DNA of 64,000 nt, from assembly GCA_002503055.1 (NCBI GenBank), contig DAQX01000008.1, forward strand, positions 459-64,458, in the 5' to 3' direction. Positions 1-64,000 of this stretch are shown piece by piece. Below the pieces are notes generated by a model that made no database searches, had not been told where the DNA came from, and worked only from the letters and a program-made list of their open reading frames with translations. This DNA is from Euryarchaeota archaeon UBA86. Lineage in GTDB: Archaea > Thermoplasmatota > Poseidoniia > Poseidoniales > Thalassarchaeaceae. A program made the translations under genes and the position numbers. How positions within the stretch are numbered: the first letter of the stretch is position 1; each line of letters begins with the position of its first letter.

Positions 1-1
1 G

Positions 2-1975
2 AAAATCGAGATCGAGAACGAAACAGTAGCGGACATTACAAGTCAAATTCAGAGGGGGGCTATGGCCTTCCTAGGCGCCGAATACAGGTATCTATCGGTA
101 TTCGTTGTGGTAGTTGCAGGGTTGCTGTACTACATCAACGACTTCGAGTACGAAACTCCAGCGGCCTTCCTCGCAGGTGCCCTGTGCAGCGTGGCAGCCG
201 GATATTCTGGAATGCGCGCTGCTACCAGTGCAAATGGTAGGACTGCCATGGCAGCTTCCTCGGGGGGCCAATCAGAGGCGCTAGAGGTCTCGTATAACGG
301 AGGAGCAGTCATGGGTCTGTCTGTAGGAGGCTTGGGCCTTCTAGGAATCTCTCTGATGGCTTACTGGCTAGGTACCGGACCTGAAGTCCAGAATGTTGCT
401 GGATTCGGAATGGGTGCCTCTTCCATCGCTCTGTTCGCCAGAGTCGGCGGTGGAATCTACACCAAGGCAGCCGATGTGGGTGCAGACTTGGTGGGTAAGG
501 TCGAGGCGGGAATCCCAGAGGATGATCCTCGCAACCCTGGTGTAATTGCAGACAATGTCGGTGACAATGTCGGTGATGTCGCTGGCATGGGCGCTGACAT
601 CTTCGAGTCATTCGTGGGCTCAATCATTGCAGCTATGGTAATCGCTCAGTCTGCAGATATGGGCGCTGACTACATCACACTTCCAATCATGCTGGGCCTG
701 GTCGGATACGCGGCTTCAATCATCGGTGTATTCAGCATGAAGCTACTCAAGGGTGGCGATCCTGCTGCTGCACTAAGGAATACAACTTTCATCGCAGCTG
801 CTCTATTTTGGGCCGCTGGCTGGTTCGGAATCGATTACTTCGGCCTAGAAACAGGCACTGAGCCCATGCTAGCCGTAATCGCTGGTTCAATAGTCGGCAT
901 ACTAATCGGACTAGTAACAGAGTACTACACAGGCATCGAGGATGTTTTCGGATTCAAGGTCAAGGCGATTCCTCACATCGGAAACATGTCGAAGACTGGC
1001 CCTGCCACCAATGCTATCGCTGGTCTTTCGGTAGGAATGATGTCGACTTTCCTGCCAATCCTGCTGATTGCTGCAGGAATATTTGTCGCTAACGATGTCA
1101 TGGTGTCACCGGACGGCGCTACAGAAACTCATGGGTTGTATGGAATCGCCATGGCTGCCATGGGAATGCTAGCAACTGTTGGAGTGACGATGACCGTCGA
1201 TGCATACGGCCCTGTAGCAGATAACGCCGGGGGAATAGCCGAGATGGGAGAGTTGGGCTCAGAGGTCAGAGAGATTACTGACAGCCTAGACTCAATCGGA
1301 AACACTACTGCGGCCATCGGCAAGGGATTCGCAATCGGTAGTGCCGCCCTTACTGCACTAGCTCTGTTCGCAGCATTCGGAACTGCAGCAGAACTCAATG
1401 CTGAGGATTTGGCATTGACCAACCCAAATGTCGTGATTGGTCTACTAATTGGTGGTGCTCTACCATTCGTTGTAGCAGCCATGACCATGACTTCAGTGGG
1501 TAAGGCGGCAAACGATATGGTAGTCGAGATTCGAAGGCAATTCGCAGAGATCGAGGGCCTCCTAGAGGGCAGAGAGGGTGTCAAGCCCGACAGTCAGAGG
1601 TGTGTTGAGATTTCAACAGAGGCTGCTCTGCGTGAGATGATAATGCCCGGTGTGGTTGCGGTTTCCGCACCAATCATCGTCGGAATGGCGATCGGACCAG
1701 AGGCTCTTGGCGGTCTGCTAGCAGGTTCTCTTGTAGCCGGAGTTCTGATGGCTCTATTCATGGCCAACGCCGGTGGCGCTTGGGATAATGCGAAGAAGGC
1801 AATCGAGCAAGGTCACATCGAGGGTGCCGTCAAGGGTGACGCATCTCACGATGCAGCAGTCATCGGAGATACCATTGGCGACCCATTCAAGGATACCAGC
1901 GGACCTTCGTTGAACATACTGATCAAACTGATGTCGATAGTGGCAGTAGTAGGTGCTTCGAGCGGCCTATTCTGA
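2..1975 (+). CDS. hppA: Membrane-bound pyrophosphate-energised cation pump (H+/Na+-PPase), 5' end cut by the window edge
   Basis: Motifs [49 protein letters not shown] and [21 protein letters not shown] are diagnostic of this family. The frame stays open upstream of the listed ATG back to nt 2 ([28 protein letters not shown]), which matches the conserved N-terminal EGAMAFL..EY region, so the gene starts outside the window. [10 protein letters not shown] (Ala rather than Lys) is the K+-dependent-type signature. Confidence 0.95.
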
Positions 1976-2023
1976 TTCACCCGACTGCGTCAGTCTCATG
2001 ACTGACGAGTCTCACGCGCAATC

Positions 2024-2977
2024 ATGCGTGGGGCCGTGGGCGCGTCATTGGCAGTGCTGTTATTCACTGCCTCGCTGTCTGGATGTACTGCAGTCACAGA
2101 CGCAATATCAGGCAATGACTCGGTTGATGTTCCCGTCTGGGAAGTCGGAGACTGGTGGCTTTACACCTTTTCTACACCTGAATACACTGATGATACTGCA
2201 CGGCTAGTAGTGGCTTCAGTGAGCGAAGAGGGAGGGACTGCCAATATGCTGGCGATATCCAGTCTAACCGAGGCGCGTAGACATGCTGTGCTCAATCACA
2301 ACCCATTCCTAGGCAGAATTACTCACGAAGATTTGGCAGCATTTGAGAACGGTGTTGCACAGCCTGTCATGGAATTCCCCTTGGAGAAGGGTAATTCATG
2401 GGGATTTATGTTGTTCTCTATTGAGTGGCAGGCATCAGTGATTGATCTATCAGGCGACTATGTAACGATGAGAGCGGACTCCGATGAAGGAGGGAGAATA
2501 GACTACGTCTTTGACAGAAGTGCCAACTTCTTTTCTTCCTTCATCTGGAAGGACTCTGCTGGAATAGAGCAGATGCGAATGATGCTAGCAGACAATGGCG
2601 AGGGACATACCGGTGATGTGTACTTCGTACGCGGAGGTGATCTATACTCAGATACATGGGAGGATACTGGCCCTGATATCGAGATTCGTGACACTTTCTT
2701 TGTCAGTGGACATCCTAGTGATGGAGAGTGGGATGAAATGATTTACTTCCTTGATGCTGAGTGCGGAACCGGTTCATCAAGCATCACATTGACTCTCAGA
2801 GACCATTTCTCCGTCTCGGCTTTAGAGAGAGTTTGGGGCCCAGGAGCCAGCGAATACGGGACTCTTGGAACAATACCTTACCCTTCCGAAGAATATACCT
2901 TAACTGCCACATTCACGGGAGACACCTATCTCAGAATCAGGATAGCGGGTGGGATTACCAGTTCCTGGACTCTCTAG
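2024..2977 (+). CDS. Hypothetical secreted lipoprotein
   Basis: 317-aa ORF with an N-terminal signal peptide and a lipobox-like LSGC. I recognise no family motif. Confidence 0.5.
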   Translation: MRGAVGASLAVLLFTASLSGCTAVTDAISGNDSVDVPVWEVGDWWLYTFSTPEYTDDTARLVVASVSEEGGTANMLAISSLTEARRHAVLNHNPFLGRITHEDLAAFENGVAQPVMEFPLEKGNSWGFMLFSIEWQASVIDLSGDYVTMRADSDEGGRIDYVFDRSANFFSSFIWKDSAGIEQMRMMLADNGEGHTGDVYFVRGGDLYSDTWEDTGPDIEIRDTFFVSGHPSDGEWDEMIYFLDAECGTGSSSITLTLRDHFSVSALERVWGPGASEYGTLGTIPYPSEEYTLTATFTGDTYLRIRIAGGITSSWTL

Positions 2978-3279
2978 AGGTACTCTAGCAAGTGATCGGA
3001 CCCGCCAACAAAGATTGGCTCATCACCTCTAAGGTCGAATAACACAGGCACGGTTCTGTGTCTTGTCTCTACTACCACTTGCTCCCTGAGTCCATCATAG
3101 AGATCGAGATTGACTTCTGTGTAAGTTAAACCGTGCGCTTCTAGGGTTCTTTCAGCCCTAGTACAATAGGGGCAGATTGTCTGAGAAAAGAATAGGAAGT
3201 CCGTATCTGCGGACTCGAGATGCTCACGCACCTGAGACAACTGGCTCCTCCTCCTCGTCGTCGCCGGACCACCATGCAC
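2974..3279 (-). CDS. Glutaredoxin-like thiol-disulfide oxidoreductase
   Basis: CPYC active site inside FFSQTICPYCTRAERTLE, followed by TVPVLF and the FVGGSDHLLEYL C-terminus typical of Grx. The listed GTG start (3279) overlaps the 3' end of the upstream gene by 56 nt. An in-frame GTG at 3231 would give only an 8-nt overlap. Confidence 0.8.
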   Translation of the reverse strand: MHGGPATTRRRSQLSQVREHLESADTDFLFFSQTICPYCTRAERTLEAHGLTYTEVNLDLYDGLREQVVVETRHRTVPVLFDLRGDEPIFVGGSDHLLEYL

Positions 3280-6200
3280 TCTCGCCTAGGTCGCCATCGA
3301 ACTCTTCCTCATCATCTCCAAAGCGCCCCTCGAGGACTCTGTCGACCTCGTCTGGGTCAATGAACCAGAGTAGTATCACTGTGAATAGAGTCAGGGCAGC
3401 ACCGATGTAGAGGCAGGTGATGTAATCGAACCTCTGAGTCATTGTACCTGTGAATAGATAGGCCATAATTGCGGAGAGGTTGAACATCGACATGTATGCT
3501 GTAAACTGAGAGCCTCCGGCCTTGGAGAAAGTTAGTCTCATGGCCACTGCGATGACGCATATCCACGCTACTCCATTGATGATGGCCCGAATACAAAGAT
3601 AAGTGACCATTAGATTGGTGTTAGTCCAGTAGTCGCTAATCAGAGCAAGAGTTGCGTTTGATAAGGCAAGCAAGGTGAAGCCAATCATCGAAATTTCTCT
3701 AACTCCGAATTTATCTCCTAGCATACCTCCTACAATCTGCCCAAACATCATGAAAGCGATTACTATGCCTCCCATGATGCCGTTATACTTGGTCTGAGAC
3801 CATCCTGCCTCGTTGATGAATATGTCAACAACAATCGGGTCTGTGAAGAGATACAGTTCAGATAGCAGACAGAGGAAGATCAGTATGAATGAAGAGCGTG
3901 TTGAGAATCCCTTCACGATGTTGTAAGCAGTTTGTGAGGCAAGCGCGGAAGCCGGAGCAGGATTGCGAATAGACGGGATGTTTGCTCCAAGCCATTCGGC
4001 AAACATTAGCAGTATCGAAAGCAGAAGTCCCCATCCTCCAATTGACTTCAATGGAGCGGCAATGTCTCCGAATGTTAGAGCCCAGTCACCGGTGTAAGTA
4101 TTGGTCAACTGGTGGATGATAGCGAATGCTCCCCAAAGCAGAAGTGAACCGATACTGAGCCACAAAATCAGCGCTACAGGGGAGATCCTATTCTCGTAGA
4201 GATTAGTAGCAACCCAGCGAGCCTGTGTGAATTCTTCGGGATGGTCGGCTTCCCAAGGCAGAACCTCTTCGGCTTCGATAATTTCCTCTTCAACTGGTTG
4301 AGAGTCGTCGGCACGGTCAGACTTCTTGCTCCATGGGAACAGACTGTTACTTGGCCTCTCACGTAGGAAGAGGGGGACCAGCATAATCAGTACCAGTAGT
4401 GGCAATTGGACCATGATTGCAGACTTGATTCCATACGGGACAACTAGCATCCCAAGTACTGCACCTCCGAAAATAACTCCTCCTCGCTTGGAAGCGAACA
4501 TCAGTCCATTGACCGTCGCAACCTCATCTGGCTCAAGAATATCCACGGCCAGAGCGTCTACGCTAACATCCTGTAATGATGAGAATAGGTTGTGGATAAA
4601 CAATAGAATTGTAGCAAGTTGAAGAGAAGCAACTAGGTCAGGTACCATCAATAAGGCTGCAAGAGAAATTATCATTCCAGTCTCTGCGAACAGTACCCAA
4701 GGTCTTCTAACTCCATACTTAGGGAAAGTGACCATGTCAATTACAGGTCCCCAAATGAACTTGAATGTCCAAGGCAGGTAGACAGTAGCGAACAGTAAGG
4801 CAATCTGCTCGACCTCTACACCATTGGTTACAAGGAAAGCTACGAATGCTACATTGGCGAAACCAGAAGGAAGGCCCTGTGCGACATAGAGGATACACAG
4901 AGCAATAGTTCTCGATGCCTTGTTCTCGGTTAGTGCCTCTCCGTTACGGAGACCGCGTATGAAAGAGCCAAATGTTCTGAAGAATCCTATTATTCCTGCA
5001 ATAACGACCGTTTGGAAAAGGACCACGATAGGGTTCCCATCAGTAGGTTTGATTTCTGTTGACTTGTCGATATCTTCTCTCACCGATTTTCTCACTGCGG
5101 TCAAGAACTTCCTGTCCCACCTCTCGGTTGTCATGATGAATCCTAGCAATGCTAATGCTAGAGCGAATGGAATGAAGAATATCCAAGACCCAATAGAAGT
5201 GAGTCCTTCAATTCCTCCTGAAGCCGATTGCCCATCAATCAAGATCACTCTTCGAGCATCAATCGGAGAGATGCTATCTTCTGAGATAACAAGTCTGGCA
5301 TAGACTGTTGAATTGCCAGACTCAGCGTGAGGGTCGAGTTTCACTCTCCAGTTTGCCCAGTCGCCATTCTTCGACAAATCCGCGGCGCCCTTCCATTCAC
5401 CTCCGCCGACCTTTACCTCGACAATACCCATTCCCGGGGCGCCGCCTGAAGCTGTTCCTGAGATGTAGCTCTCATTGCCGACTTCCTGTAGTGTCTCTAT
5501 GTCCATAGTGACATTGAGTGAGCGGTCTATACTACCTGCTGCCTCTACGAAAGCCACGGGGTCGGCTTGCCCATATCCAAACTCGTTATCGGGGCGGGTC
5601 TCGAGGAGACTGCAATCATTTAAGCCGGGATCATCTAGTAGTACGATTTCCCTTTCTATAGAGTGTGCAGCTATGATATCCTTGAACTCAGTTGGTGTGA
5701 TGTCTGGATTTGCCTGAACCATCAGTGCCGCTATGCCTGCCATAAGAGGAGTGGCCATACTGGTCCCTGACTTACTCGTGTAGCCGTCCTGAGTAGCAGC
5801 GTCGGGCGCCATAATGCTGGAACCTATGGTAGCAACATCCGGCTTGACTCGCATATCAGATGTGTAACCACGACTGCTGTAGATGGCCAGACCGAGATCC
5901 TTGTCTAGACTTGCAACGGTGACAGGTAACCTAGCATCGCCGGGGCTGTCGATTGTATTGCATCCGGCGAATGTTGCACCTCCAAACTCGTTGCCAGCAG
6001 ATAGCGTTGTGATGATTCCAGCCTCGACAACCATGTCCATCTGACGACTCCAAGCAGAGTTGCCATCGTTATCGAAGTGAATCTCAAACTGCTGCTCTCC
6101 GAGTGAAGAAGTCACGATGTCTATGTTGTGAACATCCTTGTTGTCAATAGCCCACTGGGCACCTTGCATGACATCCTCTATGTCGCCATCACAACAGGCT

Positions 6201-7081
6201 AGGATGTTGATTAACCAAGCCCCCGGGGCCGCTCCAACATACCTTAGTCCAGTGGTTGGGTCAGTCTGGCCGCCACCACTACCGGCTGCAATTCCCGCAA
6301 CATGGGTGCCGTGTGTTCCAGAATCGAATGATTCTGAGGGATCGTGTTCTTCATCGGTAAAGACTGCATCATAGAATGCGATAACCTTGGGGTCACAATC
6401 TGCAGGAATTGGTTGTGGATTAGGATCCAGAGGATCCGGAGGGTCATCAATGCAAGTGAATGGATCATCATCCATGTCATTGAGTCCTTCGTGGTCGCCT
6501 CGAACTCCTGTGTCAAGGATTGCAATTACAGAACCGGTACCGTCGAGACCGAGGTCTTGCCAAACTGCATCGACTCCCATGTTAGGGACTGCTTCGTGCA
6601 TATTTGGCTCAGCAAGACCTAGGTCTTCGACCATCACTACTCCAGGAAGTGAGCGGATAGCATTTGGATCCAGAATAGAGCTGAACGGGGCTGTGGCTGA
6701 GATTGTGTCAAGGTAAGTGAAACGGAAGGTTACCTCTACTCCCAATTCCTCCAGTGCTGCGATGTCAGCATCCGTCGGATGGTGATTGTAATCAACGAAG
6801 ATTCTTGCACTTCCGTGGGGAGCTCTCTTCCACCAGTCTTGCTGTATCTCGGCGGGTTGTTCAAGTAGCCACTCAAGCCTGTCGTCTAGCTCATTTCCAT
6901 CTTTATCACGACTCCAATAGAGCCACCAGTTAGGATGTACATCATGCTCAACAGAGGCTATCCAATTTCCATCGGCATCGAATCCTCCGGCCTCTCTCTC
7001 AGAGACGATTGTAGACGAAGCAAGAGGGATTAGGAATAACAGCGCGATTGCTGTTGCCAGTGCTGCTCGGCGTCCTACCAT
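3224..7081 (-). CDS. Fusion protein: secreted subtilisin-like S8 serine protease (N-terminal ~628 aa) + TM linker + MFS-type permease (AmpG/Acatn-like), with an acidic C-terminal tail
   Basis: Signal peptide and an I9-like propeptide region. S8 triad motifs AILDTGV (Asp190), HGTHVAGIAAG (His257) and SGTSMATPLMAGIAAL (Ser441). From about residue 630 there are many hydrophobic helices with MFS-like segments (LCILYVAQGLPSGFANVAFVAFL, GGMLGDKFGVRE). It is one uninterrupted 1285-codon ORF. Confidence 0.85.
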   Translation of the reverse strand: MVGRRAALATAIALLFLIPLASSTIVSEREAGGFDADGNWIASVEHDVHPNWWLYWSRDKDGNELDDRLEWLLEQPAEIQQDWWKRAPHGSARIFVDYNHHPTDADIAALEELGVEVTFRFTYLDTISATAPFSSILDPNAIRSLPGVVMVEDLGLAEPNMHEAVPNMGVDAVWQDLGLDGTGSVIAILDTGVRGDHEGLNDMDDDPFTCIDDPPDPLDPNPQPIPADCDPKVIAFYDAVFTDEEHDPSESFDSGTHGTHVAGIAAGSGGGQTDPTTGLRYVGAAPGAWLINILACCDGDIEDVMQGAQWAIDNKDVHNIDIVTSSLGEQQFEIHFDNDGNSAWSRQMDMVVEAGIITTLSAGNEFGGATFAGCNTIDSPGDARLPVTVASLDKDLGLAIYSSRGYTSDMRVKPDVATIGSSIMAPDAATQDGYTSKSGTSMATPLMAGIAALMVQANPDITPTEFKDIIAAHSIEREIVLLDDPGLNDCSLLETRPDNEFGYGQADPVAFVEAAGSIDRSLNVTMDIETLQEVGNESYISGTASGGAPGMGIVEVKVGGGEWKGAADLSKNGDWANWRVKLDPHAESGNSTVYARLVISEDSISPIDARRVILIDGQSASGGIEGLTSIGSWIFFIPFALALALLGFIMTTERWDRKFLTAVRKSVREDIDKSTEIKPTDGNPIVVLFQTVVIAGIIGFFRTFGSFIRGLRNGEALTENKASRTIALCILYVAQGLPSGFANVAFVAFLVTNGVEVEQIALLFATVYLPWTFKFIWGPVIDMVTFPKYGVRRPWVLFAETGMIISLAALLMVPDLVASLQLATILLFIHNLFSSLQDVSVDALAVDILEPDEVATVNGLMFASKRGGVIFGGAVLGMLVVPYGIKSAIMVQLPLLVLIMLVPLFLRERPSNSLFPWSKKSDRADDSQPVEEEIIEAEEVLPWEADHPEEFTQARWVATNLYENRISPVALILWLSIGSLLLWGAFAIIHQLTNTYTGDWALTFGDIAAPLKSIGGWGLLLSILLMFAEWLGANIPSIRNPAPASALASQTAYNIVKGFSTRSSFILIFLCLLSELYLFTDPIVVDIFINEAGWSQTKYNGIMGGIVIAFMMFGQIVGGMLGDKFGVREISMIGFTLLALSNATLALISDYWTNTNLMVTYLCIRAIINGVAWICVIAVAMRLTFSKAGGSQFTAYMSMFNLSAIMAYLFTGTMTQRFDYITCLYIGAALTLFTVILLWFIDPDEVDRVLEGRFGDDEEEFDGDLGESAWWSGDDEEEEPVVSGA

Positions 7082-7132
7082 GGGTAGGACGAAAGTGAGG
7101 GGGTGTTTGAGTCTTAGGTATGAGGGCGGTCT

Positions 7133-8002
7133 TCATTTTACTTGCATACCAATCTCGTCATAGTCCCATTCTATTACTTCCCAGCCCGCTTCTTCTACTG
7201 CGGAAATCGTATCGCTGCGACCCATTGGAGAGCAGAGAAGGCCAACAGAGCCGCCGCCTCCGGCCCCAAGTGCTTTCCATGCAACAACAGAGCCGGATTC
7301 CTTCAGGCCCTCGACAACTTCTCTGAATGGGTCATGAATGGTCCTGTCAATGAGATCGACTCCTTCACAAACATCGTTTAGAGCCTTGACGACTAGTTCT
7401 CTGCGATCTCTCTGCAGTCCGTCTGCCATGGTTCTGGCGGCACCTCGAATGATGTGCAAGCCAGAGCGGACTTTCTCATCGCCATTTTGGTATCTATCCC
7501 AGACTCTGGAATGGAGGTCTCCGGACTTGTGTCCAATACCGGTGTATGCTATCACAAAGTGCTTACGAAGCCAATTCCTAGAGGATTTCATCGGTTCGAA
7601 AGGTATCTCCTCAACTTCATCCCCTAGGAACAGAAGATGATTGAAGCCTCCTCTGGCCGCTGCCCACTGGTCTTGTCTACCTCCCTTATTCTCCAGTAGC
7701 GCCTCGAACTGGAAGGCTAGCTCAGCAATATCCTCTGGACTCTTTTTCTCGCCTGCTATGGTTGCAATTAGTCCGACATTCATGGCCCCGCTGGTACCTA
7801 GGCCTGAGCCTGTTGGCATGTCGCTACTGTACTCGACTCTGATTCTTCCATCTTCGTCCTTTTCCATGATGCTGCGGATGTATCTGTTAATGGCGAAATT
7901 GACGACCTCGCCTCCATGATCTCCCGAGTAAGGTTGGACATCGGTCCACCCTCCAGCGAGGTCAACTCTGACAGGCACGACGACCTCAATTCGCTCCGTC
8001 AT
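7133..8002 (-). CDS. GHMP-family sugar/small-molecule kinase (COG2605-like)
   Basis: VRVDLAGGWTD near the N-terminus, the GHMP ATP-binding motif PTGSGLGTSGAMNVGLI, and a C-terminal GAGGGGS motif. Confidence 0.7.
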   Translation of the reverse strand: MTERIEVVVPVRVDLAGGWTDVQPYSGDHGGEVVNFAINRYIRSIMEKDEDGRIRVEYSSDMPTGSGLGTSGAMNVGLIATIAGEKKSPEDIAELAFQFEALLENKGGRQDQWAAARGGFNHLLFLGDEVEEIPFEPMKSSRNWLRKHFVIAYTGIGHKSGDLHSRVWDRYQNGDEKVRSGLHIIRGAARTMADGLQRDRRELVVKALNDVCEGVDLIDRTIHDPFREVVEGLKESGSVVAWKALGAGGGGSVGLLCSPMGRSDTISAVEEAGWEVIEWDYDEIGMQVK

Positions 8003-8066
8003 CAGACATCGCGGTAGAGTGACGCATGAGAAGGATTCGGTCTACGACCGAAAAGAACGGGTATGA

Positions 8067-8798
8067 ATGGCCCCTCCGGTAAGCATGGGTTCGGCGGTCG
8101 AGCGAGCAATTGCTGCCTTCGCGGCAGGTGACCCGGTGATGGTTTTTGACTCTGATTTCAGAGAAAGAGAAACTGATCTTCTATGGCCGGCAGATGCAGC
8201 GACTCCCCTGGTCATGAGGACTTTACGCAACGATTGCGGTGGCTTGCTCTTCCTAGCGATTGGGAACGAAATCGGAGAGATGTTTGGTCTGCCTTGGCTA
8301 CAGGATATTCACACTCATCCGGCGTTAGTCGAAGAGAATCCTATTCTCGGGGAGTTGATTACTGATGACTTGCAATATGACAATCGATCGGCATTCACAC
8401 TCTCACTGAATCATCGGGAGACATACACAGGTATTACTGATAGAGATCGGGCCCTAACTACTAGGAGGTTTGGAAAGTTGGCTCAAGAGTTGCTTGCTAA
8501 GGGATCTGAAGGAGATTCTGCTCGTGCAGCCCTAGGGGCAGAGTTCCGGACACCCGGGCACATTCCCGTCTGCAGGGAGTCTCCTTTGGGACTGAAATCA
8601 CGTCAGGGACACACCGAACTCGCAGTAGCCATTGCTCGGCTTTCCGGACGACCTCCATGCACGATTGGGGCAGAAATGCTGGAGCCGGATGGAGATGGTG
8701 CGCTCTCAGTTGACGCAGCCAGAGAATATGCTGAGAAGCATGACATTCCCATGATTACAGGGGGAGAAATCCTCGAAGCGATGGGAATCGAAGAGTAG
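8067..8798 (+). CDS. ribB: 3,4-dihydroxy-2-butanone 4-phosphate synthase
   Basis: AIAAFAAGDPVMVFDSDFRERETDLLWPA, TPGHIPV and GHTELAVAIARLSG motifs. It sits at the head of a riboflavin cluster. Confidence 0.9.
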   Translation: MAPPVSMGSAVERAIAAFAAGDPVMVFDSDFRERETDLLWPADAATPLVMRTLRNDCGGLLFLAIGNEIGEMFGLPWLQDIHTHPALVEENPILGELITDDLQYDNRSAFTLSLNHRETYTGITDRDRALTTRRFGKLAQELLAKGSEGDSARAALGAEFRTPGHIPVCRESPLGLKSRQGHTELAVAIARLSGRPPCTIGAEMLEPDGDGALSVDAAREYAEKHDIPMITGGEILEAMGIEE

Positions 8799-8824
8799 AG
8801 AAGATAGGTCGGGACTGGTTGATT

Positions 8825-9283
8825 ATGGCACGAGTAATGGCAGTAGGTGTGTTCGATCTTCTACACGCCGGTCACTTGCACTATGTTGAGCAGGCAAAGA
8901 GCCTTGGAGACGAACTGGTGGTTGTCGTTGCTCACGACGATACCGTCAGGAAGCAGAAGCACGAACCAATCACCTCTCATGAACTCAGATGCAGGATGGT
9001 ATCCGGACTCAAGCCCGTTGATACAGCAATGGTGGGTAATCCTCCAACCTCACCGATATTCGATATTCTTGATGTGGTAAAGCCCGATATAATCGCCCTA
9101 GGCTATGATCAGAAGCACTCTGTAGATGCAATCAGAGAAGGATTGGATGGACATGGTCACTCTCACATCGAAGTTATCAGAGTTGAAGGGCTCTCAGATG
9201 ATCTCGACGGAACTCGCAAAATCATCGCTAGAATCCTAGACCTGTGGCCTAGTAACGAAGGTGGGCCTTACGAGGAGGATTAG
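8825..9283 (+). CDS. ribL: Archaeal FAD synthetase (FMN adenylyltransferase, cytidylyltransferase fold)
   Basis: N-terminal MARVMAVGVFDLLHAGHLHYVEQAK (the GxFDxxHxGH nucleotidyltransferase motif) and a size of about 150 aa. The ORF track starts at TTG 8819; ATG 8825 is preferred. Confidence 0.85.
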   Translation: MARVMAVGVFDLLHAGHLHYVEQAKSLGDELVVVVAHDDTVRKQKHEPITSHELRCRMVSGLKPVDTAMVGNPPTSPIFDILDVVKPDIIALGYDQKHSVDAIREGLDGHGHSHIEVIRVEGLSDDLDGTRKIIARILDLWPSNEGGPYEED

Positions 9284-9284
9284 G

Positions 9285-9890
9285 ATGTACACTGGTATTG
9301 TAGCCGGTAAGGTACCAATTGTCAGCATAGATGAGGGAGATGGAATTCGCTCTTTCACTATCGATTTGACCGGTTTTGAAGATGATTTAGAGATTGGTGC
9401 TAGTGTGGCATTGGATGGCGTATGCATGACTGTTGTCGAAATTGATTCGGGGCAGATTGGATTTGATGCCATCCAAGAGACTCTGGAGCGGACTACTCTG
9501 GTTGAAAGAACAACCGGAGATGTCCTCAATGTCGAGCGTTCTCTCAAGATGGGTGATGAGCTTGGAGGGCATCTGCTCTCAGGGCATGTGATGTGTACAG
9601 CCGATATTCTCGAAAGAACCGAAGTTGGAGAGGGAGTGGATTTGCGAATTTCCATGCCAGATGAAGCTCGCCCCTACATTCTTGAGAAGGGATATGTGGC
9701 GGTAGATGGAATGTCACTGACAGTGGGTCATGTGGATGAATATGGCTTCGGACTTCACATCATTCCCGAGACTCTCAGAGTCACTACGATAGGGCAGAAG
9801 AAAGTTGGACAGAGTGTGAACATAGAGGTTGACTCACAGACTCAGACCATCGTAGACACACTAGTTAGAAACATGGAGGTCAGGAGATGA
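9285..9890 (+). CDS. ribE: Riboflavin synthase (bacterial/eukaryotic-type alpha chain)
   Basis: Starts MYTGIV, and the lumazine-binding repeats GASVALDGVCMTVV and GYVAVDGMSLTV are present. ATG 9285 lies 2 nt after the ribL stop and follows a GGAGGA stretch. The ORF-track start at 9261 is an upstream extension overlapping ribL. Confidence 0.9.
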   Translation: MYTGIVAGKVPIVSIDEGDGIRSFTIDLTGFEDDLEIGASVALDGVCMTVVEIDSGQIGFDAIQETLERTTLVERTTGDVLNVERSLKMGDELGGHLLSGHVMCTADILERTEVGEGVDLRISMPDEARPYILEKGYVAVDGMSLTVGHVDEYGFGLHIIPETLRVTTIGQKKVGQSVNIEVDSQTQTIVDTLVRNMEVRR

Positions 9891-10282
9891 GGCTGGGTAT
9901 AGTATGCGGCTCATTCCACCGCGATGAGGTTGAGAGGATGCTCGAATATGCCCGAGATGAGGCGGCTTCAAAGAACTGGGAAGTCGCGGATGTGGCTTGG
10001 GTTCCCGGCTCGATGGAAGCGCCCTTAGCACTAGATCGGATGCTGCACCGAGATGAGATAGATGGCGCAGTTGTTCTGGGGATCATTGAGCGAGGTGAGA
10101 CTGATCATGGCTTAGTCATGGGCCAGTCGGTCACCAAGGCAGTGATCGAGCTTCAGATTACTCACAACAAACCTATTGGACTCGGTATAATCGGCCCCGG
10201 AGCAGAGCCGGAACATATCGAGCCGCGCCTAGAACCACATGCCCGCGCCGCTGTTGGTGCGGTTGCGGCGATGATTGGGTGA
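9887..10282 (+). CDS. ribH: 6,7-dimethyl-8-ribityllumazine synthase
   Basis: RLGIVCGSFHRDEVERML, WVPGSMEAPLAL and GVVLGIIERGETDH motifs. ATGA start/stop overlap with ribE. Confidence 0.85.
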   Translation: MRLGIVCGSFHRDEVERMLEYARDEAASKNWEVADVAWVPGSMEAPLALDRMLHRDEIDGAVVLGIIERGETDHGLVMGQSVTKAVIELQITHNKPIGLGIIGPGAEPEHIEPRLEPHARAAVGAVAAMIG

Positions 10283-10296
10283 AATTGAGATTAGAC

Positions 10297-10824
10297 TTAT
10301 TCCATGGACCATATTTTCTCATGTTCAGTGTTTCCAAAACCCTCTGGAACTCCCCATTTTTTGATATAATAATCAATAGGCACGGCGCCATTCCCTCTAT
10401 CTACGCCATAGTTTTCTCCGTATATATCCTCTACAATAGGTGCTGGCCCATTGTATGTAATGTACCAATCCTCAGGAACATCTGGACCGGATTCAGTTCC
10501 ATCTGGCCCTATCCAATTCTCTCCGGATAGTAATATTTGTTCGCCGCTATCGTTTTCAGATTCTTGCGATGAGTTTTCTATATTTTGGGACGCCCTATCC
10601 AAATTGTTGGCTATGATTTTGTATGTCACAACATCGGCAATCAAGGAGGCAATTGCAAACCCCGCAGAAATTGCAATTCTAATTGGCTGATCTTCGCTAA
10701 TGCTTGGCGAGACAAAGAAGTAAATTACCAGATTGATTACAACCCATCCAAAGCCGAGATAGTATGGTAGGATTTTCAATAATGGATTGTTGGCAGCGTT
10801 GGCGGAGGCTGCTCTATCTGACAT
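10297..10824 (-). CDS. Hypothetical membrane protein (2 predicted TM helices)
   Basis: 175-aa ORF with two hydrophobic helices near the N-terminus and an AT-rich composition. No recognisable motif. Confidence 0.4.
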   Translation of the reverse strand: MSDRAASANAANNPLLKILPYYLGFGWVVINLVIYFFVSPSISEDQPIRIAISAGFAIASLIADVVTYKIIANNLDRASQNIENSSQESENDSGEQILLSGENWIGPDGTESGPDVPEDWYITYNGPAPIVEDIYGENYGVDRGNGAVPIDYYIKKWGVPEGFGNTEHEKIWSME

Positions 10825-10845
10825 TAGTAGTACCTCAAATTGCTC

Positions 10846-12357
10846 TTACCAAGTTAGTCCTAATACTCTTCGAACCACACGCTTCGAACTCACTATCCCA
10901 TTATTGTGGTATTGTAATCCAGAACGACATGCTTGAGTCCAGAATACATCATCACACTGTGAGTCTATTTCCCGCCAAACTGTGTTCCTATCGATTGAAT
11001 TCTCCAAGGAGAAAATGGGTAACTTCGGCTCATACAATTTGACTATGGATGATTCATCCATTTGATTGGTACGAAAATCAAGATAGTTCTCAGTATTGTA
11101 AACGAATGTAATCAGATATTTGCCTTCCAAATCCCCCATCCTAGGTCTGATTGTATTTGTGATGTAATATTTCCCGGTTGTCTCGTTACTGTGTGTTTGG
11201 TGCAGCCAAGGCCTATTTCCAATATCAGAGAAATCGGTATGCAAAATGACGTAGCAATCCATTTGCTCCCATTTCTCAAGCTCATCAGTTAGTATCTTGG
11301 GTGCAACTTCTCTCATTATTGGAAGTGCCTGGATAGGTTGTGTAGCAACAATTACTGAATCGCAATTCCAAAATTTGCCACTCTCAGCAAATACTGACAT
11401 TTTTCCAGACTCGATTCGAGAGATTCCTGTTACATTTGTGTTCAGGCATTGTTCGAATCTATCATTGGAAAGCAATTGATCCCTCATTTTATGGATTAGT
11501 CGTCCATCGAGGACGCACCAGTGATCTTCCTTGTACTTCGCCGACTTGTCTCGGGTGTCAAAGGTTAATGCATACTCGAAAATGAATGAAGCGAAAACAT
11601 GTGCAGGCTGCCTATCCAAGTCATCAAATCTACACCATGTATTGATTCCAACCCAGGGCATATAGAAATGGGTGAATACAGAAGAATTGACTAAACGATC
11701 TCCAAGTACTTCTGCCACGCTCTTAGGAGACTCTGGTCGAATCTTGAATTGGCGATACAGCCTCCAAAATATGATGAAACCGTCTATTAGCTCCTTCAAA
11801 GTGGCTTCTCGATAGATAAATCTGAGGAATCCACCAACCCCTGCACCCATCTTTGTATTCAATTCCCTATTCTCCAATACGATAGCTCCTTTGAGATCTT
11901 CAAAGTCGTGAGGAGTTTGTTCGATTCCATATTCTCTACAGAGTTGCAAATAGTGAGGTTGCTGAGCAGGTAGAGTGACTATGACTGTTGTAGCATGATG
12001 TTCGCCATTTTCCAAGTATGGAGTGTTGTTGCCTCCGAGGATTGGATTGCGTTCCAAAAGGGTCACATCACAACCTGCCTGAATCAGGAATTTTGCAGCT
12101 GACAATCCACTAATTCCCCCTCCAACTACTACCACAGATTTTCCTTCTCCGCCCGAAATAGGCATGTCAATTAGAATTGCATCATCTGCCATAATTTTAG
12201 ATGTTGATTTTGGATGTTCGAATGTAATCAGAAGGTAGGTTATAATCACCAAAAGAAGCGCTAAAATTCCAAACTTCGTTATAGCAAAGAAAATTATTGC
12301 AGGTATTGTAATTAGATACATAAAACTAAACAAAAAGGAAGGCATAGAATTTCGCAT
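10846..12357 (-). CDS. FAD/NAD(P)-binding oxidoreductase (amine-oxidase-like, COG2907-like) with N-terminal membrane anchor
   Basis: Rossmann dinucleotide motif VVVVGGGISGLSAAKFLIQAGCDVTLLERNPILGGN, preceded by about 45 hydrophobic residues. Confidence 0.7.
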   Translation of the reverse strand: MRNSMPSFLFSFMYLITIPAIIFFAITKFGILALLLVIITYLLITFEHPKSTSKIMADDAILIDMPISGGEGKSVVVVGGGISGLSAAKFLIQAGCDVTLLERNPILGGNNTPYLENGEHHATTVIVTLPAQQPHYLQLCREYGIEQTPHDFEDLKGAIVLENRELNTKMGAGVGGFLRFIYREATLKELIDGFIIFWRLYRQFKIRPESPKSVAEVLGDRLVNSSVFTHFYMPWVGINTWCRFDDLDRQPAHVFASFIFEYALTFDTRDKSAKYKEDHWCVLDGRLIHKMRDQLLSNDRFEQCLNTNVTGISRIESGKMSVFAESGKFWNCDSVIVATQPIQALPIMREVAPKILTDELEKWEQMDCYVILHTDFSDIGNRPWLHQTHSNETTGKYYITNTIRPRMGDLEGKYLITFVYNTENYLDFRTNQMDESSIVKLYEPKLPIFSLENSIDRNTVWREIDSQCDDVFWTQACRSGLQYHNNGIVSSKRVVRRVLGLTW

Positions 12358-12380
12358 TAGAACACCTACCCAAGCAGCGA

Positions 12381-12752
12381 TTAAGCTGGTACAAGATCTC
12401 CAGAGATATACAATGCTGCTGCAATTAACAGTAGTTGCGCAAGTAAACGAAGAATATGTCCTTGTGTGCTGAATTTAGTTCCATTGAACGCGACATCGTG
12501 TGTCCACATGTACAGATTTGCTGGATAGACGCCAATCAAGAAAAGGGCTAGAAATCTCCCTGCAAGTACCTGCGTTTCAGGATAAATTATTGCTATTCCT
12601 CCCAATACTTCCATTGCTCCTGTAATGTAAACAAGAATAAGTGGGAAGGGGAGGAGGGGGGGAATGATCTCGACAAATTTACCGGGCTCTCTAAAGTGAG
12701 AGATGCCAATCTTGATGAAAACCAATCCGTATATGATTGCTAGTAGATTCAT
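12381..12752 (-). CDS. DoxX-like small integral membrane protein
   Basis: 123 aa with four hydrophobic helices. The general layout (ISHF...FPL...GAMEVLGGIAII) resembles the DoxX/DoxD-like family. Confidence 0.5.
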   Translation of the reverse strand: MNLLAIIYGLVFIKIGISHFREPGKFVEIIPPLLPFPLILVYITGAMEVLGGIAIIYPETQVLAGRFLALFLIGVYPANLYMWTHDVAFNGTKFSTQGHILRLLAQLLLIAAALYISGDLVPA

Positions 12753-12832
12753 CTAGTTAGAATCCACGCGATGGCGTTTCAATTACTTTGTCTTAGAGCA
12801 GGGTTGAAGGACGTCCCAGCGTTGGGTGGTCT

Positions 12833-13762
12833 GTGAGCGGCGAAGTTCGTAATGTCATCATTATTGGTTCAGGACCTGCGGGCTACACTGCTGGACTCTA
12901 CACTGCCCGCGCGATGCTTGAGCCACTGATGTTCGCGGGCTATATGTCTGGGGGGCAATTGATGCTCACATCTGATGTCGAGAATTTTCCTGGATATCCT
13001 AACGGGATAGGTGGTCCCGAGATGATGGTGCATATGCGTGAGCAAGCTGAACGTTTCGGCCTAGAGGTGCATGATAAGAATGTAGAGAAGGTTGACTTCT
13101 CCGAGCGCCCATTCAAAGTCTGGGTAGAAGGAGAGGAGCACAGGTCCGACGCAATAATCATCTGTACCGGAGCCGAGGCAATTTGGCTCGGCGCGGAGGG
13201 CGAGGATGCTCAGAAGGGCAGAGGAATCTCGACCTGTGCAACCTGTGACGGAGCGTTCTTCCGAGAGCAAGAGGTGATTGTGATTGGAGGTGGCGATTCG
13301 GCAATGGAAGAAGCGACCTTCCTTACCAGATTCGCGAACAAAGTGACCATCGTTCATCGCAGGGAAGTGTTCAAGGCATCCAAGGTGATGTATGAGAGAG
13401 CAGTGAATCACCCTAAGATACAGATTATGACTCATCGCAGAGTCAGAGGCTGGCTCTCCAATGAAGAAGGACTCAGTGGGGCTGTTTTGGAAGACCCTCG
13501 TGACGGCAGTGAGGAGGAGATTAGTTGTACAGGTGCTTTCATTGCGATTGGACATAAACCGATGACGGGTTTCCTTGAAGGCGAAGTGGAAATGGATGAG
13601 TCGGGCTACATCTTGCATTCAGAACACACGATGACTAGTGTACCGGGTGTTTTCGCAGCCGGTGATGTGGTCGATACACGATATCGGCAAGCCATTACAG
13701 CAGCAGGAATGGGTTGCCAAGCCGCTATCGATGCAGAGAAGTGGCTGGAGGATCAGCACTGA
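12833..13762 (+). CDS. trxB: Thioredoxin-disulfide reductase
   Basis: IIGSGPAGYTAGLY FAD motif, redox-active CATCDG, second dinucleotide fold VIGGGDSAMEEA, and a C-terminal GVFAAGDV motif. Confidence 0.92.
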   Translation: MSGEVRNVIIIGSGPAGYTAGLYTARAMLEPLMFAGYMSGGQLMLTSDVENFPGYPNGIGGPEMMVHMREQAERFGLEVHDKNVEKVDFSERPFKVWVEGEEHRSDAIIICTGAEAIWLGAEGEDAQKGRGISTCATCDGAFFREQEVIVIGGGDSAMEEATFLTRFANKVTIVHRREVFKASKVMYERAVNHPKIQIMTHRRVRGWLSNEEGLSGAVLEDPRDGSEEEISCTGAFIAIGHKPMTGFLEGEVEMDESGYILHSEHTMTSVPGVFAAGDVVDTRYRQAITAAGMGCQAAIDAEKWLEDQH

Positions 13763-13771
13763 GGTGCTTGC

Positions 13772-14149
13772 TTGGAATCCACAGAAGATACGGGCTGGCT
13801 GAACAACAGGATAGGGGACCTATTCTATCTGCTTCACATCTGGATAACTGTGTTCTGCGCATTCGCTTGGTTGGGTCCGATTGAGTGGATGTGGTGGGGC
13901 GTATTCATCCTCTATGGGGCTACAGAGGTGTTATGGCTACTCAGAGATGACTACTGTATCATCACTGATATCGAGCGTTACTTCAGAGGAATTCCAAGAC
14001 CAGAGACGCATTTAGAACAGAACTTCATCCGCAGGCTGATTGCAACGATTTTCAGGATTGATATGAGGCCCGAGAGTGCCAAAACCTTGACTCGAACTTG
14101 GGGCAGATTGGGGTGGTTGATTGCCACCCTCAGACTCTTCGTAATCTGA
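13772..14149 (+). CDS. Hypothetical small membrane protein (possibly DUF2784-like)
   Basis: 125 aa with two or three hydrophobic helices. The family assignment is only a guess. Confidence 0.35.
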   Translation: MESTEDTGWLNNRIGDLFYLLHIWITVFCAFAWLGPIEWMWWGVFILYGATEVLWLLRDDYCIITDIERYFRGIPRPETHLEQNFIRRLIATIFRIDMRPESAKTLTRTWGRLGWLIATLRLFVI

Positions 14150-14205
14150 GTTGATAGTTCAACTTCAGGGGAAGAGGCCATTTCTGTGAACATACTCGTA
14201 GAGGC

Positions 14206-15330
14206 ATGACGGTCGGCGGCGAGTCTCGTTATGCGAGACATCTGGTCCTGCCAGAAGTAGGTCCAGAAGGCCAATTAGCTTTGCAAGGAGCATCTGTCCT
14301 AGTAATCGGTGCGGGTGGCCTAGGCTCACCTGCGCTCCTCTATCTCGCCGCTGCTGGGATAGGTAGGATTGGCCTGATTGATGATGATACTGTGGATGTT
14401 ACAAATCTTCAGCGGCAGGTTCTCCACAGTACTTCAGAGGTCGGTGAATCGAAGGCGGCATCGGCTGAGAGGAGGATTTCGGACCTCAACCCGGAGATCA
14501 CAGTAGAAGCTATCCAAGGTCGTCTCGATGCAACTAATGCCGTCGACATAATCGGCCGATATGACATCGTAATCGACGGTACAGACAACTTTGAGACAAG
14601 ATATCTAATTGGAGATGCGTGTGAGATTCTGGACAAACCATGGATTTTCGGCAGCATCCACCGTTTCGAAGGGCAGGTTGCCACATTCAACCATCAAGGA
14701 GGACCAAATTACCGAGATTTATTTCCTGAGCCACCCGGAGATGGTTTGGCACCAAACTGTGCAGAAGCAGGGGTACTAGGTGTACTACCTGGAATTATAG
14801 GTTCAATTCAGGCGACTGAGGCGATTAAGACAATCCTAGGGATTGGCGACTTACTCGATGGGAAGTTGTTAGTCGTCGATGCACTGAGTATGAGATTTAG
14901 AACGCTGAGTTTCACTAAGGACGAGTCGCGAGAAGTGATTACAGAACTAAAGCAAGAGCCTGTAGAGTCTTGTTCAAGTGATTCCAGTTCGTCCAACGGC
15001 GTAATGCTCGTGATTAGTCCGACCGAATTCGTCGAGCGGCGAGATTCTGGCTGGGATGTATTCCTACTTGATGTTCGCAGAAGTGAGGAGGAAGCGATTG
15101 CTACCCTGCCCGGAACTGGCCTGAGGATAGAGCATAATCTGGTCCCTATGCGGATACCTGATATCCCCCTAGACAAAGACATCGTAGTTTACTGCAGAAG
15201 TGGTTCTCGATCAGCAGCTGTGGCTCGCTATCTGGTTTCTAGTGGACTCGCTAAGGGAGAAGTGTACAACCTACGAGGAGGCATTCATGAGTGGTCCGAC
15301 ACAGTCAATCAAAATATAATTAAATATTAA
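14206..15330 (+). CDS. MoeB/ThiF-family E1-like adenylyltransferase with C-terminal rhodanese domain
   Basis: RYARHLVLPEVG, VLVIGAGGLGSPALLYLAAAGIGRIGLIDDDTVDVTNLQRQ and GVLGVLPGIIGS. The C-terminal VVYCRSGSRSAAVARYL is a rhodanese active-site loop. Confidence 0.85.
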   Translation: MTVGGESRYARHLVLPEVGPEGQLALQGASVLVIGAGGLGSPALLYLAAAGIGRIGLIDDDTVDVTNLQRQVLHSTSEVGESKAASAERRISDLNPEITVEAIQGRLDATNAVDIIGRYDIVIDGTDNFETRYLIGDACEILDKPWIFGSIHRFEGQVATFNHQGGPNYRDLFPEPPGDGLAPNCAEAGVLGVLPGIIGSIQATEAIKTILGIGDLLDGKLLVVDALSMRFRTLSFTKDESREVITELKQEPVESCSSDSSSSNGVMLVISPTEFVERRDSGWDVFLLDVRRSEEEAIATLPGTGLRIEHNLVPMRIPDIPLDKDIVVYCRSGSRSAAVARYLVSSGLAKGEVYNLRGGIHEWSDTVNQNIIKY

Positions 15331-15468
15331 TGTGGTAGAATTATCTTTAGATTATCGTTTATTTGTGGTATTTAGTGGACATATGTGCACCCATATTGCC
15401 TATTTTGGATTAATTTACTATATTAGTGGTTAATCTAATCACAGTACATCGAAGATTTGTTGTACTAA

Positions 15469-18342
15469 GTGCTTGTGCGAGATATCATGCGTAGAGGAGT
15501 TTGGCAGTGCCCTCGGTGTAGCATCCACCAGATTTGGAAAGCAAAGGCAGGAACAGAGAGACTCGACAGGAGTTGCGAACATTGTGAGAAGAGGATTAGG
15601 GTAAAGCTTGACCGATCATCCTCTGGTCAAGGCAGAAGAAGGAGTGTTCGCATCTGGGAAAGAGGAGTGGGTGTGAGTGATTCTGAACTTCAGCAGGAAG
15701 TAGATAGGAGAAATTCTGCTGCATATACTTCTGAGCACACCCCCTCCGAGATATCTACAGATGTCACTTCACAATCCACTCTACCGAAAATATGGGGAAT
15801 AGGGTGGCAGCCAGATAGTGCCCTCGAATTCTCAAATCCTCTAAAGTCAGAGACTGCGCGGATTGAGTTTCTGAGATTCTTTGCTGAGAGGCATGATGGT
15901 CATTTGGAAGTGGCCTTGAGCATATGGGATGATTGTGAGCCACCTAATACATTTGATGGAGATTCATTTCATGCGTTCTCGTCAGATTTGATTACTGCGC
16001 TCAAGGAGACTCTGCATGATCGATTGATGACTCCCTCTCTAAGTACTGTGTATTCAGACGAAGTTATGCCAATGAGAACAGGGGAATTACATATAGAACG
16101 GCGTACTGCAAGACTGTTGATCGATATTACACTGTGTTTGAGAAGGATGGCTCATTACTCTTCAATTACACTTGATCAGCGACTAGAATGGCAGAGGATG
16201 ATGACGAGGACTAGAGTTGTTGATGAACATCTCAAAGAGTTGTTCTCTGAGGGACTCAAGACTCCCGATGGAGGTAGTTTCACCGGTAAGGGATTCCGAT
16301 CAACCTGGCAAGAAGGAATAGTTGCTTGTGCTTCAGCACTGCGACGAGCTGTCGATTTTTCCGATGATGTTGAGAGTGCAGATGTCGTAGCTCCTATGAT
16401 TCGAGATGTCGGGCTTGCAATAGCAATGGGTCAGACCCCTACCGAGGTATTTGCAGCCCAAATGGGCAAATCAGGATCATACATGGATGGGGGCCATGAT
16501 TCAGCCGGCGGAAGGGACTTACATATCGGCAATTGGGATAAAAGAGTACTTCCTCCTACTGCTCCTCTACCAATTGCAAGTGCGACTACTACAGGAGTTG
16601 CATTGGCTGCATCAAGACTTGGAGTCGATAGGTTCCATCTGGCTCCTGTCGGCGAGGGATGCAGTAGCAGCGGAGAATTTTGGGAAGCAATGAACCTCGC
16701 CGGGACTAGAGGGTTACCTATGGCGTTCATGATTCAAAATAACCAGATTGCTCTCGACACATATGTCATTGGCCAATCAGGAGCTGAGACCTTTGGAGAC
16801 AAAGGGCATGCTATGGGCATACCTTCGTGGACAATTGATGGTTCAGATCCCGGACTATTCTACGCCTCAACCGCGACTGCTAGAGAGTTCGCTTCAGGGG
16901 GCGGGGGTTCGACACTGATTCATGTCGAAACTATGCGAGGATGTGGTCACGCGCACCACCATGATGATCTCTATCTCGGCGCTTCATCTGGAAATCCTCC
17001 TGGATATGTAGATCGTGGACTACTGAGCTACTGGTCTGATAAGGATCCACTTCCAAACCATCGAGAACTACTGGTTCATCTTGGTTGTGATGAGTCTGTT
17101 CTGGAGCAGATGGAAGTCGAGGAGAACGCCCTAGCAGATGCGTCTAGGGAGGAGATGGAGAATATGCCGTGGCCTGAAGGTAATTCGGTTACCAAAGGGA
17201 TCACCAGTCTACATGATGCCAGTAGCCACTCGGAACAGTTCAGTAGATTCAGTGAGTCTCGAGAACCCATGGACGCCCCATTACCTCCTGGAGATGTTTC
17301 TCTGGAGTTCTCAGATGCTGCTAACTCGTCCAGTTATAGCCGGGCGATTCAGAATGCTATGGCATCAATCGCTGATGAGAGCGGTGACAGCGTCGTATTC
17401 ATGGGCGAGGACATGGAAGTGGCTGGAGCATTTGGAATGAATCTGCCACTCAAGGCCAAAGGTCATTCAGATAAGTTGCTAGACATGCCTCTTTCAGAGG
17501 CAGCCATCATCCATTCTGCGACCGGGGCCGCTCTTGGCGGCATGAGGCCGGTGGCAGAGATTCAATTCGGAGGATTTGCTGCTCTAGCCATGAATGCACT
17601 AATCAACAACGCCGCGCAACTGCGGTGGCGTTGGGGTGCTGATGTCCCCCTGACAGTACGAATTCCGCTTGGAGGGAAGACGCGTAGCGGCCCCTATCAT
17701 GCAAACATGATTGAATCGTGGTTCCTAAATGATCCTGGTTTGGTGATGGTGTTCCCGAGTACTCCTCAAGATGCCTACGATCTGCTGGTAGAGGCCCATG
17801 CTCTAGACGACCCGGTAATCTATCTGGAGCACATTGGACTGTATGGCCTGAGAGGAGGTTTGACTGGTTGGGGGGATTCAATCAGTCAGGTGGTCGATCG
17901 AGAATCTGTCCATGAACGAATTGCTAGAGGAGAGAGCTCAATTGGCAAGGCAGGGGTTGTTAGAGGAGGTAAAGACATTACAATCGTAACTTGGGGAGCT
18001 ATGGTGCATGTAGCCCTCAAAGCGGCTGCTGAGGTTTCAAAGAAGGGTGTTGAGGCCGAAGTTGTCGATCTCCGGACCATTGCTCCATTCGATGCTCAGA
18101 CATGTATAGACTCAGTGTTGCGGACTGGCAGACTGCTTGTACTGCAGGAGGCCCAGTGGACCGGAGGATTAGGCAATACAGTGAGTAGTAGAATTCTTGA
18201 GGAGGCTTTCTGGTGCCTTGAGGCACCTCCAACAGTAGTAGGAGCCCTAGACACTCCTGTACCCTTCTCCCCCACCCTTGAGGACCATACCATGCCCACG
18301 GCTGATTTGGTCATTCGACATATTGAGAGAATGTGCTTGTGA
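15469..18342 (+). CDS. Fused TPP-dependent 2-oxoacid dehydrogenase E1 alpha + beta components with ~230-aa N-terminal extension carrying a CxxC...CxxC zinc-ribbon
   Basis: The alpha part has a TPP motif GEG...NN (GEGCSSSGEFWEAMNLAGTRGLPMAFMIQNNQIAL). The beta part has FMGEDMEVAGAFG, PLSEAAIIHSATGAALGGMRP and FPSTPQDAYDLL. The N-terminus carries CPRCS...CEHCE. The listed start is GTG 15469; ATG 15487 is the likely start. Confidence 0.8.
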   Translation: MLVRDIMRRGVWQCPRCSIHQIWKAKAGTERLDRSCEHCEKRIRVKLDRSSSGQGRRRSVRIWERGVGVSDSELQQEVDRRNSAAYTSEHTPSEISTDVTSQSTLPKIWGIGWQPDSALEFSNPLKSETARIEFLRFFAERHDGHLEVALSIWDDCEPPNTFDGDSFHAFSSDLITALKETLHDRLMTPSLSTVYSDEVMPMRTGELHIERRTARLLIDITLCLRRMAHYSSITLDQRLEWQRMMTRTRVVDEHLKELFSEGLKTPDGGSFTGKGFRSTWQEGIVACASALRRAVDFSDDVESADVVAPMIRDVGLAIAMGQTPTEVFAAQMGKSGSYMDGGHDSAGGRDLHIGNWDKRVLPPTAPLPIASATTTGVALAASRLGVDRFHLAPVGEGCSSSGEFWEAMNLAGTRGLPMAFMIQNNQIALDTYVIGQSGAETFGDKGHAMGIPSWTIDGSDPGLFYASTATAREFASGGGGSTLIHVETMRGCGHAHHHDDLYLGASSGNPPGYVDRGLLSYWSDKDPLPNHRELLVHLGCDESVLEQMEVEENALADASREEMENMPWPEGNSVTKGITSLHDASSHSEQFSRFSESREPMDAPLPPGDVSLEFSDAANSSSYSRAIQNAMASIADESGDSVVFMGEDMEVAGAFGMNLPLKAKGHSDKLLDMPLSEAAIIHSATGAALGGMRPVAEIQFGGFAALAMNALINNAAQLRWRWGADVPLTVRIPLGGKTRSGPYHANMIESWFLNDPGLVMVFPSTPQDAYDLLVEAHALDDPVIYLEHIGLYGLRGGLTGWGDSISQVVDRESVHERIARGESSIGKAGVVRGGKDITIVTWGAMVHVALKAAAEVSKKGVEAEVVDLRTIAPFDAQTCIDSVLRTGRLLVLQEAQWTGGLGNTVSSRILEEAFWCLEAPPTVVGALDTPVPFSPTLEDHTMPTADLVIRHIERMCL

Positions 18343-18394
18343 GATTTACTGGTTAGCCAAACGGTCATGAGCGGGGCTTGTTCCGCTCGCAAAC

Positions 18395-19336
18395 ATGGAA
18401 GGCATCGGTGATGGCCCACTCATCATCATCGGATTTGCTCTATTGATGCTAGGAGGAGAGTTTGTTGTCCAAGGAGCCGTTACAATTGCAGGTAGGATGA
18501 GGGTACCCCCTCTACTGGTTGGATTTACTATAGTAGCAATTGGTACTTCTCTTCCCGAGTTGGCTGTTGCATTGGAAGCAGTGAGAACTGATGCCGATGA
18601 AATTGCTGTAGGAGGGGTATTAGGTTCTAATGTCGCTAATGTGATGCTAGTCTTAGGTACTGCGGCGATGATTGGGGCAGCGTCAGATACTGGAAAGGGA
18701 GTTAGACGAGATGCAGTGGCAGTTGCGGCGGCTACTGTCTTGCTCCTTATTGCAGTCATGACAGGGGAGTTAACTAGATCATTCGGAATCATCATGCTTC
18801 TCGCCCTAGTCGCATATTATGTCTACTCGTACCGACAATCGATATCCGAAGGGACTGATGTAGAGGATAGTGACACTTGGCTTCCGGATTATCTTTATCT
18901 TGCCATTCCAGCTACAATTCTAGGCGGTTGGATGATATGGAGTGGGGCAGAGATGCTGGTAGAAGGTGCTACTGGATTGGCTAGCGCATACGGAGTCTCA
19001 GAATCAGTTGTTGGCCTCTCTGTGGTGGCCCTAGGCACTTCACTTCCAGAGTTGGCAGTTACTCTTGTTGCGGGTCTGCGTGGACAAGGCGGAGTTGCTG
19101 TCGGCAATGTGCTAGGATCGAATGTAATGAATATCCTTGGTATCCTTGGTTTTGCAGCAACATACTCGGGTGGTTTGTTAGTTGCACCGGAGTTCGCTGA
19201 TCGCGACATCTGGGTAGTCATTCTGACATCAGGATTTGTTGTAGCAATGCTATATTACGAGCGTGAAATTGGAAAGAAACTCGGATTTGGAATGGTGTTA
19301 GGTTACTTATCTTACATGGCTTTGCTCTACATCTAG
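18395..19336 (+). CDS. Ca2+/cation antiporter (CaCA family, YrbG-like)
   Basis: Two alpha-repeats, GTSLPELAVAL and GTSLPELAVTL, within a roughly 10-TM protein. Confidence 0.85.
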   Translation: MEGIGDGPLIIIGFALLMLGGEFVVQGAVTIAGRMRVPPLLVGFTIVAIGTSLPELAVALEAVRTDADEIAVGGVLGSNVANVMLVLGTAAMIGAASDTGKGVRRDAVAVAAATVLLLIAVMTGELTRSFGIIMLLALVAYYVYSYRQSISEGTDVEDSDTWLPDYLYLAIPATILGGWMIWSGAEMLVEGATGLASAYGVSESVVGLSVVALGTSLPELAVTLVAGLRGQGGVAVGNVLGSNVMNILGILGFAATYSGGLLVAPEFADRDIWVVILTSGFVVAMLYYEREIGKKLGFGMVLGYLSYMALLYI

Positions 19337-19377
19337 CGTGTGCGAATCGCTAAGGGCAGAAGCCCGCTCCAGAGGTC

Positions 19378-20520
19378 ATGGTCGACTTCACGCTCTCAGA
19401 GGAGCAGCAGATGCTTCAGCAGATGGCCCGGGACTTCGCGGCATCTGAAATCAAACCCAACGCTGAGAGATGGGACCGTGAGAGTAGTTTCCCAAGAGAG
19501 GCCATCAGGAAGGCTCACGAACTGGGACTTCTGACTGTCAAGATACCCGAAGAGTTCGGTGGATTTGGGATGGGGTCATTCGAAGAGGTGCTCATTTGCG
19601 AGGAATTTGGATGGGGAGATCCAGGTTTCGCGACCGCTTGTGGCAGTACCATGCTGGCATCATATCCAGTAATCACTGGCGGCACTCATGACCAGAAACA
19701 GCGTTACCTGTCTAAGGTCGCAGATGGATGCATAGCCTCCTACTGCGTCACTGAGCCGGGTGCAGGAAGTGATGTTCAATCCATCACTACTCAGGCTGTG
19801 CGTGACGGTGATGAATACATCATCAACGGCAGCAAGATGTGGATTACAGGAGCCGGTCATGCTGACTGGTTCTTCGTTCTCGCCTATACTGACCCAAGTG
19901 CGGGCTACAAGGGAATGAGTGGTTTCATTGTCGATGCAGACAGTGCAGGAATTACTCTTGGAAAGAAAGAGGAAAACATGGGTCAGAGGTGTTCAGATAC
20001 TCGCTCAGTCGATTTCGTAGATGTGAGAGTTCCGGCTGAGAATCTAATCGGAGAGAAAGAGAACGATGGTTGGATGAACGCCATGCGAGCCTTTGACCTC
20101 TCGAGGCCAACAATATCAGCACATGCTGTTGGAAACGCTAGAGGGGCCATGGAGGAGTCTCTACAGTATGCCAACGAGAGGAGTACTTTCGGGCAACCAA
20201 TTTACAGACATCAAGGAGTTTCATTCATGATTGCAGATATGGCAACCAAAGTTGAAGCTGCCAGACTTCTAACTTGGCAGGCAGCGAAAAAAGCGGATGC
20301 TGGTGAGCGTAACACCCTCGAAGCAGCTCACGCTAAGCGCTTTGCTGCAGATATGGCGATGGAGGTTACTACGGATGCGGTCCAAGTCTTCGGAGGTTAT
20401 GGTTACTCTGAGGAATATCCGGTTGCTAGAAGGATGAGGGGTGCAAAGGTAGTGCAGATTTTCGAGGGTTCGAGTCAGATTCAGAGACTCATCATCAGCA
20501 GAGAGATGCTGAGGGACTAG
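19378..20520 (+). CDS. Acyl-CoA dehydrogenase (short/medium-chain type)
   Basis: [63 protein letters not shown]; 380 aa. Confidence 0.92.
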   Translation: [380 protein letters not shown]

Positions 20521-20583
20521 ATTCAGCCCATAGGGCTGAGTCATGTGACCGTTTGCTTGAAATTAGCCCATCCATGCCCGGAG

Positions 20584-22602
20584 ATGGTTATCATGCGAGC
20601 ATCACAGGATATGCGAAGCCGATTGACGGCAATTGCAATACTGGGGATGATGATTGTACCTGCATTAGCAGCAGCCGTTCCGACTGCCTCCAGCCCTACT
20701 CCAGTACTCACTTATTCGGAACAGATTGGCGATTGGTGGGAAGATACCAGCATGGATCGTGATGGCGATTACATTCATGATGCAATTTGGATTGCTGCAC
20801 AAAACAATCACTACGAATATCTCGATGATGATGGAAGGATTTCGGTAATCGTTGATTTCGATCATAAGCCAACTGAGGCCGACCAATCCATGCTTGAATT
20901 GGAGGTTGGCTTTCAAACACAATTCAGGTACTGGCTGATTGATTCGATTGCGGGGTCTGTCGAGTTAGCTCGTATACACGAACTACTCGAGTTACCAGGT
21001 GTAGTATTCGTCGAATTGGATGGTATTCTGGAGATTCGGATGGAAGATGTAGTTCCGGCTCACGGAGTGGATTTGGTCTGGCAAGATACTGGATATACCG
21101 GCGCTGGAGTAACAATGGCCATCATTGACACCGGCATAGATGCCAATCATTCGGGTTTGGACGATCTAGATGACGATAACAGCACAAATGACACTAAGGT
21201 CATCGCATTCTATGATGCAATCAACAATCCGGGAGCCAGAAACGGTAGTGAAATCTTCCCTTACGATGACAATGGACATGGAACTCATTGTGCTGGAATT
21301 ACTGCAGGAACTGGGGCACCTACATTCCAACACATTGGTGTTGCACCACATGCCAATTTAGTTGGTGTGAAAGTTCTGAGTGGAAGTGGAAGTGGCTCTT
21401 TTGCACAAGTTATGGCAGGCATGGAATGGACCGTGGAAAAGAGGCATGAGTTCAATATCAGGGCTGCCAGTATGAGTCTTGGAGGCCCTGGGGCAATTGA
21501 GTGGACTTCCGCAGAAGAAGAGTCTGTCAATAGAATGGCAAATGAAATGATGAGGGCAGGTGTGGCTCTTTTCATAGCAGCAGGAAATAGCGCCGGAACT
21601 GCAACTATCGGCACACCCGGTAGTGCTGAAGATGTGATTACAGTAGGTGCATTGGATAAGGATACGGCAATTGCAGTATACTCCAGTCAAGGGCCTACTG
21701 AAGAAGGCCGTATCAAGCCAAATCTGGCTTTTGTTGGAAGTAGTGTCAATGCTCCAGATGCAAATACCGGGGATGGATATGTAGCGCTGTCAGGAACGAG
21801 TATGGCTACTCCGGGTGCAGCTGGTGTTGGTGTATTGATGTTTCAAGCCAATCCGGATCTCAGTCCGTTTGATGTAAGGAACATAATGCAGGAGACTTCC
21901 ACCTACAGACAGTGCCACTACATGTTCGCCAACGAGCCTTGTGCCGAGGACCTGATACCTAAGAATCGTCAGAACAATGTGTACGGGCACGGGCATGTTA
22001 ACGCTCAGCCCGCAGTTGAAGAGGCGGCCAACTACTACTACGAACTCAGTCTTGCTCTCAATATCACTTTACAGAGTGAATATGGAGACGACAATCGTGT
22101 CTATATCAATCAAGATGATTCTGTTGTATTCAATCTAGAAGGTGGCATACAAAGAGTACAATGGAGAACTTGGGATATGCGAGATAACTGGATGGACTTA
22201 GCTGATTTCTCTGTTGGTGAAGAAACTTTCGAGGTCACACACGGATTACTAGTAGATCGTCTTCGCTTCTTACCAAACAATACGGTCGAAGGTGAACAAG
22301 TAATCCTAGTTCGCGGTATTGCTGGTGATGAAGCATCGACTAACCTTGCCGTTGGAATCTACATAATGGGAGATGAGAAAATCGCTCAATCGGATTCTGG
22401 AGGTTCGCTCATGGGGATTATCGTAGGCGTACTCACTTTACTTGTTCTAGTACTACTAGTTACATTGGTATTCGCTGGAATGCAATTACGCGACCGAGGA
22501 TTTTTCGATGGTGATGATGTGCTGGAAGATGAGGACGACTCAATGCCGCTCGATGACATGCTGGTGGGCGGAGGAGACGAGGTCGTTCCGGATGGGGACT
22601 AA
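20584..22602 (+). CDS. Secreted subtilisin-like S8 serine protease with C-terminal TM anchor and acidic tail
   Basis: AIIDTGIDANHSGL (Asp), HGTHCAGITAG (His), SGTSMATPGAAGVGVL (Ser). A C-terminal TM helix (IIVGVLTLLVLVLLVTLVFAG) is followed by a Asp/Glu-rich tail. The N-terminal half is paralogous to 3224..7081. Start is uncertain: ORF-track GTG 20545, ATG 20584 or ATG 20611. Confidence 0.88.
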   Translation: MVIMRASQDMRSRLTAIAILGMMIVPALAAAVPTASSPTPVLTYSEQIGDWWEDTSMDRDGDYIHDAIWIAAQNNHYEYLDDDGRISVIVDFDHKPTEADQSMLELEVGFQTQFRYWLIDSIAGSVELARIHELLELPGVVFVELDGILEIRMEDVVPAHGVDLVWQDTGYTGAGVTMAIIDTGIDANHSGLDDLDDDNSTNDTKVIAFYDAINNPGARNGSEIFPYDDNGHGTHCAGITAGTGAPTFQHIGVAPHANLVGVKVLSGSGSGSFAQVMAGMEWTVEKRHEFNIRAASMSLGGPGAIEWTSAEEESVNRMANEMMRAGVALFIAAGNSAGTATIGTPGSAEDVITVGALDKDTAIAVYSSQGPTEEGRIKPNLAFVGSSVNAPDANTGDGYVALSGTSMATPGAAGVGVLMFQANPDLSPFDVRNIMQETSTYRQCHYMFANEPCAEDLIPKNRQNNVYGHGHVNAQPAVEEAANYYYELSLALNITLQSEYGDDNRVYINQDDSVVFNLEGGIQRVQWRTWDMRDNWMDLADFSVGEETFEVTHGLLVDRLRFLPNNTVEGEQVILVRGIAGDEASTNLAVGIYIMGDEKIAQSDSGGSLMGIIVGVLTLLVLVLLVTLVFAGMQLRDRGFFDGDDVLEDEDDSMPLDDMLVGGGDEVVPDGD

Positions 22603-23149
22603 CAGAGCAATAATTCTCGCCGCTGGGGCCAGTAAGCGTCTTGGGGCGCATAAGGCATTGGTGGAAGTTGGAGGAATGACTCTAATTGAGTTGGTAGGAG
22701 AGAAGTTGCAACGGGCTAATCTCAAAGTAACTATAGTGACTAGGGGATCGCTTGAGGAATCGATTCGGACTCTACTGCCCGAGGCCGAAATAGTAGTCAA
22801 TCCGAATCCCGAAATGGGTAGAACTGGAACAGTTCAGTGCGGAATACATTCTATTGGAGTTGGCCCGGTACTAATCGTACCGGTAGATAGACCCGGATTC
22901 AGTATCTCCACAATAGATGCACTATGTAGAGCAGGCGTAACGGCCACTCCTGCATTTCAGGGAAGAGGGGGTCATCCGATTGCTCTGACATCAAATGATT
23001 GTGAAGTTATTCTGAAAGCCAAACCAGATATTCCTTTACGAGATTTGATTGATGCAACAAAGATTGAGGTTGGAGATTCTAATCTACACCTGAATATTGA
23101 CACTCCGGACGATGTTGAACAACTACTCAGGGTTGTAGATTCTCTGTGA
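22592..23149 (+). CDS. MobA-like NTP transferase (molybdenum cofactor cytidylyl/guanylyltransferase, MocA-like)
   Basis: MGTNRAIILAAGASKRLG...KALV N-terminus typical of the MobA-like NTP_transf_3 domain. The ORF-track start at 22508 is an extension overlapping the protease gene. Confidence 0.7.
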   Translation: MGTNRAIILAAGASKRLGAHKALVEVGGMTLIELVGEKLQRANLKVTIVTRGSLEESIRTLLPEAEIVVNPNPEMGRTGTVQCGIHSIGVGPVLIVPVDRPGFSISTIDALCRAGVTATPAFQGRGGHPIALTSNDCEVILKAKPDIPLRDLIDATKIEVGDSNLHLNIDTPDDVEQLLRVVDSL

Positions 23150-24371
23150 GAGACGGGTATTCTCCCATGATCCAGAGGAAAACCAATCCTACGATAATTG
23201 CTGGAAGGGTTGTGTGTATTGTAGCCCAGATTGAGGCTACTTTGTGCCTAACCAAAAGAGGGAATAGTGCATCGCCGTCTTGCGAGATTGCATTGGCGAC
23301 CAAGGCAGGGAAGGAAATTACTCCCTCAACATATGCAGATATTGCAATAATTTGAGGTCCGCAGCCAGGAATTAATCCGACGGTTGCGGCAAGAATAACC
23401 GCACCTACTCCGGCACCATGCTCGGCTAGGTCTGCCTCACTAATTCCAGAGACGATCATTCCGAGTTCGAAAGCAAGGTAAGCAATCAATACCCAAAATG
23501 TCACGAACGCTGTCTCCGAGGCCGCATGTACCAGAGTCTCATCTAGAGAATTCAACTTGTCCCCAATAGTAGCCTCTGTATCGTCTCTGAGAAAGTTTTT
23601 CGATGAAACATACAAGATGATAGATAGAGATGATCCAATGAATCCAACCCATGTCACTAGTCCATCTCTAGTAGTCGGATTCCAGACTAGCTCAGGAGCA
23701 TAATCTGGATCCTGAGCATACCAAATCAGCAGTAAGATTGCTAGACACAATCCAACTGCTGTGACCATCCACCAGACTCTGTAGCCCTGATGAATGATTC
23801 TGTAACCCAGCCCTTCCGGTACCTCTCTGGGCATATCCTCGATTACTGAATCATTGCCTTCCATCTCTCTGGCTGCTTCTTCACCGAGTGGCTCATCTGA
23901 TCCGAACTTCGGACCGAACTTACCCAATGGAGATGAGGGTGTCACTTCCAAAGAATCTACTCCATATCCCCACACCACTCCGACGATGAAAGAAGTGACA
24001 TGCACGGCAATCACAGGCGTGATGAAAGCAGAATTCTGGAATACTGCCCCAATAAGAACGAATGCTGCATCCCCGAGTGTTGCAATAAGAGTAGCAATGA
24101 CTGTCCCATATGTGACATAACCGCGTGCATACATCGGCATTACGATGATTGCTCCGCCGCAACCCGGAGTCAGGCCCATCATGGCTCCAATCACTGGTTG
24201 CAAACGCTTGTTCTCACGAATCCACGACACAAATTGACCTGCTGTGATGTATTGAAGCCAACTGAATAATAGTATCATGGCGGCAACGAAAACAGTCACT
24301 GCGAGGAATGCATCTCTCATCGAGACCACTACAATCTCGAGGATTTCTCCCCCGGTTACTCCCGAAGACAC
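23127..24371 (-). CDS. Polytopic membrane permease with duplicated PGCG motif (ArsP_2 / putative 10-TM metal-exporter-like)
   Basis: Two repeats, GLTPGCGGAIIVMPMY and GLIPGCGPQIIAISAY, in a roughly 10-TM protein. The family assignment is from memory of that motif and is tentative. Confidence 0.5.
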   Translation of the reverse strand: MSSGVTGGEILEIVVVSMRDAFLAVTVFVAAMILLFSWLQYITAGQFVSWIRENKRLQPVIGAMMGLTPGCGGAIIVMPMYARGYVTYGTVIATLIATLGDAAFVLIGAVFQNSAFITPVIAVHVTSFIVGVVWGYGVDSLEVTPSSPLGKFGPKFGSDEPLGEEAAREMEGNDSVIEDMPREVPEGLGYRIIHQGYRVWWMVTAVGLCLAILLLIWYAQDPDYAPELVWNPTTRDGLVTWVGFIGSSLSIILYVSSKNFLRDDTEATIGDKLNSLDETLVHAASETAFVTFWVLIAYLAFELGMIVSGISEADLAEHGAGVGAVILAATVGLIPGCGPQIIAISAYVEGVISFPALVANAISQDGDALFPLLVRHKVASIWATIHTTLPAIIVGLVFLWIMGEYPSLTENLQP

Positions 24372-24441
24372 GAGTATGGGCCGAACAGTTCGTCATATCA
24401 AAGTTAGTCGGATTATCATTGAGCGTAATCCCAAAGGCTCG

Positions 24442-25287
24442 ATGGCCACTCGCGATACTGTGACGAAGGCCGTGCTGACTTGGGTTCTCGACATGCTCGA
24501 GAGTGGTCAGAGCGTAGCAATGGCCTCTGTAATAGAGTCCAGTGGGAGTGTTCCTGGCAAGCCTGGTGCCCGAATGGCAGTGACCGAGAACGGTGCAAGG
24601 TTCGGAACTGTCGGAGGTGCAGGCCTAGAGATGAAAGTCGAAAATGCATTGAGAGGTATGCTCAACGGTGGACGAGTAGAAGTCCGTCAAAAGGGCGGCA
24701 AGGTCGAGACTTTCGTACTCTACAAGGATGCGAAGGAACAAGAGGCGACGCCTCTCGACAGCCTATGTGGAGGTAGAGTCACAGTGTCGATGGAAGTGAT
24801 AGATCCAGTCCCTCATATTCTGATTGCTGGCGGCGGCCATGTGGGCCGATCAGTTGCTTTGGTCTGCGATACTCTGGGTTGGTCTCACAGCGTCTTCGAT
24901 GTCAGAGAAGATTACGCCAACGAGGATACTTACCCCTATTCTTCCGAGTTGCATCCAATCTCTGTGAATGAGTTCCTTCAACAGGAAGATTCCGATTCTC
25001 TGAGCAGATTCTCCGATATTCTTCTTTTGGGCCATGACTGGTCTGTCGACCAAGATATGCTGCTTGGGTTGCTAGAGAAGTCGGGCGAGTCGGGTCGTCC
25101 GAGAATAGGTGCAATTGGCTCAAAGGTCAAGTGGAAGGCATTCAGAGAGGCTGCCATCTCTCAAGGGATTTCAGAAGCTGTAGTGGATTCAGTAAGGTGT
25201 CCGATTGGACTTGAGATTGGTGCTGAATCTCCTGAAGAGATTGCTGTCGCAGTTTGTGCAGAGATAATGGCTCTCGAGAAGGCCTGA
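24442..25287 (+). CDS. xdhC: XdhC/CoxI-family molybdenum-hydroxylase maturation factor
   Basis: N-terminal XdhC_CoxI-like segment (ESGQSVAMASVIESSGSVPGKPGARMAV) and a C-terminal Rossmann-like segment (ILIAGGGHVGRSVA). The ORF-track start at 24277 overlaps the divergent gene, so ATG 24442 (or 24376) is preferred. Confidence 0.8.
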   Translation: MATRDTVTKAVLTWVLDMLESGQSVAMASVIESSGSVPGKPGARMAVTENGARFGTVGGAGLEMKVENALRGMLNGGRVEVRQKGGKVETFVLYKDAKEQEATPLDSLCGGRVTVSMEVIDPVPHILIAGGGHVGRSVALVCDTLGWSHSVFDVREDYANEDTYPYSSELHPISVNEFLQQEDSDSLSRFSDILLLGHDWSVDQDMLLGLLEKSGESGRPRIGAIGSKVKWKAFREAAISQGISEAVVDSVRCPIGLEIGAESPEEIAVAVCAEIMALEKA

Positions 25288-25752
25288 TTACTCGACCAAT
25301 TCTGTCTCGTCTTCTTCGACAACCACTGAGTTTGACTCTACTTCGATAACTTTGGCCATTGATTCCTCTTTTGCGTGTACGACTGCCGGCTGTCTTTCTA
25401 GGCTGGGGATGAAAGTAGCGATGGAGACCCAAATTAGTACAAGTACAAGTATTGGAGTGAGAGAGTCCCTGAGAGCCATAGTTAGTTCCTGTTGCTCAAA
25501 GGACGATATGAATGCCCACAGAAAACCTATCAAGAAAGTGATCAGTAACAGAATGGAGCCAACAATTGCAAGACCCACTCTGACAGGCATCTTGCCAAAT
25601 GAGGCAAAGACGAAATTGATTATTGCAGACATGTTACGACTGCAAAATCGGAAGAATCTGGTAAAGATGGTCCGACCAAAGAAGCTCATTGCTATCGGTT
25701 GGGCGTCTCGAGTCGTATTGATGAACATGCCGAGAGAAGTAATCTCAGACAA
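25288..25752 (-). CDS. Hypothetical membrane protein with acidic C-terminal tail
   Basis: Two clear hydrophobic helices and a tail of VVVEEDETELVE. Chosen over the antisense ORF 25352..25756, which has no membrane or motif features. Confidence 0.35.
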   Translation of the reverse strand: MSEITSLGMFINTTRDAQPIAMSFFGRTIFTRFFRFCSRNMSAIINFVFASFGKMPVRVGLAIVGSILLLITFLIGFLWAFISSFEQQELTMALRDSLTPILVLVLIWVSIATFIPSLERQPAVVHAKEESMAKVIEVESNSVVVEEDETELVE

Positions 25753-25787
25753 CTAAGACTGAAATCTACCTGTCATCACGGACTGCC

Positions 25788-27008
25788 GTGCGGAGCGTTG
25801 CCCTGGTCATCTCATTACTCGTCATCGCGACTCCACTCAGTGGATGTTTGCTATGGGGTGAAGATGAGATTTCAGCAGAAATACCGGAAGAGGAAGAGGG
25901 ATTCGGGGCTTTCAGTGTGGTCGCCCCAATCGATACTGGAATCAATGTCTATCACAATCACTTCAGGATGAATGAATCTTATCCCCAGTGGCTTCTCGAT
26001 GGACTTGGTGTCAACAAAATCTGCGATGTAACCCTGAATGGAACTTGGCAGGAGCGATACGAGGCCGACAAGGAGTCTTGCTGGGACAACATCACCTCAG
26101 AGCATATTGTCTGGTTCCGAGGTACAAGAATCATCGGCACGACACCAGATGACAACACCGACATCCCAATTCTAGACGATCCTCAGGACGGGCATGGGAC
26201 AGCTGTAACTGGTTCAGTTCTTAATGCGAATCCGAATGCGGTGATATTCTTTGTAGAGGGTTTCAGTGATGCGGCTGTTCTAGCTGCTGCAAACCAACCT
26301 CTAGTCGACATTATCACAACCAGTTTCGGTCCGATAGGTTCCATCCCAGTACCTGGCATAGAAGACGCTACCAAGGTAGCGGTGGTTCAGAACAAGAAAA
26401 TCCACACAGGTGCCGCTGACAATACTCCTTCTCCGGCTGTGCAGGACCCTACAGCAGGACCTCCTTGGAGCATCGGTGTATCTGGCTATGCCGAAGAAGG
26501 CGATGACCAGAAAGAGACGATGAGTGGTTCCTATCCTGATGTGGCCGCAGATTGGACACAAGTACTGCCCAATCACGATGATATCGATGGTTACCACGAG
26601 ACCTCGGGAACTTCTTTTGCGACGCCTAGAACTGCTGGTCTTCTCTCAAAGGTCCTGATGTGGCTCAGACATGAATTCGAAGATATGTCATCGGGGGCTG
26701 ATCCTGAAGTCCGAGGTGGCCTGATGGTTAATGGAACTAATTTCTCCCTCACAAATGACGATATCAGAGATGCACTGAACCTATCTGGTTGGTATCCATC
26801 ATTCAGTACTTGGGATCCTCTTTCGGGAACTACTCCAATATCGCCCGTAGCTCCGTGTACTCAGGTTGGTTGGGGCGTTGTAAATGAGAGCAATGTTATT
26901 CCCATCATCGAGCATCTGAACAGTACTACTACTATGCCTTCGCGACCTAGTGATGTAGTGATGTGTATGGAAGCCAATCAGGCCATCAGAGAAGCATATT
27001 GGGGATAG
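25788..27008 (+). CDS. Secreted S8-family (subtilase-like) peptidase lipoprotein
   Basis: Signal peptide with lipobox LSGC. Asp/His/Ser in canonical order: APIDTGINVYH, DGHGTAVTGSV, SGTSFATPRTAGLL. Confidence 0.7.
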   Translation: MRSVALVISLLVIATPLSGCLLWGEDEISAEIPEEEEGFGAFSVVAPIDTGINVYHNHFRMNESYPQWLLDGLGVNKICDVTLNGTWQERYEADKESCWDNITSEHIVWFRGTRIIGTTPDDNTDIPILDDPQDGHGTAVTGSVLNANPNAVIFFVEGFSDAAVLAAANQPLVDIITTSFGPIGSIPVPGIEDATKVAVVQNKKIHTGAADNTPSPAVQDPTAGPPWSIGVSGYAEEGDDQKETMSGSYPDVAADWTQVLPNHDDIDGYHETSGTSFATPRTAGLLSKVLMWLRHEFEDMSSGADPEVRGGLMVNGTNFSLTNDDIRDALNLSGWYPSFSTWDPLSGTTPISPVAPCTQVGWGVVNESNVIPIIEHLNSTTTMPSRPSDVVMCMEANQAIREAYWG

Positions 27009-27048
27009 TCGCCCGAGGATTCAATACGAGTGATGTATTGGAATAAGT

Positions 27049-27696
27049 ATGAGGAAGGTCATTCTGAGATGGAAGATATCTTCCCTTACTGGTGCTAAGG
27101 AATTGTCAAAAATCCTCAATGTAGCTGAGCGGGTGGAAATCCTAGGACATCTCGCTGTTGGGCCCGGTAGCGTTACTCAGCTGGCTGAAATCAAGATGCG
27201 TGATGGGCACGCCATTGAGGAAATATCCGAGTTTGATAGTTTCGAGGTAATCGAGCAGCATGAGGAAGACGAGAATGGTGCCCTAGTAAGCCTACTTTGC
27301 ACTCACCCTCTGGCTGTATCGGCGATTGAGATGTCGAATATTCATGTTCAGCCCCCATACGGTATCGATGCCGCGCGAGGGATGGAGCTCAGGCTATCTG
27401 GCCATTCCAAGTCGATTAGTCGCTTCCTTGCTTTACTGAGGATGATTCTCCCCCCTGACAAAGTAAGTGTGCAATCCTTGAGAGGGAGGGAGAAGAATGA
27501 TTGGGCTAGCAACCTGACAAAGAGACAGCGCGAAGTAGTCTCACATGCTGTCAAGCGAGGATATTACAAGACTGATTCGGAAGTTACTCTTAGACAGTTG
27601 GCAGACGAGTTGGGGATGGCTAGAAGCACCCTTGGAGAGCATCTCCAGAGAGCTGAGGAAGAAATCATGAAAATGGCCGTAGAAGACATCAGTTGA
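27049..27696 (+). CDS. HTH_10 (bacterio-opsin-activator-type) DNA-binding transcriptional regulator
   Basis: C-terminal LTKRQREVVSHAVKRGYYKTDSEVTLRQLADELGMARSTLGEHLQRAEEEIM is the archaeal HTH_10 signature. It lies immediately upstream of the molybdenum-hydroxylase subunit genes. Confidence 0.75.
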   Translation: MRKVILRWKISSLTGAKELSKILNVAERVEILGHLAVGPGSVTQLAEIKMRDGHAIEEISEFDSFEVIEQHEEDENGALVSLLCTHPLAVSAIEMSNIHVQPPYGIDAARGMELRLSGHSKSISRFLALLRMILPPDKVSVQSLRGREKNDWASNLTKRQREVVSHAVKRGYYKTDSEVTLRQLADELGMARSTLGEHLQRAEEEIMKMAVEDIS

Positions 27697-27749
27697 CCCC
27701 AAGGGGGTCAAAGGAATGCTCAAAGGGCGTTGCTTACGCTGGCCTACTG

Positions 27750-28325
27750 ATGGTCCAGTTCAGACTGCCCATGCTGCCTCGCTCCGGGCAACTTCCTTGG
27801 GATGCCGAGGTTAACGGAGAAGAGGTATCCCTACACATCGATGGAAACTCGATTCTTCTCGATGTGTTACGTGATCAGGCTGGTAGTCTCGGGACCAAGC
27901 GCGGTTGCGATATGGGGACTTGTGGATGTTGTAGTGTCCTGATTGATGGAGAGCCTAGACTGTCCTGTCTAACTCTAGCCCAAGAGGCGTCTGGTTGTTC
28001 AATTACAACAGTCGAGGGTTTGTCTGATGGGCATCACCTACATCCAATCCAACAGACATTCGCAGAGTGTGGAGGGAGCCAATGTGGATTCTGCACACCC
28101 GGATTCCTCGTCGTCATATCGGCCTTATTGGAAGAAAACGACCAACCTAATGAGGACGAGATTAAGTGTGCCATAGAGGGTAATCTTTGCCGTTGTACTG
28201 GATATCAGCAGATTGTGGATTCTGTGAAGGCTGCATCTGACATTCTTGTATCTGGCGAGACTACTGAAGATTCCACTAGTGCCAAGAGCGATCCGAACCC
28301 GAGACTCTCCGAGGGAGGTGATTAG
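27750..28325 (+). CDS. Molybdenum hydroxylase small subunit, [2Fe-2S]-binding (CoxS/XdhC-small type)
   Basis: GCDMGTCGCCSV (plant-type 2Fe-2S cluster), CGFCTPGF and CRCTGYQQIV (second cluster). Start is ambiguous: TTG 27693 in the ORF track, ATG 27750 or ATG 27771. Confidence 0.92.
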   Translation: MVQFRLPMLPRSGQLPWDAEVNGEEVSLHIDGNSILLDVLRDQAGSLGTKRGCDMGTCGCCSVLIDGEPRLSCLTLAQEASGCSITTVEGLSDGHHLHPIQQTFAECGGSQCGFCTPGFLVVISALLEENDQPNEDEIKCAIEGNLCRCTGYQQIVDSVKAASDILVSGETTEDSTSAKSDPNPRLSEGGD

Positions 28326-31079
28326 TTGTCCGGCAAGAAGAAGGTCGAGGGTTATCGTCAGCAGAGCGGTAAACTTCCCTTCCCACGCCCCGGTTCGGGA
28401 GGAAGTCGCAGAACCAGTGAGCCTCGAGACGAAGAGGCAATTGCCGCTTCAAAGGCGGCTGATGGGCATCGTCACGATGATCTGATTACTGGCTCTACCA
28501 TTGGCAAGCCAACTGGCTTGATCGATAGTCGTTGGAAGGTCACCGGCCAAGCTCAGTATGGTGACGATATCCGACTACCGGGTGAATTGATTGGTAGAAT
28601 TGTTAGGTCGACGCGTCACTATGCCAGAGTCCTGTCAATCGATGCCTCGGCAGCCTTGGAACTCCCAGGGGTGGTTGCTATAGCAACCGGAGAAGATGCT
28701 CCAGCTAGATTTGGTGTCCTGCCAGTAACCAAGGACGAGCATGCTATGGCCGTAGAGAAGGCTCGTCATGTCGGTGACCCAATCGCTTGTGTGGCAGCTG
28801 TGGATGAAGATACTGCCAGGGAGGCCGTTCGTCTAATCGAGATAGAGTACGAGGATCTTGATGCGATTCACGATATGCGAAAAGGGCTCGAGGATTCTCC
28901 GGAACCAATTCATGACCGTGGAGACTACCATATAGGGTCCTCGAATGTTCAGAAACGAGTTTTCCAAGAGTTTGGAGACATCGGAGGGATGACTGAGAAT
29001 GCGATTGCTAGCCATACCTCTGATTGGCTCTTCGCTGGTGCAAATCACGGCTTCACTGAACCACATGCCGTCGTCGCCAATTGGGATCCATCTGGCAGGT
29101 TGACCCTATACACTCCTCAGCAAGTTCCACATTATGTTCACAGAGCCCTAGCTGATGTACTGGAAACACCGATGCATCAAATCAATGTCTTCAGGACATT
29201 CGTTGGCGGGGGATTCGGCGGTAAGTCCGATCCGTTTCCGCATGAGATGTGTGCCGCTATCTTATCTCGCAAGGCAGGTAGACCGGTCAGAATCAACTTC
29301 GATCGTGAAGAGGTGTTCTGGGTAAATCGGGGCCGGCATCCTTCTCGTATAGAGATGAATCTACACGCTGACTCTCAGGGCAGAATCTGTGGCATAGAGA
29401 CTGATGCTCTAATCGACGGTGGGGCATTTGCCTCCTTTGGTCATGTTACTACTTACTACAACGGAGTCCTACATACAGCTCCTTACGAAATCGGAGCGTT
29501 CCATTACACGGGTGCCAGAGTGTGGACGAACAAACCGGCCAGTGGGGCGATGAGGGGCCACGGAGCTGTGAACTCAAGGTGTGCGGTTGAAGTTGGAATG
29601 GATGATTTGGCTGAAAAATTAGGCGTGGATCCCATTACACTCAGACTGGCTAATCTTCTCCCCCCTCATTCTGCTACAATCACTGGATTCAGGGTCACAA
29701 GTATAGGGATGAGAGAATGTCTGGAGAGGGTCAAGGAGGCTTCGGGCTGGGATGAGAAGTTCCGCAAGTTGCCCGATGGCCATGGAATAGGGATAGGTTG
29801 TGGATTCTTCATCTCCGGCAGCGGGCTGCCTATTCACTGGGAGCCAAACAAGTTCCCTCACGCTACAGTCCATCTCAAGATAGACATGGATGGAGGAGTA
29901 ACCGTTCACACCGGGGCAGCAGATATCGGCCAGGGCTCAGATACCGTAGTTGCTCAATCGGTCGCCGAAGTTCTTGGGTTACCATTGGATATGATTCGAG
30001 TTCGTAGTCGAGAGACTGATACCTCTCCCGTCGACTTAGGCTCATATTCATCTCGTGTTACTTTCATGAATGCAAATGCTGCAATTTCGGCGGCTATGAA
30101 CATCCGAGAGAAGTTGCTTGAAGCCGCTTCCATAGTGACTGGTGTGTCATCTGACACGCTGGTCATTGGTGACAGGCGAATATATGACAAGAGAGACCCG
30201 GGAATCGGGATTTCTTATCTCGAAGCTTTACACAAGGCTCAGGAAGAGAAGGGTGCACTGGTCTCATCCGGGGCCTATCGCACCCCTCCAATGGGAAGAG
30301 TCCACAAGGGTGCTGGAGCAGGAATTGCCCCGGCATACTCGTTCTCAGCATATGTTGCCGAGGTCAAGGTAGATGCGGAAACAGGTCAAACAAAGGTGCT
30401 TAAGATCTGGGCAGCCCATGACTGTGGCAAGGCCCTGAATCCTCTATCCGTCAAAGGACAGATGATTGGCTCATGCCACATGGGCCTAGGGCAAGTCCTT
30501 AGTGAGGAAATGAAGTATGGGCGCAATGGACACCTGATGAATCCAGACCTGCTCGACTACAAGATTCCTAGCGTTCACGAGATGCCTGAGGTTGTGCCCA
30601 TAATCGTCGAGTCCAACGACTCAGAGGGTCCTTTCGGTGCTAAAGAGGCCGGAGAAGGTCCTCTTCTGCCAATACTCCCAGCCGTCTGTAACGCTGTATA
30701 TGATGCGATTGGGGTCAGAACTAGCGAGTTGCCAATCACCCCGGACAGAATGTATCGTCTAATCGAGAGAAGATGCAAGAAGGAGAGTGTTGAGCCTAGT
30801 GATCTCCATTCTCCTAGGCTCGAGCACTCTGAATTGCAAGGCGTCCTTGAGTCGCGGGCTGCCGAGCATGCTGCTAGAGATTCTGCCCGTGCATCAATGG
30901 AGGATGATTCTCCATATCATAACGGTGCTTTGTTTGGATTTGATCCGCTTGTTCCCGCAGATGAACAGGATGACAGATGGATTGTCAGCGTTACTCCAAG
31001 CGAGGAATATGTGGGCTCTCCGCGCTTGGCAGGAAGCGCTTGGAAGCATGCGGAGAGAAGGCACGGAGGTGGTATCTGA
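28326..31079 (+). CDS. Molybdenum hydroxylase large subunit (xanthine dehydrogenase/aldehyde oxidase family, molybdopterin-binding)
   Basis: RVTGQAQYGDDI N-terminal a/b-hammerhead start, GGGFGGK, GAMRGHGAV, TGAADIGQGSDT and GAKEAGEGPLLP motifs. There are extra N- and C-terminal extensions. TTG start directly after the small-subunit stop. Confidence 0.92.
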   Translation: MSGKKKVEGYRQQSGKLPFPRPGSGGSRRTSEPRDEEAIAASKAADGHRHDDLITGSTIGKPTGLIDSRWKVTGQAQYGDDIRLPGELIGRIVRSTRHYARVLSIDASAALELPGVVAIATGEDAPARFGVLPVTKDEHAMAVEKARHVGDPIACVAAVDEDTAREAVRLIEIEYEDLDAIHDMRKGLEDSPEPIHDRGDYHIGSSNVQKRVFQEFGDIGGMTENAIASHTSDWLFAGANHGFTEPHAVVANWDPSGRLTLYTPQQVPHYVHRALADVLETPMHQINVFRTFVGGGFGGKSDPFPHEMCAAILSRKAGRPVRINFDREEVFWVNRGRHPSRIEMNLHADSQGRICGIETDALIDGGAFASFGHVTTYYNGVLHTAPYEIGAFHYTGARVWTNKPASGAMRGHGAVNSRCAVEVGMDDLAEKLGVDPITLRLANLLPPHSATITGFRVTSIGMRECLERVKEASGWDEKFRKLPDGHGIGIGCGFFISGSGLPIHWEPNKFPHATVHLKIDMDGGVTVHTGAADIGQGSDTVVAQSVAEVLGLPLDMIRVRSRETDTSPVDLGSYSSRVTFMNANAAISAAMNIREKLLEAASIVTGVSSDTLVIGDRRIYDKRDPGIGISYLEALHKAQEEKGALVSSGAYRTPPMGRVHKGAGAGIAPAYSFSAYVAEVKVDAETGQTKVLKIWAAHDCGKALNPLSVKGQMIGSCHMGLGQVLSEEMKYGRNGHLMNPDLLDYKIPSVHEMPEVVPIIVESNDSEGPFGAKEAGEGPLLPILPAVCNAVYDAIGVRTSELPITPDRMYRLIERRCKKESVEPSDLHSPRLEHSELQGVLESRAAEHAARDSARASMEDDSPYHNGALFGFDPLVPADEQDDRWIVSVTPSEEYVGSPRLAGSAWKHAERRHGGGI

Positions 31080-32062
31080 TGCGTATGCCTCCGTTCAATC
31101 TACACACTCCGGAGACATTGGAGCAAGCAATATCGCTATCAAGTGAGTTGGGAGATTCGGGAGAAGAGTTTGACTGGGTCGCAGGTGGCACCGACTTGCT
31201 TCCAAACTACAAATGGCATCTCAATGTAAAGCCTCATGTGATTTCCTTAGCGAAAGTCTCTGAGTTGTCTAAGTTATCAGAAACTCACATCGGGGCAATG
31301 GTCAGGCTACATGAATTAGAGGATTCTGACGGAGTTCATCCTCTGCTATCCAAGGTGGCTGCGATGGTCGCTAGTGTGATGATTAGACGCTCGGGGACAG
31401 TAGGTGGAAACATCTGTCTCGATACTCGCTGCTTCTGGTTCAATCAAACAGAAGAATGGCGCGAGTCGATTGATTGGTGCTACAAGTGCGACTGTGGAAC
31501 TGGTGCGGACTGTCGGGTAATACCGAATCAGAATACCCTATGCGTTGCCACATACCAAGCAGATCTTGCTCCAGTACTAATGTGCCTAGGGGCGACTATT
31601 CATCTCGCAGGGCCTTCTGGTGCTAGATCGATGCCACTACACGAGTTCTTTGAGTTAGACGGGAAAACAAGGAATGTTCTGAAGACAGGAGAGTTGGTCA
31701 CTCACCTAACTTTGCCAGATGACTCCGGCGAATGGATGGGTGACTATCAGAAACTGCGCCAGAGAGACTCGTGGGACTTCCCAGAAGCGGGAGTTGCAGT
31801 GGCTTGGAAACTTGGCGAAGGAGGAGCTCCTGCCGAGCTCAGAGTCGCTACCACGGGATTAGAGTCGATTCCAGGATATCACGATGAAGAGGCTGCAACA
31901 ATACTTGGAGACTGGAAAGGTCGGGCTAGCCTCGAGGATTTGGCGGAGTCTGTTCGTACAGCAGTTAAGCCTGTGTTGAATACCTGGTATCCTCCATCCT
32001 ACAGACGCAAGATGGTCAAGGTCTTAACAAAACGCGCCGGAAGCGGACTAACGGAAGTCTAG
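31079..32062 (+). CDS. Molybdenum hydroxylase medium subunit, FAD-binding (CoxM-like)
   Basis: FNLHTPETLEQAISL...WVAGGTDLLPNYK and GTVGGNI motifs. The ATG overlaps the large-subunit TGA. The ORF-track start at 30977 is an in-gene extension. Confidence 0.88.
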   Translation: MRMPPFNLHTPETLEQAISLSSELGDSGEEFDWVAGGTDLLPNYKWHLNVKPHVISLAKVSELSKLSETHIGAMVRLHELEDSDGVHPLLSKVAAMVASVMIRRSGTVGGNICLDTRCFWFNQTEEWRESIDWCYKCDCGTGADCRVIPNQNTLCVATYQADLAPVLMCLGATIHLAGPSGARSMPLHEFFELDGKTRNVLKTGELVTHLTLPDDSGEWMGDYQKLRQRDSWDFPEAGVAVAWKLGEGGAPAELRVATTGLESIPGYHDEEAATILGDWKGRASLEDLAESVRTAVKPVLNTWYPPSYRRKMVKVLTKRAGSGLTEV

Positions 32063-32063
32063 C

Positions 32064-33005
32064 ATGAATGGAAAACTCATCCTCTGTGTTTCGCTAATGA
32101 TTGTCTGCTCTTTGACTACAGTAAATGCGCAAATTGGATCATGGGAGATGGGCATAGAATACCCACAGGATAACGAGGATGTTCCATTCAATGTCAAACA
32201 GGATGGTACAGCATCCGTAGAATTCTTCGTCAGCAACGATGAATTAGTGGATATAGTAGTCGAATTTGAGTACGAAATTCCATTCGAAGGAGAGGCCAAT
32301 GGCCCAGAGTCGGAGACCATCGGATCAGGAGAGAATAAGACATTCACTATGTCAATCTCCGGGATTGATGTCTGGAGTTTTGCTGCTGACTCGAAAGAGG
32401 AGTTTACAATCAGAGCCAATATGGTCTCGAGAGCTGGTTTGCCTGTTGGACTCCCGGGCGAGAATAGAGAAGCATCTGGAGAGTTGCGTATACCAACTAT
32501 CTACTCCCTGGAGATTGATATCTCAGACCCAGTAGGCCCTATGAACGCAGGGTCCGATGCCATACTCAGAGTTAGTGTGGTGAACCGCGGTAATGTTCAG
32601 GACAAGGTGGGAGATATCGAAGTCACTGACAATTGTCCACTACTAACAACAGACAACGGCTTAGATTCATTGATGACGAAGAATATCCCCTCTGGCCAGA
32701 CAGTTGAGGCGGACCTAGTTGCAACCGCATCGGAGAGTCATCCTCGCAGAAACTGTAAGGTCGAGGTTTCAATCTCTTCCAACGGTGCGATGAACTCTGG
32801 AGAGGCATCGGTTGTGAGTGATGATACAACTCTCACGGTTGAGCCTCCTTTACAGAATGAGGAGGGTAATTCCGGAAGTAATGAAGATGGAGATTCGGAG
32901 AGCGTAACTGAGGTAGTCAGCACTAGTCTTCCTTCGTTAGGTTTTGTCCATATTGTTGCAACTCTGGCAGTTGCTGCAGGGTACTCTAGACAGCGTTCTA
33001 ACTGA
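32064..33005 (+). CDS. Secreted cell-surface protein with CARDB-like domain and PGF-CTERM-like C-terminal anchor
   Basis: Signal peptide, a CARDB-like stretch (NAGSDAILRVSVVNRGNVQDKVGDIEV), a Ser/Glu/Asp-rich linker, and a terminal LPSLGFVHIVATLAVAAGYSRQRSN. Confidence 0.5.
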   Translation: MNGKLILCVSLMIVCSLTTVNAQIGSWEMGIEYPQDNEDVPFNVKQDGTASVEFFVSNDELVDIVVEFEYEIPFEGEANGPESETIGSGENKTFTMSISGIDVWSFAADSKEEFTIRANMVSRAGLPVGLPGENREASGELRIPTIYSLEIDISDPVGPMNAGSDAILRVSVVNRGNVQDKVGDIEVTDNCPLLTTDNGLDSLMTKNIPSGQTVEADLVATASESHPRRNCKVEVSISSNGAMNSGEASVVSDDTTLTVEPPLQNEEGNSGSNEDGDSESVTEVVSTSLPSLGFVHIVATLAVAAGYSRQRSN

Positions 33006-33171
33006 CTGTTATTTTCATTCCTGATTGGAGTGCCTGAGCGGGTGCAAAATTAGCACCGGGGGTACTCGATAACATGCTGGAGCGTAAACTTCTCTCAGCA
33101 ATCTATAACTGTGGAATTATACTCCCGCAAGCACCGTAGGTGCTGCCTTGCAGCAATAAAATCAGAAACAG

Positions 33172-34770
33172 GTGTTCACAATGGCTGAAGAAGGCGAAGG
33201 CGGTTTCGAATTCAGTACCTACATCATTGGAGCAATTGCCATAACAATCGTGATGCTCCTTCTCCTTCCAATGCTGTTCGTAATTGGCAAGTCCACAGCC
33301 TATTCGGCATATGAGCAAGAAGAATTGTATCAGATCTCAGACATGAGGGAATCTCTGGGCTCAGATGGAGAGGGTTACTTCATCGCAAACACCATGTCGA
33401 CCCCCATGTTGGTCAACGATTGGAAGGATCCTCACAGGACCATGTTACTCGTCATTGCCCCAGAGAAGCCAATTGATGAAACAGAGGCAGATGCAATCTA
33501 CGACTTTGTCACACAGAAGGGCGGTAAAGTGATTGTAGCCGCTGATGGAACTAATGCCAACCGATTAGCTGCCAAATTCGGAGTTACCTACTTTGGATTC
33601 CCTCTACAAGATGAGAATCAGCATTACCTCGAGTATGATCAGGATAATGTTCCATACTATCCGTCATGGCTCAATGTTTGGAGTGTGGCTGCAGTTTCAG
33701 AAGATGTGAATGATATGCAGGCCGGAGCCGCAAACCGGGGCTGCAGCGAATTCCAGATTATCAACAAGAATCCTAGTTCTTGCAGGATGCCAATAATGTT
33801 CCGTTCTCCGACTGGTATGAAATTTGAGCCTTCGGAAAGAGACACAACTCACCCCAATGAAAGGGATGTTAGTATTCTTGCCACGGCATCTTCTTCCGCC
33901 TTCATCGATTTAGAAGGAGATGGTGACGCGAGCAATCCAAAGAACCCTGCTCCGGGAGATCTGTCGCTAATCATTCGCTTGGACTACCACAACATCAGCG
34001 CATACGACCAAGTCAGAGAAGGTCAGTCTAGTATCGGTGGAGATGTCGGTGAGTTGGGAGTCACTGGTAGTATTGTGTTCGTGGCAGATGAGGAGGCTTT
34101 CTCAAACAGACTGTGGACTCTTGGAGAGGCAACTGGTGGCGAGCGGCGCCTTAGTGAGAGTTGTGAGGGTGTAGTTGGAAGTTGCTGGATGCAAGATGTT
34201 CACGACAACAACATGTGGCTTGGCAACGAAGTATACTACAACCTGCTTATTCATTCAATGATGGAACATGACAACATCCAACTCTCTGGTGAAATCAGAC
34301 TTGACAATTCTAACTTCCAAGTGGTCTTCGATGAAAGTCGGCATATTACAGGTGTCGTTTCGGCCCCATTTGTAGAGAGTATGGGTACTGTAGTTCTGCT
34401 CACCTCAAACAACTTCCTGAAGTGGTTAGTCGTACTCAATGTAGGTCTACTTCTGCTGGTCGCTATGATGGTAGTACCACAGAAAGAGAATTGGAGGCAT
34501 GTTTTTGATTTGACAAAATTCAATCAACGGCCAAACAAACTCGACCCCGGTACCTATCGTTTACGTGTCAAGCAGGCGCTGATTACCAAAATCAGAGTGC
34601 ACCATGATTTGACCAGAGATGAGATGGCATCTAAACAACCATCAGAGGTCCAAGCCATGATTGGAGACCCAAGGCTCGTAGAGCTAGTTTACAGCGAGAG
34701 CAAGACATATTCCCCCCAAGAGCTGCGCAAGATGATGCAAGCGATCAGACGATGGGGGAAGAGAAATTAA
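33172..34770 (+). CDS. Hypothetical bitopic membrane protein, first gene of the MoxR/DUF58 operon (DUF4350-like by context)
   Basis: N- and C-proximal TM helices flank a large extracytoplasmic domain. It sits directly upstream of MoxR. The family guess rests on context only. Confidence 0.45.
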   Translation: MFTMAEEGEGGFEFSTYIIGAIAITIVMLLLLPMLFVIGKSTAYSAYEQEELYQISDMRESLGSDGEGYFIANTMSTPMLVNDWKDPHRTMLLVIAPEKPIDETEADAIYDFVTQKGGKVIVAADGTNANRLAAKFGVTYFGFPLQDENQHYLEYDQDNVPYYPSWLNVWSVAAVSEDVNDMQAGAANRGCSEFQIINKNPSSCRMPIMFRSPTGMKFEPSERDTTHPNERDVSILATASSSAFIDLEGDGDASNPKNPAPGDLSLIIRLDYHNISAYDQVREGQSSIGGDVGELGVTGSIVFVADEEAFSNRLWTLGEATGGERRLSESCEGVVGSCWMQDVHDNNMWLGNEVYYNLLIHSMMEHDNIQLSGEIRLDNSNFQVVFDESRHITGVVSAPFVESMGTVVLLTSNNFLKWLVVLNVGLLLLVAMMVVPQKENWRHVFDLTKFNQRPNKLDPGTYRLRVKQALITKIRVHHDLTRDEMASKQPSEVQAMIGDPRLVELVYSESKTYSPQELRKMMQAIRRWGKRN

Positions 34771-34789
34771 AAATTGGAGAGAAGATAGA

Positions 34790-35842
34790 ATGAATGCAAC
34801 ACCACCAGCCAAGAAAGATGAGAGTCCGCCCGACGATGTCGAGGCGGGTTACGCGAAGAAGGCGGAAGCCGCTCGCGGAAAGAAAAAGATGAGTGAGAAG
34901 CTGACAGCGGTAGGGGCCATCTCCAGTGCGATTAGCACTGAGGTACAGAAGGTCATTATCGGTAAGTCACATGTAATTGACAATGTTCTAGTAAACATCA
35001 TGTCGAACGGCAACCTGCTGTTCGAGGATTATCCAGGACTTGCGAAGACATTGATGACTAACACCTTCGCTGATGCACTAGGATGCGACTTCAAGCGTGT
35101 CCAGTTCACTCCCGATCTGCTACCTGCAGATATTACGGGAACTAACATCTACGATGCCAAAAAGGGAGAGTTCAGCTTCAAGCCTGGGCCGATCTTCTGC
35201 AATCTACTACTTTCTGACGAGATTAACAGAGCACCCCCGAAGACACAGGCCGCACTACTGGAGGCCATGCAGGAGAAGCAAGTGACTGTAGGTGTGGTTA
35301 CCCACGTACTACCAGCACCGTTCCTGACCATGGCTACTCAGAACCCTGTGGAGCAAGAGGGTACCTACCCGCTACCTGAGGCTCAACTTGACCGTTTCAT
35401 GTTCAAGATGAGTGTCGGATACCCAGACCGCGCAGACGAGGTCGAGATTCTGAACCGAAGAATCGAGCGTAAGAAGGACGAGGTCGAAGTCGAAGTCATT
35501 ACTGACCCAGCTAGAGTGGTTGCAATGCAGCAGGCTATCGAGGATGTCTATGTAGACCCTGCAGTTAGACTTTACATGGTCGAAATCGTTGCGAAGACCC
35601 GCGAAGATCCAAGAGTCCTAGTCGGTTCCTCCCCAAGAGGTTCTCAGGCTCTGCTAAAGACCGGAAGGTCGGCAGCAGCTATGCGAGGTCGTGACTTCGT
35701 TACTCCGGACGACATTAAATCCGTGGCAGAACTAGCGATTGCACACAGACTCATCCTGAAACCTGAGCACCAAATCAAGGGCCTGGAGACCGGTGAGGTC
35801 GTCCAAGACATCCTGAGACAGGTTCAGGTTCCTACGGTCTGA
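34790..35842 (+). CDS. MoxR-family AAA+ ATPase
   Basis: LFEDYPGLAKTLMTNTFADALG (Walker A variant typical of MoxR), FTPDLLPADITG, LLSDEINRAPPKTQAALLEAMQE, ATQNPVEQEGTYPLPEAQLDRF. Confidence 0.92.
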   Translation: MNATPPAKKDESPPDDVEAGYAKKAEAARGKKKMSEKLTAVGAISSAISTEVQKVIIGKSHVIDNVLVNIMSNGNLLFEDYPGLAKTLMTNTFADALGCDFKRVQFTPDLLPADITGTNIYDAKKGEFSFKPGPIFCNLLLSDEINRAPPKTQAALLEAMQEKQVTVGVVTHVLPAPFLTMATQNPVEQEGTYPLPEAQLDRFMFKMSVGYPDRADEVEILNRRIERKKDEVEVEVITDPARVVAMQQAIEDVYVDPAVRLYMVEIVAKTREDPRVLVGSSPRGSQALLKTGRSAAAMRGRDFVTPDDIKSVAELAIAHRLILKPEHQIKGLETGEVVQDILRQVQVPTV

Positions 35843-35874
35843 GATATTCGGGACTGCCGCTAGGAGGTGAGATA

Positions 35875-37194
35875 TTGGCATGGAGTAGAAAGTCTGCAAT
35901 GTTCGCAGCCTTGGCCATAGCCTTGTACCTCCTAGGGCTGGTGCTCCGAAACTCACAACTCGTAACCGTAGCCGTGGTACTGCTCTCGTTCCTAACTTGG
36001 GCAGCCTTCCGGACGACTCATGCCGATGTAGCATCAACCGGCAGGAGGATGGAAGAGCCCGATTCGGACGAGGGTATTCAACTGCACAGCATAACTGCGA
36101 TGAGGAAGATTTCGTCTGCTCGAATTTTCGAGGACGGTGAAATCGATGTCACACTGAGAATTCAGAACCGCTCAAATCTCTCCAAGGTTCTGGAGGTCAG
36201 AGACAGAGTTCCCGATGTTATGCGCATTAAGAAGGGTGCCAACTATGTCCTGATGGAATTAGGCCCCAAGCGAGAAACCGAAATTTCGTATACTATCGAG
36301 ACCCCTCTGAGAGGTTTCTACACAATAGGTCCGGTATGCATCCGCGTTCAGGATCCATTCGGACTATTTCACAACGAGCGTGAGTTGAACCTGTACGATG
36401 ATTTCCTCGTCTTCCCGAAGATGGAGGACATAAAGGATGCAATGATCAAGAGTAGGGTGCCAAAAATCTTCACTGGTGCCGTGAACATACGCAATCCCGG
36501 TGAAGGTTCTAATTTCTACAATCTAAGAGAGTATGTTCCAGGAGACCCAATGAAGAAGGTCAACTGGAATGCTACGGCTAGAGCTGCTGGAAAGATGATG
36601 GTTAACGAGTATGAGAGGGATGCGGTAAGTGACATCATCTTGATTGTAGACAGTAGGGGGATTTCAGAAACTGGCCCGGTAAGTCGTAATTCTCTGGTCT
36701 ACAGTACTAGAGCTGCGGCAAGCCTGTCCCAGTACTTCCTATCGCGTAGAGATTCTGTGGGTTTGGTTACCTACGGTGATGAGATTGTGTCAGTCGACAG
36801 AGACACTGGAAAGAAGCAACTATTCGTGCTTCTGACCAAACTTGCAGGTGCAATGGCCAAGGGGAATACTCCTCTGAAGATTGTAACAGACCGAATCATG
36901 CCTCATATCAATAGAGGAAGTCCTGTCATCATACTAAGTCCACTGGAGGACGATCCTACTATTGTCAACGCAGTCAGAGATTTGCGCTCGAGGAATTTCG
37001 ATGTGACGATTCTCTCACCTAGTAGTCTTGAGTTCGAATTCGATGCCAGGAGACTGGACAGAACAGGATACGAGGTCCTCAAGACTGAGCGTGATATACT
37101 ACTCAGTGAGTTGCGAGGTCTTGGTGCATTCGTAATGGATTGGGAGCCCGATATGTTACTCAATACTGCACTTGCAGGAGCAAGAGGATTCTAG
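35875..37194 (+). CDS. DUF58-domain protein (vWA-like, MoxR partner)
   Basis: LREYVPGDPMKKVNWNATARAGKMMVNEYERD is the DUF58 signature. N-terminal TM pair. Confidence 0.88.
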   Translation: MAWSRKSAMFAALAIALYLLGLVLRNSQLVTVAVVLLSFLTWAAFRTTHADVASTGRRMEEPDSDEGIQLHSITAMRKISSARIFEDGEIDVTLRIQNRSNLSKVLEVRDRVPDVMRIKKGANYVLMELGPKRETEISYTIETPLRGFYTIGPVCIRVQDPFGLFHNERELNLYDDFLVFPKMEDIKDAMIKSRVPKIFTGAVNIRNPGEGSNFYNLREYVPGDPMKKVNWNATARAAGKMMVNEYERDAVSDIILIVDSRGISETGPVSRNSLVYSTRAAASLSQYFLSRRDSVGLVTYGDEIVSVDRDTGKKQLFVLLTKLAGAMAKGNTPLKIVTDRIMPHINRGSPVIILSPLEDDPTIVNAVRDLRSRNFDVTILSPSSLEFEFDARRLDRTGYEVLKTERDILLSELRGLGAFVMDWEPDMLLNTALAGARGF

Positions 37195-37205
37195 GAGTTG
37201 TTTGA

Positions 37206-38138
37206 ATGGCTGATGATGTTCAAAATGAAGAAGGCGGCGACACATCCCATCTGTACGAAGGAAAGACTGTTCGCTCGTCTGCACCTAGCAGGAAGAAGGC
37301 AGCAGGACGTCTTAAGTCAAGTACTGAGATCCCCAAGGACGCTATTCCTGAAGTTCATGTTCCAACTGTTATCGAGTCATTCTTTGGAGGTCCGATTGTC
37401 AGCAATACCAAATTCCTACCTCCAGACAGGATGGTCTCCAGTTTGCAACAGTTAGCCGCCGTCGCTCTGATAATGCTTGGATTCCTTACCTTCATGGTCA
37501 CTCCAGTAAGTGGAACAGCTTGGTTCTCTTTGGCAAATACCCTGGGCATGCCCGCATTGGGAGGAATTATCCATCTGATTCTGATGATTGGTGGCCTGAT
37601 TGCTGGTCTCTATGGAATTACGCAAAGAGATCAGAGGGCCATTATCGCTTCATATGGTATGCTGATTATAGTGACTCTGAGGTTTGCAGGAAGCAAGGTC
37701 GACTTCGGTCTTGACCTACTTCCCGAGGAGGAAATTTACCAGAAACTGCTGCTGCTTCTCTATGCTGTCTTCTTAGTAATGTACATTGAATTGACAAGCG
37801 GAATTATCAGATTCTCGATGCTCGATACATCAATCAGGACTGGAGAGGTCTATGTGATGCAGGTCAATAAAATCACCAACAAGTACTACAGGTCGCTCAT
37901 GATTACTCCAGCAATTGCTGGTTTGGTTGCTTTGCTGACTCTATTGATCAACCTGATTATTCCAGCTATTGTGGGCCTGTTTGATGAGGTATCTGCTCAT
38001 CGACTACGAGAAAGTGTAGAGTTGACTAGCGTTTACGGAGTCGCCCTGGGTACCGTGATGGTATTCACAATAATTGCTGCTATGTTCGCAATCAACCTGC
38101 CTCTGAGAATACAACAGATGCAGGAGAAGAACGCCTGA
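37206..38138 (+). CDS. Hypothetical polytopic membrane protein (last gene of the MoxR operon)
   Basis: 310 aa with at least 5 hydrophobic helices. No recognisable motif. Confidence 0.45.
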   Translation: MADDVQNEEGGDTSHLYEGKTVRSSAPSRKKAAGRLKSSTEIPKDAIPEVHVPTVIESFFGGPIVSNTKFLPPDRMVSSLQQLAAVALIMLGFLTFMVTPVSGTAWFSLANTLGMPALGGIIHLILMIGGLIAGLYGITQRDQRAIIASYGMLIIVTLRFAGSKVDFGLDLLPEEEIYQKLLLLLYAVFLVMYIELTSGIIRFSMLDTSIRTGEVYVMQVNKITNKYYRSLMITPAIAGLVALLTLLINLIIPAIVGLFDEVSAHRLRESVELTSVYGVALGTVMVFTIIAAMFAINLPLRIQQMQEKNA

Positions 38139-39242
38139 TTATGGCGGGCTGAGTAATTCTGCTGATATCCCCAAGTCTGCAAGCACTAGCATCGCTACTG
38201 CCTCAGCCACTGGCACAGCCCTTGGCCCGATGACAGGATCATGTCTGCCCCCTACCTTGAGAGGCATCACCTCGTTGCTTGGCAGATGAAGGGTCATCTG
38301 CTCACGGGGTATACTGCTAGGAGGCTTGAAGTGGACGATGATACTGATTGGGGCTCCTGTGGATATTCCTCCGATTGCTCCATCGGCGCTGGCCGATTCA
38401 GATCCTTCCAGTTTGGGCCCATCGGCACCTGGAATCCAGTTGTCATTGTGCTCTGATCCTCTCATCCTAGAAGCTTTAGCTCCGTGAGAGAATTCAACCG
38501 CACGTGCTCCCGGAATTGCCATCAGTCCACGTGCAAGTGCTGGCTCAATTCCGTCGAACCACGGCTCTCCTAGGCCGATTGGAAGTCCTGTAATCAATAT
38601 CTCAACACAAGAGCCGATTGAGTCGGTGTCCATACGAACTGATTCGATAATCTCTGACATATCTCTAGCAGCTTCTGGGTCTCTGCAATTTAGTCGGCCC
38701 ATGTCTGAAGAAGGATCTATCTCAATTTCCCTATTCAACTCAAATAGAGGTCTAGCGACGATTTCTCCAACACTATGCAAGTGGGCATGACAGGACCATC
38801 CAGCATCTTCTATCAGGGATTTGACTTGGCTTCCAGCAGTGACCAATCCATAGGTGAGGCGGGCCGAATGAGATCCTCCGCCGCGGGGGTCGTTTGAGCC
38901 GTTCGAGCGTATTCCCTCGACCATATCGGCATGACCGGGGCGTGGTTGGTTGGGAAGAAATGAGTAATCAGAGGGTTTTGCATCTGAGTTCCGAGTAAGC
39001 ATCAGAATGGGCCATCCAGTGGCTTTTCCCTCATACACCCCAGAGAGCAATTCGCATTGATCGTTTTCCGACCTAGCAGACATGCCCTTTCTGCCGGGGC
39101 GTCTTTTAGCAATAGCATGATTCAGTTCATCCTCATCGATAGGGGTTCCAGCCGGAATTCCCTCTACCAGAGCACCGACACAAGCACCGTGGCTTTCTCC
39201 AAATAATGTGACCTTGAGATTGTCACCTAGTGTCATTCCCAT
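38139..39242 (-). CDS. aroC: Chorismate synthase
   Basis: LKVTLFGESHGACVGALVEGIPAG, RPGHADM, GGRHDPV motifs. Confidence 0.93.
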   Translation of the reverse strand: MGMTLGDNLKVTLFGESHGACVGALVEGIPAGTPIDEDELNHAIAKRRPGRKGMSARSENDQCELLSGVYEGKATGWPILMLTRNSDAKPSDYSFLPNQPRPGHADMVEGIRSNGSNDPRGGGSHSARLTYGLVTAGSQVKSLIEDAGWSCHAHLHSVGEIVARPLFELNREIEIDPSSDMGRLNCRDPEAARDMSEIIESVRMDTDSIGSCVEILITGLPIGLGEPWFDGIEPALARGLMAIPGARAVEFSHGAKASRMRGSEHNDNWIPGADGPKLEGSESASADGAIGGISTGAPISIIVHFKPPSSIPREQMTLHLPSNEVMPLKVGGRHDPVIGPRAVPVAEAVAMLVLADLGISAELLSPP

Positions 39243-40093
39243 CTATCTACCTCTTCCTCCATACCTATAGATCTAGTAAATCGAGTTCTGATTACTTGCT
39301 CGCAAGAGTCTTCTAGAGTTTCAGCAACTCCAACAGTATCAGTATGACAGATTGCAGCAACAGCAGGGCCCGAGCCGCTAATTCCAGCTGCTAGAGCCCC
39401 CCTTACGATTAGAGAATTACAAAGTCTGAGTGACTCATCGTCCTTCATGGAGGCTGAGACTGCCATTCCATTTGTCGAAATAGCAGATAGTATAGAACCG
39501 CCTGAAAGAGAGGCTAATGCTCTCTCAAACAATTTGCTGTGAGAAACAAAGTCGAACGATTCAGTAGACAATACTCTGGGGCCCCTCAGTCCAATTAGTA
39601 CCTCTAGATTCTCTTCAATATCTCCTTCCATCAGGATAGATTCTCTGGATGGAACTGATGGATCTACTAGTTTCCAACCACTAGAGATGGCAGCCCATGC
39701 ATCATCCATACTGCCGGTAATCGTGCATCCTGCTCTTCTCTGTGCCTCAACGGCCATGTCGACTATCTCGAAATCTCCCAACCCTGTCCAAGACGCGTTA
39801 TCTAGTGCCCTGAAGGCTGCACATGCCACTGCTGCACTTGATTTGATTCCCTGTCCTATCGGAATATCGCTGTGTATTTCCCATCCGATATCATCGAATT
39901 GTGGATAGCCCGACTCTGTCCAGACTTGCATGACTGTTTCTAGCAATCCGTGTTCATCACTAGGAAATATTTCTCCTTTGACCAGTTTAACTTCACACTG
40001 TAGTTCAATACCTACTGAGCATCCTTTGCCTAAGCCTGCTGCATGGAGTACGGAAATTCCTCCATTCGCAGTACCAGTCCCCAATACACTCAT
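39233..40093 (-). CDS. aroK: Archaeal-type shikimate kinase (GHMP family)
   Basis: GHMP-like motif PIGQGIKSSAAVACAAFRAL, about 285 aa, located between DHQ synthase II and aroC. Confidence 0.8.
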   Translation of the reverse strand: MSVLGTGTANGGISVLHAAGLGKGCSVGIELQCEVKLVKGEIFPSDEHGLLETVMQVWTESGYPQFDDIGWEIHSDIPIGQGIKSSAAVACAAFRALDNASWTGLGDFEIVDMAVEAQRRAGCTITGSMDDAWAAISSGWKLVDPSVPSRESILMEGDIEENLEVLIGLRGPRVLSTESFDFVSHSKLFERALASLSGGSILSAISTNGMAVSASMKDDESLRLCNSLIVRGALAAGISGSGPAVAAICHTDTVGVAETLEDSCEQVIRTRFTRSIGMEEEVDRWE

Positions 40094-41037
40094 CTCTCAG
40101 CGACCTCCCCCGATACTGCCTGGCCGATATGTCGCATACTTGCCTCATTGAGGACTAAAATCTCAGATCCTTCTTCGATATGAGTGACCGGAACAGTCTC
40201 ACCAGTGGATGAAATTAGGCGAACGGTTTCTGCCTGTTGAAGCATGATTTGGCCTTCATTCATCGATGTCGAAAATCTGAGTACGATAAATGGTCTGCGC
40301 TCTACCTTGAGTCTGCCTATTACTGCCCCTCTGTTTGAGCCATCATTAGACAGGACTGTGACCTCATCGCCGGCTTGGAGTTCACTGAGATATCTTGTGG
40401 AGCCGTCGGCCATCAGGACATAGCCGTGAATGGCCCCTGCGTTGACCCTAAACGGTCGTGATGGCACATACTCAGAGGGGATTGTTTCTCCATGCACTAG
40501 ACATAGTGAACTGGCGGATGATCCTATTGCCAATCCTTCTCCGGGCGAAAGTCGCTCAATCAGGTCAACACATACTCTCTCGCCGATTCCTGCAGGCTCA
40601 ACTGAAAGAATTGAAGCGGTTACAAGACTGGGGCCTATGACTGGTTCAGTGGGTTCATCAATCTCAGTAGTCAAATTCCTTGCTGTTTCCCAAAGCGACT
40701 CGTTACCCTGCTCAGGAGGAAGTAGAACTGCATCTACTCCGTGCTGCAAAGAGAAAACGGCTCCATTGAGATCAATTTCACTTGAAATAGCCGAGGCTAC
40801 TCTTGTTCCACTACCAGAGGCAGTTGCGACAATGTTCTCGAGAGGTATCATCTTCCAATCTGAGCATCTGACCAATATCCAAGATACGGATCCAATCAGT
40901 GATATTGCCTCGTCTTGGCCGCGAAAGTCATCCAAAGCAACCTCGGCGACATCCGGGGCACTTCCAGACCAGAGTCTGCTTACGCCTTCGGGTAGGTCCA
41001 GCGAATCGGCCCCAGATGCATCGAGCCAGATTTCCAT
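40090..41037 (-). CDS. aroB': 3-dehydroquinate synthase II (archaeal, ADH-dependent)
   Basis: Strong similarity from memory to the Methanocaldococcus enzyme: DWKMIPLENIVA, GERVCVD, RPFRVNAGAIHGYV, TRYLSELQAGDEV, IGRLKVERRPF. Confidence 0.9.
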   Translation of the reverse strand: MEIWLDASGADSLDLPEGVSRLWSGSAPDVAEVALDDFRGQDEAISLIGSVSWILVRCSDWKMIPLENIVATASGSGTRVASAISSEIDLNGAVFSLQHGVDAVLLPPEQGNESLWETARNLTTEIDEPTEPVIGPSLVTASILSVEPAGIGERVCVDLIERLSPGEGLAIGSSASSLCLVHGETIPSEYVPSRPFRVNAGAIHGYVLMADGSTRYLSELQAGDEVTVLSNDGSNRGAVIGRLKVERRPFIVLRFSTSMNEGQIMLQQAETVRLISSTGETVPVTHIEEGSEILVLNEASMRHIGQAVSGEVAER

Positions 41038-41837
41038 TACTTGCCCCCAAGTCGCTCTGATGCCTCTGCCGCAGTGACTCCATCATGGATTACCGCTCGA
41101 AGGGCCGAAACACGAGATTTTGGGTCATCACTAGAGAAAACCTGTCTACCCATACAAACTCCTGCTCCTCCGGCAGCGATTGAGTCCTCTACAGTCTGTA
41201 GAATCTCAAGGAATGTACCGCCTGATGGTCCACCTGCAATCAAAACGGGAATTGGGACTGCCTGAGTAACTTCTCTGAATGACTCTATCGAGCCTGTCCA
41301 AGGCACTTTGACAACATCACACCCAAGTTCCCAAGCTATGCGTGCTGCATGGGCTACTCCATTTGTTGGATCTTCATCAGAAATCTTGAGATTTGGACCA
41401 CGCGGATACACCATCCCTAGAACTGGCATTGCGAGAGGAAACGCCTCGGAAGTCAGCCGACCTAGTGATTCAATCATCTCTGTCTCTGCATCATCGCCGA
41501 GATTGACTTGTCCAGAGACTCCCATGGCACCACGCTGCCAACACTCTTCTGCAGTTGCGACATTGATCTTGTGTTGACCTCTGTCTCCACCATGGATAGT
41601 AGATGCTGAAACATGACAAACAAAACCGTGCCACCCAGTAGCATCTGCGTGATAGGTAAGAGGTCCTTTTTGCATCACAATAGCATCGGCGCCGCCTGCA
41701 ATTATGCTCTCAATTAGGGAGTTCATGTTCTGAAGACCTTGCTCAGGATAGTTGGAAGTCCCATGATCCATGGGTATCCAGACCCCCCTCCCTCCGGGCA
41801 GGATTCTAGCCAGTCTGTCTTCCAGAGTATCGGACAT
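41037..41837 (-). CDS. aroA': 2-amino-3,7-dideoxy-D-threo-hept-6-ulosonate synthase (class I aldolase fold)
   Basis: DeoC/LacD-type aldolase features (IPMDHG, GADAIVMQKG, VKVPWTG, AGGAGVCMGRQVF) and a position directly upstream of DHQ synthase II. Confidence 0.8.
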   Translation of the reverse strand: MSDTLEDRLARILPGGRGVWIPMDHGTSNYPEQGLQNMNSLIESIIAGGADAIVMQKGPLTYHADATGWHGFVCHVSASTIHGGDRGQHKINVATAEECWQRGAMGVSGQVNLGDDAETEMIESLGRLTSEAFPLAMPVLGMVYPRGPNLKISDEDPTNGVAHAARIAWELGCDVVKVPWTGSIESFREVTQAVPIPVLIAGGPSGGTFLEILQTVEDSIAAGGAGVCMGRQVFSSDDPKSRVSALRAVIHDGVTAAEASERLGGK

Positions 41838-41916
41838 GCGGTCTCGCGACTACTTCATCACTTGAAAGGTGGTGTATTCAGGCATTTCAGACAAAATCGC
41901 TCCCGTAGGGAGCGGA

Positions 41917-42699
41917 TTACAATTCAAGATCAACAATTAGGGGCGCGTGATCTGACACAACCAAGCCTCCTTCTCTGAGAACTTCGGCTGACTTGAATAG
42001 GGATCTTGCAGCATCATTTGCGAGAACATAATCTATTCTCCAGCCGCGGTCCAACTCTCTGGCCCTACCACGATTAGACCACCATGTGTAGGGTCCTTTC
42101 TGCTGCCCCACGTGAATCCTCAGCAGGTCATGCCAACCGAAGTCGAGAAGCCGGGTGAACCACTCTCTCTCATGGTCGAGGAACCCGGATGTCTTGCGAT
42201 TACCAGATGGATTCCAGATGTCGTCTTCCTGATGGGCAATGTTGAGGTCTCCGCAAAGTAAAGCCGGCTCGTCTGAATCTATGAATTGCTTCGACCAGAC
42301 TAGCATGTCTTCGATCCACCTGTCCTTGTATGTCTGACGCTCAGAGTTGGATGAGCCATTCGGCAGGTACATGTTGACGCAGTGAAGATTGCCGTGCTTG
42401 GTGTGCAATACTCTCCCATCAGGATCACGGATGTCGTCAAGTTCGGTATCTATGCCTCGGCCAATCTCGCTGAGACCTACTCTAGAGCAAGTCATCACAC
42501 CCGAGTAACCCTTCTTCTGAGCTGGGTGCCAGATTACATCGTGCCCTTCTGGGGGTTGCCACTCTTCGGGCATTTGCTCGGGCAGTGCTCTGACTTCTTG
42601 GAACAGCCATACATCTGCGTCGATGCGTTTGGTGAAGTCGCTCAGACCCTTGCGGTGCGCGGCTCTGATGCCGTTGAGGTTCCAAGTTACGACTCTCAC
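41917..42699 (-). CDS. xth: Exodeoxyribonuclease III (AP endonuclease)
   Basis: MRVVTWNLNGIRAA, LFQEV, CGDLNIAH, and a SDHAPL C-terminal motif. Confidence 0.92.
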   Translation of the reverse strand: MRVVTWNLNGIRAAHRKGLSDFTKRIDADVWLFQEVRALPEQMPEEWQPPEGHDVIWHPAQKKGYSGVMTCSRVGLSEIGRGIDTELDDIRDPDGRVLHTKHGNLHCVNMYLPNGSSNSERQTYKDRWIEDMLVWSKQFIDSDEPALLCGDLNIAHQEDDIWNPSGNRKTSGFLDHEREWFTRLLDFGWHDLLRIHVGQQKGPYTWWSNRGRARELDRGWRIDYVLANDAARSLFKSAEVLREGGLVVSDHAPLIVDLEL

Positions 42700-42708
42700 A
42701 GACTAGCG

Positions 42709-45144
42709 CTACTGTGAGAGGTCTTTGACCTTCTCCACTAGGTCCATCTTACTGATTCGCGATGTTCCGATTGGTGTCGAGAGCACGGATATGACCACTA
42801 CGATCAGAATTAGTTGGAGTGTGCTAGCAAAATTCGGCTGTAGGGAGAAGTAGAACGCCCATTGGACGAGTTGCGAAATCAGATACTGTGCCATCACTAT
42901 GGTGAATGCGGCTGAGAGAATTCCTCCAATTAGTCCGATTGCGAAGTGCTCACCTAGGATCATCATCCTGATTCTGGATATCGGAGCGCCTAGTACTCTG
43001 AGGGTCGCCAACTCAGAATCACGCTCGCTGAGATTCATCAGCAGGGTGATTGAGAGTACTGCAACGGCAATGAGAATGCCAAGTCCTAGAATGGCGTTGT
43101 AGATGCCTTGCTGCTGCTCTAGCAAGGATTCGAACGAGTCGATTAAGTCCTGTCTCTGAGTGATTCCGACAGACATCTCCCCTATCTCATCATCCAACTC
43201 AATTCCCTCTGGCAGAGTGAGAAGGACGGAAGTAGCTTCCAATCCGATGGCATCTGACAAATCAGAGCGGTGGAAGTAAATCGTCCGAGAGATCTCTCCA
43301 CTGGTCACTCCGCTTATCTCGACCTCGAGAGAAAATGGGCCGAACATGACGGTCTGTTTCTGACCTACCTCCCATTCGAGGAACAGCATGGTTCCCTCAT
43401 CCACCAGTACATTGGGAGTATCGGCGTCTAGTGTGGGAAGTTGGCCCTCGGACAGATCTATCGGAATCATCGCATCATCCTCAGTGGAGATTACATCTAG
43501 TCCGTAAGCTAGGAACTGTCTAGTGTCGCCCTCTGCATTTCCCGGGAAAACCAGCATAGACTCAAAATCTGCTCCGTTTTCTTCAGCCCACTCTATGACT
43601 TCCCCCTCGCCTCCGAAGGGCACATTCACCTGTGCATCCCAGTTTTGGTTGGCTCCGGTGACTAGATTGTCCATAGAGTCCATCATCATCGACATGGTTC
43701 CGAAGATGAGCATAGACAGACCCACAGCGAAGAAGGTGAATACCAGTCTCATCGGCTTCCTGACGCTTGATCTAACAGTCAGACCGACCGTTGTAGGTAG
43801 GCGCGATGTCAGCCTCTGAATTCCACGCGAAGATAGTCTGACCTCATTTTGTCCCCTCAGTATATCGAGTGGTTGAATCGTTGATGCCTCGTAAGCGGGC
43901 TTAATTCCGGCAATCAGAACTACAACCATAGCGATACCCAGATTCTGCAGAATTAGCGATGGCTCGGTGCTGAAGCCGATTGCTGGAATGCCGATGATTT
44001 CCTCATACATCGCCACCATCGCAGGCCCACCGAAGGCAGCACCTAGGATGATGCCAATCGTAGAGCCGATTAGGCCGATGGCTACAGGTGCGAGGATGAA
44101 TCCAGGCATAATTGCAGATCTAGGAATTCCAAGAGTTCGAAGTATTGCAATTTCTCTGGCTTGAGATTGAATCAGTCTCTGTAGGCTAAGGAAGATTGTG
44201 ATTCCAGCGACCATAGCAATCATTCCCGTAATTACTGGATAACTCAGGCTGGCCCCCTCGGCATCAGCGCGCAGGAATTCGACTGATTGGACTCCGGACC
44301 TATCGTAAGCAGTAAATGAAGAGTCGTCGGCATCCATCACCGTCTGTCTGACATAAGAGATGGCTTGGCTCAGACTCTCGCCTTCAACCTCCTCTGTAGA
44401 CTGAAGGTCAAACTCAGGTGTACCTTCGACATCTAGGAGCAATAGATTGGCAGAACCCGCACTCAGGTTGGCTAGACGCTCAATTCCCGAATCGGACAAG
44501 TAACCGGTAGCAAAGGTACCTGGCTCGGCAGGAAGGATGGAGCCTTCCAAAGCATAGTAGAGGTGATATGGGTGGTAACCGATTCCTACTACCGTGAAGT
44601 CCATGCTGCCATGGCCTGCGCCAATGGAGACTATGTCTCCAACTTCGATACCCATCCCAGACGCCGCATGCTCGTCGAGAACTAACTCATCATCTGCCGC
44701 TGCTAATCTGCCAGAACAGCATTCGTGTTCAGGCATCCAGACCTTGTCTATCCTGCCCTCATCGATACCATGCCAAACAGCAGGAACAAGTTTCTCATCA
44801 CCTTCTTCGGAATGAAACATCAGGCCATCCACTACCACTCTTGGCTCACATGAAACCAGAGGTAAATCAGGGTCGGGCCAGTTCTGCGCTATCTCGGAGC
44901 AAAGTGAGTTGGCGATTTCCCCGTCCCAAGTTGAAGCTGTGTTCTCGACCCAGACATCTGCAAGGTTGGTGCCCTCCTCATCATCAGAGTAGATGTTGTC
45001 GTACAGATTGTGGACTGAGTTAGCGTACGTTCCAAACGAGATTCCTGCAAACAAACCGACGGCAACCATGCTGACCACCGCGAATAGCATCAGCCTCCTC
45101 TTCATCAGGCTCCTTGCGAGGCGTTTGGTCAGTAGACTGGACAC
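42709..45144 (-). CDS. ABC transporter permease, MacB/FtsX-type with two FtsX domains and large extracytoplasmic loops
   Basis: 811 aa with two 4-TM FtsX-like modules (REIAILRTLG and ELATLRVLG signatures). It lies directly downstream of an ABC ATPase gene. Confidence 0.8.
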   Translation of the reverse strand: MSSLLTKRLARSLMKRRLMLFAVVSMVAVGLFAGISFGTYANSVHNLYDNIYSDDEEGTNLADVWVENTASTWDGEIANSLCSEIAQNWPDPDLPLVSCEPRVVVDGLMFHSEEGDEKLVPAVWHGIDEGRIDKVWMPEHECCSGRLAAADDELVLDEHAASGMGIEVGDIVSIGAGHGSMDFTVVGIGYHPYHLYYALEGSILPAEPGTFATGYLSDSGIERLANLSAGSANLLLLDVEGTPEFDLQSTEEVEGESLSQAISYVRQTVMDADDSSFTAYDRSGVQSVEFLRADAEGASLSYPVITGMIAMVAGITIFLSLQRLIQSQAREIAILRTLGIPRSAIMPGFILAPVAIGLIGSTIGIILGAAFGGPAMVAMYEEIIGIPAIGFSTEPSLILQNLGIAMVVVLIAGIKPAYEASTIQPLDILRGQNEVRLSSRGIQRLTSRLPTTVGLTVRSSVRKPMRLVFTFFAVGLSMLIFGTMSMMMDSMDNLVTGANQNWDAQVNVPFGGEGEVIEWAEENGADFESMLVFPGNAEGDTRQFLAYGLDVISTEDDAMIPIDLSEGQLPTLDADTPNVLVDEGTMLFLEWEVGQKQTVMFGPFSLEVEISGVTSGEISRTIYFHRSDLSDAIGLEATSVLLTLPEGIELDDEIGEMSVGITQRQDLIDSFESLLEQQQGIYNAILGLGILIAVAVLSITLLMNLSERDSELATLRVLGAPISRIRMMILGEHFAIGLIGGILSAAFTIVMAQYLISQLVQWAFYFSLQPNFASTLQLILIVVVISVLSTPIGTSRISKMDLVEKVKDLSQ

Positions 45145-45153
45145 TCAATCACC

Positions 45154-45972
45154 TCATCCAATGCGGTCATCTGAGAGAATTTTGCCGCTATCGAGTCTGA
45201 CTGCTCTTGTTGAGTACTCGACAAGAGACTCGTCGTGAGTCACGAAGACGCAGGTAATACCCTCGGCCTGGCAAGCCTTCACCAAGACTTCCATGACCAT
45301 GCCCGAGGTCTTGGAATCTAAATTTCCAGTCAGTTCGTCTCCGAGGAGTAGGCGTGGCTTCTTAGCCAGGCTCCTCGCAATCGCGACTCTCTGCTGTTGC
45401 CCGCCGCTAATCTCAGCGGGAAATCTGTCAACTTCCTCGCTCAGCCCAACTAGGTCGAGCAGGTGACGTGCACGGGCCTCATCACGGCCTCCTGCCAACT
45501 CCTGAATCAGAGTGATGTTCTCAAGCACTGTGAGATCCTGTAGGAGATTGAAAAATTGGAAGACATATCCAATATTTTCTCTCCTGAATGAAGTGGCTTC
45601 CTCACTAGCCTTTGCCATAGGTCGAGAGTAAGAGAAGTAATGCAAGGGATAGAGTAGGAGACGTAAGAGGGGTCGCAAGGGATCGAACCAAGCAGTGCGA
45701 CTCTCGGTAGTGATTCGATTCCACCACCTAAGTGGGATTTCAGGGGCCCTAGGTACTTCCCCACCTGCAAACCTGTACGTACCAGCAGTTGGACTGTCCA
45801 GTGCTGAAATGCAGTTCAGCAGGGTCGTCTTCCCGGAGCCTGATGGCCCTAGTAAGATAATCCTCTCACCTTCGCTTATCTCCAAATCGATTCCATCTAG
45901 GGCTCTGACTGTACCTGAGGCCATGTGATAGTGCCTCTCCAGTCCTTTCATACTCACCAGTGGCATAGACAT
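45154..45972 (-). CDS. ABC transporter ATP-binding protein (MacB/LolD-like) with ~50-aa insertion after Walker A
   Basis: Walker A GPSGSGKTT, Q-loop IGYVFQFFNLL, signature ISGGQQQRVAIAR, Walker B LLLGDE. An unusual W/L/P/R-rich insert lies between Walker A and the Q-loop. Confidence 0.9.
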   Translation of the reverse strand: MSMPLVSMKGLERHYHMASGTVRALDGIDLEISEGERIILLGPSGSGKTTLLNCISALDSPTAGTYRFAGGEVPRAPEIPLRWWNRITTESRTAWFDPLRPLLRLLLYPLHYFSYSRPMAKASEEATSFRRENIGYVFQFFNLLQDLTVLENITLIQELAGGRDEARARHLLDLVGLSEEVDRFPAEISGGQQQRVAIARSLAKKPRLLLGDELTGNLDSKTSGMVMEVLVKACQAEGITCVFVTHDESLVEYSTRAVRLDSGKILSDDRIG

Positions 45973-46015
45973 TCGAACTACTCCGTAGTTTGTGCAAGCA
46001 GAACCAACTAATCAA

Positions 46016-48094
46016 CTACTCGGATGTGCCCGAAAAGAATGCCATCGAGTCTCTAAACAACTCTTCTCGGCGCCTGATTCTGTTATCTCTAATCTTCAAC
46101 CAGGTGAAGGCGATTGCGATAAGAAGAATGACTGGAATAATTGCTTCAGCATGATATCTCTCCATGAATTCGATAATTCCTCTCGCAGTATATGCCCAAG
46201 TTAGAGAAGCTGCAGACCCTCCAATTAAGCAGGCTGCGAGTACCCTCTCGAATGGCATTCTAGCTACTAGTCCAAGCATTGCTCCAACAAGGACTCCACT
46301 AGCCATGAAAGGAATCCAGACGAATACAATCAAGCCCCAATAACCATATTTGTCAATGCGATCTTGATTTTTGTGAGCAACATACTCCACGGAGGACAGG
46401 ATATCTCCCATGAATGGATTCTGAAGTAGAGCACCGGCAATTCCTCCACGCTTGGCTACCATGGCCTCTCCGGTGAAATCTTTGATGCCCTGCTCAACCC
46501 TACCGGCCTCTGCCCTGTCTGCTAAAGTTAACTTCTCGTTTCGTGCACTCACTACTAGAGAACGGTCGCTGAGGTGTTGGGCTAGTTCGGTCCTGAGATG
46601 CCCCTCCAAGTCATCTTGCAGATCTTTGTATGTGGGCTTGAATAGGAAATAAGCAAAACGCTGTACGGGGCGATAGATTACTCTGATGAAGACTGCTTCC
46701 TCATCGGCCATTACTGCGGAGCCGAAGTCTACTAAATCGTGCTTACGGAACCAGCGAGCGAGGCTCTCGTGCGCGGCGGTATCAAGACGTCCAAAGGCAC
46801 CGATACCAGAGAAGAAGGGGCCATAATCCTCGGCGAGAGGGGCGGAAGAAGAGTCACTGTAGAAGAGCTCGGGACCAAGTGAAGTTAGGTCCGGCGAGGT
46901 GGTTGAGTCTGTGCAGACGACTTTGAGTTGCAGTGGTCGCATCTCGCCGAAGACGGCAAACTCTTCGAGAAGTTCCTTGGTTATCTCGGCGCGTACATCA
47001 ATCGGTGAGGCTATGGTCTTTCCAGTAGTCGTGTATGGGACAATAACATCGATTGAAATTGGTCTATCCTGCAACCTCATTTGTTCAAAGTCAACTTTGC
47101 ATCGCAATTCTTTCTGGACTGAAGCAATGGTACGCTCAATCAGCCTCTTAGTCTGAGCCTTGCTCAGAAGATCTTCTACATCCCTGTGATACAATCTGTG
47201 CATAAGTGGATATTGCACGCAAAGGAAGAAAATCGACATACCTAGCGATACAAGGGCCAACCACCAAGCAGGAGCTCCTTCATCCGAGCCGAAGAGCATT
47301 GCAGTCTCACGGCCTCCGACCCATTCGGCGCCCATTAGGAGCCATCCCATGGTGCCAAAATCCTGTATTGACAGGCAAGTTCTAGGCTCATCATCCGTGA
47401 CTACTACTTCAACGGATTCTTCACTGCTGAACAGGCCTCCTTTCTTGACTGTCTTGACCTCAACAGGGAGTTGTTTCGAATTTAGGCTGGTCAAAGACTC
47501 TGAAACCAATAGAAATGAGCTCTCATTGTCAATGTGTTCAAACGAATCCTCAGATTCTGAGAAAAACAGTGTTGCAGACATTAGGTAGTTCCCTTCAGAA
47601 ATGGAATCACCGATTTCTATCTCTGAGCGTATATCTTCTATTCCACCTTGATATGAAGAAATCAATGGATCGGAGTCCTCATCAAGAGTCAGAAGAACAA
47701 CTAAAATTGTTGCAGATGAAGGAGCATTGTTCGATTTGACAACGAGATTATCGTGGTCGCCATATGCTCTAATCCAAACCTCTCCCTTCTGATCTTGGCA
47801 CTCTCCTCCAGGATCGATGGGAGTTTTGGAGAGTGTTTGGTCCAGTACTATTGAATCGGCAGCAATTATTCCCGAAGACAATACCATCATGCCTCCGAAG
47901 AATACTATTCCCGAGATTACTCCGACAACTAAAGTCCAGTCATCGAAAGTTCCTCTGAAGAATCTCCTCTGACCAGTTCTACGCTGGCGTATTCGATCCA
48001 ACTCCCTATCGAGGGGGTCTTCTTCGACTTCTACCTCAGCGGCTTCTGCAACTTGCTCTGGCGTCACGGTATAGCCACGCAGAAGGAGACTCAT
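46016..48094 (-). CDS. Hypothetical large membrane protein; C-terminal region resembles the small multidrug-export (COG2426/PF06695-like) membrane domain
   Basis: 692 aa. TM helix near residue 55, a large middle region, and C-terminal helices (WGLIVFVWIPFMASGVLVGAMLGLVA...). The family resemblance is tentative. Confidence 0.5.
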   Translation of the reverse strand: MSLLLRGYTVTPEQVAEAAEVEVEEDPLDRELDRIRQRRTGQRRFFRGTFDDWTLVVGVISGIVFFGGMMVLSSGIIAADSIVLDQTLSKTPIDPGGECQDQKGEVWIRAYGDHDNLVVKSNNAPSSATILVVLLTLDEDSDPLISSYQGGIEDIRSEIEIGDSISEGNYLMSATLFFSESEDSFEHIDNESSFLLVSESLTSLNSKQLPVEVKTVKKGGLFSSEESVEVVVTDDEPRTCLSIQDFGTMGWLLMGAEWVGGRETAMLFGSDEGAPAWWLALVSLGMSIFFLCVQYPLMHRLYHRDVEDLLSKAQTKRLIERTIASVQKELRCKVDFEQMRLQDRPISIDVIVPYTTTGKTIASPIDVRAEITKELLEEFAVFGEMRPLQLKVVCTDSTTSPDLTSLGPELFYSDSSSAPLAEDYGPFFSGIGAFGRLDTAAHESLARWFRKHDLVDFGSAVMADEEAVFIRVIYRPVQRFAYFLFKPTYKDLQDDLEGHLRTELAQHLSDRSLVVSARNEKLTLADRAEAGRVEQGIKDFTGEAMVAKRGGIAGALLQNPFMGDILSSVEYVAHKNQDRIDKYGYWGLIVFVWIPFMASGVLVGAMLGLVARMPFERVLAACLIGGSAASLTWAYTARGIIEFMERYHAEAIIPVILLIAIAFTWLKIRDNRIRRREELFRDSMAFFSGTSE

Positions 48095-48096
48095 AG

Positions 48097-48120
48097 CCCT
48101 GTCCCCTACAGGGGACAGGG
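48097..48120 (-). other. GC-rich hairpin (10-bp perfect stem CCCTGTCCCC/GGGGACAGGG, 4-nt loop) between two co-directional genes
   Basis: Read directly from the sequence. It lies between the stop of 48141..50660 and the ATG (48094) of 46016..48094. Confidence 0.5.
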
Positions 48121-48140
48121 GCTACCGAGTTTTCGTATAT

Positions 48141-50660
48141 TCAGTCACGACGAGTCGCGAATGCTGCACCAAGTAGTACAGTCAATGCCATCAGTGCGCC
48201 GAAGCCGGGTAGAGCTGGTGGGTTTGCTAGTGAGTCAGATGAATACTCGGATGCCCAAGTGTCATACATTTCCATTCTAGTTTGGCCATCCCATCCTTCG
48301 AGAGTTAGCATATCGCCCGGCGAAACTAATCCATCGCCGTCAAGATCGGTGTAAGTGTGAGTTACTCCATTAGCTTCTCCTCCAGCTAGTGGGATGCTGA
48401 ATTCAACTGTACATTCATTCAGATCTGGTTCAACCATCTCGCCCGTTTCTTCGTCGTATTCCTCATGACAGTCGCTAAGGAAGCGAGTCTCGAAGTCGGA
48501 AATTGGTGCGTTAAGAGTCTGGTTCTTGGCAATATATCCAATGAGTATCGCAGGCATTTCTTGCTGATTATCATCGTCCCCATCGTCAAACTCGTCAGAG
48601 CCGTCCTCGCAGTCCTCCTCTCCATCATTGACCCAGTCCATCGGGATCTCGTCGCCGTTGTCGCATGTGAACCACTCTTCGCCATCATCATCGTCAGCAC
48701 AGCAATCATTCCAGGCGTCTTGGAACTCGTCCCAATCCAATCCCCCGCTATCATCGTAATCGTACATACCAATGAAGACAGAGAGGCCTTCGAAGTCTTC
48801 TTCTGACATCTCTTCGCCAGTTGAATTGACAAAAGCGGCCCACTCAGAGGGTGTGACATGTTCGTCCATGTCTTCAAGCCAGCCGTCGATGAGATGGAAT
48901 GCACACTCTGCATCACATTCGCCACCGCCATCAGGCAACATGTCCACAATGCCATCGATGAAGCACTGCATCTCGTCGATGTCGATTAGGTCGCTTCCAT
49001 CGTAGTCGCAATCATCGAACAGGATTGAGACCTCGTCGTAATCCAGTTCGGGGTTTGTTGGATCGGAATCCCAGGAATCCTGGAACTCTTGGAAACTCAT
49101 GTATCCATCGTCATTCGCATCTACAGATTCCATAGCCTCTTCTGGAGTTGGGGCGCCATCGCCATCATCGTCTGAACCTGACCACTCGTCCCAGTCCGCA
49201 GAGTGCTCGAATTCCTCGCTCTGTCCGAAGTCGTCAGTGCAGTGCCAGTCTGAGTCATGGTGCTCGCAGTAATACCACCATGTGCCCCAGTACTCATCGT
49301 CCTGAGATTCCTTACACCACCAAACAGTATCATCACCATCTGGGTTGCCTTCCCATTCGCAGTAGCCGTCATAATAGTCCGCCCAACCAATATCATCGCC
49401 GCCATCGTCGTCATCATCGAACATCTCAGAATCTACCCACATGAATGTGGTGCATTCCTCCTCGGACATTCCCTCTATCTGAGCATGGGTGTGAGTATTG
49501 TAGCAACCTGTGAATGGCTCCCCATTAGGGTCATGCTGAGATGTGTAGTTCTCTAGATACATCCACGAGTAGCAAGTGTCCTGGTCCGCATCTGTGATGT
49601 AATCTCCGTAGGAATTCCAGCAGACCATCTCTGGTTCTGGTTCATCGGAGCCGTCGCCGCAGTCGTCCCATCCATCGTCAACATAGTCCATCGGGATCTC
49701 ATTGCCGTTGTCGCAGTAGAATGTATCATCTTCGTCGGCGTCATCATCACCCCATGATTCGATATCGACCCAGACAGGTATAGATGTCTTTGGCAGAGTC
49801 TCATCGACCTCTATGACTACAGCATCTCCCCACATCATCTGGTACTCGATGTTCGTAGTTGCAGAGCCATTGTCGCTGGCCATATTGAAGGACATCAAGT
49901 CCTCATTCTGATTAATGTGAATGGTCATAGTGATTTCAGCGCCATCTTCGGTATACTCCATTGTCATAGTCTGAGATTCCATATCGTCGCTCATAGTGAT
50001 TGTAATTACTGCGTCTTCTGGGATTTCATCCACATCTGAATCTGGCGTTTCGACTAGCATCCCTTCGTCCCCTTCTTCGCCAGAGAAAAGACCGACCTGA
50101 TCTGCGAGTACTTCCAAAACATTGGGGGTTGCGTCTCGGGTCTGGTAAGATTCGGATTCGCCTCCTTCTGCTATCATTCCGCCTGCTGTGTAATGGATAT
50201 TGACCACCTCTCCAATCTGAGCATGGGTGTATGACATGGTCATCAAAGGCGCTATCGAGATGAAGTTATGCACATGCACAGCATCATTATCGAGATCGGC
50301 CATTACTGTCTCGATAATCATGACATCCATCTGCATACCCAATTCATCATTCCATTCGTTCACATTCATCGACTGAGAATATCCAGCCTTGGGAGTGTCC
50401 TCTAGCATCTCTTCGATAGTTCTGACATCGGACATGGCATCCATGAAAGTATCCATGGTGGCCATATAGATGCAGTCGCCGACCAACTCAGAGGTAGCAT
50501 TCTCTTCGTAGTTGGCAGCATTCTCATCCATACATCCGATGATGTCGTCGACTAGTTCCTCCAGATCGTCACCAGAAAGGCAACCAGCAAGAGGTGCGGC
50601 AATCAAAATTAAGCATGCAAACAAAGCATGTGCTCGTGTCATTGCACCGGGCGTCTTCAC
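48141..50660 (-). CDS. Extremely acidic secreted lipoprotein with LDL-receptor-class-A-like repeats, EF-hand-like loops and PGF-CTERM archaeal sorting signal
   Basis: Signal peptide plus lipobox LAGC. Two repeats: F(Y/T)CDNG(N/D)EIPMD(Y/W)V(D/N)DG..DC.DGSDE. Calcium-loop-like DANDDGYMSFQE, DYDDSGGLDWDE and DLDGDGLVSPGD. C-terminal PALPGFGALMALTVLLGAAFATRRD. Confidence 0.8.
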   Translation of the reverse strand: MKTPGAMTRAHALFACLILIAAPLAGCLSGDDLEELVDDIIGCMDENAANYEENATSELVGDCIYMATMDTFMDAMSDVRTIEEMLEDTPKAGYSQSMNVNEWNDELGMQMDVMIIETVMADLDNDAVHVHNFISIAPLMTMSYTHAQIGEVVNIHYTAGGMIAEGGESESYQTRDATPNVLEVLADQVGLFSGEEGDEGMLVETPDSDVDEIPEDAVITITMSDDMESQTMTMEYTEDGAEITMTIHINQNEDLMSFNMASDNGSATTNIEYQMMWGDAVVIEVDETLPKTSIPVWVDIESWGDDDADEDDTFYCDNGNEIPMDYVDDGWDDCGDGSDEPEPEMVCWNSYGDYITDADQDTCYSWMYLENYTSQHDPNGEPFTGCYNTHTHAQIEGMSEEECTTFMWVDSEMFDDDDDGGDDIGWADYYDGYCEWEGNPDGDDTVWWCKESQDDEYWGTWWYYCEHHDSDWHCTDDFGQSEEFEHSADWDEWSGSDDDGDGAPTPEEAMESVDANDDGYMSFQEFQDSWDSDPTNPELDYDEVSILFDDCDYDGSDLIDIDEMQCFIDGIVDMLPDGGGECDAECAFHLIDGWLEDMDEHVTPSEWAAFVNSTGEEMSEEDFEGLSVFIGMYDYDDSGGLDWDEFQDAWNDCCADDDDGEEWFTCDNGDEIPMDWVNDGEEDCEDGSDEFDDGDDDNQQEMPAILIGYIAKNQTLNAPISDFETRFLSDCHEEYDEETGEMVEPDLNECTVEFSIPLAGGEANGVTHTYTDLDGDGLVSPGDMLTLEGWDGQTRMEMYDTWASEYSSDSLANPPALPGFGALMALTVLLGAAFATRRD

Positions 50661-50756
50661 ATCCGTTATGAACTATAGGGCTGCAATAGTCTGGAAAAAT
50701 GATGCAGCGAGCAAGAGGTGGGCTCTTTAGTGAGGCCACAGGCTATGGATGAATAG

Positions 50757-50841
50757 TGGTGCAGGGAGTAGGATTCGAACCTACGAAGCACTACGCACTG
50801 GGACCTAAACCCAGCCCCTTTGACCACTCGGGTACCCCTGC
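50757..50841 (-). tRNA. tRNA-Leu (anticodon UAG), class II with long variable arm, CCA encoded
   Basis: Hand folding of the reverse complement GCAGGGGTACCCGAGTGGTCAAAGGGGCTGGGTTTAGGTCCCAGTGCGTAGTGCTTCGTAGGTTCGAATCCTACTCCCTGCACCA. Acceptor stem is 7 bp (one G-U). Anticodon stem CTGGG/CCCAG with loop TTTAGGT. T arm GTAGG-TTCGAAT-CCTAC. Variable region is 13 nt. Confidence 0.93.
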
Positions 50842-50934
50842 TCTTTACCGCGCGGGGGATTTTACATCAATAAGGCAACGCCTCAGTTGGTCAACCCCCA
50901 TAGGGTCATAACGGGCAGGTTGGGCCCCTTGTAT

Positions 50935-51942
50935 ATGGCACGGATTGGAGTGGTTGGACTTGGCAACTGGGGCACAGCGCTCGGATACGCCTGGTGCGAA
51001 GATGGACACAATGTGCTTGGCTGGACAGTTGAGCAGGAAGTCTACGAGACGATGATGACCAATGGTGAGAACAGCAAGTATCTACCGGGCTATCCTATTC
51101 CAAAGATGCAGGCCACTATGGAGCTTTCCGATATTACATCAGGGTGCGAAATAATCGTACTCGCATTACCAAGTGGAGTTATTCTTTCAGTAGTAGACGA
51201 TTTGATTCCTCACCTCAGACCTTCTCATGTCCTAGTCGATCTAGCCAAAGGACTAGCTCCTTCTGAGGAAGGCGGTTCGGGGATGATTTCAGATGCTATC
51301 GAGAGGCGTCTGCAGGATGCTGGAAAGTCCAATCCTGTTGTTGTGATGACTGGGCCAACAATTGCACCTGAGGTCGCCAGGGGCGTGATGACCACTGCTC
51401 TGGTAGCATGTCATGACCGCAGTGTGGCAGACAGGATTGCAGAGCGTCTGTCGACTGGAAATTTGATTCTCAAGGCTGCTGATGACCCAATTGGCGCAGA
51501 ACTTTGGGGCGCGTTCAAGAACACGGTAGCGCTTGCATGTGGACTTGTCGATGGCCTGCACCCTGAAGGCGGCGATAACCTCAAGGCCGCTCTTGTTCTA
51601 TCTGGATTTAGCGAGGGAATCATGCTGCTGGAAGCGATGGGTGCAGAGTCCGGTACTGCATTCGGCCCTGCTGGAATCGGTGACTTGTATGTGACTTCGA
51701 CCAGTCCGCGTAGTAGGAACCGGACTCTAGGCGAGAAGTTGGGTTCCGGGCTCTCTCTGGAACAGTCTCAAGGAGAGATGCACATGGTAGCCGAGGGAGT
51801 TCGGGCATGTAGGATGTTCAACAATAGGGCGCGTAGGATGGGGCTTCAAGTTCCATTTATCTCAGCCTTAGAAGGACTACTGGATGGCGAATTAGCTGTG
51901 GAAGAGGCTGTCCGCGCTATGGTCGACTCATATCAAGGCTGA
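50935..51942 (+). CDS. gpsA: NAD(P)H-dependent sn-glycerol-3-phosphate dehydrogenase
   Basis: MARIGVVGLGNWGTALG Rossmann start, GPTIAPEVARG, WGAFKNTVALACG, GDLYVTSTSPRSRNRTLG and GEMHMVAEG motifs. The ORF-track start at 50887 is an upstream extension. Confidence 0.85.
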   Translation: MARIGVVGLGNWGTALGYAWCEDGHNVLGWTVEQEVYETMMTNGENSKYLPGYPIPKMQATMELSDITSGCEIIVLALPSGVILSVVDDLIPHLRPSHVLVDLAKGLAPSEEGGSGMISDAIERRLQDAGKSNPVVVMTGPTIAPEVARGVMTTALVACHDRSVADRIAERLSTGNLILKAADDPIGAELWGAFKNTVALACGLVDGLHPEGGDNLKAALVLSGFSEGIMLLEAMGAESGTAFGPAGIGDLYVTSTSPRSRNRTLGEKLGSGLSLEQSQGEMHMVAEGVRACRMFNNRARRMGLQVPFISALEGLLDGELAVEEAVRAMVDSYQG

Positions 51943-51944
51943 TT

Positions 51945-52223
51945 TTGGCAAGGATTGATTGCCTCTTTACAATCTCAGGAGTTGAGCAAATGGCGTTTGA
52001 GGACCTCACCGAGTTCGAATTACGACTGCTGAAGTGGATTTCAGCATCCGACTTTGTCGGGGTTGCTTGGTCCACAAAGCGTGCAGCTGATGCGTTCAAG
52101 GTTGATGAAAAGGAGGTCTACGAGGCACTAGCATCCTTGACTGCCAAAGTTCGAGATAACATTCACATCTACTATGACGAAGGTGCAATCAGGATTGTCG
52201 CTGACGACTCACTGCCATCTTAG
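51945..52223 (+). CDS. Small hypothetical protein
   Basis: 92-aa ORF immediately after gpsA with no motif. The internal ATG (MAFEDLTEFEL...) may be the true start. It overlaps the convergent phnE-like gene end by 15 nt. Confidence 0.3.
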   Translation: MARIDCLFTISGVEQMAFEDLTEFELRLLKWISASDFVGVAWSTKRAADAFKVDEKEVYEALASLTAKVRDNIHIYYDEGAIRIVADDSLPS

Positions 52224-53090
52224 TATATCGGGAAGAATTACTCCCCACCAAGAAGGTCTATTCACATTGTCTTCTTCATTGAAGAATGATCGTGCATATA
52301 TTGAGAGGAAATCAATCAGTAGAACGGTGATGAAGATAATTATCAAGTAAGCCATGACTTTGTCATATTGCAGGAACTTGAGATATAGATTGATGTAATA
52401 TCCAATTCCACCGGCCCCTACTATTCCGATTACTGTACCGTGCCTTACATTGTACTCAAACATGAAAATAGCCTGTGAAATCAAATGATTTGCAGACTCC
52501 GGTATCACCACTCCAAGAGATTTCTCAAATTTCGATAACCCCATTGAATTCGCCGCATCTAGAGGGGCTTTGTCCATACCCTCGATAGCCTCGTACTGCA
52601 GTTTTCCTAAGTAACCGACCGTGTAAATTGTCATGGCAAAAATTCCCGATAGAGGTCCGAGTCCAATCAGAATTACGAAGAAAATTGCCCAGATTAGGCT
52701 TGGTAGACTTCTGCCAGCGGCTAAGATGAATCTGGCCAGGTATGAGATTCTTGGAGAGTTCAGATTTCTAGCCGCTAGAAGTGCTATTGGTAGAGATATA
52801 ATCATTCCAAGAATTGTTGAGACAAATGCTATCTTTATTGTCTCAATCATTCCAATCCAAGCAGTAGAGCAAGTAAAACTGAATGGTTCTGGAGTTGTAC
52901 ACACCGGATATGCCTGTGCCTCCAGAACCGTCCAATCTGGTGGCCACAAAGATTGATGGAAGAAGTCTATGAGGTTTTGAAAACTACCTGATAATCGGCC
53001 CCAATCGTCAATCATCCCGTTTAGAACAACAAAACCCGAAATGAATAGTGCGAGTAGGGCGAAAGAGTTCTTTCCGAAACCTGTAATCAT
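52209..53090 (-). CDS. phnE: ABC transporter permease, PhnE-like (phosphonate-type importer family)
   Basis: EAIEGMDKAPLDAANSMG, FEYNVRHGTVIGIVGAGGIGYYI and a terminal D..S...R pattern typical of PhnE. ATGA overlap with the ATPase gene. Confidence 0.8.
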   Translation of the reverse strand: MITGFGKNSFALLALFISGFVVLNGMIDDWGRLSGSFQNLIDFFHQSLWPPDWTVLEAQAYPVCTTPEPFSFTCSTAWIGMIETIKIAFVSTILGMIISLPIALLAARNLNSPRISYLARFILAAGRSLPSLIWAIFFVILIGLGPLSGIFAMTIYTVGYLGKLQYEAIEGMDKAPLDAANSMGLSKFEKSLGVVIPESANHLISQAIFMFEYNVRHGTVIGIVGAGGIGYYINLYLKFLQYDKVMAYLIIIFITVLLIDFLSIYARSFFNEEDNVNRPSWWGVILPDILRWQ

Positions 53091-53815
53091 AGGTTAACCT
53101 CCAGTGCTGTAGTTTCGGAAAGGAATGGATTTACCCTTCCGTCATCAATGACTAGCATCCTATCTGCCATCGATTTAGCACGAGATACATCATGCTCCAC
53201 TACGATTAGAGCTGCTTGAGTTGAACGAACATATTCAGTAACCTCGAATAATACACTATTCAATGTCTCTTCATCTAACTCACTGAGGAATTCATCTGCC
53301 ATAATCAGCCTAGGTGATTGTGCCAGAGAACGTGCAGTTGCAACTCTTCTCTGTTGCCCACCCGAGAGTCTGCGAATTGGTTCGTCAATCTTGTCTGTAA
53401 GGCCCATTCTTTCAATCGCATCTTCGGTCCTGGACAGTGACTCTGCCGACGGAGTAATTGTATGAGGATTGGTGTGGCCGGCTCTAGCCCCCATCATCAC
53501 ATTGTGCTTCACACTAGCATGACGAACCAGTCCCAATCTCTGAGGGATGTATCCTACGGATCCACGAGGCGGAAGTTTCGGAAGTATTGAATTGCAAACT
53601 TCCAATGTTCCTGTAATTGGACTTACTAATCCGGCAATTGTACGGAGAAGTGTTGTCTTGCCGACCCCTGAAGCTCCGGTGATAGCAACGATTTCTCCAG
53701 GGTATATTTTCAAATCTGGAACCTGTACTAGAGGATTTTTTGAATCAAATCCGATGGTCAAACCGCTCAATGAGACGATTGGTTTCGAATTCTGATTTTC
53801 ATTATTTCCTGTCAT
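53087..53815 (-). CDS. phnC: ABC transporter ATP-binding protein, PhnC-like
   Basis: Walker A GASGVGKTT, Q-loop GYIPQRLGL, signature LSGGQQRRVATARSL, Walker B LIMADEF. The PhnC assignment comes from translational coupling to the PhnE-like permease. ATG 53815 is preferred over TTG 53818. Confidence 0.8.
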   Translation of the reverse strand: MTGNNENQNSKPIVSLSGLTIGFDSKNPLVQVPDLKIYPGEIVAITGASGVGKTTLLRTIAGLVSPITGTLEVCNSILPKLPPRGSVGYIPQRLGLVRHASVKHNVMMGARAGHTNPHTITPSAESLSRTEDAIERMGLTDKIDEPIRRLSGGQQRRVATARSLAQSPRLIMADEFLSELDEETLNSVLFEVTEYVRSTQAALIVVEHDVSRAKSMADRMLVIDDGRVNPFLSETTALEVNL

Positions 53816-53966
53816 CAAATCGCCTTCCTTTATTCGTTGGATGCTTGATAATGTTAGACATAAATGAAATTCTGCTCATCTGCGATGCAAGATGGAATGG
53901 GTTTGCCCTTGCCGCGGATTGCACAGCAATCCGTGGACGACCAACATTTGAATGATTGTGTTAGAG

Positions 53967-53989
53967 AATTTTTCCCTTAGGGAAAAATT
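53967..53989. other. 23-nt perfect palindrome AATTTTTCCCT-T-AGGGAAAAATT in the 256-nt spacer between the lipoprotein gene and phnC
   Basis: Read directly from the sequence. The arms of 11 nt are exact reverse complements. It could be a terminator/attenuator hairpin or a protein-binding site. Confidence 0.45.
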
Positions 53990-54074
53990 GGGTTGACGGG
54001 GAGAAATCCAATTCTGAATTTCATAATTGTATGGGGTGTAACCTAAGATCTCCCCGCCAACTTTTCTATGATGC

Positions 54075-55334
54075 TTATTGGAGTGTGCCAATGTCATCAG
54101 CAGTGATGCCGAAAGCATCCCATGCAGGTTGTAAGTACATGCGAACATGTGCCTCGTAATCTGCTGTTGTGTCGCCATCATTGCTTAGATCGAATATGTC
54201 CACAATCTGAGCTGCTCCGTAGTCTGCGTAGTAGCCTGGCATTCCGCTTCCGGGGAACACAGAGGCGAATCCATTGCAGATTTCCTCGGTTGTTGCTGCT
54301 GCATATACGATGTGTCCTGCTCCCATGTTATAGCAGACCATCTCACCAGAACTTGGAGATTCGACCCAAGAGAATCCATCACAGTGTGCTGCTTCGCCTG
54401 CACCAATGTATGCCATTCCGTGAGTCTGGTTGTTGTAGCATGCATCTGTGTAGTCGGCCACATAAGCCTCGATTACTCTGAAGAATGCATGACCCTCGGC
54501 TTGGTGCTTATCGTAGTCGCCGTTTGCCTCGTCGAGATCAACAGTCATCTTTGATGCATACCTTACGGAAGCCTGTGAATAGACGATGACAATTTGCTTG
54601 AGAACCGCATCTCGAGCGTCAATCACGCCCTGCATGTCTTCATTCTCTAGTGCGGTTAGTCCGGCGTTCATTGCCGCGAGTGTGGCTACATTGGTTGCGT
54701 CGCCTGTTCCGAAGTTACCTCCTCTCTTAGCTGCAGTTGCGAAAGGTCCGCATCCGTCGTAGTCGTGGTCAGAATCATCAGGACCGTGATAGAATGCCCA
54801 TCCTTCGTCCCAAGCGTGCTGTGCATCGTCAGGGCCCCAGTTTCCTGCCTCGGCCTTGATTATGGCAGCATTGAGCTCGTGGATTGCATATGCGGTCATT
54901 ACACCGTTCTGAATTCCCTTCTCAACAGCTTGGTCTCTTACTGTGTCAGACTCGCCTGCGAATGCACCGGTGCCATCGATTGCCGCAGATACGAAGGAGT
55001 CCCATGATCCATCAACGCCATAATATGCGTCGTAGGCATGGTTCTTGCCAGAAGCGGATGCAAAGCCTTCCAAAGTCCTGAAGGATCCGTCGGACTTCTC
55101 AGCGTACTTTCCGTCCCCATAGATATCCGAAACTTCGTCCCAATCGTATGCTCCAGATAGATCCTTGATGTCACAAACATCACCCATCAGCATGCGATGG
55201 TTATCGACATTGGATGCGTACTCGTAGCCACCATCTTCGCCATCTAGTTCAATTTCATCATCACTTGTGCAACCTGCCAAAACAGATGCACAGAGAAGCA
55301 GTGTAATCAACATTGTAATTGTCTTTTTAGTCAT
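54075..55334 (-). CDS. Secreted acidic lipoprotein of unknown family, upstream of phnC/phnE-like genes; candidate metal-responsive binding protein
   Basis: Signal peptide MTKKTITMLITLLLCASVLAGC (lipobox). Conserved-looking segments FRTLEGFASASGKNHAYDAYYG, AWDEGWAFYHG and AEGHAFFRVIEAY. Two copies of the TTTAGG-N4-CCTAAA palindrome lie upstream. Confidence 0.6.
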   Translation of the reverse strand: MTKKTITMLITLLLCASVLAGCTSDDEIELDGEDGGYEYASNVDNHRMLMGDVCDIKDLSGAYDWDEVSDIYGDGKYAEKSDGSFRTLEGFASASGKNHAYDAYYGVDGSWDSFVSAAIDGTGAFAGESDTVRDQAVEKGIQNGVMTAYAIHELNAAIIKAEAGNWGPDDAQHAWDEGWAFYHGPDDSDHDYDGCGPFATAAKRGGNFGTGDATNVATLAAMNAGLTALENEDMQGVIDARDAVLKQIVIVYSQASVRYASKMTVDLDEANGDYDKHQAEGHAFFRVIEAYVADYTDACYNNQTHGMAYIGAGEAAHCDGFSWVESPSSGEMVCYNMGAGHIVYAAATTEEICNGFASVFPGSGMPGYYADYGAAQIVDIFDLSNDGDTTADYEAHVRMYLQPAWDAFGITADDIGTLQ

Positions 55335-55335
55335 T

Positions 55336-55351
55336 TTTAGGTCTCCCTAAA
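55336..55351. promoter_or_regulatory. Palindromic operator-like site TTTAGGTCTCCCTAAA (copy 1 of 4)
   Basis: TTTAGG-N4-CCTAAA inverted repeat, 2 nt upstream of the ATG of the 54075..55334 lipoprotein gene. Confidence 0.45.
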
Positions 55352-55379
55352 CCTTCGGACAGATATTCTATTTATCAAG

Positions 55380-55395
55380 TTTAGGTGGCCCTAAA
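55380..55395. promoter_or_regulatory. Palindromic operator-like site TTTAGGTGGCCCTAAA (copy 2 of 4)
   Basis: Same inverted repeat in the divergent intergenic region, 46 nt from the lipoprotein ATG and 75 nt from the DUF454 ATG. It is followed by ACTGTAAAAAAAAA, similar to the flank of copy 4. Confidence 0.5.
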
Positions 55396-55469
55396 CTGTA
55401 AAAAAAAATCTCTTTTTTACGAATAGGTCAGTTACATTAGATTATATTTGAAAGTACATCTCCATTGGC

Positions 55470-55877
55470 ATGAACGGTGTTCATGAAGCTAAACTCAGCG
55501 AGAATAAACTGAGTAGAGTATTTTGGTTTTCTTTAGGAGTAATATTCACGGGTATTGGACTGATAGGGATTGTAGTTCCGGGTTTACCAACGACTCCCTT
55601 GATGATTCTAGCTGCTGCGTGTTTTGCAAAGTCCAGTCAGAGATTCTATGATTGGATTATCAATAACAGAATGTTTGGAGAACATGTGAAGAATTACCGA
55701 GAAGGTAATGGAATTCCTAAGAGAAGTAAGCCGGTAATTTTGGGAACAATGTGGACATTTGTGTTGTTTGCTGTTTTCATTGCAATCCCAGACAGTGCTC
55801 CCGAAATTTCGCGAAACGCAACAGTGATTTTGGCCGTGATTGGGACCATTTTTATCCTTAGAATTCCTAATTTCTAG
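55470..55877 (+). CDS. DUF454 (YbaN-like) inner-membrane protein
   Basis: IGIVVPGLPTTPLMILAAACFAKSSQRFYDWIINNRMFGEHVKNYREG matches the YbaN/DUF454 N-terminal signature. 135 aa. Confidence 0.75.
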   Translation: MNGVHEAKLSENKLSRVFWFSLGVIFTGIGLIGIVVPGLPTTPLMILAAACFAKSSQRFYDWIINNRMFGEHVKNYREGNGIPKRSKPVILGTMWTFVLFAVFIAIPDSAPEISRNATVILAVIGTIFILRIPNF

Positions 55878-56901
55878 GTAAAGGATGCAAAAATGCATTC
55901 TTTACAAGTTGTCCCAATCCTTGAATCCAACTCGGATCATCATTCAGACAACTGACGACGGTCAATTCTTTTCCGCCATGTTCCAAGAAATGTTCGCGGA
56001 TTTCGATATCTAGCTCTTCCAATGTTTCCAGGCCATCGGCGAGAAATGCGGGGGAGACAATGACGATCTTAGATTTCCCATTTTTAGCCAAATGCTCAAC
56101 CATTTTTGTGGTTGATGGTTGTAGCCATTTTGCGGGACCAAGACGACTTTGGTAACTCATCGACCAGTCTGATTCAGCAATCCCCAGAGCTCCGACTACA
56201 GACAATGTTGTGAGCATGCAGTGGTGAGCATAGCACATGGAATTACCCTCTACTTTGAGTTCGCAGCAATGTTCAACCTTCTGGCAGTGTTTACCACTTG
56301 AGTCGGCGCGTTTCACATGAGAAACTGGGAGGCCGTGATAGGAGAACAATAAGTGCGCTCCATCCGTCAAATGTGGATGAATTGATTTTGCCAATGGATC
56401 GATGAATTCTGGGTTGGTTGGAAAATGTGGCAATTGAGTAATAGAAGGATTCCAATTCATCTCTTTGAGTTGAAAATATGCATGTTTCAGCGAAGATTCG
56501 GTTGTCGCCTGTGCATGATGAGGAAACATTGGAGCGAGTAATAGTTCGTCGATTCCTGATTGTTTCAATTTCTCTAATCCTGAACGAATACTAGGATTCC
56601 CATAGCGCATTCCGACTTCACAACGAATATCTCCCAAACTAGATTCTAATGCGTCAGTCATTCTTTGAGTGTAGACACGGAGAGGCGAACCTTCTTGCAT
56701 CCATATACTCTCATATCTAGGTGCAATTTTCTTTGGGCGTGTTCTGAGGATTATTCCATGTACCAAAAGGTGTCGAAGAGGAGTAGGGATATCGATAACA
56801 TCGGGGTCGAGTAGAAATTCTCGAAGATATGTGCGAACAGAGGGTACCGTAGGTTCATCGGGCGTACCGATGTTCATTATCAGAACGCCTCTCTTAACCA
56901 C
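55867..56901 (-). CDS. hemH: Ferrochelatase
   Basis: GVLIMNIGTPDEP, VRTYLREFLLDPDVIDIP, RPKKIAPRYESIW..GSPL, FSYHGLPV and YQSRLGP..WLQPST motifs. GTG start. Confidence 0.9.
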   Translation of the reverse strand: MVKRGVLIMNIGTPDEPTVPSVRTYLREFLLDPDVIDIPTPLRHLLVHGIILRTRPKKIAPRYESIWMQEGSPLRVYTQRMTDALESSLGDIRCEVGMRYGNPSIRSGLEKLKQSGIDELLLAPMFPHHAQATTESSLKHAYFQLKEMNWNPSITQLPHFPTNPEFIDPLAKSIHPHLTDGAHLLFSYHGLPVSHVKRADSSGKHCQKVEHCCELKVEGNSMCYAHHCMLTTLSVVGALGIAESDWSMSYQSRLGPAKWLQPSTTKMVEHLAKNGKSKIVIVSPAFLADGLETLEELDIEIREHFLEHGGKELTVVSCLNDDPSWIQGLGQLVKNAFLHPLPRN

Positions 56902-56946
56902 GCCTCTCGGAATAGTTCAGAGTATTAATTGGTTAGTTTTCAGTCG

Positions 56947-58158
56947 CTACAATTCTGAATTGACTTCAGCTAGTTGGATTATCGATCCATCCCATCCAAA
57001 AACAATCAATTGATTGGCATGACCCTTACCAAAACCAACTATCATTTTCCCTGCCGTACCTATGAGATTATTCTCCCAAGTTCCACTAGAATTACTAATT
57101 GCCCAAATCGATCCGGAGCAAAAGTCACCATAGATATACGAGTCTCGCAGAGAAGATGGCCCCCAGTCCATCCAGAAACCTCCTGTGATTGAGCAGTTTC
57201 CATTGGTGTGTGGATATGTATGAATTATCTCTGGAGTTGAAATTGAACTATTGAAATTACATTCCCCTCCAGCTACGAAATTTTGTGGACCTTCCATTTC
57301 AGACCAACCGAAGTTGGTTGATTGCAGCATAGGAACTAAATTCACTTCTTCCCAACAATTCTGACCTACATCTGAGATCCAGAGACGGTTATCGGTGTCC
57401 ATGTCGAATCTCCAAGGATTCCTCAATCCATAGTGTAGAATGTATGGATCTTCGCCTGGTGATGAGATTGATGTAGAAGGAGAAATTTGGTAACCATCAA
57501 AGGAAAAGAGCAGGATTGAACCTAGTTTTGTTGATTCGTTCTGGCCGTGCCCTTCCGGATCATTAGCACTTCCTCCGTCCCCTATACCCCAGAGAAATTC
57601 TCCATTTCCAATTGAAACTAGATGGCCTCCGTTGTGATTGCGGTAGGGTTGCTCGATTTCCATTAAAACGGTAATTGATTCTAAATTCAGATTGTTCTGA
57701 GCATCAATTTCAGCATATGCCAAAATTAGATTGGATTGGTTTGGGCCGTCACATGGCCCAGACTCTATGTATGAGAGAAGGACTTTGTTTGAGTTCTCAA
57801 AATCGTCATCGAAGGCAAATCCCAGCAGTCCTTGCTCCATGTGGCATCTTCCAATCAAGGAGCTCAAATCTGCTACATTTGTTCCTGGGTTATTTGCATC
57901 AAAATTGGATTCAGTTGGCCAAGAAATGATAAAACCGTTCAGATCAATAATCCATAACTCATCAGAATATGGATGTTCTAAAGATAGAATTGGATTCATT
58001 AGTCCGTTGAGATATTCTAAACATTCCAATTCATATTCTTCGACAATGTTGCAATCAGATGCAATGACATCTGGCCATTCGTATTCATCTGAATCATCAG
58101 AAAGGCATCCGCATAAGACGGGAACCACCAACAATAGGGAAATGGCCAGAACTCGCAT
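56947..58158 (-). CDS. Secreted lipoprotein, PQQ-dependent glucose/sorbosone dehydrogenase-like beta-propeller (GSDH/YliI family)
   Basis: Signal peptide MRVLAISLLLVVPVLCGC. NHNGGHL, GDGGSANDPEGHGQN, LGSILL, GLRNPWRF, DVGQNCWEEVN and NFGW motifs. ATG 58158 lies 2 nt after the stop of the upstream transferrin-like gene. Confidence 0.8.
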   Translation of the reverse strand: MRVLAISLLLVVPVLCGCLSDDSDEYEWPDVIASDCNIVEEYELECLEYLNGLMNPILSLEHPYSDELWIIDLNGFIISWPTESNFDANNPGTNVADLSSLIGRCHMEQGLLGFAFDDDFENSNKVLLSYIESGPCDGPNQSNLILAYAEIDAQNNLNLESITVLMEIEQPYRNHNGGHLVSIGNGEFLWGIGDGGSANDPEGHGQNESTKLGSILLFSFDGYQISPSTSISSPGEDPYILHYGLRNPWRFDMDTDNRLWISDVGQNCWEEVNLVPMLQSTNFGWSEMEGPQNFVAGGECNFNSSISTPEIIHTYPHTNGNCSITGGFWMDWGPSSLRDSYIYGDFCSGSIWAISNSSGTWENNLIGTAGKMIVGFGKGHANQLIVFGWDGSIIQLAEVNSEL

Positions 58159-58160
58159 AC

Positions 58161-59210
58161 TCAAGAGAAGTAAGCCTGTATTCCTGGTACATTGGACACC
58201 GCGGCTGCGTATGTCCCCAAGTGGTCTTCAGCGTTTGCAGGTGACATTCCTTCGGTGTTTAGCAAATCTTTCAGGATTTGTCTCCCCTCTTCATCATCAT
58301 CAAGTGCAATCACTGCATTTTGAACTGCTAGAACTGTATCTTCATCCATATATTCTGGATTGTAGAGAACTGGGTGACTTGGCGCTTGACCAAATGCAGG
58401 TAGCATCACCACATCGTCCCTATCCAAGCACCAATCATTAGCGTCTGAACCAGTACAATAGCTATCGTAAACAGTATCCTTGGCAAGGGTAATGTCTCCT
58501 GTTCCGTCCATCATGCACCTTAGGGCTCCCTTGTAGCCAGAGTAAGGTGTGCCGCCCTCAGGGATACTCGAGTCTTCTGAGAAGAAGTTGGTCACGGTGG
58601 CCCTGAGTGAATCAATATCATTGGGGTCTCCGATTACTTCCGCGTATTCATTACCGATTAGATAGCCCATTGGGATTAGCATACCAGCACTCTTGAGCCA
58701 ACCGGTGTGGCACGAAGTCTTGCCCTCCATAAGAGCAAAGGGGTCTGTTTCAGGATCATCATCGAGATAAGCTGCTGCCATGTCCGAATCTGCCCTTACC
58801 CAAGCTGCGGCATTGTAGTAAGTCCTCCCATCTGACTTATGCTCGGCTGCTAGCACATCTAGCCCATACACTTCCCAAGCTAACCAAGCTGCGGCTCCAT
58901 CCACGAACCCGATATCGGCGTTACCCTTGTCGATTGCCTCGATGGTTGCAGCCTCATCGGCTACTGCATAAATCTCCACATCCATGTCTAATAGTTCACT
59001 TAGTCTATCTGCAAGATGTTGTGGATTATTATCCCAGATGAGGTAAGTATCCTTAACCTCGTAAGCTACTACTAGGCAGTTTTCATCGTCATCACACTGA
59101 TCATAGTTCACATCAAAAATGAAGTACAGAGTAGATGCTATGATTACCATCCCTGCTGCAATATAAGTCCAATTTTCCTTTGCTGATAGGAACTCTCTTA
59201 CTCGGTTCAT
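58161..59210 (-). CDS. Membrane-anchored single-lobe transferrin-family / PhnD-fold iron-binding protein homologue
   Basis: N-terminal signal-anchor helix. Block-wise match by eye to the human serotransferrin N-lobe. NADIGFVDGAAAW matches EADAVTLDAGLVY. RTYYNAAAWVRADS matches TFYYAVAVVKKDS. GKTSCHTGWLKSAGMLIPMGYL matches [28 protein letters not shown] matches VANFFS. YSGYKGALRCMMDGTGDI matches YFGYSGAFKCLKDGAGDV. QAPSHPV matches QVPSHTV. ATG 59210 is preferred over ORF-track TTG 59222. Confidence 0.85.
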   Translation of the reverse strand: MNRVREFLSAKENWTYIAAGMVIIASTLYFIFDVNYDQCDDDENCLVVAYEVKDTYLIWDNNPQHLADRLSELLDMDVEIYAVADEAATIEAIDKGNADIGFVDGAAAWLAWEVYGLDVLAAEHKSDGRTYYNAAAWVRADSDMAAAYLDDDPETDPFALMEGKTSCHTGWLKSAGMLIPMGYLIGNEYAEVIGDPNDIDSLRATVTNFFSEDSSIPEGGTPYSGYKGALRCMMDGTGDITLAKDTVYDSYCTGSDANDWCLDRDDVVMLPAFGQAPSHPVLYNPEYMDEDTVLAVQNAVIALDDDEEGRQILKDLLNTEGMSPANAEDHLGTYAAAVSNVPGIQAYFS

Positions 59211-59240
59211 GGGGGTGCGCAAACGATATCAAATAAAATG

Positions 59241-59256
59241 TTTAGGGGGCCCTAAA
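59241..59256. promoter_or_regulatory. Palindromic operator-like site TTTAGGGGGCCCTAAA (copy 3 of 4)
   Basis: Same inverted repeat, 31 nt upstream of ATG 59210 of the transferrin-like gene. Confidence 0.5.
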
Positions 59257-59294
59257 TTAGAAAGAGATGTCTAATTTTATTCTAAATTAGGTAG

Positions 59295-61616
59295 CTAATC
59301 CAGTAATAGAAGACTTAGTTGCATTAGTGCAGCTCCGAAAGTCATTCCCACAATCATGAATCTGGGTCTTTCTTGGATCAACGCCTGGGGTATTAATTCC
59401 TTGAAACTGACTACTGCCATAATTCCTCCAACAAATGCCAATGACAACCCTACAATAAAGGGAGACAAAATTGATCCGAGAATAAGTAACGCGAACAATG
59501 CTCCAATTGGCTCGGTCAGGCCGGTTGCCAATGCAATCATTACAGCCTTAAATTTCCCTCCGCCACCGGCCTGAATGGGAGCTGCTACAGCTATTCCTTC
59601 TGGGATATTGTGCAGTCCGATAGCGACCATCAGAACGATCCCATATTGGGCTGATTCAAGTACGGCAACACCTATCGCAAGACCTTCGGGGAAGTTATGA
59701 ATTCCCAGAGCAATCGCCGTGAAAATTCCAGACATGTACATTTTCTTCTTCTCTGTCATTTCCTCGTCAATGTTGTTTTTTCTAAGTAGAATATTTGCTA
59801 GAAAAACTATAGATGCCCCGATTGCAAAAGAAATTGAAATCCCGATAAAGCCGAATTCCATTGCTTGCCCTAGCCATAAATCAAATATGGAAATGAGGAG
59901 CATTACGCCGGCAGCCATCCCAAGCATGAATGACATCATTTCTCTGCTTATTTCTTTAATTAAAATTACAATTAGGCCCCCTATGCCTGTCGCTAACCCA
60001 GCCATTAGAGCTATCATAAATGGGAAAACCCATGATTCGGAATTCCCTTCTAGACTTTTAATCTCAATTATTGGGCTATCTTCGGCTATTAGGTTCAAGG
60101 ATTGAACCATCTCAAGAACAAAATTAGTGACCAATTCAGCACCCTCTTTGTCGATTAATTCACCTTGTGAATCAATATCGAGATTATTGCTAAAGTCTGT
60201 ACAAAATGGCCAAATCTCTGAGGAGGTTGCATCCAATCTCTGGAAGCCTATGCCAACTGTGTCGATGCCTGCGTGATTGAAACTCCTATGGCTGCTACAG
60301 CCTTGAATAGAGTCAATGGAAGGATTGTTAGCGATAACATTAGCAGAATATTGACCGGCCCCTCCAAAAGTAGTCTTGGCAGAAGATTTGGCTTTAGAAA
60401 CAAGAACATTGTTGGATGCCTCTACTGTAATTGAGTCAATGCCCATGGCTTCATTGAGAATTGCTGAATCGATGTTGATGTATAACTCCGGCTTTTGACT
60501 TTCTTCGATCTGATCAAGGAAAGCTTGACTACTGAGCCATCCAAGTTCCTCACCGCCCCATGAAACAAATTTCACAGTTCTATCTAGTTCTCTACCATTC
60601 AATTGTCTAGCGATTTCGACAAGTTGTGCCACGCCTATCGAATTGTCTACTTGACCTTCGCTCAAGTAAGAAGTGTCGTGATTGGCGCCAATCATTACTG
60701 ATTTGGAGGATTTTCCGGGCAATTCTCCAGTTACAATCTGTACATTAGTGACGCCGGTCTGGGCCGCTTCCCAATTGCCGTCAAGAATCGCATACTTTGA
60801 TCCATCCGATTCTGCCTCATCGATGAACTCTATGAAAGTCTGAGCAGTTTCATGTGTGATGAATATGAATGGTATCAAATCGTAATCTGGGAAAGCTTCG
60901 GGGAATGAGATTAGCCTATCATCATCAGTCAGAACTACTATCGGTTCAAAGTATGTCGATTCCAGTTCCTCCTCGTAAATCATCAGAACTGATGCTCCCG
61001 CTTCTATTGCTTCTCTGTAATAATCAGAAAGGCTTCTGCCAGTATTCTCTATTTCATGGTGAATCAGAATTGCCTTATCCGTAAGATCTCCCGAGTTGGT
61101 AAAATCTTCCGAGGTCCCACTTCCTAGATTTACCATCTCGCTATCATGTTTGTGAGAACCTCCAGAATAACCAAGAAAAGTGAATGCATCCCTGTGCTCC
61201 AAGTCGCCTGTAGAAGAAATCTGAACTCTGCCTGTCCCTGCCGAACCATCTGGAAGTCCGGGGATATTGCCGATACCCTGCTCTATTTGCGCATGCATAT
61301 GGATTGGTTCATCACCTTCATCGGGCTCTACAAGCCATGAGCCCCAAATCTCAAATTCTGTAATTTGTACATCAGATAGTCCTGCATCTTCAAACATCTC
61401 TGAGATAATAATTGATGCTTCCATCTCCGAGTTAGAACCAGGAACTCTGGGCCCAAGGGAACTTAGATTACTTGACTCCTCTAGAATTTTATCTCCATCT
61501 GAATGAAACTCAATAGATGGCTCGTGAAGAATGAAACCAGCTGCAAATGAAGAAATGAGTACGACGGCGGAAATTATTCCAAGAGTGTTTATTCTCCTAT
61601 AGGGGTCGTATTCCAT
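59295..61616 (-). CDS. Fusion protein: N-terminal TM anchor + extracytoplasmic PA-domain-containing M28-family metallopeptidase-like domain + C-terminal ZIP (ZupT-like) metal transporter
   Basis: M28 features: LGPRVPGS, VTGELPGK..VMIGANHDT, GQVDNSIGVAQLVEIAR, FVSWGGEELGW, YINIDS, SSHRSF. A PA-like insert (GDLTDKAILIHH...AIEAGASVLMIY). The ZIP part (about the last 245 aa) has GIHNFPEGLAIGVA and GLHNIPEGIAVAAP. Confidence 0.85.
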   Translation of the reverse strand: MEYDPYRRINTLGIISAVVLISSFAAGFILHEPSIEFHSDGDKILEESSNLSSLGPRVPGSNSEMEASIIISEMFEDAGLSDVQITEFEIWGSWLVEPDEGDEPIHMHAQIEQGIGNIPGLPDGSAGTGRVQISSTGDLEHRDAFTFLGYSGGSHKHDSEMVNLGSGTSEDFTNSGDLTDKAILIHHEIENTGRSLSDYYREAIEAGASVLMIYEEELESTYFEPIVVLTDDDRLISFPEAFPDYDLIPFIFITHETAQTFIEFIDEAESDGSKYAILDGNWEAAQTGVTNVQIVTGELPGKSSKSVMIGANHDTSYLSEGQVDNSIGVAQLVEIARQLNGRELDRTVKFVSWGGEELGWLSSQAFLDQIEESQKPELYINIDSAILNEAMGIDSITVEASNNVLVSKAKSSAKTTFGGAGQYSANVIANNPSIDSIQGCSSHRSFNHAGIDTVGIGFQRLDATSSEIWPFCTDFSNNLDIDSQGELIDKEGAELVTNFVLEMVQSLNLIAEDSPIIEIKSLEGNSESWVFPFMIALMAGLATGIGGLIVILIKEISREMMSFMLGMAAGVMLLISIFDLWLGQAMEFGFIGISISFAIGASIVFLANILLRKNNIDEEMTEKKKMYMSGIFTAIALGIHNFPEGLAIGVAVLESAQYGIVLMVAIGLHNIPEGIAVAAPIQAGGGGKFKAVMIALATGLTEPIGALFALLILGSILSPFIVGLSLAFVGGIMAVVSFKELIPQALIQERPRFMIVGMTFGAALMQLSLLLLD

Positions 61617-61645
61617 GGCTTCCGCAAGAGAAGTGGTTCTAATAA

Positions 61646-61661
61646 TTTAGGTAGCCCTAAA
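61646..61661. promoter_or_regulatory. Palindromic operator-like site TTTAGGTAGCCCTAAA (copy 4 of 4)
   Basis: Same inverted repeat, 30 nt upstream of ATG 61616 of the M28-ZIP fusion gene, followed by ACTACAAAAAAAA. Confidence 0.5.
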
Positions 61662-62276
61662 CTACAAAAAAAATAGCCATTTTGGCTTGGAAAGTAACCA
61701 AAGCAATTTTGATTTTGAAGCATTAAACAAGTCTACCCGGTGTCTTCTGACCCTAACCAACTTAGTATTCGATTTTCGGAGTCTCTCATGCCAATATTCT
61801 CTGGAGTTCTTTGGGAAGGATTTCTCAAATCTAGCCGGAGACGCCATTAGAGTAAAGTTTTGATTTCTTCTGACATTTTCCACTACCTTTTCTCTACCTT
61901 CTTCAGTAAGCAGGCTTTTCACCTCGATCATTACTTTCTCTGGTCTTTCATTGAGTATTTCTAGAACTTCACTTAGAGTTGGAATAGAAATTCCTAGTGT
62001 CCTTCCGAGTTCTTGGATTTGGACTAAAGTGAGATGATTTAGAATGTGTGATTTACCATCTATGTGAATCTCATCATCATGGAATACGAATATCTCAGAA
62101 TCTGAAGATTCGTGAATATCAAACTCCCAATATCTGAAATTTCGAAGATTGAAGATGGTATTTTCAATTGAATCTTTTAGAGATTGGATTGTATTCTCGA
62201 GTGGAGTTCCAGAACCTCCTAATCTGTGACCAAGATTCTTCAATAATTCACCTATATATCGCGAAGATATCGACAT
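61662..62276 (-). CDS. Glycerophosphodiester phosphodiesterase-family (GDPD) protein, short form
   Basis: GHRLGGSG..LENT and WEFDIHESSDSEIFVFHDDE match the GDPD HR...EN / E.D...D...v.HD pattern. AT-rich gene. Confidence 0.6.
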   Translation of the reverse strand: MSISSRYIGELLKNLGHRLGGSGTPLENTIQSLKDSIENTIFNLRNFRYWEFDIHESSDSEIFVFHDDEIHIDGKSHILNHLTLVQIQELGRTLGISIPTLSEVLEILNERPEKVMIEVKSLLTEEGREKVVENVRRNQNFTLMASPARFEKSFPKNSREYWHERLRKSNTKLVRVRRHRVDLFNASKSKLLWLLSKPKWLFFL

Positions 62277-62318
62277 TAATGAGTTTGTTTTCGATTGCTA
62301 GCCTGAGACGATAGTATC

Positions 62319-64000
62319 ATGATGCTAACCTGCGCTAGAACACTCATGAAGATGGCACAGGTTGTCGTTGCCCTCTCGCTCGTCTTTGTCCTGGTGATGA
62401 GTTTAGTTTGTCCCTACAGTCATTCGGACAGCAACCTCACAGAGGAGTCTCTGCGAATGGAGCAATTCGGTGGCGGAGGTTCTCTAGAGGATCAGTGCGG
62501 CTCGATAACATTCGAAGATATGTTCGAGTATACCAATGCGGAGTTTGTTTTCAATGTCAATCCGAATTGGCAAACCGCTGAAGTACAGGCAGTTGCTTGG
62601 ATTAACGAATCTTTGGCAGATGACATCAGGACTACTATGGACGAGTTCATGGCCGAGATTGATCCGAATGACGGAGGCGATGGTTGGTTGTCGACCGATG
62701 AGCGCGAAATCTTCAGAGCGTTGGCCAGCGAGTGTATAGAGCACACTCTTACTCGGATAGGAATTAGAGATGGCGACTATCACAGAGGTGGCGAGGGAGT
62801 CAGTTGGAAGAATACAAGTTGGGAAGAAGACGGAGTCGAAATTCAAGAATTCAACATTGTACCACCTAGGCACTCAGAGATTAGAGAATGCACATCCGCT
62901 TTCGGGAACGAATGTGAGGAAATCCCGGTTATACCCGACGATAATCGAGACTGTGATACCGACATTTCTTCCTCTGATGGAATTGATGAATGCCGTGTCC
63001 AGCTTTGGTTGAATGCCACAATGACCATCCCGGGTGTGACTGATGGAAATCAATTTACTCTGGCCCTCAATGCTTCGAATATGACTCGATCAAGTCTAGA
63101 GTTCAACTTCCCGGTTACACCTGATTTACGCCTAGATATGTGGGAGGAGTGTGAGGGTAGAGATGTAAGCTTCGATGAGGAGTCGTCAATTCCCGCTCCA
63201 ATTCGTGGAACCTGTTTAGGCGATGGTTCCTCATCGTATACTCTCGAAGAACTAGAAACACTCACGGGTGAAGAAAGACTTCGATTCACTATTATGCCAG
63301 ATGCAGAAATCGATGACTGGCCACTAGGTGAGGACTTATTCGCTGATTTCACTACCGCCCCTATTCCCGTAGATGAGCATCCAGAATGGACCGTGGATGC
63401 TCCAGTCGACGGTGCATGGTTCCCGTCCCCGAGCGGTGGTCAGCACATATGGGCAGACTGGGATGACATATCTTCTTGGTTCTCAGATGAGGGTAGTGTG
63501 ACTCAATTGGATATTCGTTGCACTGGTGCAGATTCTCTACAATTGAGCGAGGGTGCTGACCGTTCATTATGGGCCGAGATTCCTAGAGGAAGTCCCGGAG
63601 AAGTCACATGCGAAGCAGTGGATTCTGCGGGCCAGAGTTCTGGTCAGAGAACCTGGAATCTTGGAGTTCCATTCTCTATTGGCACATCTCAAGCGACTTT
63701 GGCTGAACCGCATCCGATTTCTATCACGCCTACTTCACAATGGCCTGCATTGCAACTTGAATTGGCTTTGATTCAGGACGGTCAGGCATCCACACCGACA
63801 TCCATCACCTTCGAAGAAGAAGTTGTGGTAGATTTGACGGCATCGAACATGGTGCCGGGAGAAGTTGATGTCTGGATAAGAATACAAGGAAGTTCGAATG
63901 TGTACTCAATGGAACATATCTATGATATTGATCTGACTAAAGAGAGTTCTCCGCCAATGCTGACTATCACCAATTCAGATTGGGATGGAGCAGAATGGTC
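62319..64000 (+). CDS. Large acidic, Cys-containing secreted protein, 3' end beyond window (absent from the ORF track because no stop codon lies in the window)
   Basis: I translated the + frame starting at ATG 62319 (an in-frame TGA lies at 62304). It is open to nt 64000. It begins MMLTCARTLMKMAQVVVALSLVFVLVMSLV (signal-like) and is followed by acidic, N-glycosylation-sequon-rich sequence. ATG 62346 is an alternative start. Confidence 0.6.
   Translation, partial: MMLTCARTLMKMAQVVVALSLVFVLVMSLVCPYSHSDSNLTEESLRMEQFGGGGSLEDQCGSITFEDMFEYTNAEFVFNVNPNWQTAEVQAVAWINESLADDIRTTMDEFMAEIDPNDGGDGWLSTDEREIFRALASECIEHTLTRIGIRDGDYHRGGEGVSWKNTSWEEDGVEIQEFNIVPPRHSEIRECTSAFGNECEEIPVIPDDNRDCDTDISSSDGIDECRVQLWLNATMTIPGVTDGNQFTLALNASNMTRSSLEFNFPVTPDLRLDMWEECEGRDVSFDEESSIPAPIRGTCLGDGSSSYTLEELETLTGEERLRFTIMPDAEIDDWPLGEDLFADFTTAPIPVDEHPEWTVDAPVDGAWFPSPSGGQHIWADWDDISSWFSDEGSVTQLDIRCTGADSLQLSEGADRSLWAEIPRGSPGEVTCEAVDSAGQSSGQRTWNLGVPFSIGTSQATLAEPHPISITPTSQWPALQLELALIQDGQASTPTSITFEEEVVVDLTASNMVPGEVDVWIRIQGSSNVYSMEHIYDIDLTKESSPPMLTITNSDWDGAEW

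What the first reader, a model, noticed from the sequence alone, without database searches (positions are those of the whole stretch)
54075..55334. Orphan acidic lipoprotein with two operator copies, positioned as the binding-protein gene of the PhnCE-like transporter
The 419-aa lipoprotein (lipobox LAGC) matches no family I can name with confidence. It occupies the slot where an ABC substrate-binding protein would be expected, and it carries two copies of the locus palindrome. Segments such as FRTLEGFASASG, AWDEGWAFYHG and AEGHAFFRVIEAY look like conserved cores. I suspect, but cannot verify, a relationship to algal low-iron-inducible periplasmic proteins (FEA1/ISIP2a, the phytotransferrin family) or to imelysin-like iron-regulated proteins. 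If it is phytotransferrin-like, the locus would contain homologues of both eukaryotic carbonate-dependent iron-binding lineages.
Basis: inference. Interest (0 to 1): 0.6.

Follow-up and report, generated by a model that had tools for sequence, protein, structure and literature searches.

The report
Archaeal phytotransferrin-like iron lipoprotein
This gene from an uncultured marine archaeon (Marine Group II) is not an orphan: it is a lipid-anchored relative of the algal iron-uptake proteins FEA1/ISIP2a (phytotransferrin), and its promoter carries two copies of a metal-repressor operator next to a transferrin-like ABC iron importer.

Summary
The 419-aa ORF at 54075-55334 (-) is real. It has a signal peptide with lipobox LAGC (Cys22) and a mature pI of about 4.05. 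Two copies of the palindrome TTTAGG-N4-CCTAAA sit in its promoter.

It is not an orphan. It passes Pfam Fea1 (69 bits, cut-off 25) and NCBIfam NF038033 "FEA1-related lipoprotein" (346 bits, cut-off 250). GenBank already uses that name for near-identical Thermoplasmatota proteins. It is 32-34% identical to green-algal and dinoflagellate proteins and keeps every polar residue conserved across the family.

The AlphaFold2 model (pLDDT 84.5) is all-helical. It has no solved structural relative, so it is neither a binding-protein/transferrin fold nor detectably imelysin.

The "binding-protein slot" idea fails. In most relatives a roughly 700-aa two-lobed transferrin/PhnD-like gene lies between the Fea1 gene and phnC. 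The Fea1 gene keeps its own operator in 70 of 75 Marine Group II loci.

Best reading: a metal-repressed, probably iron-repressed, surface Fe(III)-capturing protein that serves the neighbouring transferrin-like ABC importer without endocytosis. Metal binding and hand-over are inferred, not shown.

It is a new member of a known, curated family, in an informative new context.

The parts
54075..55334 (-). CDS of the FEA1-related lipoprotein (419 aa plus stop)
   Evidence: ORF and translation. Pfam PF07692 scores 69.2 bits and NCBIfam NF038033 scores 345.7 bits. At least 888 homologues.
55269..55334 (-). Signal peptide with lipobox LAGC (residues 1-22; Cys22 is the predicted lipidated residue)
   Evidence: Read from the sequence. 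Cys22 is conserved in 38 of 45 prokaryotic homologues. All lipobox-bearing forms make one clade.
54447..55232 (-). Fea1 core domain (residues 35-296), all-helical and internally duplicated. Family-wide conserved residues are D52, Y72, R86, R133, K139, E153, D176, E177, Y182, R204, Y259 and E280.
   Evidence: Pfam match over residues 35-264. Phmmer stretches cover about residues 35-295. AF2 pLDDT is mostly above 90. Column counts are. hhalign aligns residues about 100-188 with 203-291, P 4e-4.
54180..54446 (-). Marine Group II-specific insertion (residues 297-385) made of two Cys-bounded 'CYNxxxH ... C[DE][AG][FY]' modules. The four Cys (299, 318, 334, 353) are kept in all Marine Group II forms aligned.
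   Evidence: Absent from bacterial and eukaryotic homologues. Copy number varies between Marine Group II proteins, with about six copies in P0124. Model confidence is low here, pLDDT 44-80.
54078..54179 (-). C-terminal conserved segment (residues 386-419, ...WDAFGITADDIGTLQ) shared with bacterial and algal members
   Evidence: Alignments A1 and A2. NCBIfam second stretch at model positions 365-406. pLDDT 88-95.
55336..55351 (.). Proximal operator TTTAGGTCTCCCTAAA, one base from the ATG
   Evidence: The same position (a gap of 0-2 nt to the start codon) recurs in many relatives.
55380..55395 (.). Distal operator TTTAGGTGGCCCTAAA, 44 bp upstream of the proximal one
   Evidence: A gap of 42-46 nt to the start codon is the commonest position in 75 related loci.
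55368..55375 (-). TATA-like ATAAATAG between the two operators (inferred promoter element)
   Evidence: Read from the minus-strand sequence. This is an inference; no transcript data are available.
53819..54074 (-). 256-nt spacer between the Fea1 gene and phnC, with hairpins and a 23-nt palindrome but no operator. Relatives carry a roughly 700-aa two-lobed transferrin-like gene here.
   Evidence: No operator-like site with 4 or fewer mismatches.
52209..53818 (-). phnC-like ATPase (53087-53818) and phnE-like permease (52209-53090) downstream
   Evidence: Pfam ABC_tran and BPD_transp_1. NCBIfam PhnE scores 227 bits against a cut-off of 216.7.
58161..59256 (-). Transferrin/PhnD-like substrate-binding protein gene (58161-59222) with its operator (59241-59256)
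   Evidence: Pfam Phosphonate-bd 82.7 bits and Transferrin 60.2 bits. Operator.
59295..61661 (-). M28-peptidase-like/ZIP fusion gene (59295-61616) with its operator (61646-61661), the third unit of the regulon
   Evidence: Pfam Zip and Peptidase_M28. Operator. This gene is not linked to the Fea1 gene in any of 73 related loci.

Best explanation
The gene encodes a cell-surface lipoprotein of a Marine Group II (Poseidoniales) archaeon. It is a true homologue of the algal low-iron-inducible proteins FEA1/ISIP2a (phytotransferrin).

Proposed mechanism:
1. A DtxR-family repressor binds the two TTTAGG-N4-CCTAAA operators that bracket the TATA-like box and the start codon when metal, most likely iron, is plentiful. 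It releases them when metal is scarce (inferred).
2. The protein is exported, lipid-anchored at Cys22, and sits on the outer face of the membrane (inferred from sequence).
3. Its all-helical, internally duplicated Fea1 domain captures inorganic Fe(III). The ligands would be the family-invariant carboxylate and tyrosine residues (D176/E177, E280, E153, Y72/Y182/Y259). The conserved arginines (R86, R133, R204) would be available for a synergistic anion such as carbonate (inferred from homology and conservation).
4. Archaea have no endocytosis, so the iron is passed at the surface to the co-regulated, co-located transferrin/PhnD-like binding protein and its PhnCE-type ABC importer. Possibly it goes to the ZIP transporter instead. 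This is the most speculative step.
For: Homology:
- Pfam Fea1 scores 69.2 bits against a cut-off of 25.
- NCBIfam NF038033 scores 345.7 bits against a cut-off of 250.
- Sources name close relatives 'FEA1-related lipoprotein [Ca. Thermoplasmatota archaeon]'.
- There are 498 representative clusters at E <= 1e-3, including eukaryotic ones identified as Tetradesmus and Polarella.
- Pairwise identity to these is 32-34%, with E 5e-32 and 4e-29.
- All family-wide conserved polar residues are retained.

Surface location:
- Lipobox at Cys22.

Regulation:
- 4 operators lie in the window against 0.07 expected.
- 5 operators lie in the whole assembly, 2 of them on this promoter.
- The genome has one DtxR-family gene.
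- 70 of 75 related loci, at 46-88% protein identity, keep at least one exact operator within 90 nt upstream of the gene. 37 keep two, at the same spacing.

Link to the importer:
- 57 of 73 loci have a PhnE-like or Tf-like gene within 8 kb.
- All 36 Fea1-positive genomes of 201 Poseidoniales also have the Tf-like SBP.

Family function, from the literature:
- ISIP2a binds Fe(III) in a carbonate-dependent way, and Ostreococcus Fea1 was purified with ferric iron (PMC7676907, PMC7966952).
Against: - No experiment or transcript data exist for any prokaryotic member.
- I could not inspect model coordinates, so the proposed ligand set rests on conservation and helix periodicity only.
- DtxR-family repressors can sense Mn or Zn as well as Fe.
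- Chlamydomonas FEA1 has been suggested to act on Fe(II) (PMC7966952).
- In two bacterial genomes the homologue has no iron-transport neighbours.
- In this window phnCE has no operator of its own.
- The gene is accessory: 36 of 201 Poseidoniales genomes have it, and none of the 8 other genomes of the same genus do. The importer therefore works without it.
Confidence: 0.65

Rival explanations
1. It is the substrate-binding protein of the adjacent PhnCE-type ABC transporter.
For: In this window it lies directly upstream of phnC on the same strand, with no SBP gene between them. Three of 73 related loci share this order.
Against: - The model is all-helical with no alpha/beta binding-protein fold.
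- There is no SBP Pfam hit at E <= 0.1 and no PBP fold match.
- In 30 of 73 relatives a PhnD/transferrin-like SBP gene, one roughly 700-aa two-lobed ORF, sits between the Fea1 gene and phnC.
- The window has its own PhnD/transferrin-like SBP at 58161-59222.
Confidence: 0.05
2. It is a metal-regulated surface protein of the Fea1 family that handles a different species from free Fe(III). Candidates are Fe(II) destined for the ZIP transporter, an organic iron complex, or another metal such as Mn or Zn. It would not use transferrin-like carbonate chemistry.
For: - FEA1 of Chlamydomonas was suggested to act on ferrous iron (PMC7966952).
- The same operator controls a ZupT-like ZIP fusion.
- DtxR-family regulators are not iron-specific (established knowledge).
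- Ostreococcus Fea1 expression responds to Zn (PMC7676907).
Against: - The tightest conserved linkage is to transferrin-like SBP and PhnCE genes. The ZIP fusion is never linked in 73 related loci.
- Ferrochelatase lies in the same cluster.
- The experimentally studied relatives ISIP2a and Ot-Fea1 bind ferric iron (PMC7676907).
Confidence: 0.2
3. It is an imelysin-like (Peptidase_M75/EfeO-type) iron-regulated protein rather than a Fea1 relative.
For: It has helical HxxE-type motifs (H277-Q-A-E280; H173-A-W-D176-E177) and an internally duplicated helical domain. These resemble the imelysin description I recall from memory.
Against: There is no Pfam M75 hit at E <= 0.1. A profile search of PDB sequences finds no imelysin or EfeO. 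Foldseek against 350,542 PDB chains gives nothing below E = 2.
Confidence: 0.03

Closest known systems
ISIP2a / phytotransferrin of diatoms (Phaeodactylum tricornutum) and FEA1/FEA2 of Chlamydomonas; Pfam PF07692
   Same: - Same Pfam domain, aligned over the whole Fea1 core and the C-terminal segment.
- All family-wide conserved D/E/Y/R residues are kept.
- Both are extracytoplasmic and membrane-tethered.
- The algal proteins are low-iron induced, and this gene has a metal-repressor-type operator.
   Different: - The anchor is an N-terminal lipid instead of a C-terminal transmembrane helix.
- There can be no endocytosis, which ISIP2a needs to release iron (PMC7676907).
- It is linked to an ABC importer with a transferrin-like SBP.
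- It carries a Marine Group II-specific Cys-bounded 'CYNxxxH' repeat insertion.
- Identity is only about 27-34%.
NCBIfam NF038033 'FEA1-related lipoprotein' (bacterial and archaeal lipoproteins)
   Same: It scores above the equivalog cut-off. The lipobox is shared. In the tree the Marine Group II proteins nest inside the clade of lipobox-bearing prokaryotic forms, with support 98-99. Identity to bacterial members is 42-53%.
   Different: The bacterial members lack the 297-385 insertion and have longer Ser/Gly-rich N-terminal linkers. The two bacterial contexts examined show no iron-transport neighbours. No member has been characterised: a literature search for the family name returned no papers.
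Transferrin / FbpA-type ferric binding proteins (type II periplasmic binding-protein fold)
   Same: The proposed job is the same: high-affinity capture of inorganic Fe(III) at the cell surface, possibly with a synergistic anion. A true transferrin-family homologue is encoded 3 kb away under the same operator.
   Different: The fold is unrelated. The model is all-helical, has no PBP match and has no Transferrin or SBP Pfam hit. This agrees with the published view that ISIP2a and transferrin are convergent (PMC10372677). It disagrees with the reported common origin among phosphonate-binding proteins (McQuaid 2018, as summarised in PMC7676907).

Membership tests
Fea1 / ISIP2a (Pfam PF07692, phytotransferrin family) | Sequence match to the family HMM above the curated gathering score | tested here: met
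   69.2 bits against 25, E 4.6e-19, residues 35-264. Prokaryotic relatives score 91-185 bits.
Fea1 / ISIP2a (Pfam PF07692, phytotransferrin family) | Retention of the residues conserved across algal and prokaryotic members (D52, Y72, R86, R133, K139, E153, D176, E177, Y182, R204, Y259, E280) | tested here: met
   All are present in P0001. Each is conserved in 38-48 of 48 diverse sequences.
Fea1 / ISIP2a (Pfam PF07692, phytotransferrin family) | Extracytoplasmic, membrane-associated location | tested here: met
   Signal peptide plus lipobox LAGC. The anchor type differs from the algal C-terminal helix.
Fea1 / ISIP2a (Pfam PF07692, phytotransferrin family) | Induction under iron limitation | tested here: inconclusive
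   Two conserved DtxR-type operators lie on the promoter, but there are no expression data.
Fea1 / ISIP2a (Pfam PF07692, phytotransferrin family) | Carbonate-dependent Fe(III) binding | not testable with these tools
   Needs recombinant protein. The property is known for ISIP2a only from the literature (PMC7676907).
Fea1 / ISIP2a (Pfam PF07692, phytotransferrin family) | Iron release after endocytosis | tested here: not met
   The host is an archaeon: PGF-CTERM neighbour and Poseidoniales relatives. Established knowledge is that there is no endocytic machinery. This is a difference in mechanism, not in homology.
NCBIfam NF038033 FEA1-related lipoprotein | Score above the equivalog cut-off, with a lipobox | tested here: met
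   345.7 bits against 250. 326.3 bits in the six-frame genome search. Cys22 lipobox.
ABC-transporter substrate-binding protein (PhnD / transferrin type II PBP) | Two alpha/beta lobes around a hinge; match to SBP families | tested here: not met
   The AF2 model is all-helical apart from three short strands in the insertion. There is no SBP or Transferrin Pfam hit at E <= 0.1 and no PBP among the Foldseek hits.
Imelysin-like / Peptidase_M75 (EfeO, IrpA) | Match to the M75 HMM or to the imelysin fold | tested here: not met
   No Pfam hit at E <= 0.1. The PDB profile search finds none. The best Foldseek PDB E-value is 2.3.

The most novel reading that the evidence does not exclude
Prokaryotic phytotransferrins work as the first stage of an endocytosis-free, two-protein Fe(III) relay. 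The lipid-anchored Fea1-domain protein captures dissolved Fe(III), with carbonate, at the archaeal surface. It hands the iron to a true transferrin-family binding protein, two-lobed in many Marine Group II genomes, which feeds a PhnCE-type ABC importer. This would make iron uptake by some of the ocean's most abundant heterotrophic archaea sensitive to carbonate and pH, as it is in diatoms. It would also mean that transferrin and phytotransferrin were already functional partners in prokaryotes.
Probability: 0.3. Interest if true: 0.75.

Novelty: new member of a known kind. Interest (0 to 1): 0.5.

Why it matters
Phytotransferrin (ISIP2a) is central to how marine phytoplankton obtain iron and to how ocean acidification may limit that supply. 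My sequence, profile and fold searches of the PDB found no solved structure of the family, and its relation to transferrin is disputed (PMC7676907 against PMC10372677).

This archaeal member is a compact protein from an organism without endocytosis. It is encoded under a recognisable metal operator beside a genuine transferrin-family binding protein and an ABC importer.

That gives three things:
1. Genomic evidence that prokaryotic Fea1 homologues belong to a metal-uptake, most likely iron-uptake, regulon.
2. A tractable target for structure and metal-binding work on the family.
3. A lead on how Marine Group II archaea, major surface-ocean heterotrophs, compete for inorganic iron.

The family assignment itself is already in curated databases, so the novelty lies in the context, not the identity.

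Tried and rejected
- **Imelysin / Peptidase_M75 and SBP families:** no Pfam hit at E <= 0.1.
- **PDB by sequence and by profile:** nothing meaningful. Best hits were a CasC chain at E 0.71 and a histone methyltransferase at E 0.023.
- **Foldseek:** nothing below E = 1 against PDB or against BFVD viral models. The viral search was uninformative.
- **The search for related loci:** alignment A1 was too diverse for it, so the prokaryote-only alignment A2 was used. Its 80 kept loci are all Marine Group II, so bacterial taxonomy was not obtained.
- **Cluster look-ups:** gave no names for bacterial members.
- **Bacterial contexts:** the two examined had no consistent iron genes and did not help.
- **Literature:** McQuaid et al. 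2018 is not held, so the ligand residues proposed there could not be compared. Searches for 'FEA1' with 'Marine Group II', for 'Poseidoniales' with 'ISIP', and for 'FEA1-related lipoprotein' returned no papers.
- **FTR1-like motif:** the R/K-E/D-x-x-E motif reported for Ostreococcus Fea1 (PMC7676907) is absent from this sequence, by reading.
- **Operator in the spacer:** no operator-like site with 4 or fewer mismatches lies in the Fea1-phnC spacer.
- **Foreign origin by composition:** the gene has 50.1% G+C against 48.5% for the window, so there is no compositional sign of recent foreign origin.
- **Model coordinates:** they are not available in the Python box, so no site geometry could be computed.

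Full report
**The object.** The minus-strand ORF at 54075-55334 translates without interruption into 419 residues. The N-terminus MTKKTITMLITLLLCASVLAGC is a Sec-type signal peptide ending in lipobox L-A-G-C. Cys22 is conserved in 38 of 45 prokaryotic homologues. The mature protein has 70 acidic and 18 basic residues, pI about 4.05.

**The palindromes.** TTTAGG-N4-CCTAAA occurs exactly four times in the 64-kb window, against 0.07 expected by chance.
- Two copies lie at 55336-55351 and 55380-55395. That places them in the promoter of this gene, not inside it.
- One copy lies upstream of the transferrin-like gene (59241-59256).
- One copy lies upstream of the M28-ZIP fusion (61646-61661).
- The whole 1.28-Mb assembly has only five copies and one DtxR-family gene.

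Read on the coding strand, the promoter runs: distal operator, 28 nt containing ATAAATAG, proximal operator, one base, ATG. The two sites therefore bracket the likely TATA element and cover the likely transcript start.

**It is not an orphan.**
- Pfam Fea1 (PF07692, 'low iron-inducible periplasmic protein') matches residues 35-264 at 69.2 bits against a cut-off of 25. No other Pfam family is reported at E <= 0.1, so neither Peptidase_M75 nor any SBP family matches.
- NCBIfam NF038033 'FEA1-related lipoprotein', an equivalog model, scores 345.7 bits against a cut-off of 250.
- The metagenome protein search found at least 888 homologues. GenBank already names near relatives 'FEA1-related lipoprotein [Candidatus Thermoplasmatota archaeon]'.
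- An exhaustive phmmer search found 498 representative clusters at E <= 1e-3. Some belong to the green alga Tetradesmus obliquus and the dinoflagellate Polarella glacialis.
- Direct BLASTP gives 32% identity over 305 residues (E 5e-32) to the former and 34% over 271 residues (E 4e-29) to the latter.
- ISIP2a, the diatom phytotransferrin, carries this same Pfam domain (PMC7966952).

**Anatomy.** I aligned 48 diverse members: archaeal, bacterial lipoproteins, and eukaryotic forms with C-terminal anchors.
- The family shares residues about 35-296 plus the last about 35 residues.
- Marine Group II proteins alone carry an insertion at 297-385.
- The insertion is built from Cys-bounded modules 'CYNxxxH ... 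C[DE][AG][FY]'. This protein has two, and a 566-aa relative has about six. Its function is unexplained.
- The polar residues conserved across the family are D52, Y72, R86, D112, R133, K139, E153, D176 (48 of 48), E177, Y182, R204, Y259 and E280. All are present here.
- hhalign of the two halves of the core aligns residues about 100-188 with 203-291 (P about 4e-4). This pairs '...HAWDEGWAFY' with '...HQAEGHAFF', so the domain is probably an ancient internal duplication with a pseudo-symmetric centre.

**Fold.** AlphaFold2 on a 45-sequence prokaryotic alignment gave mean pLDDT 84.5 and pTM 0.79, with the core mostly above 90. The model is all-helical; the only strands are three short ones in the low-confidence insertion. 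Foldseek found nothing below E = 2 in 350,542 PDB chains. A profile search of PDB sequences found nothing relevant.

The protein is therefore not a periplasmic-binding-protein or transferrin fold and not detectably imelysin-like, and my PDB searches found no solved structure of the family. This fits the published view that ISIP2a and transferrin are convergent (PMC10372677). [quoted passage not shown]

**Context in relatives.** A genome-collection scan returned 80 loci, all Poseidoniales or Marine Group II by title apart from two probably mis-binned contigs.
- Of 75 loci where the start could be placed, 70 have at least one exact operator within about 90 nt upstream of the Fea1 gene. 37 have two, at the same positions as here: gaps of 0-2 nt and 42-46 nt to the start codon. 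This holds across 46-88% protein identity.
- Of 73 loci with enough flank, 57 have a PhnE-like or transferrin-like gene within 8 kb.
- The commonest order (30 loci) is Fea1 gene, transferrin/PhnD-like gene, operator, phnC, phnE.
- The middle gene is a single ORF of about 700 aa with two PhnD/Transferrin-like halves.
- Only three loci share this window's order, with phnC directly after the Fea1 gene.

So the 'empty binding-protein slot' is a peculiarity of this genome. The Fea1 protein is an additional component with its own operator-controlled promoter.

**Distribution.**
- NF038033 passes its cut-off in 36 of 201 sampled Poseidoniales genomes. It passes in none of the eight other genomes of the same genus.
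- The transferrin-like SBP is near-universal, in 172 of 201 genomes.
- All 36 Fea1-positive genomes have the transferrin-like SBP.
- By my reading of the two tables, 22 of the 24 Fea1-positive genomes in the window's family carry the close orthologue of the window's SBP (E <= 1e-149), which only about 30 genomes of that family have.
- The gene is thus an accessory add-on to a widespread importer.
- In a FastTree tree, all lipobox-bearing forms make one clade (support 98). The Marine Group II proteins nest among bacterial lipoproteins (support 99), which suggests transfer between bacteria and archaea. The groups were defined by sequence features, not taxonomy.
- G+C of the gene (50.1%) is close to the window mean of 48.5%.

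**Mechanism.**
- Shown: the homology, the lipobox, the helical fold prediction, the operator conservation, and the linkage to transferrin-like SBP and PhnCE genes.
- Inferred: repression by the DtxR-family protein in response to iron.
- Inferred: Fe(III) capture by the conserved carboxylate and tyrosine residues, with arginines available for carbonate. This is by analogy with ISIP2a and Ostreococcus Fea1, which bind ferric iron (PMC7676907).
- Most speculative: hand-over of iron at the surface to the transferrin-like SBP and ABC importer, replacing the endocytosis that diatoms need.
- Rivals: (a) it is the ABC binding protein itself, which fold and synteny disfavour; (b) it handles Fe(II), another metal or an organic complex, which remains possible; (c) it is imelysin-like, which found no support.

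**Verdict.** The 'orphan' label and the 'binding-protein slot' reading are wrong. The protein is a new member of a curated family. What is new is the conserved regulatory and genomic context in Marine Group II archaea, which makes a surface iron-capture role testable.

Noticed in passing
L038:9404-11557 (+), L054:9532-11628 (+); also many 700-770-aa open frames: In many Marine Group II relatives the gene between the Fea1 lipoprotein gene and phnC is a single ORF of about 700 aa. It has two tandem PhnD/Transferrin-like halves (Pfam Phosphonate-bd twice, plus Transferrin). That makes it a two-lobed transferrin-like binding protein in archaea. The window's genome lacks it.
   Followed up: partly
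window 54180-54446 (residues 297-385): A Marine Group II-specific insertion is made of Cys-bounded 'CYNxxxH ... C[DE][AG][FY]' modules. Copy number varies from 2 here to about 6 in a 566-aa relative. It has no Pfam match, low model confidence and unknown function.
   Followed up: partly
own genome G000:C25:1382-1397 (locus L120): The fifth and only other exact operator copy in the assembly lies between two divergent genes. One encodes an S15 X-Pro dipeptidyl-peptidase-like protein (594 aa). The other encodes a 449-aa protein with only weak CarboxypepD_reg-like similarity.
   Followed up: partly
L037 (DEAP01000005.1) and L067 (PARX01000028.1): Contigs filed under a Dehalococcoidia MAG and a Rhodobacteraceae MAG carry Marine Group II-type Fea1 genes (81% and 66% identity). 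L067 has the whole Marine Group II locus order. These are probably binning contamination.
   Followed up: no
window 53819-54074: The 256-nt spacer between the Fea1 gene and phnC has several hairpins (GGGGAGA...TCTCCCC; AATTTTTCCCTAAGGGAAAAATT; GGATTGC...GCAATCC) but no operator. Relatives with the same gene order (for example L033) do have an operator in front of phnC.
   Followed up: partly
window 56947-59222 and related loci: The transferrin-like gene is followed by a GSDH-like beta-propeller gene in 29 of 73 related loci. In Dunaliella, a beta-propeller protein (p130B/SUPT) associates physically with transferrins (PMC10372677). This is a parallel I did not test.
   Followed up: no
P0129 (1468 aa), P0123 (694 aa), P0134 (2083 aa): Some metagenomic relatives carry 2-7 tandem Fea1 domains. 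This echoes the repeated multiplication of the domain reported in algae (PMC7676907).
   Followed up: no

What the first reader, a model, noticed from the sequence alone, without database searches (positions are those of the whole stretch)
55336..61661. Four copies of a 16-bp palindrome TTTAGG-N4-CCTAAA mark a small regulon (lipoprotein, transferrin-like operon, M28-ZIP)
The exact arms TTTAGG/CCTAAA with a 4-nt spacer (TCTC, TGGC, GGGC, TAGC) occur at 55336-55351, 55380-55395, 59241-59256 and 61646-61661. I did not notice the motif elsewhere in the 64 kb. Copies 3 and 4 sit 31 and 30 nt upstream of their ATGs. In archaea with short or leaderless 5' UTRs that is the TATA/BRE position, so a bound dimer would occlude TBP/TFB. 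The lipoprotein gene has two copies, at 2 nt and 46 nt from its ATG. The sequence loosely resembles DtxR/IdeR-type iron boxes (TTAGGTTAGCCTAACCTAA). DtxR-family metalloregulators are common in Euryarchaeota. No regulator gene of that family is visible in this window.
Basis: seen in the sequence. Interest (0 to 1): 0.75.

Follow-up and report, generated by a model that had tools for sequence, protein, structure and literature searches.

The report
Iron-box operators in marine archaea
The four 16-bp palindromes are real, conserved binding sites of the kind used by DtxR-family metal-sensing repressors; they sit on the promoters of three iron-uptake gene sets in an uncultured Marine Group II archaeon. 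This is a known kind of switch found in a new, ecologically important host.

Summary
TTTAGG-N4-CCTAAA occurs exactly four times in the window (0.01 expected), with no degenerate copies. All four lie in promoters of minus-strand genes: a FEA1-related lipoprotein (two boxes), a transferrin/PhnD-like binding-protein operon, and an M28-peptidase–ZIP fusion.

The window is from a Poseidoniales (Marine Group II) MAG. In other Poseidoniales lineages the same box sits 29-31 nt before the start codon. This holds for 11 of 12 M28-ZIP orthologs, all three binding-protein orthologs examined and one of two ABC ATPase genes. The protein identities are only 48-84% and the synteny is shuffled. A TATA-like stretch always follows the box directly. 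The tandem Fea1 arrangement, with its 28-nt gap, recurs in a second lineage.

The motif equals the ChIP-seq motif of the Haloferax volcanii iron regulator TroR. In metagenomes it precedes at least 120 DtxR-family genes, mostly dtxR-feoB operons.

Best reading: operators of an iron-sensing DtxR-family repressor that blocks the BRE/TATA region and, at Fea1, the transcription start.

One caveat remains. The only DtxR gene I found in Poseidoniales is MntR-like and carries a different operator (TTAGCC-N2-GGCTAA). The regulator that reads these boxes is therefore still unidentified.

Verdict: new member of a known kind, of moderate interest.

The parts
55336..55351 (.). Box 1 (gene-strand reading TTTAGGGAGACCTAAA). 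This is the proximal operator of the FEA1-related lipoprotein gene, 1 nt before its ATG. It covers the predicted transcription start and a possible GGAG ribosome-binding site.
   Evidence: Exact match. An identical box, including its spacer, lies 2 nt before the ATG of the 71%-identical ortholog in L085.
55380..55395 (.). Box 2 (gene-strand reading TTTAGGGCCACCTAAA). This is the distal operator of the Fea1 gene and directly abuts its TATA-like element. It lies 74 nt upstream of the divergent DUF454 gene.
   Evidence: Exact match. The tandem arrangement with the same 28-nt gap is conserved in L082-L085.
55368..55375 (-). TATA-like element ATAAATAG between the two Fea1 boxes.
   Evidence: Read from the sequence. 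An AT-rich stretch 2-9 nt after the box is common to the 23 sites compiled. Its function is inferred.
54075..55334 (-). FEA1-related lipoprotein gene (419 aa, with a lipobox signal peptide).
   Evidence: Pfam Fea1 4.6e-19. NCBIfam FEA1_rel_lipo equivalog scores 345.7 bits against a cutoff of 250.
59241..59256 (.). Box 3 (gene-strand reading TTTAGGGCCCCCTAAA). It is the operator of the binding-protein operon, with 30 nt between it and the ATG at 59210.
   Evidence: Exact match. The gaps are 30 and 31 nt before the orthologs in L085 and L235.
59231..59238 (-). TATA-like element TTTTATTT, 2 nt after box 3.
   Evidence: Read from the sequence. Function is inferred.
58161..59210 (-). Transferrin/PhnD-like substrate-binding protein (349 aa from the ATG at 59210).
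   Evidence: Pfam Phosphonate-bd 3.4e-23 and Transferrin 2.6e-16. The same start is called in L367 and L368.
56947..58164 (-). GSDH-like (PQQ-type beta-propeller) lipoprotein. It overlaps the binding-protein gene by 4 nt, so it is probably co-transcribed.
   Evidence: Pfam GSDH 2e-20. The binding-protein/GSDH pair is conserved in L085, L235 and L358.
55867..56901 (-). Ferrochelatase, 45 nt downstream of the GSDH-like gene. It may be the last gene of the same operon.
   Evidence: Pfam Ferrochelatase 9e-99. Operon membership is inferred from the spacing only.
61646..61661 (.). Box 4 (gene-strand reading TTTAGGGCTACCTAAA). It is the operator of the M28-ZIP gene, with 29 nt between it and the ATG at 61616. 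It directly abuts the stop codon of the upstream GDPD-like gene.
   Evidence: Exact match. A box at 29-31 nt is present in 11 of 12 orthologs: L001, L003-L006, L086, L088, L237, L358, L359 and the window. For L358 and L359 the 29-31 nt figure uses a start codon I re-assigned; the called starts give 11 and 24 nt. L002 lacks the box.
61638..61645 (-). TATA-like element TTATTAGA immediately after box 4.
   Evidence: Read from the sequence. Function is inferred.
59295..61616 (-). Fusion protein of 773 aa: an extracellular M28 peptidase-like domain joined to a ZIP (ZupT-like) divalent-metal transporter.
   Evidence: Pfam Peptidase_M28 4.9e-20 and Zip 3.7e-26. NCBIfam ZupT 5.7e-56, below the cutoff.
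52209..53818 (-). ABC ATPase (53087-53818) and PhnE-type permease (52209-53090), the probable partners of the binding protein. No box precedes them here, but the orthologous ATPase gene has its own box in L085 and L234.
   Evidence: Pfam and NCBIfam assignments. Boxes at L085:13689 and L234:3936. Membership of the regulon in this genome is inferred.

Best explanation
The four palindromes are operator sites (iron boxes) for a homodimeric, metal-activated repressor of the DtxR family, of the TroR/IdeR type. They control an iron-acquisition regulon in a Marine Group II (Poseidoniales) archaeon. The regulon comprises a FEA1-related surface lipoprotein, a transferrin/PhnD-like binding-protein operon (with a GSDH-like gene and probably ferrochelatase), and an M28-ZIP metal importer. 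Each box lies directly upstream of a TATA-like element about 30 nt before the start codon, which implies leaderless or near-leaderless mRNAs. A bound dimer would therefore cover the BRE and the edge of the TATA box and keep TFB/TBP off the promoter. At the Fea1 promoter a second box covers the predicted transcription start and would also block RNA polymerase. When intracellular Fe(II) is high the holo-repressor binds and shuts the genes off; when iron is scarce it dissociates and the genes are expressed. Shown here: the sites, their conservation and position, the identity of the motif with a validated archaeal DtxR-family motif, and the natural association of this motif with DtxR-family genes. 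Inferred: binding in this organism, the sign of regulation, the metal, and the regulator gene.
For: (a) The count is non-random: 4 exact sites against 0.01 expected, and no degenerate copies.
(b) Phylogenetic footprint: I compiled 23 non-redundant Poseidoniales sites. All 12 arm positions are invariant in 23 of 23, while the spacers and flanks vary.
(c) Position is conserved. The box lies 29-31 nt before the start in 11 of 12 M28-ZIP orthologs (48-70% protein identity, different neighbours), in 3 of 3 binding-protein orthologs and in 1 of 2 ABC ATPase genes. For two M28-ZIP orthologs (L358, L359) the figure rests on a start codon I re-assigned.
(d) The tandem Fea1 boxes with a 28-nt gap recur in a 71%-identical lineage.
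(e) Control: there are 0 sites in 73 bacterial ZupT loci.
(f) An AT-rich TATA-like stretch lies 2-9 nt after the box in most of the 23 sites.
(g) The motif matches TroR of Haloferax volcanii, reported as TTTAGGC-NNN-CCTAAAANAN from ChIP-seq. That paper also reports tandem copies, iron-dependent repression and loss of repression on mutating the motif (PMC10783522). Exact boxes are present at the siderophore and Fe-ABC promoters on pHV3.
My rough chance estimate was below 1. All downstream ORFs are DtxR-family proteins.
(i) Of those regulators, 66 of 97 carry the DtxR/IdeR-type Cys102. The next gene is FeoB in 30 of 48 cases, and 44 of 120 have a second box 25-45 bp away.
(j) Deinococcus DR2539, a DtxR-family protein, has been crystallised as one dimer on ATTTTAGTCGCGCCTAAAAT, which has the same 6-N4-6 geometry (bioRxiv 10.1101/2024.02.12.579695).
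(k) The target genes are iron-related. Pfam describes Fea1 as a 'low iron-inducible periplasmic protein'. The others are transferrin-like, ZIP and ferrochelatase genes, and ferritin is a neighbour in L085.
Against: No regulator that fits was found.
- There is no DtxR-family gene in the window, in the 10 kb beyond its end, or near most target loci.
- The one DtxR-family gene found in Poseidoniales (L359:8393-9049) has 1129 homologs.
- NCBIfam scores that gene as MntR-like.
- In 118 of its 120 listed orthologs it has Lys or Arg at the position of DtxR Gln43, and Glu at the position of Cys102.
- Its own operon is preceded by a different palindrome, TTAGCC-N2-GGCTAA.
- None of the 106 TTTAGG-autoregulated regulators I could score has Lys at that position.
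- The same palindrome also occurs in tandem arrays on IMG/VR viral contigs that carry no DtxR gene in the stretches fetched. The motif alone therefore does not prove the regulator family.
- Leaderless transcription is inferred. The general AT peak at -28 to -23 in Poseidoniales promoters is weak.
- The metal is inferred. The same box geometry serves a Mn sensor in Deinococcus, and ZIP and PhnD-like proteins are not iron-specific.
Confidence: 0.8

Rival explanations
1. The sites are DtxR-family operators, but the signal is manganese (or zinc) rather than iron. The boxes would be read by the MntR-like DtxR protein that Poseidoniales encode next to an ArsP_2-type permease, and that protein would tolerate either G or C at arm position 6.
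For: It is the only DtxR-family gene found in about 450 kb of Poseidoniales DNA, and it is widespread in the order. In L359 it lies 2.2 kb from a box-bearing M28-ZIP gene and next to the acyl-CoA dehydrogenase gene that carries a box in other lineages. Its primary-site residues (D/N10, E102, E105, H106) are Mn-sensor-like, and its best NCBIfam hit is MntR. ZIP transporters carry several divalent metals. DR2539, a Mn sensor, binds the same 6-N4-6 geometry.
Against: Its own promoter carries TTAGCC-N2-GGCTAA in three lineages. No mixed or intermediate forms were seen among 23 regulon boxes or elsewhere in the Poseidoniales loci searched. Residue 43 is reported to hydrogen-bond a G-C pair and to set specificity. 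That residue is K or R here, but E, G, Q or D in all 106 TTTAGG-autoregulated regulators. The targets (FEA1-related, transferrin-like, ferrochelatase, ferritin neighbour) point to iron.
Confidence: 0.2
2. The boxes are binding sites for an activator. A factor bound just upstream of the TATA box would recruit TBP/TFB when iron is low, or would act as a dual regulator, rather than repress.
For: Archaeal activators commonly bind immediately upstream of BRE/TATA (established knowledge; not tested here). Haloferax TroR activates dpsA as well as repressing uptake genes.
Against: The box ends 0-2 nt from the TATA-like element, so it overlaps the BRE position rather than lying upstream of it. The proximal Fea1 box sits on the predicted start site. 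All targets are uptake genes, which TroR and other DtxR-family proteins repress.
Confidence: 0.1
3. The palindrome is recognised by a regulator outside the DtxR family, and the likeness to the TroR motif is convergent.
For: No matching regulator was identified in Poseidoniales. The same palindrome forms arrays on viral contigs that lack a DtxR gene in the fetched stretches.
Against: All 12 arm positions and the spacing are identical to a ChIP-validated DtxR-family motif. The box shows a massive excess upstream of DtxR-family genes in metagenomes. The targets are metal-uptake genes.
Confidence: 0.07
4. The palindromes act as RNA hairpins (terminators or attenuators), or are the ends of a small dispersed repeat, and are not protein operators.
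For: Boxes 3 and 4 lie just downstream of the preceding gene's stop codon. Two of the four fold better than shuffled sequence (z = -3.7 and -3.9).
Against: The stems are short (-4.5 to -11 kcal/mol) and no T-run follows them. None of the boxes is called terminator-like. The arms are invariant rather than covarying across 23 sites while the loop varies freely. Similarity stops at the 16 bp. The boxes keep a fixed distance to the downstream start codon, not to the upstream stop. In L086, L237 and L358 the box lies between divergent genes.
Confidence: 0.02

Closest known systems
TroR operator of Haloferax volcanii (DtxR family; PMC10783522)
   Same: The arms and spacing are identical: the motif is reported as TTTAGGC-NNN-CCTAAAANAN. 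Exact TTTAGG-N4-CCTAAA boxes are present at the siderophore and Fe-ABC promoters on pHV3. Tandem copies occur in some promoters. The targets are iron-uptake genes, and repression operates when iron is replete.
   Different: The host phylum differs (Thermoplasmatota/Poseidoniales rather than Halobacteriota), and so do the target genes (FEA1-related lipoprotein, transferrin-like binding protein, M28-ZIP, rather than siderophore genes). In Haloferax the motif is reported about 100 nt upstream of start codons; here it is fixed at about 30 nt and abuts the TATA element. No TroR ortholog has been identified here.
Archaeal DtxR-family regulons predicted by comparative genomics (Leyn and Rodionov 2015, J Bacteriol 197:451; not readable here, cited and recalled from memory)
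   Same: Palindromic DtxR-type motifs lie upstream of FeoAB, NRAMP, ZIP and TroA-type uptake genes and of the regulator genes themselves. My metagenome scan shows the same picture.
   Different: From memory, that study covered 77 cultured-archaeon genomes. I could not check whether any Marine Group II genome or this exact motif class was included.
DtxR/IdeR 19-bp iron box of Actinobacteria (TTAGGTTAGGCTAACCTAA)
   Same: It shares the TTAGG/CCTAA half-sites. The 19-mer contains overlapping TTAGG-N4-CCTAA-like units (my reading of the consensus). The regulators are Fe(II)-activated repressors of uptake genes.
   Different: The actinobacterial box is 19 bp and is bound by two dimers on opposite faces. 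Here there is a single 16-bp palindrome with no conserved extension, as expected for one dimer. It operates on an archaeal TBP/TFB promoter rather than a sigma-70 promoter.
Deinococcus radiodurans DR2539 bound to the dr1709 promoter (bioRxiv 10.1101/2024.02.12.579695; PDB 8PVT series)
   Same: The operator has the same 6-N4-6 geometry (TTTAGT-CGCG-CCTAAA) and is bound by one DtxR-family dimer. It gives a structural precedent for residue 43 reading the G-C pair.
   Different: DR2539 is a bacterial manganese sensor. One of its half-sites is imperfect, and residue 43 is Gly.
MDR1 of Archaeoglobus fulgidus (DtxR-family repressor; recalled from Bell et al. 1999, not checked here)
   Same: It is an archaeal DtxR-type repressor whose operators overlap the transcription start and block RNA polymerase recruitment. 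This parallels the proximal Fea1 box.
   Different: Most boxes here lie on the BRE side of the TATA element rather than downstream of it.

Membership tests
DtxR-family operator of the TroR/IdeR 'TTAGG' class (iron box) | A palindrome with TTTAGG / CCTAAA arms separated by 4 nt, matching an experimentally defined DtxR-family motif. | tested here: met
   All four window sites are exact. The TroR ChIP-seq motif is TTTAGGC-NNN-CCTAAAANAN, and exact boxes lie at TroR-bound promoters on pHV3.
DtxR-family operator of the TroR/IdeR 'TTAGG' class (iron box) | Location in the core promoter of metal-uptake or metal-homeostasis genes, conserved across related genomes. | tested here: met
   The targets are Fea1, a transferrin/PhnD-like binding protein, M28-ZIP and an ABC ATPase. 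There are 23 sites across the Poseidoniales lineages sampled, most of them 29-31 nt from the start codon and followed by a TATA-like stretch.
DtxR-family operator of the TroR/IdeR 'TTAGG' class (iron box) | The motif is associated in nature with DtxR-family regulator genes (autoregulation or co-location). | tested here: met
   At least 120 metagenomic loci carry the box 45-75 nt before the conserved N-terminal motif of a DtxR-family ORF. 30 of 48 are followed by feoB. None of these loci is from Poseidoniales.
DtxR-family operator of the TroR/IdeR 'TTAGG' class (iron box) | A cognate DtxR-family regulator with fitting specificity is encoded in the same genome. | tested here: inconclusive
   None is encoded in the window or in the 10 kb beyond its end. 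Poseidoniales do encode a DtxR-family protein. It is MntR-like, has K or R at residue 43, and carries its own TTAGCC-N2-GGCTAA operator. A search for a second paralog was uninformative.
DtxR-family operator of the TroR/IdeR 'TTAGG' class (iron box) | Metal-dependent binding, and metal-dependent expression of the downstream genes. | not testable with these tools
   This needs EMSA or DAP-seq, or metatranscriptomes. No paper on Poseidoniales iron regulation was found.
Actinobacterial DtxR/IdeR 19-bp iron box (two-dimer site) | A 19-bp interrupted palindrome, TTAGGTTAGGCTAACCTAA, with conserved positions beyond a 16-bp core. | tested here: not met
   Conservation stops at the 16 bp. The spacer and flanks vary across the 23 sites.
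MntR-type operator (TAGC-N4-GCTA class) | C at arm position 6 and G at the mirror position. | tested here: not met
   All 23 regulon boxes have G6/C11. The TTAGCC-N2-GGCTAA form is found only before the dtxR-arsP_2 operon and is absent from the window.
Intrinsic terminator or structured RNA element | A stable G+C-rich stem followed by a T-run, with compensatory changes that keep the stem. | tested here: not met
   None of the boxes is among the terminator-like sites. Folding energies are -4.5 to -11 kcal/mol. The arms never vary, so there is no covariation.
Dispersed repeat or MITE | Sequence similarity extending beyond the short palindrome, with copies scattered irrespective of genes. | tested here: not met
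   The flanks are unrelated. All copies are intergenic and at promoter distance. There are no copies elsewhere in the 64 kb.

The most novel reading that the evidence does not exclude
Poseidoniales may carry a single DtxR-family regulator, the MntR-like K/R43 protein encoded next to an ArsP_2 permease. That one protein would read two strictly separate operator classes: TTAGCC-N2-GGCTAA at its own operon and TTTAGG-N4-CCTAAA at the iron-uptake genes. One sensor would then integrate two metals or two affinity tiers. Alternatively, the TTTAGG boxes are read by a regulator that is not a DtxR-family member at all. Either case would break the residue-43 / base-6 specificity rule that the metagenomic data suggest.
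Probability: 0.2. Interest if true: 0.6.

Novelty: new member of a known kind. Interest (0 to 1): 0.5.

Why it matters
Marine Group II archaea are among the most abundant planktonic archaea. They are uncultured, and I found no open-access paper on how they sense or acquire iron.

A strictly conserved 16-bp operator defines an iron-uptake regulon in these organisms: a FEA1-related lipoprotein, a transferrin-like binding protein with its ABC transporter, and an M28-ZIP fusion. These are systems better known from eukaryotic phytoplankton. The operator gives a simple sequence marker for finding further regulon members in MAGs. It also names a set of transcripts that could report archaeal iron stress in ocean metatranscriptomes.

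The motif is identical to the Haloferax TroR box, so the promoters could be tested directly in a genetically tractable haloarchaeon.

A side result is a candidate recognition rule for the DtxR family. Residue 43 as E, G or Q goes with TTAGG, and K or R goes with TTAGC. The rule is cheap to test.

Tried and rejected
- Regulator search in held DNA. tblastn with C. diphtheriae DtxR (my recalled sequence, verified against PDB 1bi0) and B. subtilis MntR found nothing in the window or in about 0.5 Mb of fetched loci. Pfam on 30 window ORFs found only an unrelated HTH_10 regulator.
- Literature evidence for DtxR genes in Marine Group II. [quoted passage not shown]
- Text search for TTTAGG/CCTAAA returned only plant-telomere papers.
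- Leyn and Rodionov 2015 is not held in the library.
- None of the 120 metagenomic dtxR loci is from Poseidoniales.
- Search for a second, E/Q43-type Poseidoniales paralog. The representative search, the cluster look-up and one contig look-up gave no taxonomic handle. The best candidate (P0264) sits on a contig whose neighbouring genes look bacterial.
- The 10 kb beyond the window end on PBFF01000015.1 holds no regulator.
- The terminator/hairpin and dispersed-repeat readings were rejected.
- The general promoter profile of Poseidoniales genes gives only weak support for leaderless TATA spacing.

Full report
**1. Observation**

The pattern TTTAGG-N4-CCTAAA occurs exactly four times in the window, at 55336, 55380, 59241 and 61646. 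Dinucleotide-preserving shuffles give 0.01 matches on average. Relaxing the search to two mismatches adds nothing.

Read on the minus strand, which is the strand of the genes, all four sites have the form TTTAGGG-NN-M-CCTAAA.
- a FEA1-related lipoprotein (54075-55334; NCBIfam equivalog above its cutoff);
- a transferrin/PhnD-like binding protein (58161-59210), followed by a GSDH-like lipoprotein and ferrochelatase;
- a 773-aa fusion of an M28 peptidase domain with a ZIP transporter (59295-61616).

A PhnE-type permease and an ABC ATPase lie just downstream of the Fea1 gene.

**2. Organism**

Homologs of the M28-ZIP and Fea1 proteins come from Poseidoniales (Marine Group II) MAGs and Tara Oceans assemblies. 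The exact GDPD-like protein of the window is encoded on NCBI contig PBFF01000015.1 of GCA_002718575.1, with the same gene order.

**3. Conservation**

I fetched orthologous loci from other Poseidoniales lineages, and the box travels with the genes.
- M28-ZIP: 11 of 12 orthologs (48-70% identity, with quite different neighbours) have an exact box 29-31 nt before the start codon. For L358 and L359 this uses an alternative start I inferred from the spacing. One genome, L002, lacks the box.
- Fea1: the ortholog in a 71%-identical lineage keeps both boxes, the same 28-nt gap and an identical proximal box 2 nt from its ATG. A third lineage keeps only one box.
- Binding protein: the orthologs carry the box at 30-31 nt. 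In two lineages the ABC ATPase gene has its own box.

Across the 23 non-redundant sites the twelve arm positions never vary, while the spacer and flanks do. The only other shared feature is an AT-rich, TATA-like stretch 2-9 nt after the box.

In L086 and L237 a single box sits in a short divergent intergenic region about 30 nt from both start codons; L358 has a similar layout. That arrangement fits a palindromic operator serving two promoters. As a control, 73 bacterial ZupT loci held no site.

**4. What the motif is**

The Haloferax volcanii iron regulator TroR belongs to the DtxR family. Its ChIP-seq motif is reported as TTTAGGC-NNN-CCTAAAANAN. Some promoters carry tandem copies. Repression occurs under iron-replete conditions and is lost when both motifs are mutated (PMC10783522). 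I confirmed exact TTTAGG-N4-CCTAAA boxes at the siderophore and Fe-ABC promoters of pHV3, a replicon with 67.5% G+C in the stretch examined.

As an independent test I scanned the metagenome collection. The pattern was the box followed 45-75 nt later by codons for the DtxR-family N-terminal motif E-[DE]-Y-L-x-x-[hydrophobic]-Y. My rough chance expectation was below one hit.
- All downstream ORFs are DtxR-family proteins.
- Two thirds carry the DtxR/IdeR-type Cys102.
- The next gene is FeoB in 30 of 48 cases; NRAMP, ZnuA, ZIP and FeoA account for 14 of the other 18.
- 44 of the 120 have a second box 25-45 bp away.

This palindrome is therefore the operator of a widespread, mostly ferrous-iron-linked branch of the DtxR family.

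The crystal structure of Deinococcus DR2539 on ATTTTAGTCGCGCCTAAAAT shows that one dimer occupies this 6-N4-6 geometry.

**5. Mechanism**

With the start codon 29-31 nt after the box and a TATA-like element directly after it, the transcripts are predicted to be leaderless. The box would then span roughly -45 to -30, which covers the BRE and touches the TATA element. A bound dimer would exclude TFB/TBP.

At the Fea1 promoter the TATA-like element lies between the two boxes. The proximal box covers the predicted start site, and possibly a GGAG ribosome-binding site. That would add a block to polymerase recruitment.

These steps are inferred from the geometry. A general promoter profile of Poseidoniales genes shows only a weak AT peak at -28 to -23.

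The RNA-hairpin and terminator readings fail. The stems are weak, no T-tail follows them, none is called terminator-like, and the arms are invariant rather than covarying.

**6. The regulator: the open point**

No metal regulator is encoded in the window or in the 10 kb beyond its end.

On one Poseidoniales contig (L359) a 218-aa DtxR-family gene lies 2.2 kb from a box-bearing M28-ZIP gene. It has 1129 homologs with E of 1e-10 or better. NCBI names some of them as regulators from Thalassarchaeaceae and Poseidoniia. The gene is paired with an ArsP_2-type permease in each of the three lineages examined.

This protein does not fit the boxes well.
- NCBIfam scores it as MntR-like.
- 118 of its 120 listed orthologs have Lys or Arg at the position of DtxR Gln43, and all have Glu at the position of Cys102.
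- Its own operon is preceded by a different palindrome, TTAGCC-N2-GGCTAA. In two of the three lineages that palindrome again lies about 30 nt before the start and abuts a TATA-like element.
- That variant occurs nowhere else in the Poseidoniales DNA held, and not in the window.

Residue 43 is reported to hydrogen-bond a G-C pair and to set sequence specificity. Among 106 regulators autoregulated through TTTAGG boxes, residue 43 is E, G, Q or D and never K.

The simplest reading is two regulators: this MntR-like one for its own operon, and an unidentified E/Q43-type paralog for the iron boxes. A single regulator reading both classes is not excluded. My attempts to find a second paralog were uninformative.

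**7. Comparison and verdict**

This is a DtxR-family operator of the TroR/IdeR 'TTAGG' class, a known kind of switch. Comparative genomics of archaeal DtxR regulons was published in 2015 (cited; the paper is not held), and the exact motif was validated in Haloferax.

What is new:
- the host, an abundant uncultured marine archaeal order for which I found no paper on iron regulation;
- the regulon content (FEA1-related lipoprotein, transferrin-like binding protein and ABC system, M28-ZIP fusion);
- the rigid promoter geometry;
- the unresolved identity of the regulator.

I rate it as a new member of a known kind, with interest about 0.5.

Noticed in passing
L361:9955-9970, L363:9956-9971, L359:9059-9072: A second, distinct palindrome (TTTAGCCTTGGCTAAA, TTTAGCCTAGGCTAAA, and the core TTAGCCATGGCTAA) precedes the Poseidoniales dtxR-arsP_2 operon in three lineages. 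In two of them it lies 29-30 nt before the start and is followed by a TATA-like stretch. Together with the K/R43 versus E/G/Q43 split, this suggests a residue-43 / base-6 recognition rule in the DtxR family.
   Followed up: partly
L089-L113 (IMG/VR contigs), e.g. L089:3953-4061, L096:17-104, L105:10379-10438: 25 viral contigs carry tandem TTTAGG-N4-CCTAAA boxes. They include arrays with 20-, 22-, 24- and 34-bp periods in several related contig families. No DtxR-like gene lies in the fetched stretches. These could be phage genes placed under a host DtxR-type regulator, as with the corynephage tox gene, or sites for an unrelated phage protein.
   Followed up: partly
window 59295-61616; L001-L007: The M28-peptidase-ZIP fusion looks specific to Poseidoniales. 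In the genome-collection scan only the Poseidoniales loci matched beyond the ZIP domain, and the 73 other loci matched only residues from about 474 onward. The role of the extracellular peptidase-like domain on a metal importer is unknown.
   Followed up: partly
L086:9954-9969, L237:9956-9971, L358:9974-9989: A single box lies in a 58-78-nt divergent intergenic region. It serves M28-ZIP on one side and a PepSY-domain protein, an acyl-CoA dehydrogenase/DUF4149 pair, or the binding-protein/GSDH operon on the other. The acyl-CoA dehydrogenase also has its own box in L005 (7892) and a 1-mismatch box in L363 (1828).
   Followed up: partly
window 61662-62276; L085:9341-9772; L235:6850-7425; L358:12296-12871: A short GDPD-like protein (about 145-205 aa, partial glycerophosphodiesterase domain) is conserved next to the iron genes in several lineages. 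Its function is unknown and no box precedes it.
   Followed up: no
L237:38-8225 and 12352-16631: One lineage has a larger iron/heme island around M28-ZIP. It holds a heme-biosynthesis operon ending in ferrochelatase, a HugZ-like heme-degradation protein, flavodoxin and a FecCD-type ABC transporter. None of these has a box at one mismatch or fewer.
   Followed up: no
L002:4011-4026 and L002:9718-9733: The one genome whose M28-ZIP gene lacks a box has a 1-mismatch box at the start of the hemA (glutamyl-tRNA reductase)/hemCD operon. It also has an exact box 1 nt before a Pilin_N-domain surface protein gene and 82 nt before rmuC.
   Followed up: partly
L085:8742-9176: In the lineage with the 1.5-Mb contig, a ferritin-like gene (Pfam Ferritin in the precomputed hits) occupies the place that M28-ZIP has in the window. 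It lies between the GDPD-like gene and the boxed binding-protein gene, and has no recognisable box of its own.
   Followed up: no
window 8067-10282: A riboflavin-biosynthesis cluster: DHBP synthase, a cytidylyltransferase-like (FAD-synthetase-like) gene, riboflavin synthase and lumazine synthase.
   Followed up: no
window 27049-31079: An HTH_10 (halobacterial-type) regulator gene lies immediately upstream of a [2Fe-2S] small subunit and a 917-aa ORF that I did not scan. The layout resembles a CO/xanthine dehydrogenase-family cluster. This is the only transcription factor recognised among the window ORFs I scanned.
   Followed up: no
window 55470-55877: A DUF454 (YbaN-like) membrane protein gene is transcribed divergently from Fea1. 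Box 2 lies 74 nt upstream of its ATG, outside the usual 30-nt geometry, so co-regulation is doubtful.
   Followed up: no

What the first reader, a model, noticed from the sequence alone, without database searches (positions are those of the whole stretch)
58161..59222. Single-lobe transferrin homologue retaining all four iron ligands and the carbonate-site Thr, in an archaeal-type genome
The 350-aa product is not merely PhnD-fold. It aligns block by block with the N-lobe of vertebrate serotransferrin. FVDGA supplies the Asp ligand (D108 in ORF-track numbering). RTYYNAAAWV supplies the first Tyr (Y135/136). KTSCHTGWLKSAGMLIP matches [16 protein letters not shown], giving the carbonate-anchoring Thr173, with Lys177 where transferrin has Arg124. 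VTNFFS matches VANFFS. YSGYKGALRCMMDGTGD supplies the second Tyr (Y230). APSHPV supplies the His ligand (H283). The protein has a single N-terminal signal-anchor helix, so it would be displayed on the outer face of the membrane. Transferrins are regarded as essentially eukaryotic. The so-called bacterial transferrins (FbpA/FutA) share the fold but not these sequence blocks. As I recall, work on diatom phytotransferrin proposed that transferrin descended from prokaryotic PhnD-type phosphonate-binding proteins. A prokaryotic protein with the transferrin ligand set near PhnC/PhnE-like genes would be a candidate intermediate, or else a eukaryote-to-archaeon transfer.
Basis: partly seen in the sequence, partly recalled or inferred. 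Interest (0 to 1): 0.92.

Follow-up and report, generated by a model that had tools for sequence, protein, structure and literature searches.

The report
Archaeal transferrin-like iron uptake protein
A marine archaeon (Marine Group II) encodes a membrane-anchored, single-lobe true relative of blood transferrin with every iron- and carbonate-binding residue intact; it appears to be the iron-capturing part of an iron-regulated ABC importer that is currently annotated as a phosphonate transporter, and in sequence it lies between bacterial PhnD proteins and eukaryotic transferrins.

Summary
The ORF at 58161-59222(-) (353 aa from TTG; more likely 349 aa from the ATG at 59210) matches solved transferrins and lactoferrins at E=6e-22. 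It has no significant pairwise similarity to E. coli PhnD. Asp108, Tyr136, Tyr230, His283, Thr173 and Lys177 align with the human N-lobe ligands and are invariant or nearly invariant across homologues. The gene belongs to a family found throughout Poseidoniales (MGII archaea). It is syntenic with PhnC/PhnE-type ABC genes, a Fea1-related lipoprotein and a GSDH-like propeller. I found a 16-bp palindrome, TTTAGG-N4-CCTAAA, upstream of the Tf-like, Fea1 and M28-ZIP genes: 4 copies in the window against 0.07 expected. In 80 related loci, 127 of 130 copies lie upstream of Tf-like, Fea1, PhnC or ferrochelatase genes. Relatives encode DtxR-type iron repressors next door. Best reading: an iron-repressed, surface-anchored Fe(III)-carbonate binding protein that feeds an ABC importer. 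Pfam scores and an NJ tree place the family between PhnD and a monophyletic eukaryotic transferrin clade, not inside it. Iron binding is untested. I found no paper describing this family.

The parts
58161..59222 (-). Transferrin-like substrate-binding protein gene. It is 353 aa from the TTG at 59222; the probable true start is the ATG at 59208-59210, giving 349 aa.
   Evidence: ORF list. Pfam Transferrin 60.2 bits and Phosphonate-bd 82.7 bits. PDB transferrins at E=6e-22. P0001, 96% identical, starts at the ATG.
59115..59171 (-). N-terminal hydrophobic signal-anchor helix, residues W18-F36. Many homologues have a lipobox (LAGC) here instead.
   Evidence: The AF2 model shows a helix at residues 7-36. 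Alignment A1 shows either a TM anchor or a lipobox in homologues. Coordinates verified.
58899..58901 (-). Asp108 codon, equivalent to human Tf Asp63 (Fe ligand).
   Evidence: (invariant).
58815..58817 (-). Tyr136 codon, equivalent to human Tf Tyr95 (Fe ligand).
   Evidence: (nearly invariant).
58692..58712 (-). C171-H172-T173-G-W-L-K177 (SCHTGWLK). Thr173 and Lys177 correspond to the carbonate-anchoring Thr120 and Arg124. Cys171 corresponds to hTf Cys118.
   Evidence: (all invariant).
58533..58535 (-). Tyr230 codon, equivalent to human Tf Tyr188 (Fe ligand). Cys236 (58515-58517) corresponds to hTf Cys194.
58374..58376 (-). His283 codon, equivalent to human Tf His249 (Fe ligand).
   Evidence: (invariant).
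59241..59256 (.). Palindromic box TTTAGGGGGCCCTAAA, 31 nt upstream of the ATG. An A/T-rich TATA-like stretch lies between the box and the start. It is a candidate DtxR-type iron operator.
   Evidence: 4 copies in the window, 0.07 expected; 68 of 76 homologous genes carry it about 20 nt upstream.
56947..58164 (-). GSDH-like (PQQ-dehydrogenase/HHIP-type) beta-propeller lipoprotein gene. It abuts the Tf-like stop codon and is probably co-transcribed.
   Evidence: Pfam GSDH 73.8 bits. It lies downstream of the Tf-like gene in 59 of 80 loci. PDB matches to HHIP and sGDH at E about 1e-8.
54075..55334 (-). FEA1-related lipoprotein gene (the algal Fea1/ISIP2a phytotransferrin family).
   Evidence: NF038033 345.7 bits against a cut-off of 250; Pfam Fea1 69.2 bits.
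55336..55395 (.). Two copies of the same palindrome (55336-55351 and 55380-55395), immediately upstream of the Fea1-like gene.
   Evidence: 35 copies upstream of Fea1 genes in related loci.
53087..53818 (-). PhnC-type ABC ATPase gene.
   Evidence: Pfam ABC_tran; TIGR02315 128 bits, below its cut-off. Linked to Tf-like genes in 41 of 80 loci.
52209..53090 (-). PhnE-type ABC permease gene.
   Evidence: TIGR01097 227 bits against a cut-off of 216.7. Linked in 35 of 80 loci.
59295..61616 (-). Fusion gene for an M28 peptidase ectodomain and a ZIP metal transporter, immediately upstream. It shares the regulon in this genome but is lineage-specific.
   Evidence: Pfam Zip and Peptidase_M28. BbZIP at E=1.6e-15. 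Present next to the Tf-like gene in only 2 of 80 loci.
61646..61661 (.). Fourth copy of the palindrome, 30 nt upstream of the M28-ZIP start.
55867..56901 (-). Ferrochelatase gene embedded in the cluster.
   Evidence: Pfam Ferrochelatase 330.9 bits. The same neighbourhood occurs in L049, L050, L063 and L066.

Best explanation
The gene encodes a surface-displayed, membrane-anchored, single-lobe homologue of transferrin. I propose it binds Fe(III) together with a synergistic carbonate, using Asp108, Tyr136, Tyr230 and His283 for the metal and Thr173 and Lys177 for the anion. I propose it acts as the substrate-binding protein of a PhnC/PhnE-type ABC importer encoded in the same cluster. The cluster also includes a Fea1-like lipoprotein and, in this genome, an M28-ZIP fusion. 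It appears to be transcribed from promoters overlapped by a TTTAGG-N4-CCTAAA palindrome, which a DtxR-family iron-dependent repressor would occupy when iron is plentiful. What is shown: the homology, conservation of the ligand residues, the synteny, and the conservation and specificity of the operator. What is inferred: Fe(III)/carbonate binding, hand-over to the ABC permease, and the identity of the repressor. Evolutionarily, the family is a prokaryotic branch that lies between PhnD-type binding proteins and eukaryotic transferrins.
For: Homology to transferrin: PDB phmmer E=6e-22, with the 60 best matches shown all in the transferrin family. Pfam Transferrin scores above its gathering cut-off. 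BLASTP against the hTf N-lobe gives E=1e-17 with all six site residues and the C118-C194 cysteine pair in register. These residues are invariant or nearly invariant across 28 homologues. DYTKYH is the commonest pattern among 129 domains of the superfamily.

Not a PhnD: TIGR03431 scores 31 bits against a cut-off of 261. There is no BLASTP similarity to E. coli PhnD, E=1.3. The window has no C-P lyase genes.

Link to an ABC importer: PhnC-like and PhnE-like genes lie within 6 kb in 41 and 35 of 80 Poseidoniales loci. They are often directly adjacent or divergently transcribed. More distant relatives have contiguous Tf-like, ATPase and permease genes (L006, L008, L090).

Iron regulation: the window has 4 exact palindromes against 0.07 expected, all upstream of the Tf-like, Fea1 or M28-ZIP genes. 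In 813 kb of related loci, 127 of 130 copies lie within 260 nt upstream of Tf-like, Fea1, PhnC or ferrochelatase genes, and 68 of 76 testable Tf-like genes carry one. DtxR-type repressor genes sit next to the Tf-like gene in L006, L008, L090, L086 and L088. The shared intergenic regions hold 3-4 boxes. The half-sites match the published DtxR consensus TTAGGTTAGCCTAACCTAA (PMC7762939).

Iron-related neighbours: Fea1-like, ZIP and ferrochelatase genes.

Intermediate position: the Pfam score gradient and the NJ tree.
Against: There is no biochemical evidence that the protein binds iron or carbonate. Pfam Phosphonate-bd scores higher than Transferrin (82.7 against 60.2 bits). Foldseek ranks PtxB, AioX and ArrX level with transferrins at E about 1e-14, so fold alone does not favour transferrin. 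Lys replaces the Arg of vertebrate transferrins at the anion site. In the window the ABC genes are 4.3 kb away, separated by GSDH-like, ferrochelatase, DUF454 and Fea1-like genes. The Fea1-like protein, which lies directly upstream of PhnC, could therefore be the transporter's partner here. No DtxR gene lies in the window. The palindrome has a shorter spacer than the bacterial DtxR box, so the repressor's identity is inferred. The phylogeny is a distance-based NJ tree with only moderate support.
Confidence: 0.72

Rival explanations
1. It is an ordinary PhnD/PtxB-type phosphonate, phosphite or phosphate binding protein of a PhnCDE transporter. This is how JGI annotates some homologues and how MGII genome papers may have read these genes.
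For: Pfam Phosphonate-bd is the top Pfam hit and covers nearly the whole profile. The permease passes the PhnE equivalog cut-off. Foldseek top hits include PtxB. Tully 2019 lists phosphonate transport as a core MGII trait (PMC6336850).
Against: The PhnD-specific models fail: 31 bits against 261, and 42 against 112. There is no pairwise similarity to E. coli PhnD. All transferrin metal ligands are invariant. The window has no C-P lyase genes. The regulon box and the neighbouring regulators are iron-type, not Pho-type. The neighbours are Fea1-like, ZIP and ferrochelatase genes.
Confidence: 0.06
2. The protein has the transferrin site but binds something other than Fe(III)-carbonate. Candidates are another hard metal ion, an iron chelate, or Fe(III) with a different synergistic anion. 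[quoted passage not shown]
For: Lys replaces Arg at the anion site. The tightly coupled GSDH-like gene, present in 59 of 80 loci, has no role in a plain SBP model. In the window the M28-ZIP gene is adjacent and shares the operator. Some paralogous lobes have altered ligand sets, which shows the site can be retuned.
Against: The D/Y/Y/H plus Thr and basic-residue set is the specific Fe(III)-carbonate signature, and DYTKYH is the majority pattern across the family. Contiguous Tf-like, ATPase and permease operons occur in several lineages without ZIP or Fea1. M28-ZIP is adjacent in only 2 of 80 loci.
Confidence: 0.15
3. The archaeal gene is a eukaryotic transferrin lobe acquired by horizontal transfer and secondarily recruited to an ABC transporter. 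On this reading it is not a stem-group intermediate.
For: The closest named non-archaeal relatives are ichthyosporean transferrins, with 31-34% identity in the trimmed tree alignment. They share the same four-cysteine pattern. Prokaryote monophyly appears in 33% of bootstraps, which would allow a single ancient transfer in either direction.
Against: Eukaryotic lobes are monophyletic in 86% of bootstraps. Archaeal proteins group with the ichthyosporean lobes in only 2%. Prokaryotes are monophyletic with eukaryotes paraphyletic in 5%. A cysteine-free archaeal grade with the same D/Y/T/Y/H residues, also in ABC operons, branches closer to PhnD. The partner genes are PhnC/PhnE-type, the ancestral partners of PhnD. 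Pfam scores are graded rather than bimodal.
Confidence: 0.1

Closest known systems
Vertebrate transferrin lobes (human serotransferrin N-lobe, ovotransferrin, lactoferrin)
   Same: Homologous at sequence level, with E=6e-22 to PDB chains. It shares the periplasmic-binding-protein type II fold. Asp, Tyr, Tyr and His plus the Thr and basic anion-site residues are in register. One conserved cysteine pair is equivalent to hTf C118-C194.
   Different: It is a single lobe of about 300 residues without most transferrin disulfides or insertions. Lys replaces Arg124. It is anchored to the membrane by an N-terminal helix. It is linked to an ABC importer rather than to a receptor-endocytosis route. It is encoded by an archaeon.
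Ichthyosporean multi-lobed transferrins (Chromosphaera, Creolimax, Amoebidium, Ichthyophonus, Abeoforma)
   Same: They are the closest named eukaryotic relatives, at 31-34% identity in the tree alignment. They have the same DYTKYH signature and mostly the same four-cysteine pattern.
   Different: They are eukaryotic proteins with one to five lobes. They fall in the monophyletic eukaryotic clade. No ABC operon context is known for them.
PhnD / PtxB / AioX / ArrX oxyanion-binding proteins (Pfam PF12974)
   Same: They share the fold (Foldseek E about 1e-14). The protein matches the broad Pfam model and partners with PhnC/PhnE-type transporter genes.
   Different: It fails the PhnD and phosphonate-SBP NCBIfam cut-offs by a wide margin. 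It has no pairwise similarity to E. coli PhnD. It carries metal ligands that PhnD lacks. It sits in an iron-type regulon.
FbpA / FutA 'bacterial transferrins' (Fe(III) binding proteins of ABC importers)
   Same: The proposed job is the same: an extracytoplasmic protein that binds Fe(III) with an anion and feeds an ABC importer. This comparison rests on my own knowledge of those systems.
   Different: The protein gave no hit to the SBP_bac-type Pfam families that hold FbpA/FutA. From my own knowledge, FbpA uses a His/Glu/Tyr/Tyr set with phosphate and lacks the transferrin sequence blocks. I did not compare them directly here.
Phytotransferrin ISIP2a / Fea1
   Same: It is a carbonate-dependent Fe(III)-binding surface protein of marine algae, proposed to share a PhnD-type origin with transferrin (McQuaid 2018, as summarised in PMC7676907). 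A Fea1-related lipoprotein is encoded in the same cluster and the same regulon.
   Different: The Fea1-like protein is a different protein family from the one under study. It is a neighbour of the Tf-like gene and not an orthologue.

Membership tests
Transferrin family (Pfam PF00405) | Significant match to the Transferrin profile above the curated cut-off | tested here: met
   60.2 bits against a gathering score of 20.3, E=2.6e-16, in two stretches. All 120 best homologues carry PF00405.
Transferrin family (Pfam PF00405) | Four Fe(III) ligands, Asp, Tyr, Tyr and His, at the homologous positions | tested here: met
   D108/D63, Y136/Y95, Y230/Y188 and H283/H249 are in register. They are invariant or nearly invariant in 28 homologues.
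Transferrin family (Pfam PF00405) | Synergistic-anion site: a Thr and a basic residue at the helix N-terminus (hTf Thr120, Arg124) | tested here: met
   T173 and K177 lie in SCHTGWLKSAG, which aligns with [11 protein letters not shown]. Lys at this position is the majority state across 129 domains.
Transferrin family (Pfam PF00405) | The ligand residues converge on one inter-domain cleft in 3-D | not testable with these tools
   The AF2 model has mean pLDDT 82.4 and matches transferrin lobes, but coordinates are not returned, so distances could not be measured.
Transferrin family (Pfam PF00405) | Carbonate-dependent Fe(III) binding | not testable with these tools
   This needs recombinant protein and spectroscopy.
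Transferrin family (Pfam PF00405) | Bilobal architecture from a tandem duplication | tested here: not met
   This protein has a single lobe. Archaeal paralogues of about 700 aa are two-lobed through their own duplication. Bilobality is typical of the family rather than strictly defining.
PhnD phosphonate-binding protein (NCBIfam TIGR03431 / TIGR01098) | Score above the curated equivalog or subfamily cut-off | tested here: not met
   31.2 bits against 261.1, and 42.2 against 112.05. Only the N-terminal half matches.
PhnD phosphonate-binding protein (NCBIfam TIGR03431 / TIGR01098) | Detectable pairwise similarity to E. coli PhnD | tested here: not met
   BLASTP E=1.3.
PhnD phosphonate-binding protein (NCBIfam TIGR03431 / TIGR01098) | Linkage to PhnC and PhnE transporter genes | tested here: met
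   The PhnE equivalog scores 227 bits against 216.7. PhnC-like and PhnE-like genes are linked in 41 and 35 of 80 loci.
PhnD phosphonate-binding protein (NCBIfam TIGR03431 / TIGR01098) | Linkage to phosphonate catabolism genes (C-P lyase) | tested here: not met
   There are no PhnG, PhnH, PhnI or PhnJ homologues in the 64-kb window. The rest of the genome was not available.
Phosphonate-bd fold family (Pfam PF12974, broad) | Match above the gathering score over most of the profile | tested here: met
   82.7 bits, profile positions 17-241 of 242. Ichthyosporean transferrins also pass this model, so it does not exclude transferrin membership.
DtxR/IdeR-controlled iron regulon | Palindromic operator with TTAGG/CCTAA half-sites at the promoters of iron-uptake genes | tested here: met
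   4 copies in the window against 0.07 expected. 127 of 130 copies in related loci lie upstream of cluster genes. Consensus taken from PMC7762939. The spacer is shorter than in the bacterial box.
DtxR/IdeR-controlled iron regulon | A DtxR-family repressor encoded with the regulated genes and binding the box | tested here: inconclusive
   DtxR-type genes are adjacent in L006, L008, L090, L086 and L088. None is in the window. Binding was not tested.
FbpA/FutA Fe(III) binding proteins | Match to the SBP_bac-type Pfam families that hold FbpA/FutA | tested here: not met
   No such family appeared among the Pfam hits at E<=1.

The most novel reading that the evidence does not exclude
Eukaryotic transferrins descend from this kind of archaeal (Thermoplasmatota/MGII-type) iron-binding component of a PhnCDE-derived ABC importer. 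On this reading the family is the living link between PhnD and transferrin. The Fe(III)-carbonate site, the first transferrin disulfide and even lobe duplication were already present in prokaryotes before the gene reached an early eukaryote, possibly a marine holozoan.
Probability: 0.4. Interest if true: 0.9.

Novelty: new variant of a known kind. Interest (0 to 1): 0.8.

Why it matters
Transferrin is a textbook eukaryotic iron carrier, and its origin from bacterial binding proteins has been inferred mainly from fold. McQuaid 2018, as summarised in PMC7676907, proposed a PhnD-type ancestry. This finding supplies a prokaryotic family that has the transferrin site in sequence, still sits with PhnC/PhnE-type transporter genes, and lies between the two families in profile scores and in a tree. 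That makes the origin question testable with one recombinant protein and one proper phylogeny.

It also matters for ocean microbiology. MGII archaea are among the most abundant surface-ocean archaea. A transporter counted as 'phosphonate transport' in their core genome (PMC6336850) may in fact be a carbonate-dependent iron uptake system under iron control. If so, as in diatoms, their iron supply would be sensitive to seawater carbonate chemistry. The conserved palindrome gives a handle for defining the MGII iron regulon.

Tried and rejected
1. Fold search as a discriminator. Foldseek against the PDB gave PtxB, AioX and ArrX level with transferrins at E about 1e-14. It confirms the fold but cannot decide between the families.

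2. Measuring ligand distances in the AF2 model was not possible, because coordinates are not exposed to the script environment.

The narrower alignment A3 worked.

4. The full 130-domain NJ tree was poorly supported, because degenerate and partial lobes act as rogue taxa. I replaced it with a 48-domain set with intact ligands.

5. I considered whether the adjacent M28-ZIP protein is a proto-transferrin receptor, since the animal receptor ectodomain is M28-like. I rejected this as a general feature. The fusion is adjacent in only 2 of 80 loci. Its closest solved relatives are active aminopeptidases. It keeps His/Asp/Glu-Glu/Asp/His-type motifs.

6. I looked for a DtxR homologue in the window and found none.

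7. I looked for C-P lyase genes in the window and found none.

8. Ten literature searches found no description of archaeal or other prokaryotic transferrin homologues. Several apparent hits were the word 'transferring'. McQuaid 2018 itself could not be read, so I cannot rule out that its phylogeny already included such sequences.

9. I considered contamination or mis-assembly of a eukaryotic gene and rejected it. 444 stretches in reference genomes encode relatives. The best 80 loci show conserved archaeal synteny.
Full report
OBSERVATION. The ORF at 58161-59222 on the minus strand is real and is 353 aa from a TTG start. P0001, the 96%-identical homologue found on dozens of marine contigs, starts at the ATG that encodes residue 5. 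The likely product is therefore 349 aa, from 59210. Residues 18-36 form a hydrophobic helix (AF2 helix 7-36). Many homologues carry a lipobox at the same place. The domain should therefore be tethered on the outside of the membrane, as is usual for archaeal binding proteins.

IS IT A TRANSFERRIN HOMOLOGUE? Yes. A sequence search of all PDB chains returns 97 matches at E<=1. The 60 best shown are all lactoferrins, ovotransferrins, serotransferrins, melanotransferrin or the transferrin-like inhibitor of carbonic anhydrase. The best E-value is 6.1e-22, and both lobes of lactoferrin match. Pfam Transferrin scores 60.2 bits against a cut-off of 20.3. BLASTP against the human N-lobe gives 28% identity and E=1e-17. 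It aligns D108 with D63, Y136 with Y95, T173 with T120, K177 with R124, Y230 with Y188, H283 with H249, and C171/C236 with C118/C194. Authentic E. coli PhnD, fetched from the K-12 genome, shows no significant similarity (E=1.3). The PhnD-specific NCBIfam models score 31 and 42 bits against cut-offs of 261 and 112.

The broad Pfam Phosphonate-bd model does score higher than Transferrin (82.7 bits). The AF2 model (mean pLDDT 82.4, pTM 0.76) matches PtxB, AioX and ArrX and transferrin lobes equally well by Foldseek, at E about 1e-14. Sequence identity is 13-18% for the former and 20-22% for the latter. Fold alone therefore does not discriminate; sequence does. I could not measure ligand distances because the tools do not return coordinates.

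THE FAMILY. The protein has 615 relatives at E<=0.001 in the 5.8-billion-protein collection, and all 120 best carry both Pfam domains. Named members come from 'Euryarchaeota archaeon', Candidatus Thalassarchaeum, Thalassarchaeaceae and Thermoplasmatota MAGs. Sources label them 'hypothetical', 'PhnD/SsuA/transferrin family substrate-binding protein', 'ABC-type phosphate/phosphonate transport system substrate-binding protein' or even 'melanoma-associated antigen p97'. A scan of GTDB species-representative genomes found 444 stretches encoding relatives. Of the best 80 loci, 77 carry titles of Poseidoniales-type archaea (Poseidoniales, Poseidoniaceae, Thalassarchaeaceae, MGII, or generic Euryarchaeota/Methanobacteriota/Thermoplasmatota archaeon). 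The other three carry bacterial MAG labels and are probably mis-binned contigs. The best locus is 95% identical. Across 28 homologues, D108, T173, K177, Y230, H283 and four cysteines are invariant. Y136 is broken only in one frameshifted sequence.

An exhaustive HMMER pass over 1.84 billion cluster representatives found only 301 relatives at E<=0.001. This is a compact superfamily. It contains archaeal one- and two-lobed proteins and eukaryotic proteins with up to at least seven lobes. In 129 extracted domains the commonest site pattern is DYTKYH, identical to the window protein.

GENOMIC CONTEXT. On the minus strand the window reads as follows: GDPD; an M28-peptidase/ZIP fusion; the Tf-like gene; a GSDH-like propeller; ferrochelatase; DUF454 (on the plus strand); an FEA1-related lipoprotein; a PhnC-type ATPase; and a PhnE-type permease. 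The Tf-like gene is the only copy in the window. The closest relatives' contigs read GDPD, Tf-like, GSDH-like, Fea1-like, a 700-aa two-lobed Tf-like protein, ATPase and permease. Compared with them, the window genome lacks the two-lobed paralogue and has the M28-ZIP and ferrochelatase genes inserted.

Across 80 Poseidoniales loci with up to 6 kb of flank, the GSDH-like gene follows the Tf-like gene in 59. PhnC-like genes are present in 41, PhnE-like in 35, Fea1-like in 26 and M28-ZIP in only 2. The ABC genes are often directly downstream or divergently adjacent. In more distant one-lobed relatives the order is simply Tf-like, ATPase, permease. A DtxR-type iron-dependent repressor gene lies beside it in L006, L008 and L090, and L008 also has a ZIP gene. 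The window has no C-P lyase genes.

A CONSERVED OPERATOR. While reading the upstream regions I found the palindrome TTTAGG-N4-CCTAAA in four places. One copy is 31 nt upstream of the Tf-like ATG (59241-59256). One is 30 nt upstream of the M28-ZIP start (61646-61661). Two lie just upstream of the Fea1-like start (55336-55351 and 55380-55395). The window holds exactly these four copies against 0.07 expected, and no shuffle out of 100 reached four.

In 813 kb of Poseidoniales loci there are 130 exact copies. Of these, 127 lie within 260 nt upstream of Tf-like (70), Fea1-like (35), PhnC-like (20) or ferrochelatase (2) genes. Among the 76 Tf-like genes with enough upstream sequence, 68 carry one, most often about 20 nt from the estimated start. 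The intergenic regions shared by a DtxR-type gene and a Tf-like gene hold four boxes in L008 and three each in L086 and L088. L006 has a one-mismatch copy. The half-sites match the published DtxR consensus TTAGGTTAGCCTAACCTAA (PMC7762939), although the spacer is shorter.

An A/T-rich stretch lies between the box and the start codon. This fits an archaeal TATA element with a leaderless transcript, so a bound repressor would block promoter access. That last step is inference. Together these data define an iron-type regulon containing the Tf-like gene, the Fea1-like gene, the ABC transporter and, in this genome, the M28-ZIP gene.

MECHANISM. My best-supported reading is as follows. When iron is scarce the repressor leaves the boxes. 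The cell then displays the Tf-like protein, which binds Fe(III) with carbonate in its cleft. The protein docks on the PhnE-type permease, and the PhnC-type ATPase drives import. The homology, residue conservation, synteny and operator are shown. Metal and anion binding, docking and the repressor's identity are inferred. The roles of the tightly coupled GSDH-like propeller (best PDB matches HHIP and PQQ glucose dehydrogenase, E about 1e-8) and of the Fea1-like lipoprotein are open. In the window the Fea1-like gene, not the Tf-like gene, lies directly upstream of the ABC genes.

EVOLUTIONARY POSITION. Scores against the two Pfam models form a gradient:

Protein - Phosphonate-bd bits / Transferrin bits
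E. coli PhnD - 268 / none
Nitrosopumilus P0286 - 151 / none
P0264 - 95 / 36
P0197 - 112 / 55
P0177 - 110 / 91
Window protein - 83 / 60
P0187 - 75 / 76
Abeoforma P0212 - 47 / 113
Amoebidium P0190 (two lobes) - 92 / 216
Human N-lobe - 24 / 584

The closest named eukaryotic relatives are ichthyosporean proteins with one to five lobes. A cysteine-free archaeal group that includes a Nitrosopumilus protein keeps D, Y, T, Y and H. It has Gly at the basic position and lacks the C171/C236 pair. It too sits in an ABC operon, next to CbtA/CbtB genes.

I built a neighbour-joining tree of 48 full-length lobes with intact ligands (292 columns, Kimura distances, 500 bootstraps), rooted on E. coli PhnD. It gives a ladder: PhnD, then the cysteine-free archaeal grade, then Thermoplasmatota/MGII one-lobed proteins, then a eukaryotic clade. 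Eukaryotes are monophyletic in 86% of replicates. The split of PhnD plus the cysteine-free group from the rest appears in 89%. Archaeal proteins group with ichthyosporeans in 2%. Prokaryotes are monophyletic while eukaryotes are paraphyletic in 5%. The two lobes of the archaeal 700-aa protein P0169 pair with each other within the MGII branch, so that duplication looks independent of the eukaryotic ones. This is a distance method on divergent sequences, so I treat it as an indication and not as proof. It argues against a recent eukaryote-to-archaeon transfer. It fits a prokaryotic origin of the transferrin site, consistent with the PhnD-origin proposal of McQuaid 2018 as summarised in PMC7676907.

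WHAT IS KNOWN. Databases already tag these proteins with the Transferrin domain and a generic family name. Ten full-text searches found no paper that describes archaeal or other prokaryotic transferrin homologues or their link to iron. I could not read McQuaid 2018. Tully 2019 lists 'the transport of phosphonates' as part of the MGII core genome (PMC6336850). The data here suggest that at least this PhnC/PhnE-type system is an iron importer.

VERDICT. The protein is a member of the transferrin family by sequence and site. It is not a PhnD by the specific models. It works, I infer, like an Fe(III) binding protein of an ABC importer under DtxR-type control. I rate it a new variant of a known kind. 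My confidence is high that the homology and the regulon are real, and moderate (about 0.7) in the proposed mechanism.

Noticed in passing
window 59241-59256, 61646-61661, 55336-55351, 55380-55395; also L008:3291-3463, L088:5802-5866, L086:4161-4225: A 16-bp palindrome, TTTAGG-N4-CCTAAA, marks the promoters of the Tf-like, M28-ZIP and Fea1-like genes. In related loci it also marks PhnC-like and ferrochelatase genes. It is a candidate DtxR-type iron box for Marine Group II archaea.
   Followed up: yes
window 59295-61616 (-): A 773-aa fusion of an extracellular M28 peptidase domain with a ZIP metal transporter. It keeps His/Asp/Glu-Glu/Asp/His-type peptidase motifs and both HNxPEG ZIP motifs, and it shares the iron-box palindrome. 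It lies next to the Tf-like gene in only 2 of 80 related loci (L043, L048). The animal transferrin receptor ectodomain is also M28-like, but this looks like coincidence.
   Followed up: partly
window 56947-58164 (-): A GSDH-like beta-propeller lipoprotein gene abuts the Tf-like stop codon and follows the Tf-like gene in 59 of 80 loci. Its best solved relatives are Hedgehog-interacting protein and PQQ glucose dehydrogenase. Its role in an iron-uptake cluster is unexplained; an extracellular redox partner is one possibility.
   Followed up: partly
window 54075-55334 (-): An FEA1-related lipoprotein (NF038033, 346 bits), from the family of algal Fea1/ISIP2a phytotransferrins, is encoded in the same regulon, directly upstream of the ABC genes. 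An archaeon thus carries relatives of both eukaryotic 'transferrin' lineages in one cluster.
   Followed up: partly
L001:13768-15870 and equivalents in L002-L004; proteins P0169-P0171, P0175, P0176, P0182: MGII archaea also encode two-lobed Tf-like proteins of about 700 aa directly upstream of the ABC genes. The two lobes of P0169 pair with each other in the NJ tree. In several of these proteins the second lobe has lost the iron ligands (for example AHTDPE or AIPDDK). The window genome lacks this paralogue.
   Followed up: partly
L089:7001-8089 (Nitrosopumilus; P0286) and P0252, P0264, P0308, P0303: A cysteine-free archaeal branch annotated as phosphate/phosphonate binding proteins keeps Asp, Tyr, Thr, Tyr and His at the transferrin positions, with Gly at the basic position. 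In Nitrosopumilus it sits in an ABC operon next to CbtA/CbtB cobalt-transporter genes. These proteins may be metal binders rather than phosphonate binders.
   Followed up: partly
proteins P0172 (1894 aa), P0183, P0185, P0199 (2619 aa), P0201 (2661 aa): Some protists and algae encode very large multi-lobed transferrins: five lobes in Chromosphaera perkinsii, and 14 matched stretches (about seven lobes) in a Bryopsis protein.
   Followed up: no
L012, L045, L075: Three MAGs labelled Rhodobacteraceae, Pedosphaera and Salinimicrobium carry this locus at 58-75% identity with typical MGII synteny. These contigs are probably mis-binned archaeal DNA.
   Followed up: no
window 55867-56901 (-) and 55470-55877 (+): Ferrochelatase and a DUF454 membrane protein are inserted between the GSDH-like and Fea1-like genes. 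The same pair lies near the cluster in L049, L050, L063 and L066, and two palindrome copies in related loci sit upstream of ferrochelatase.
   Followed up: partly
window 52209-53818 (-): The permease passes NCBI's PhnE equivalog cut-off, so annotation pipelines will call this a phosphonate transporter. Tully 2019 (PMC6336850) lists phosphonate transport as a core MGII trait, and that inference may need revisiting.
   Followed up: partly
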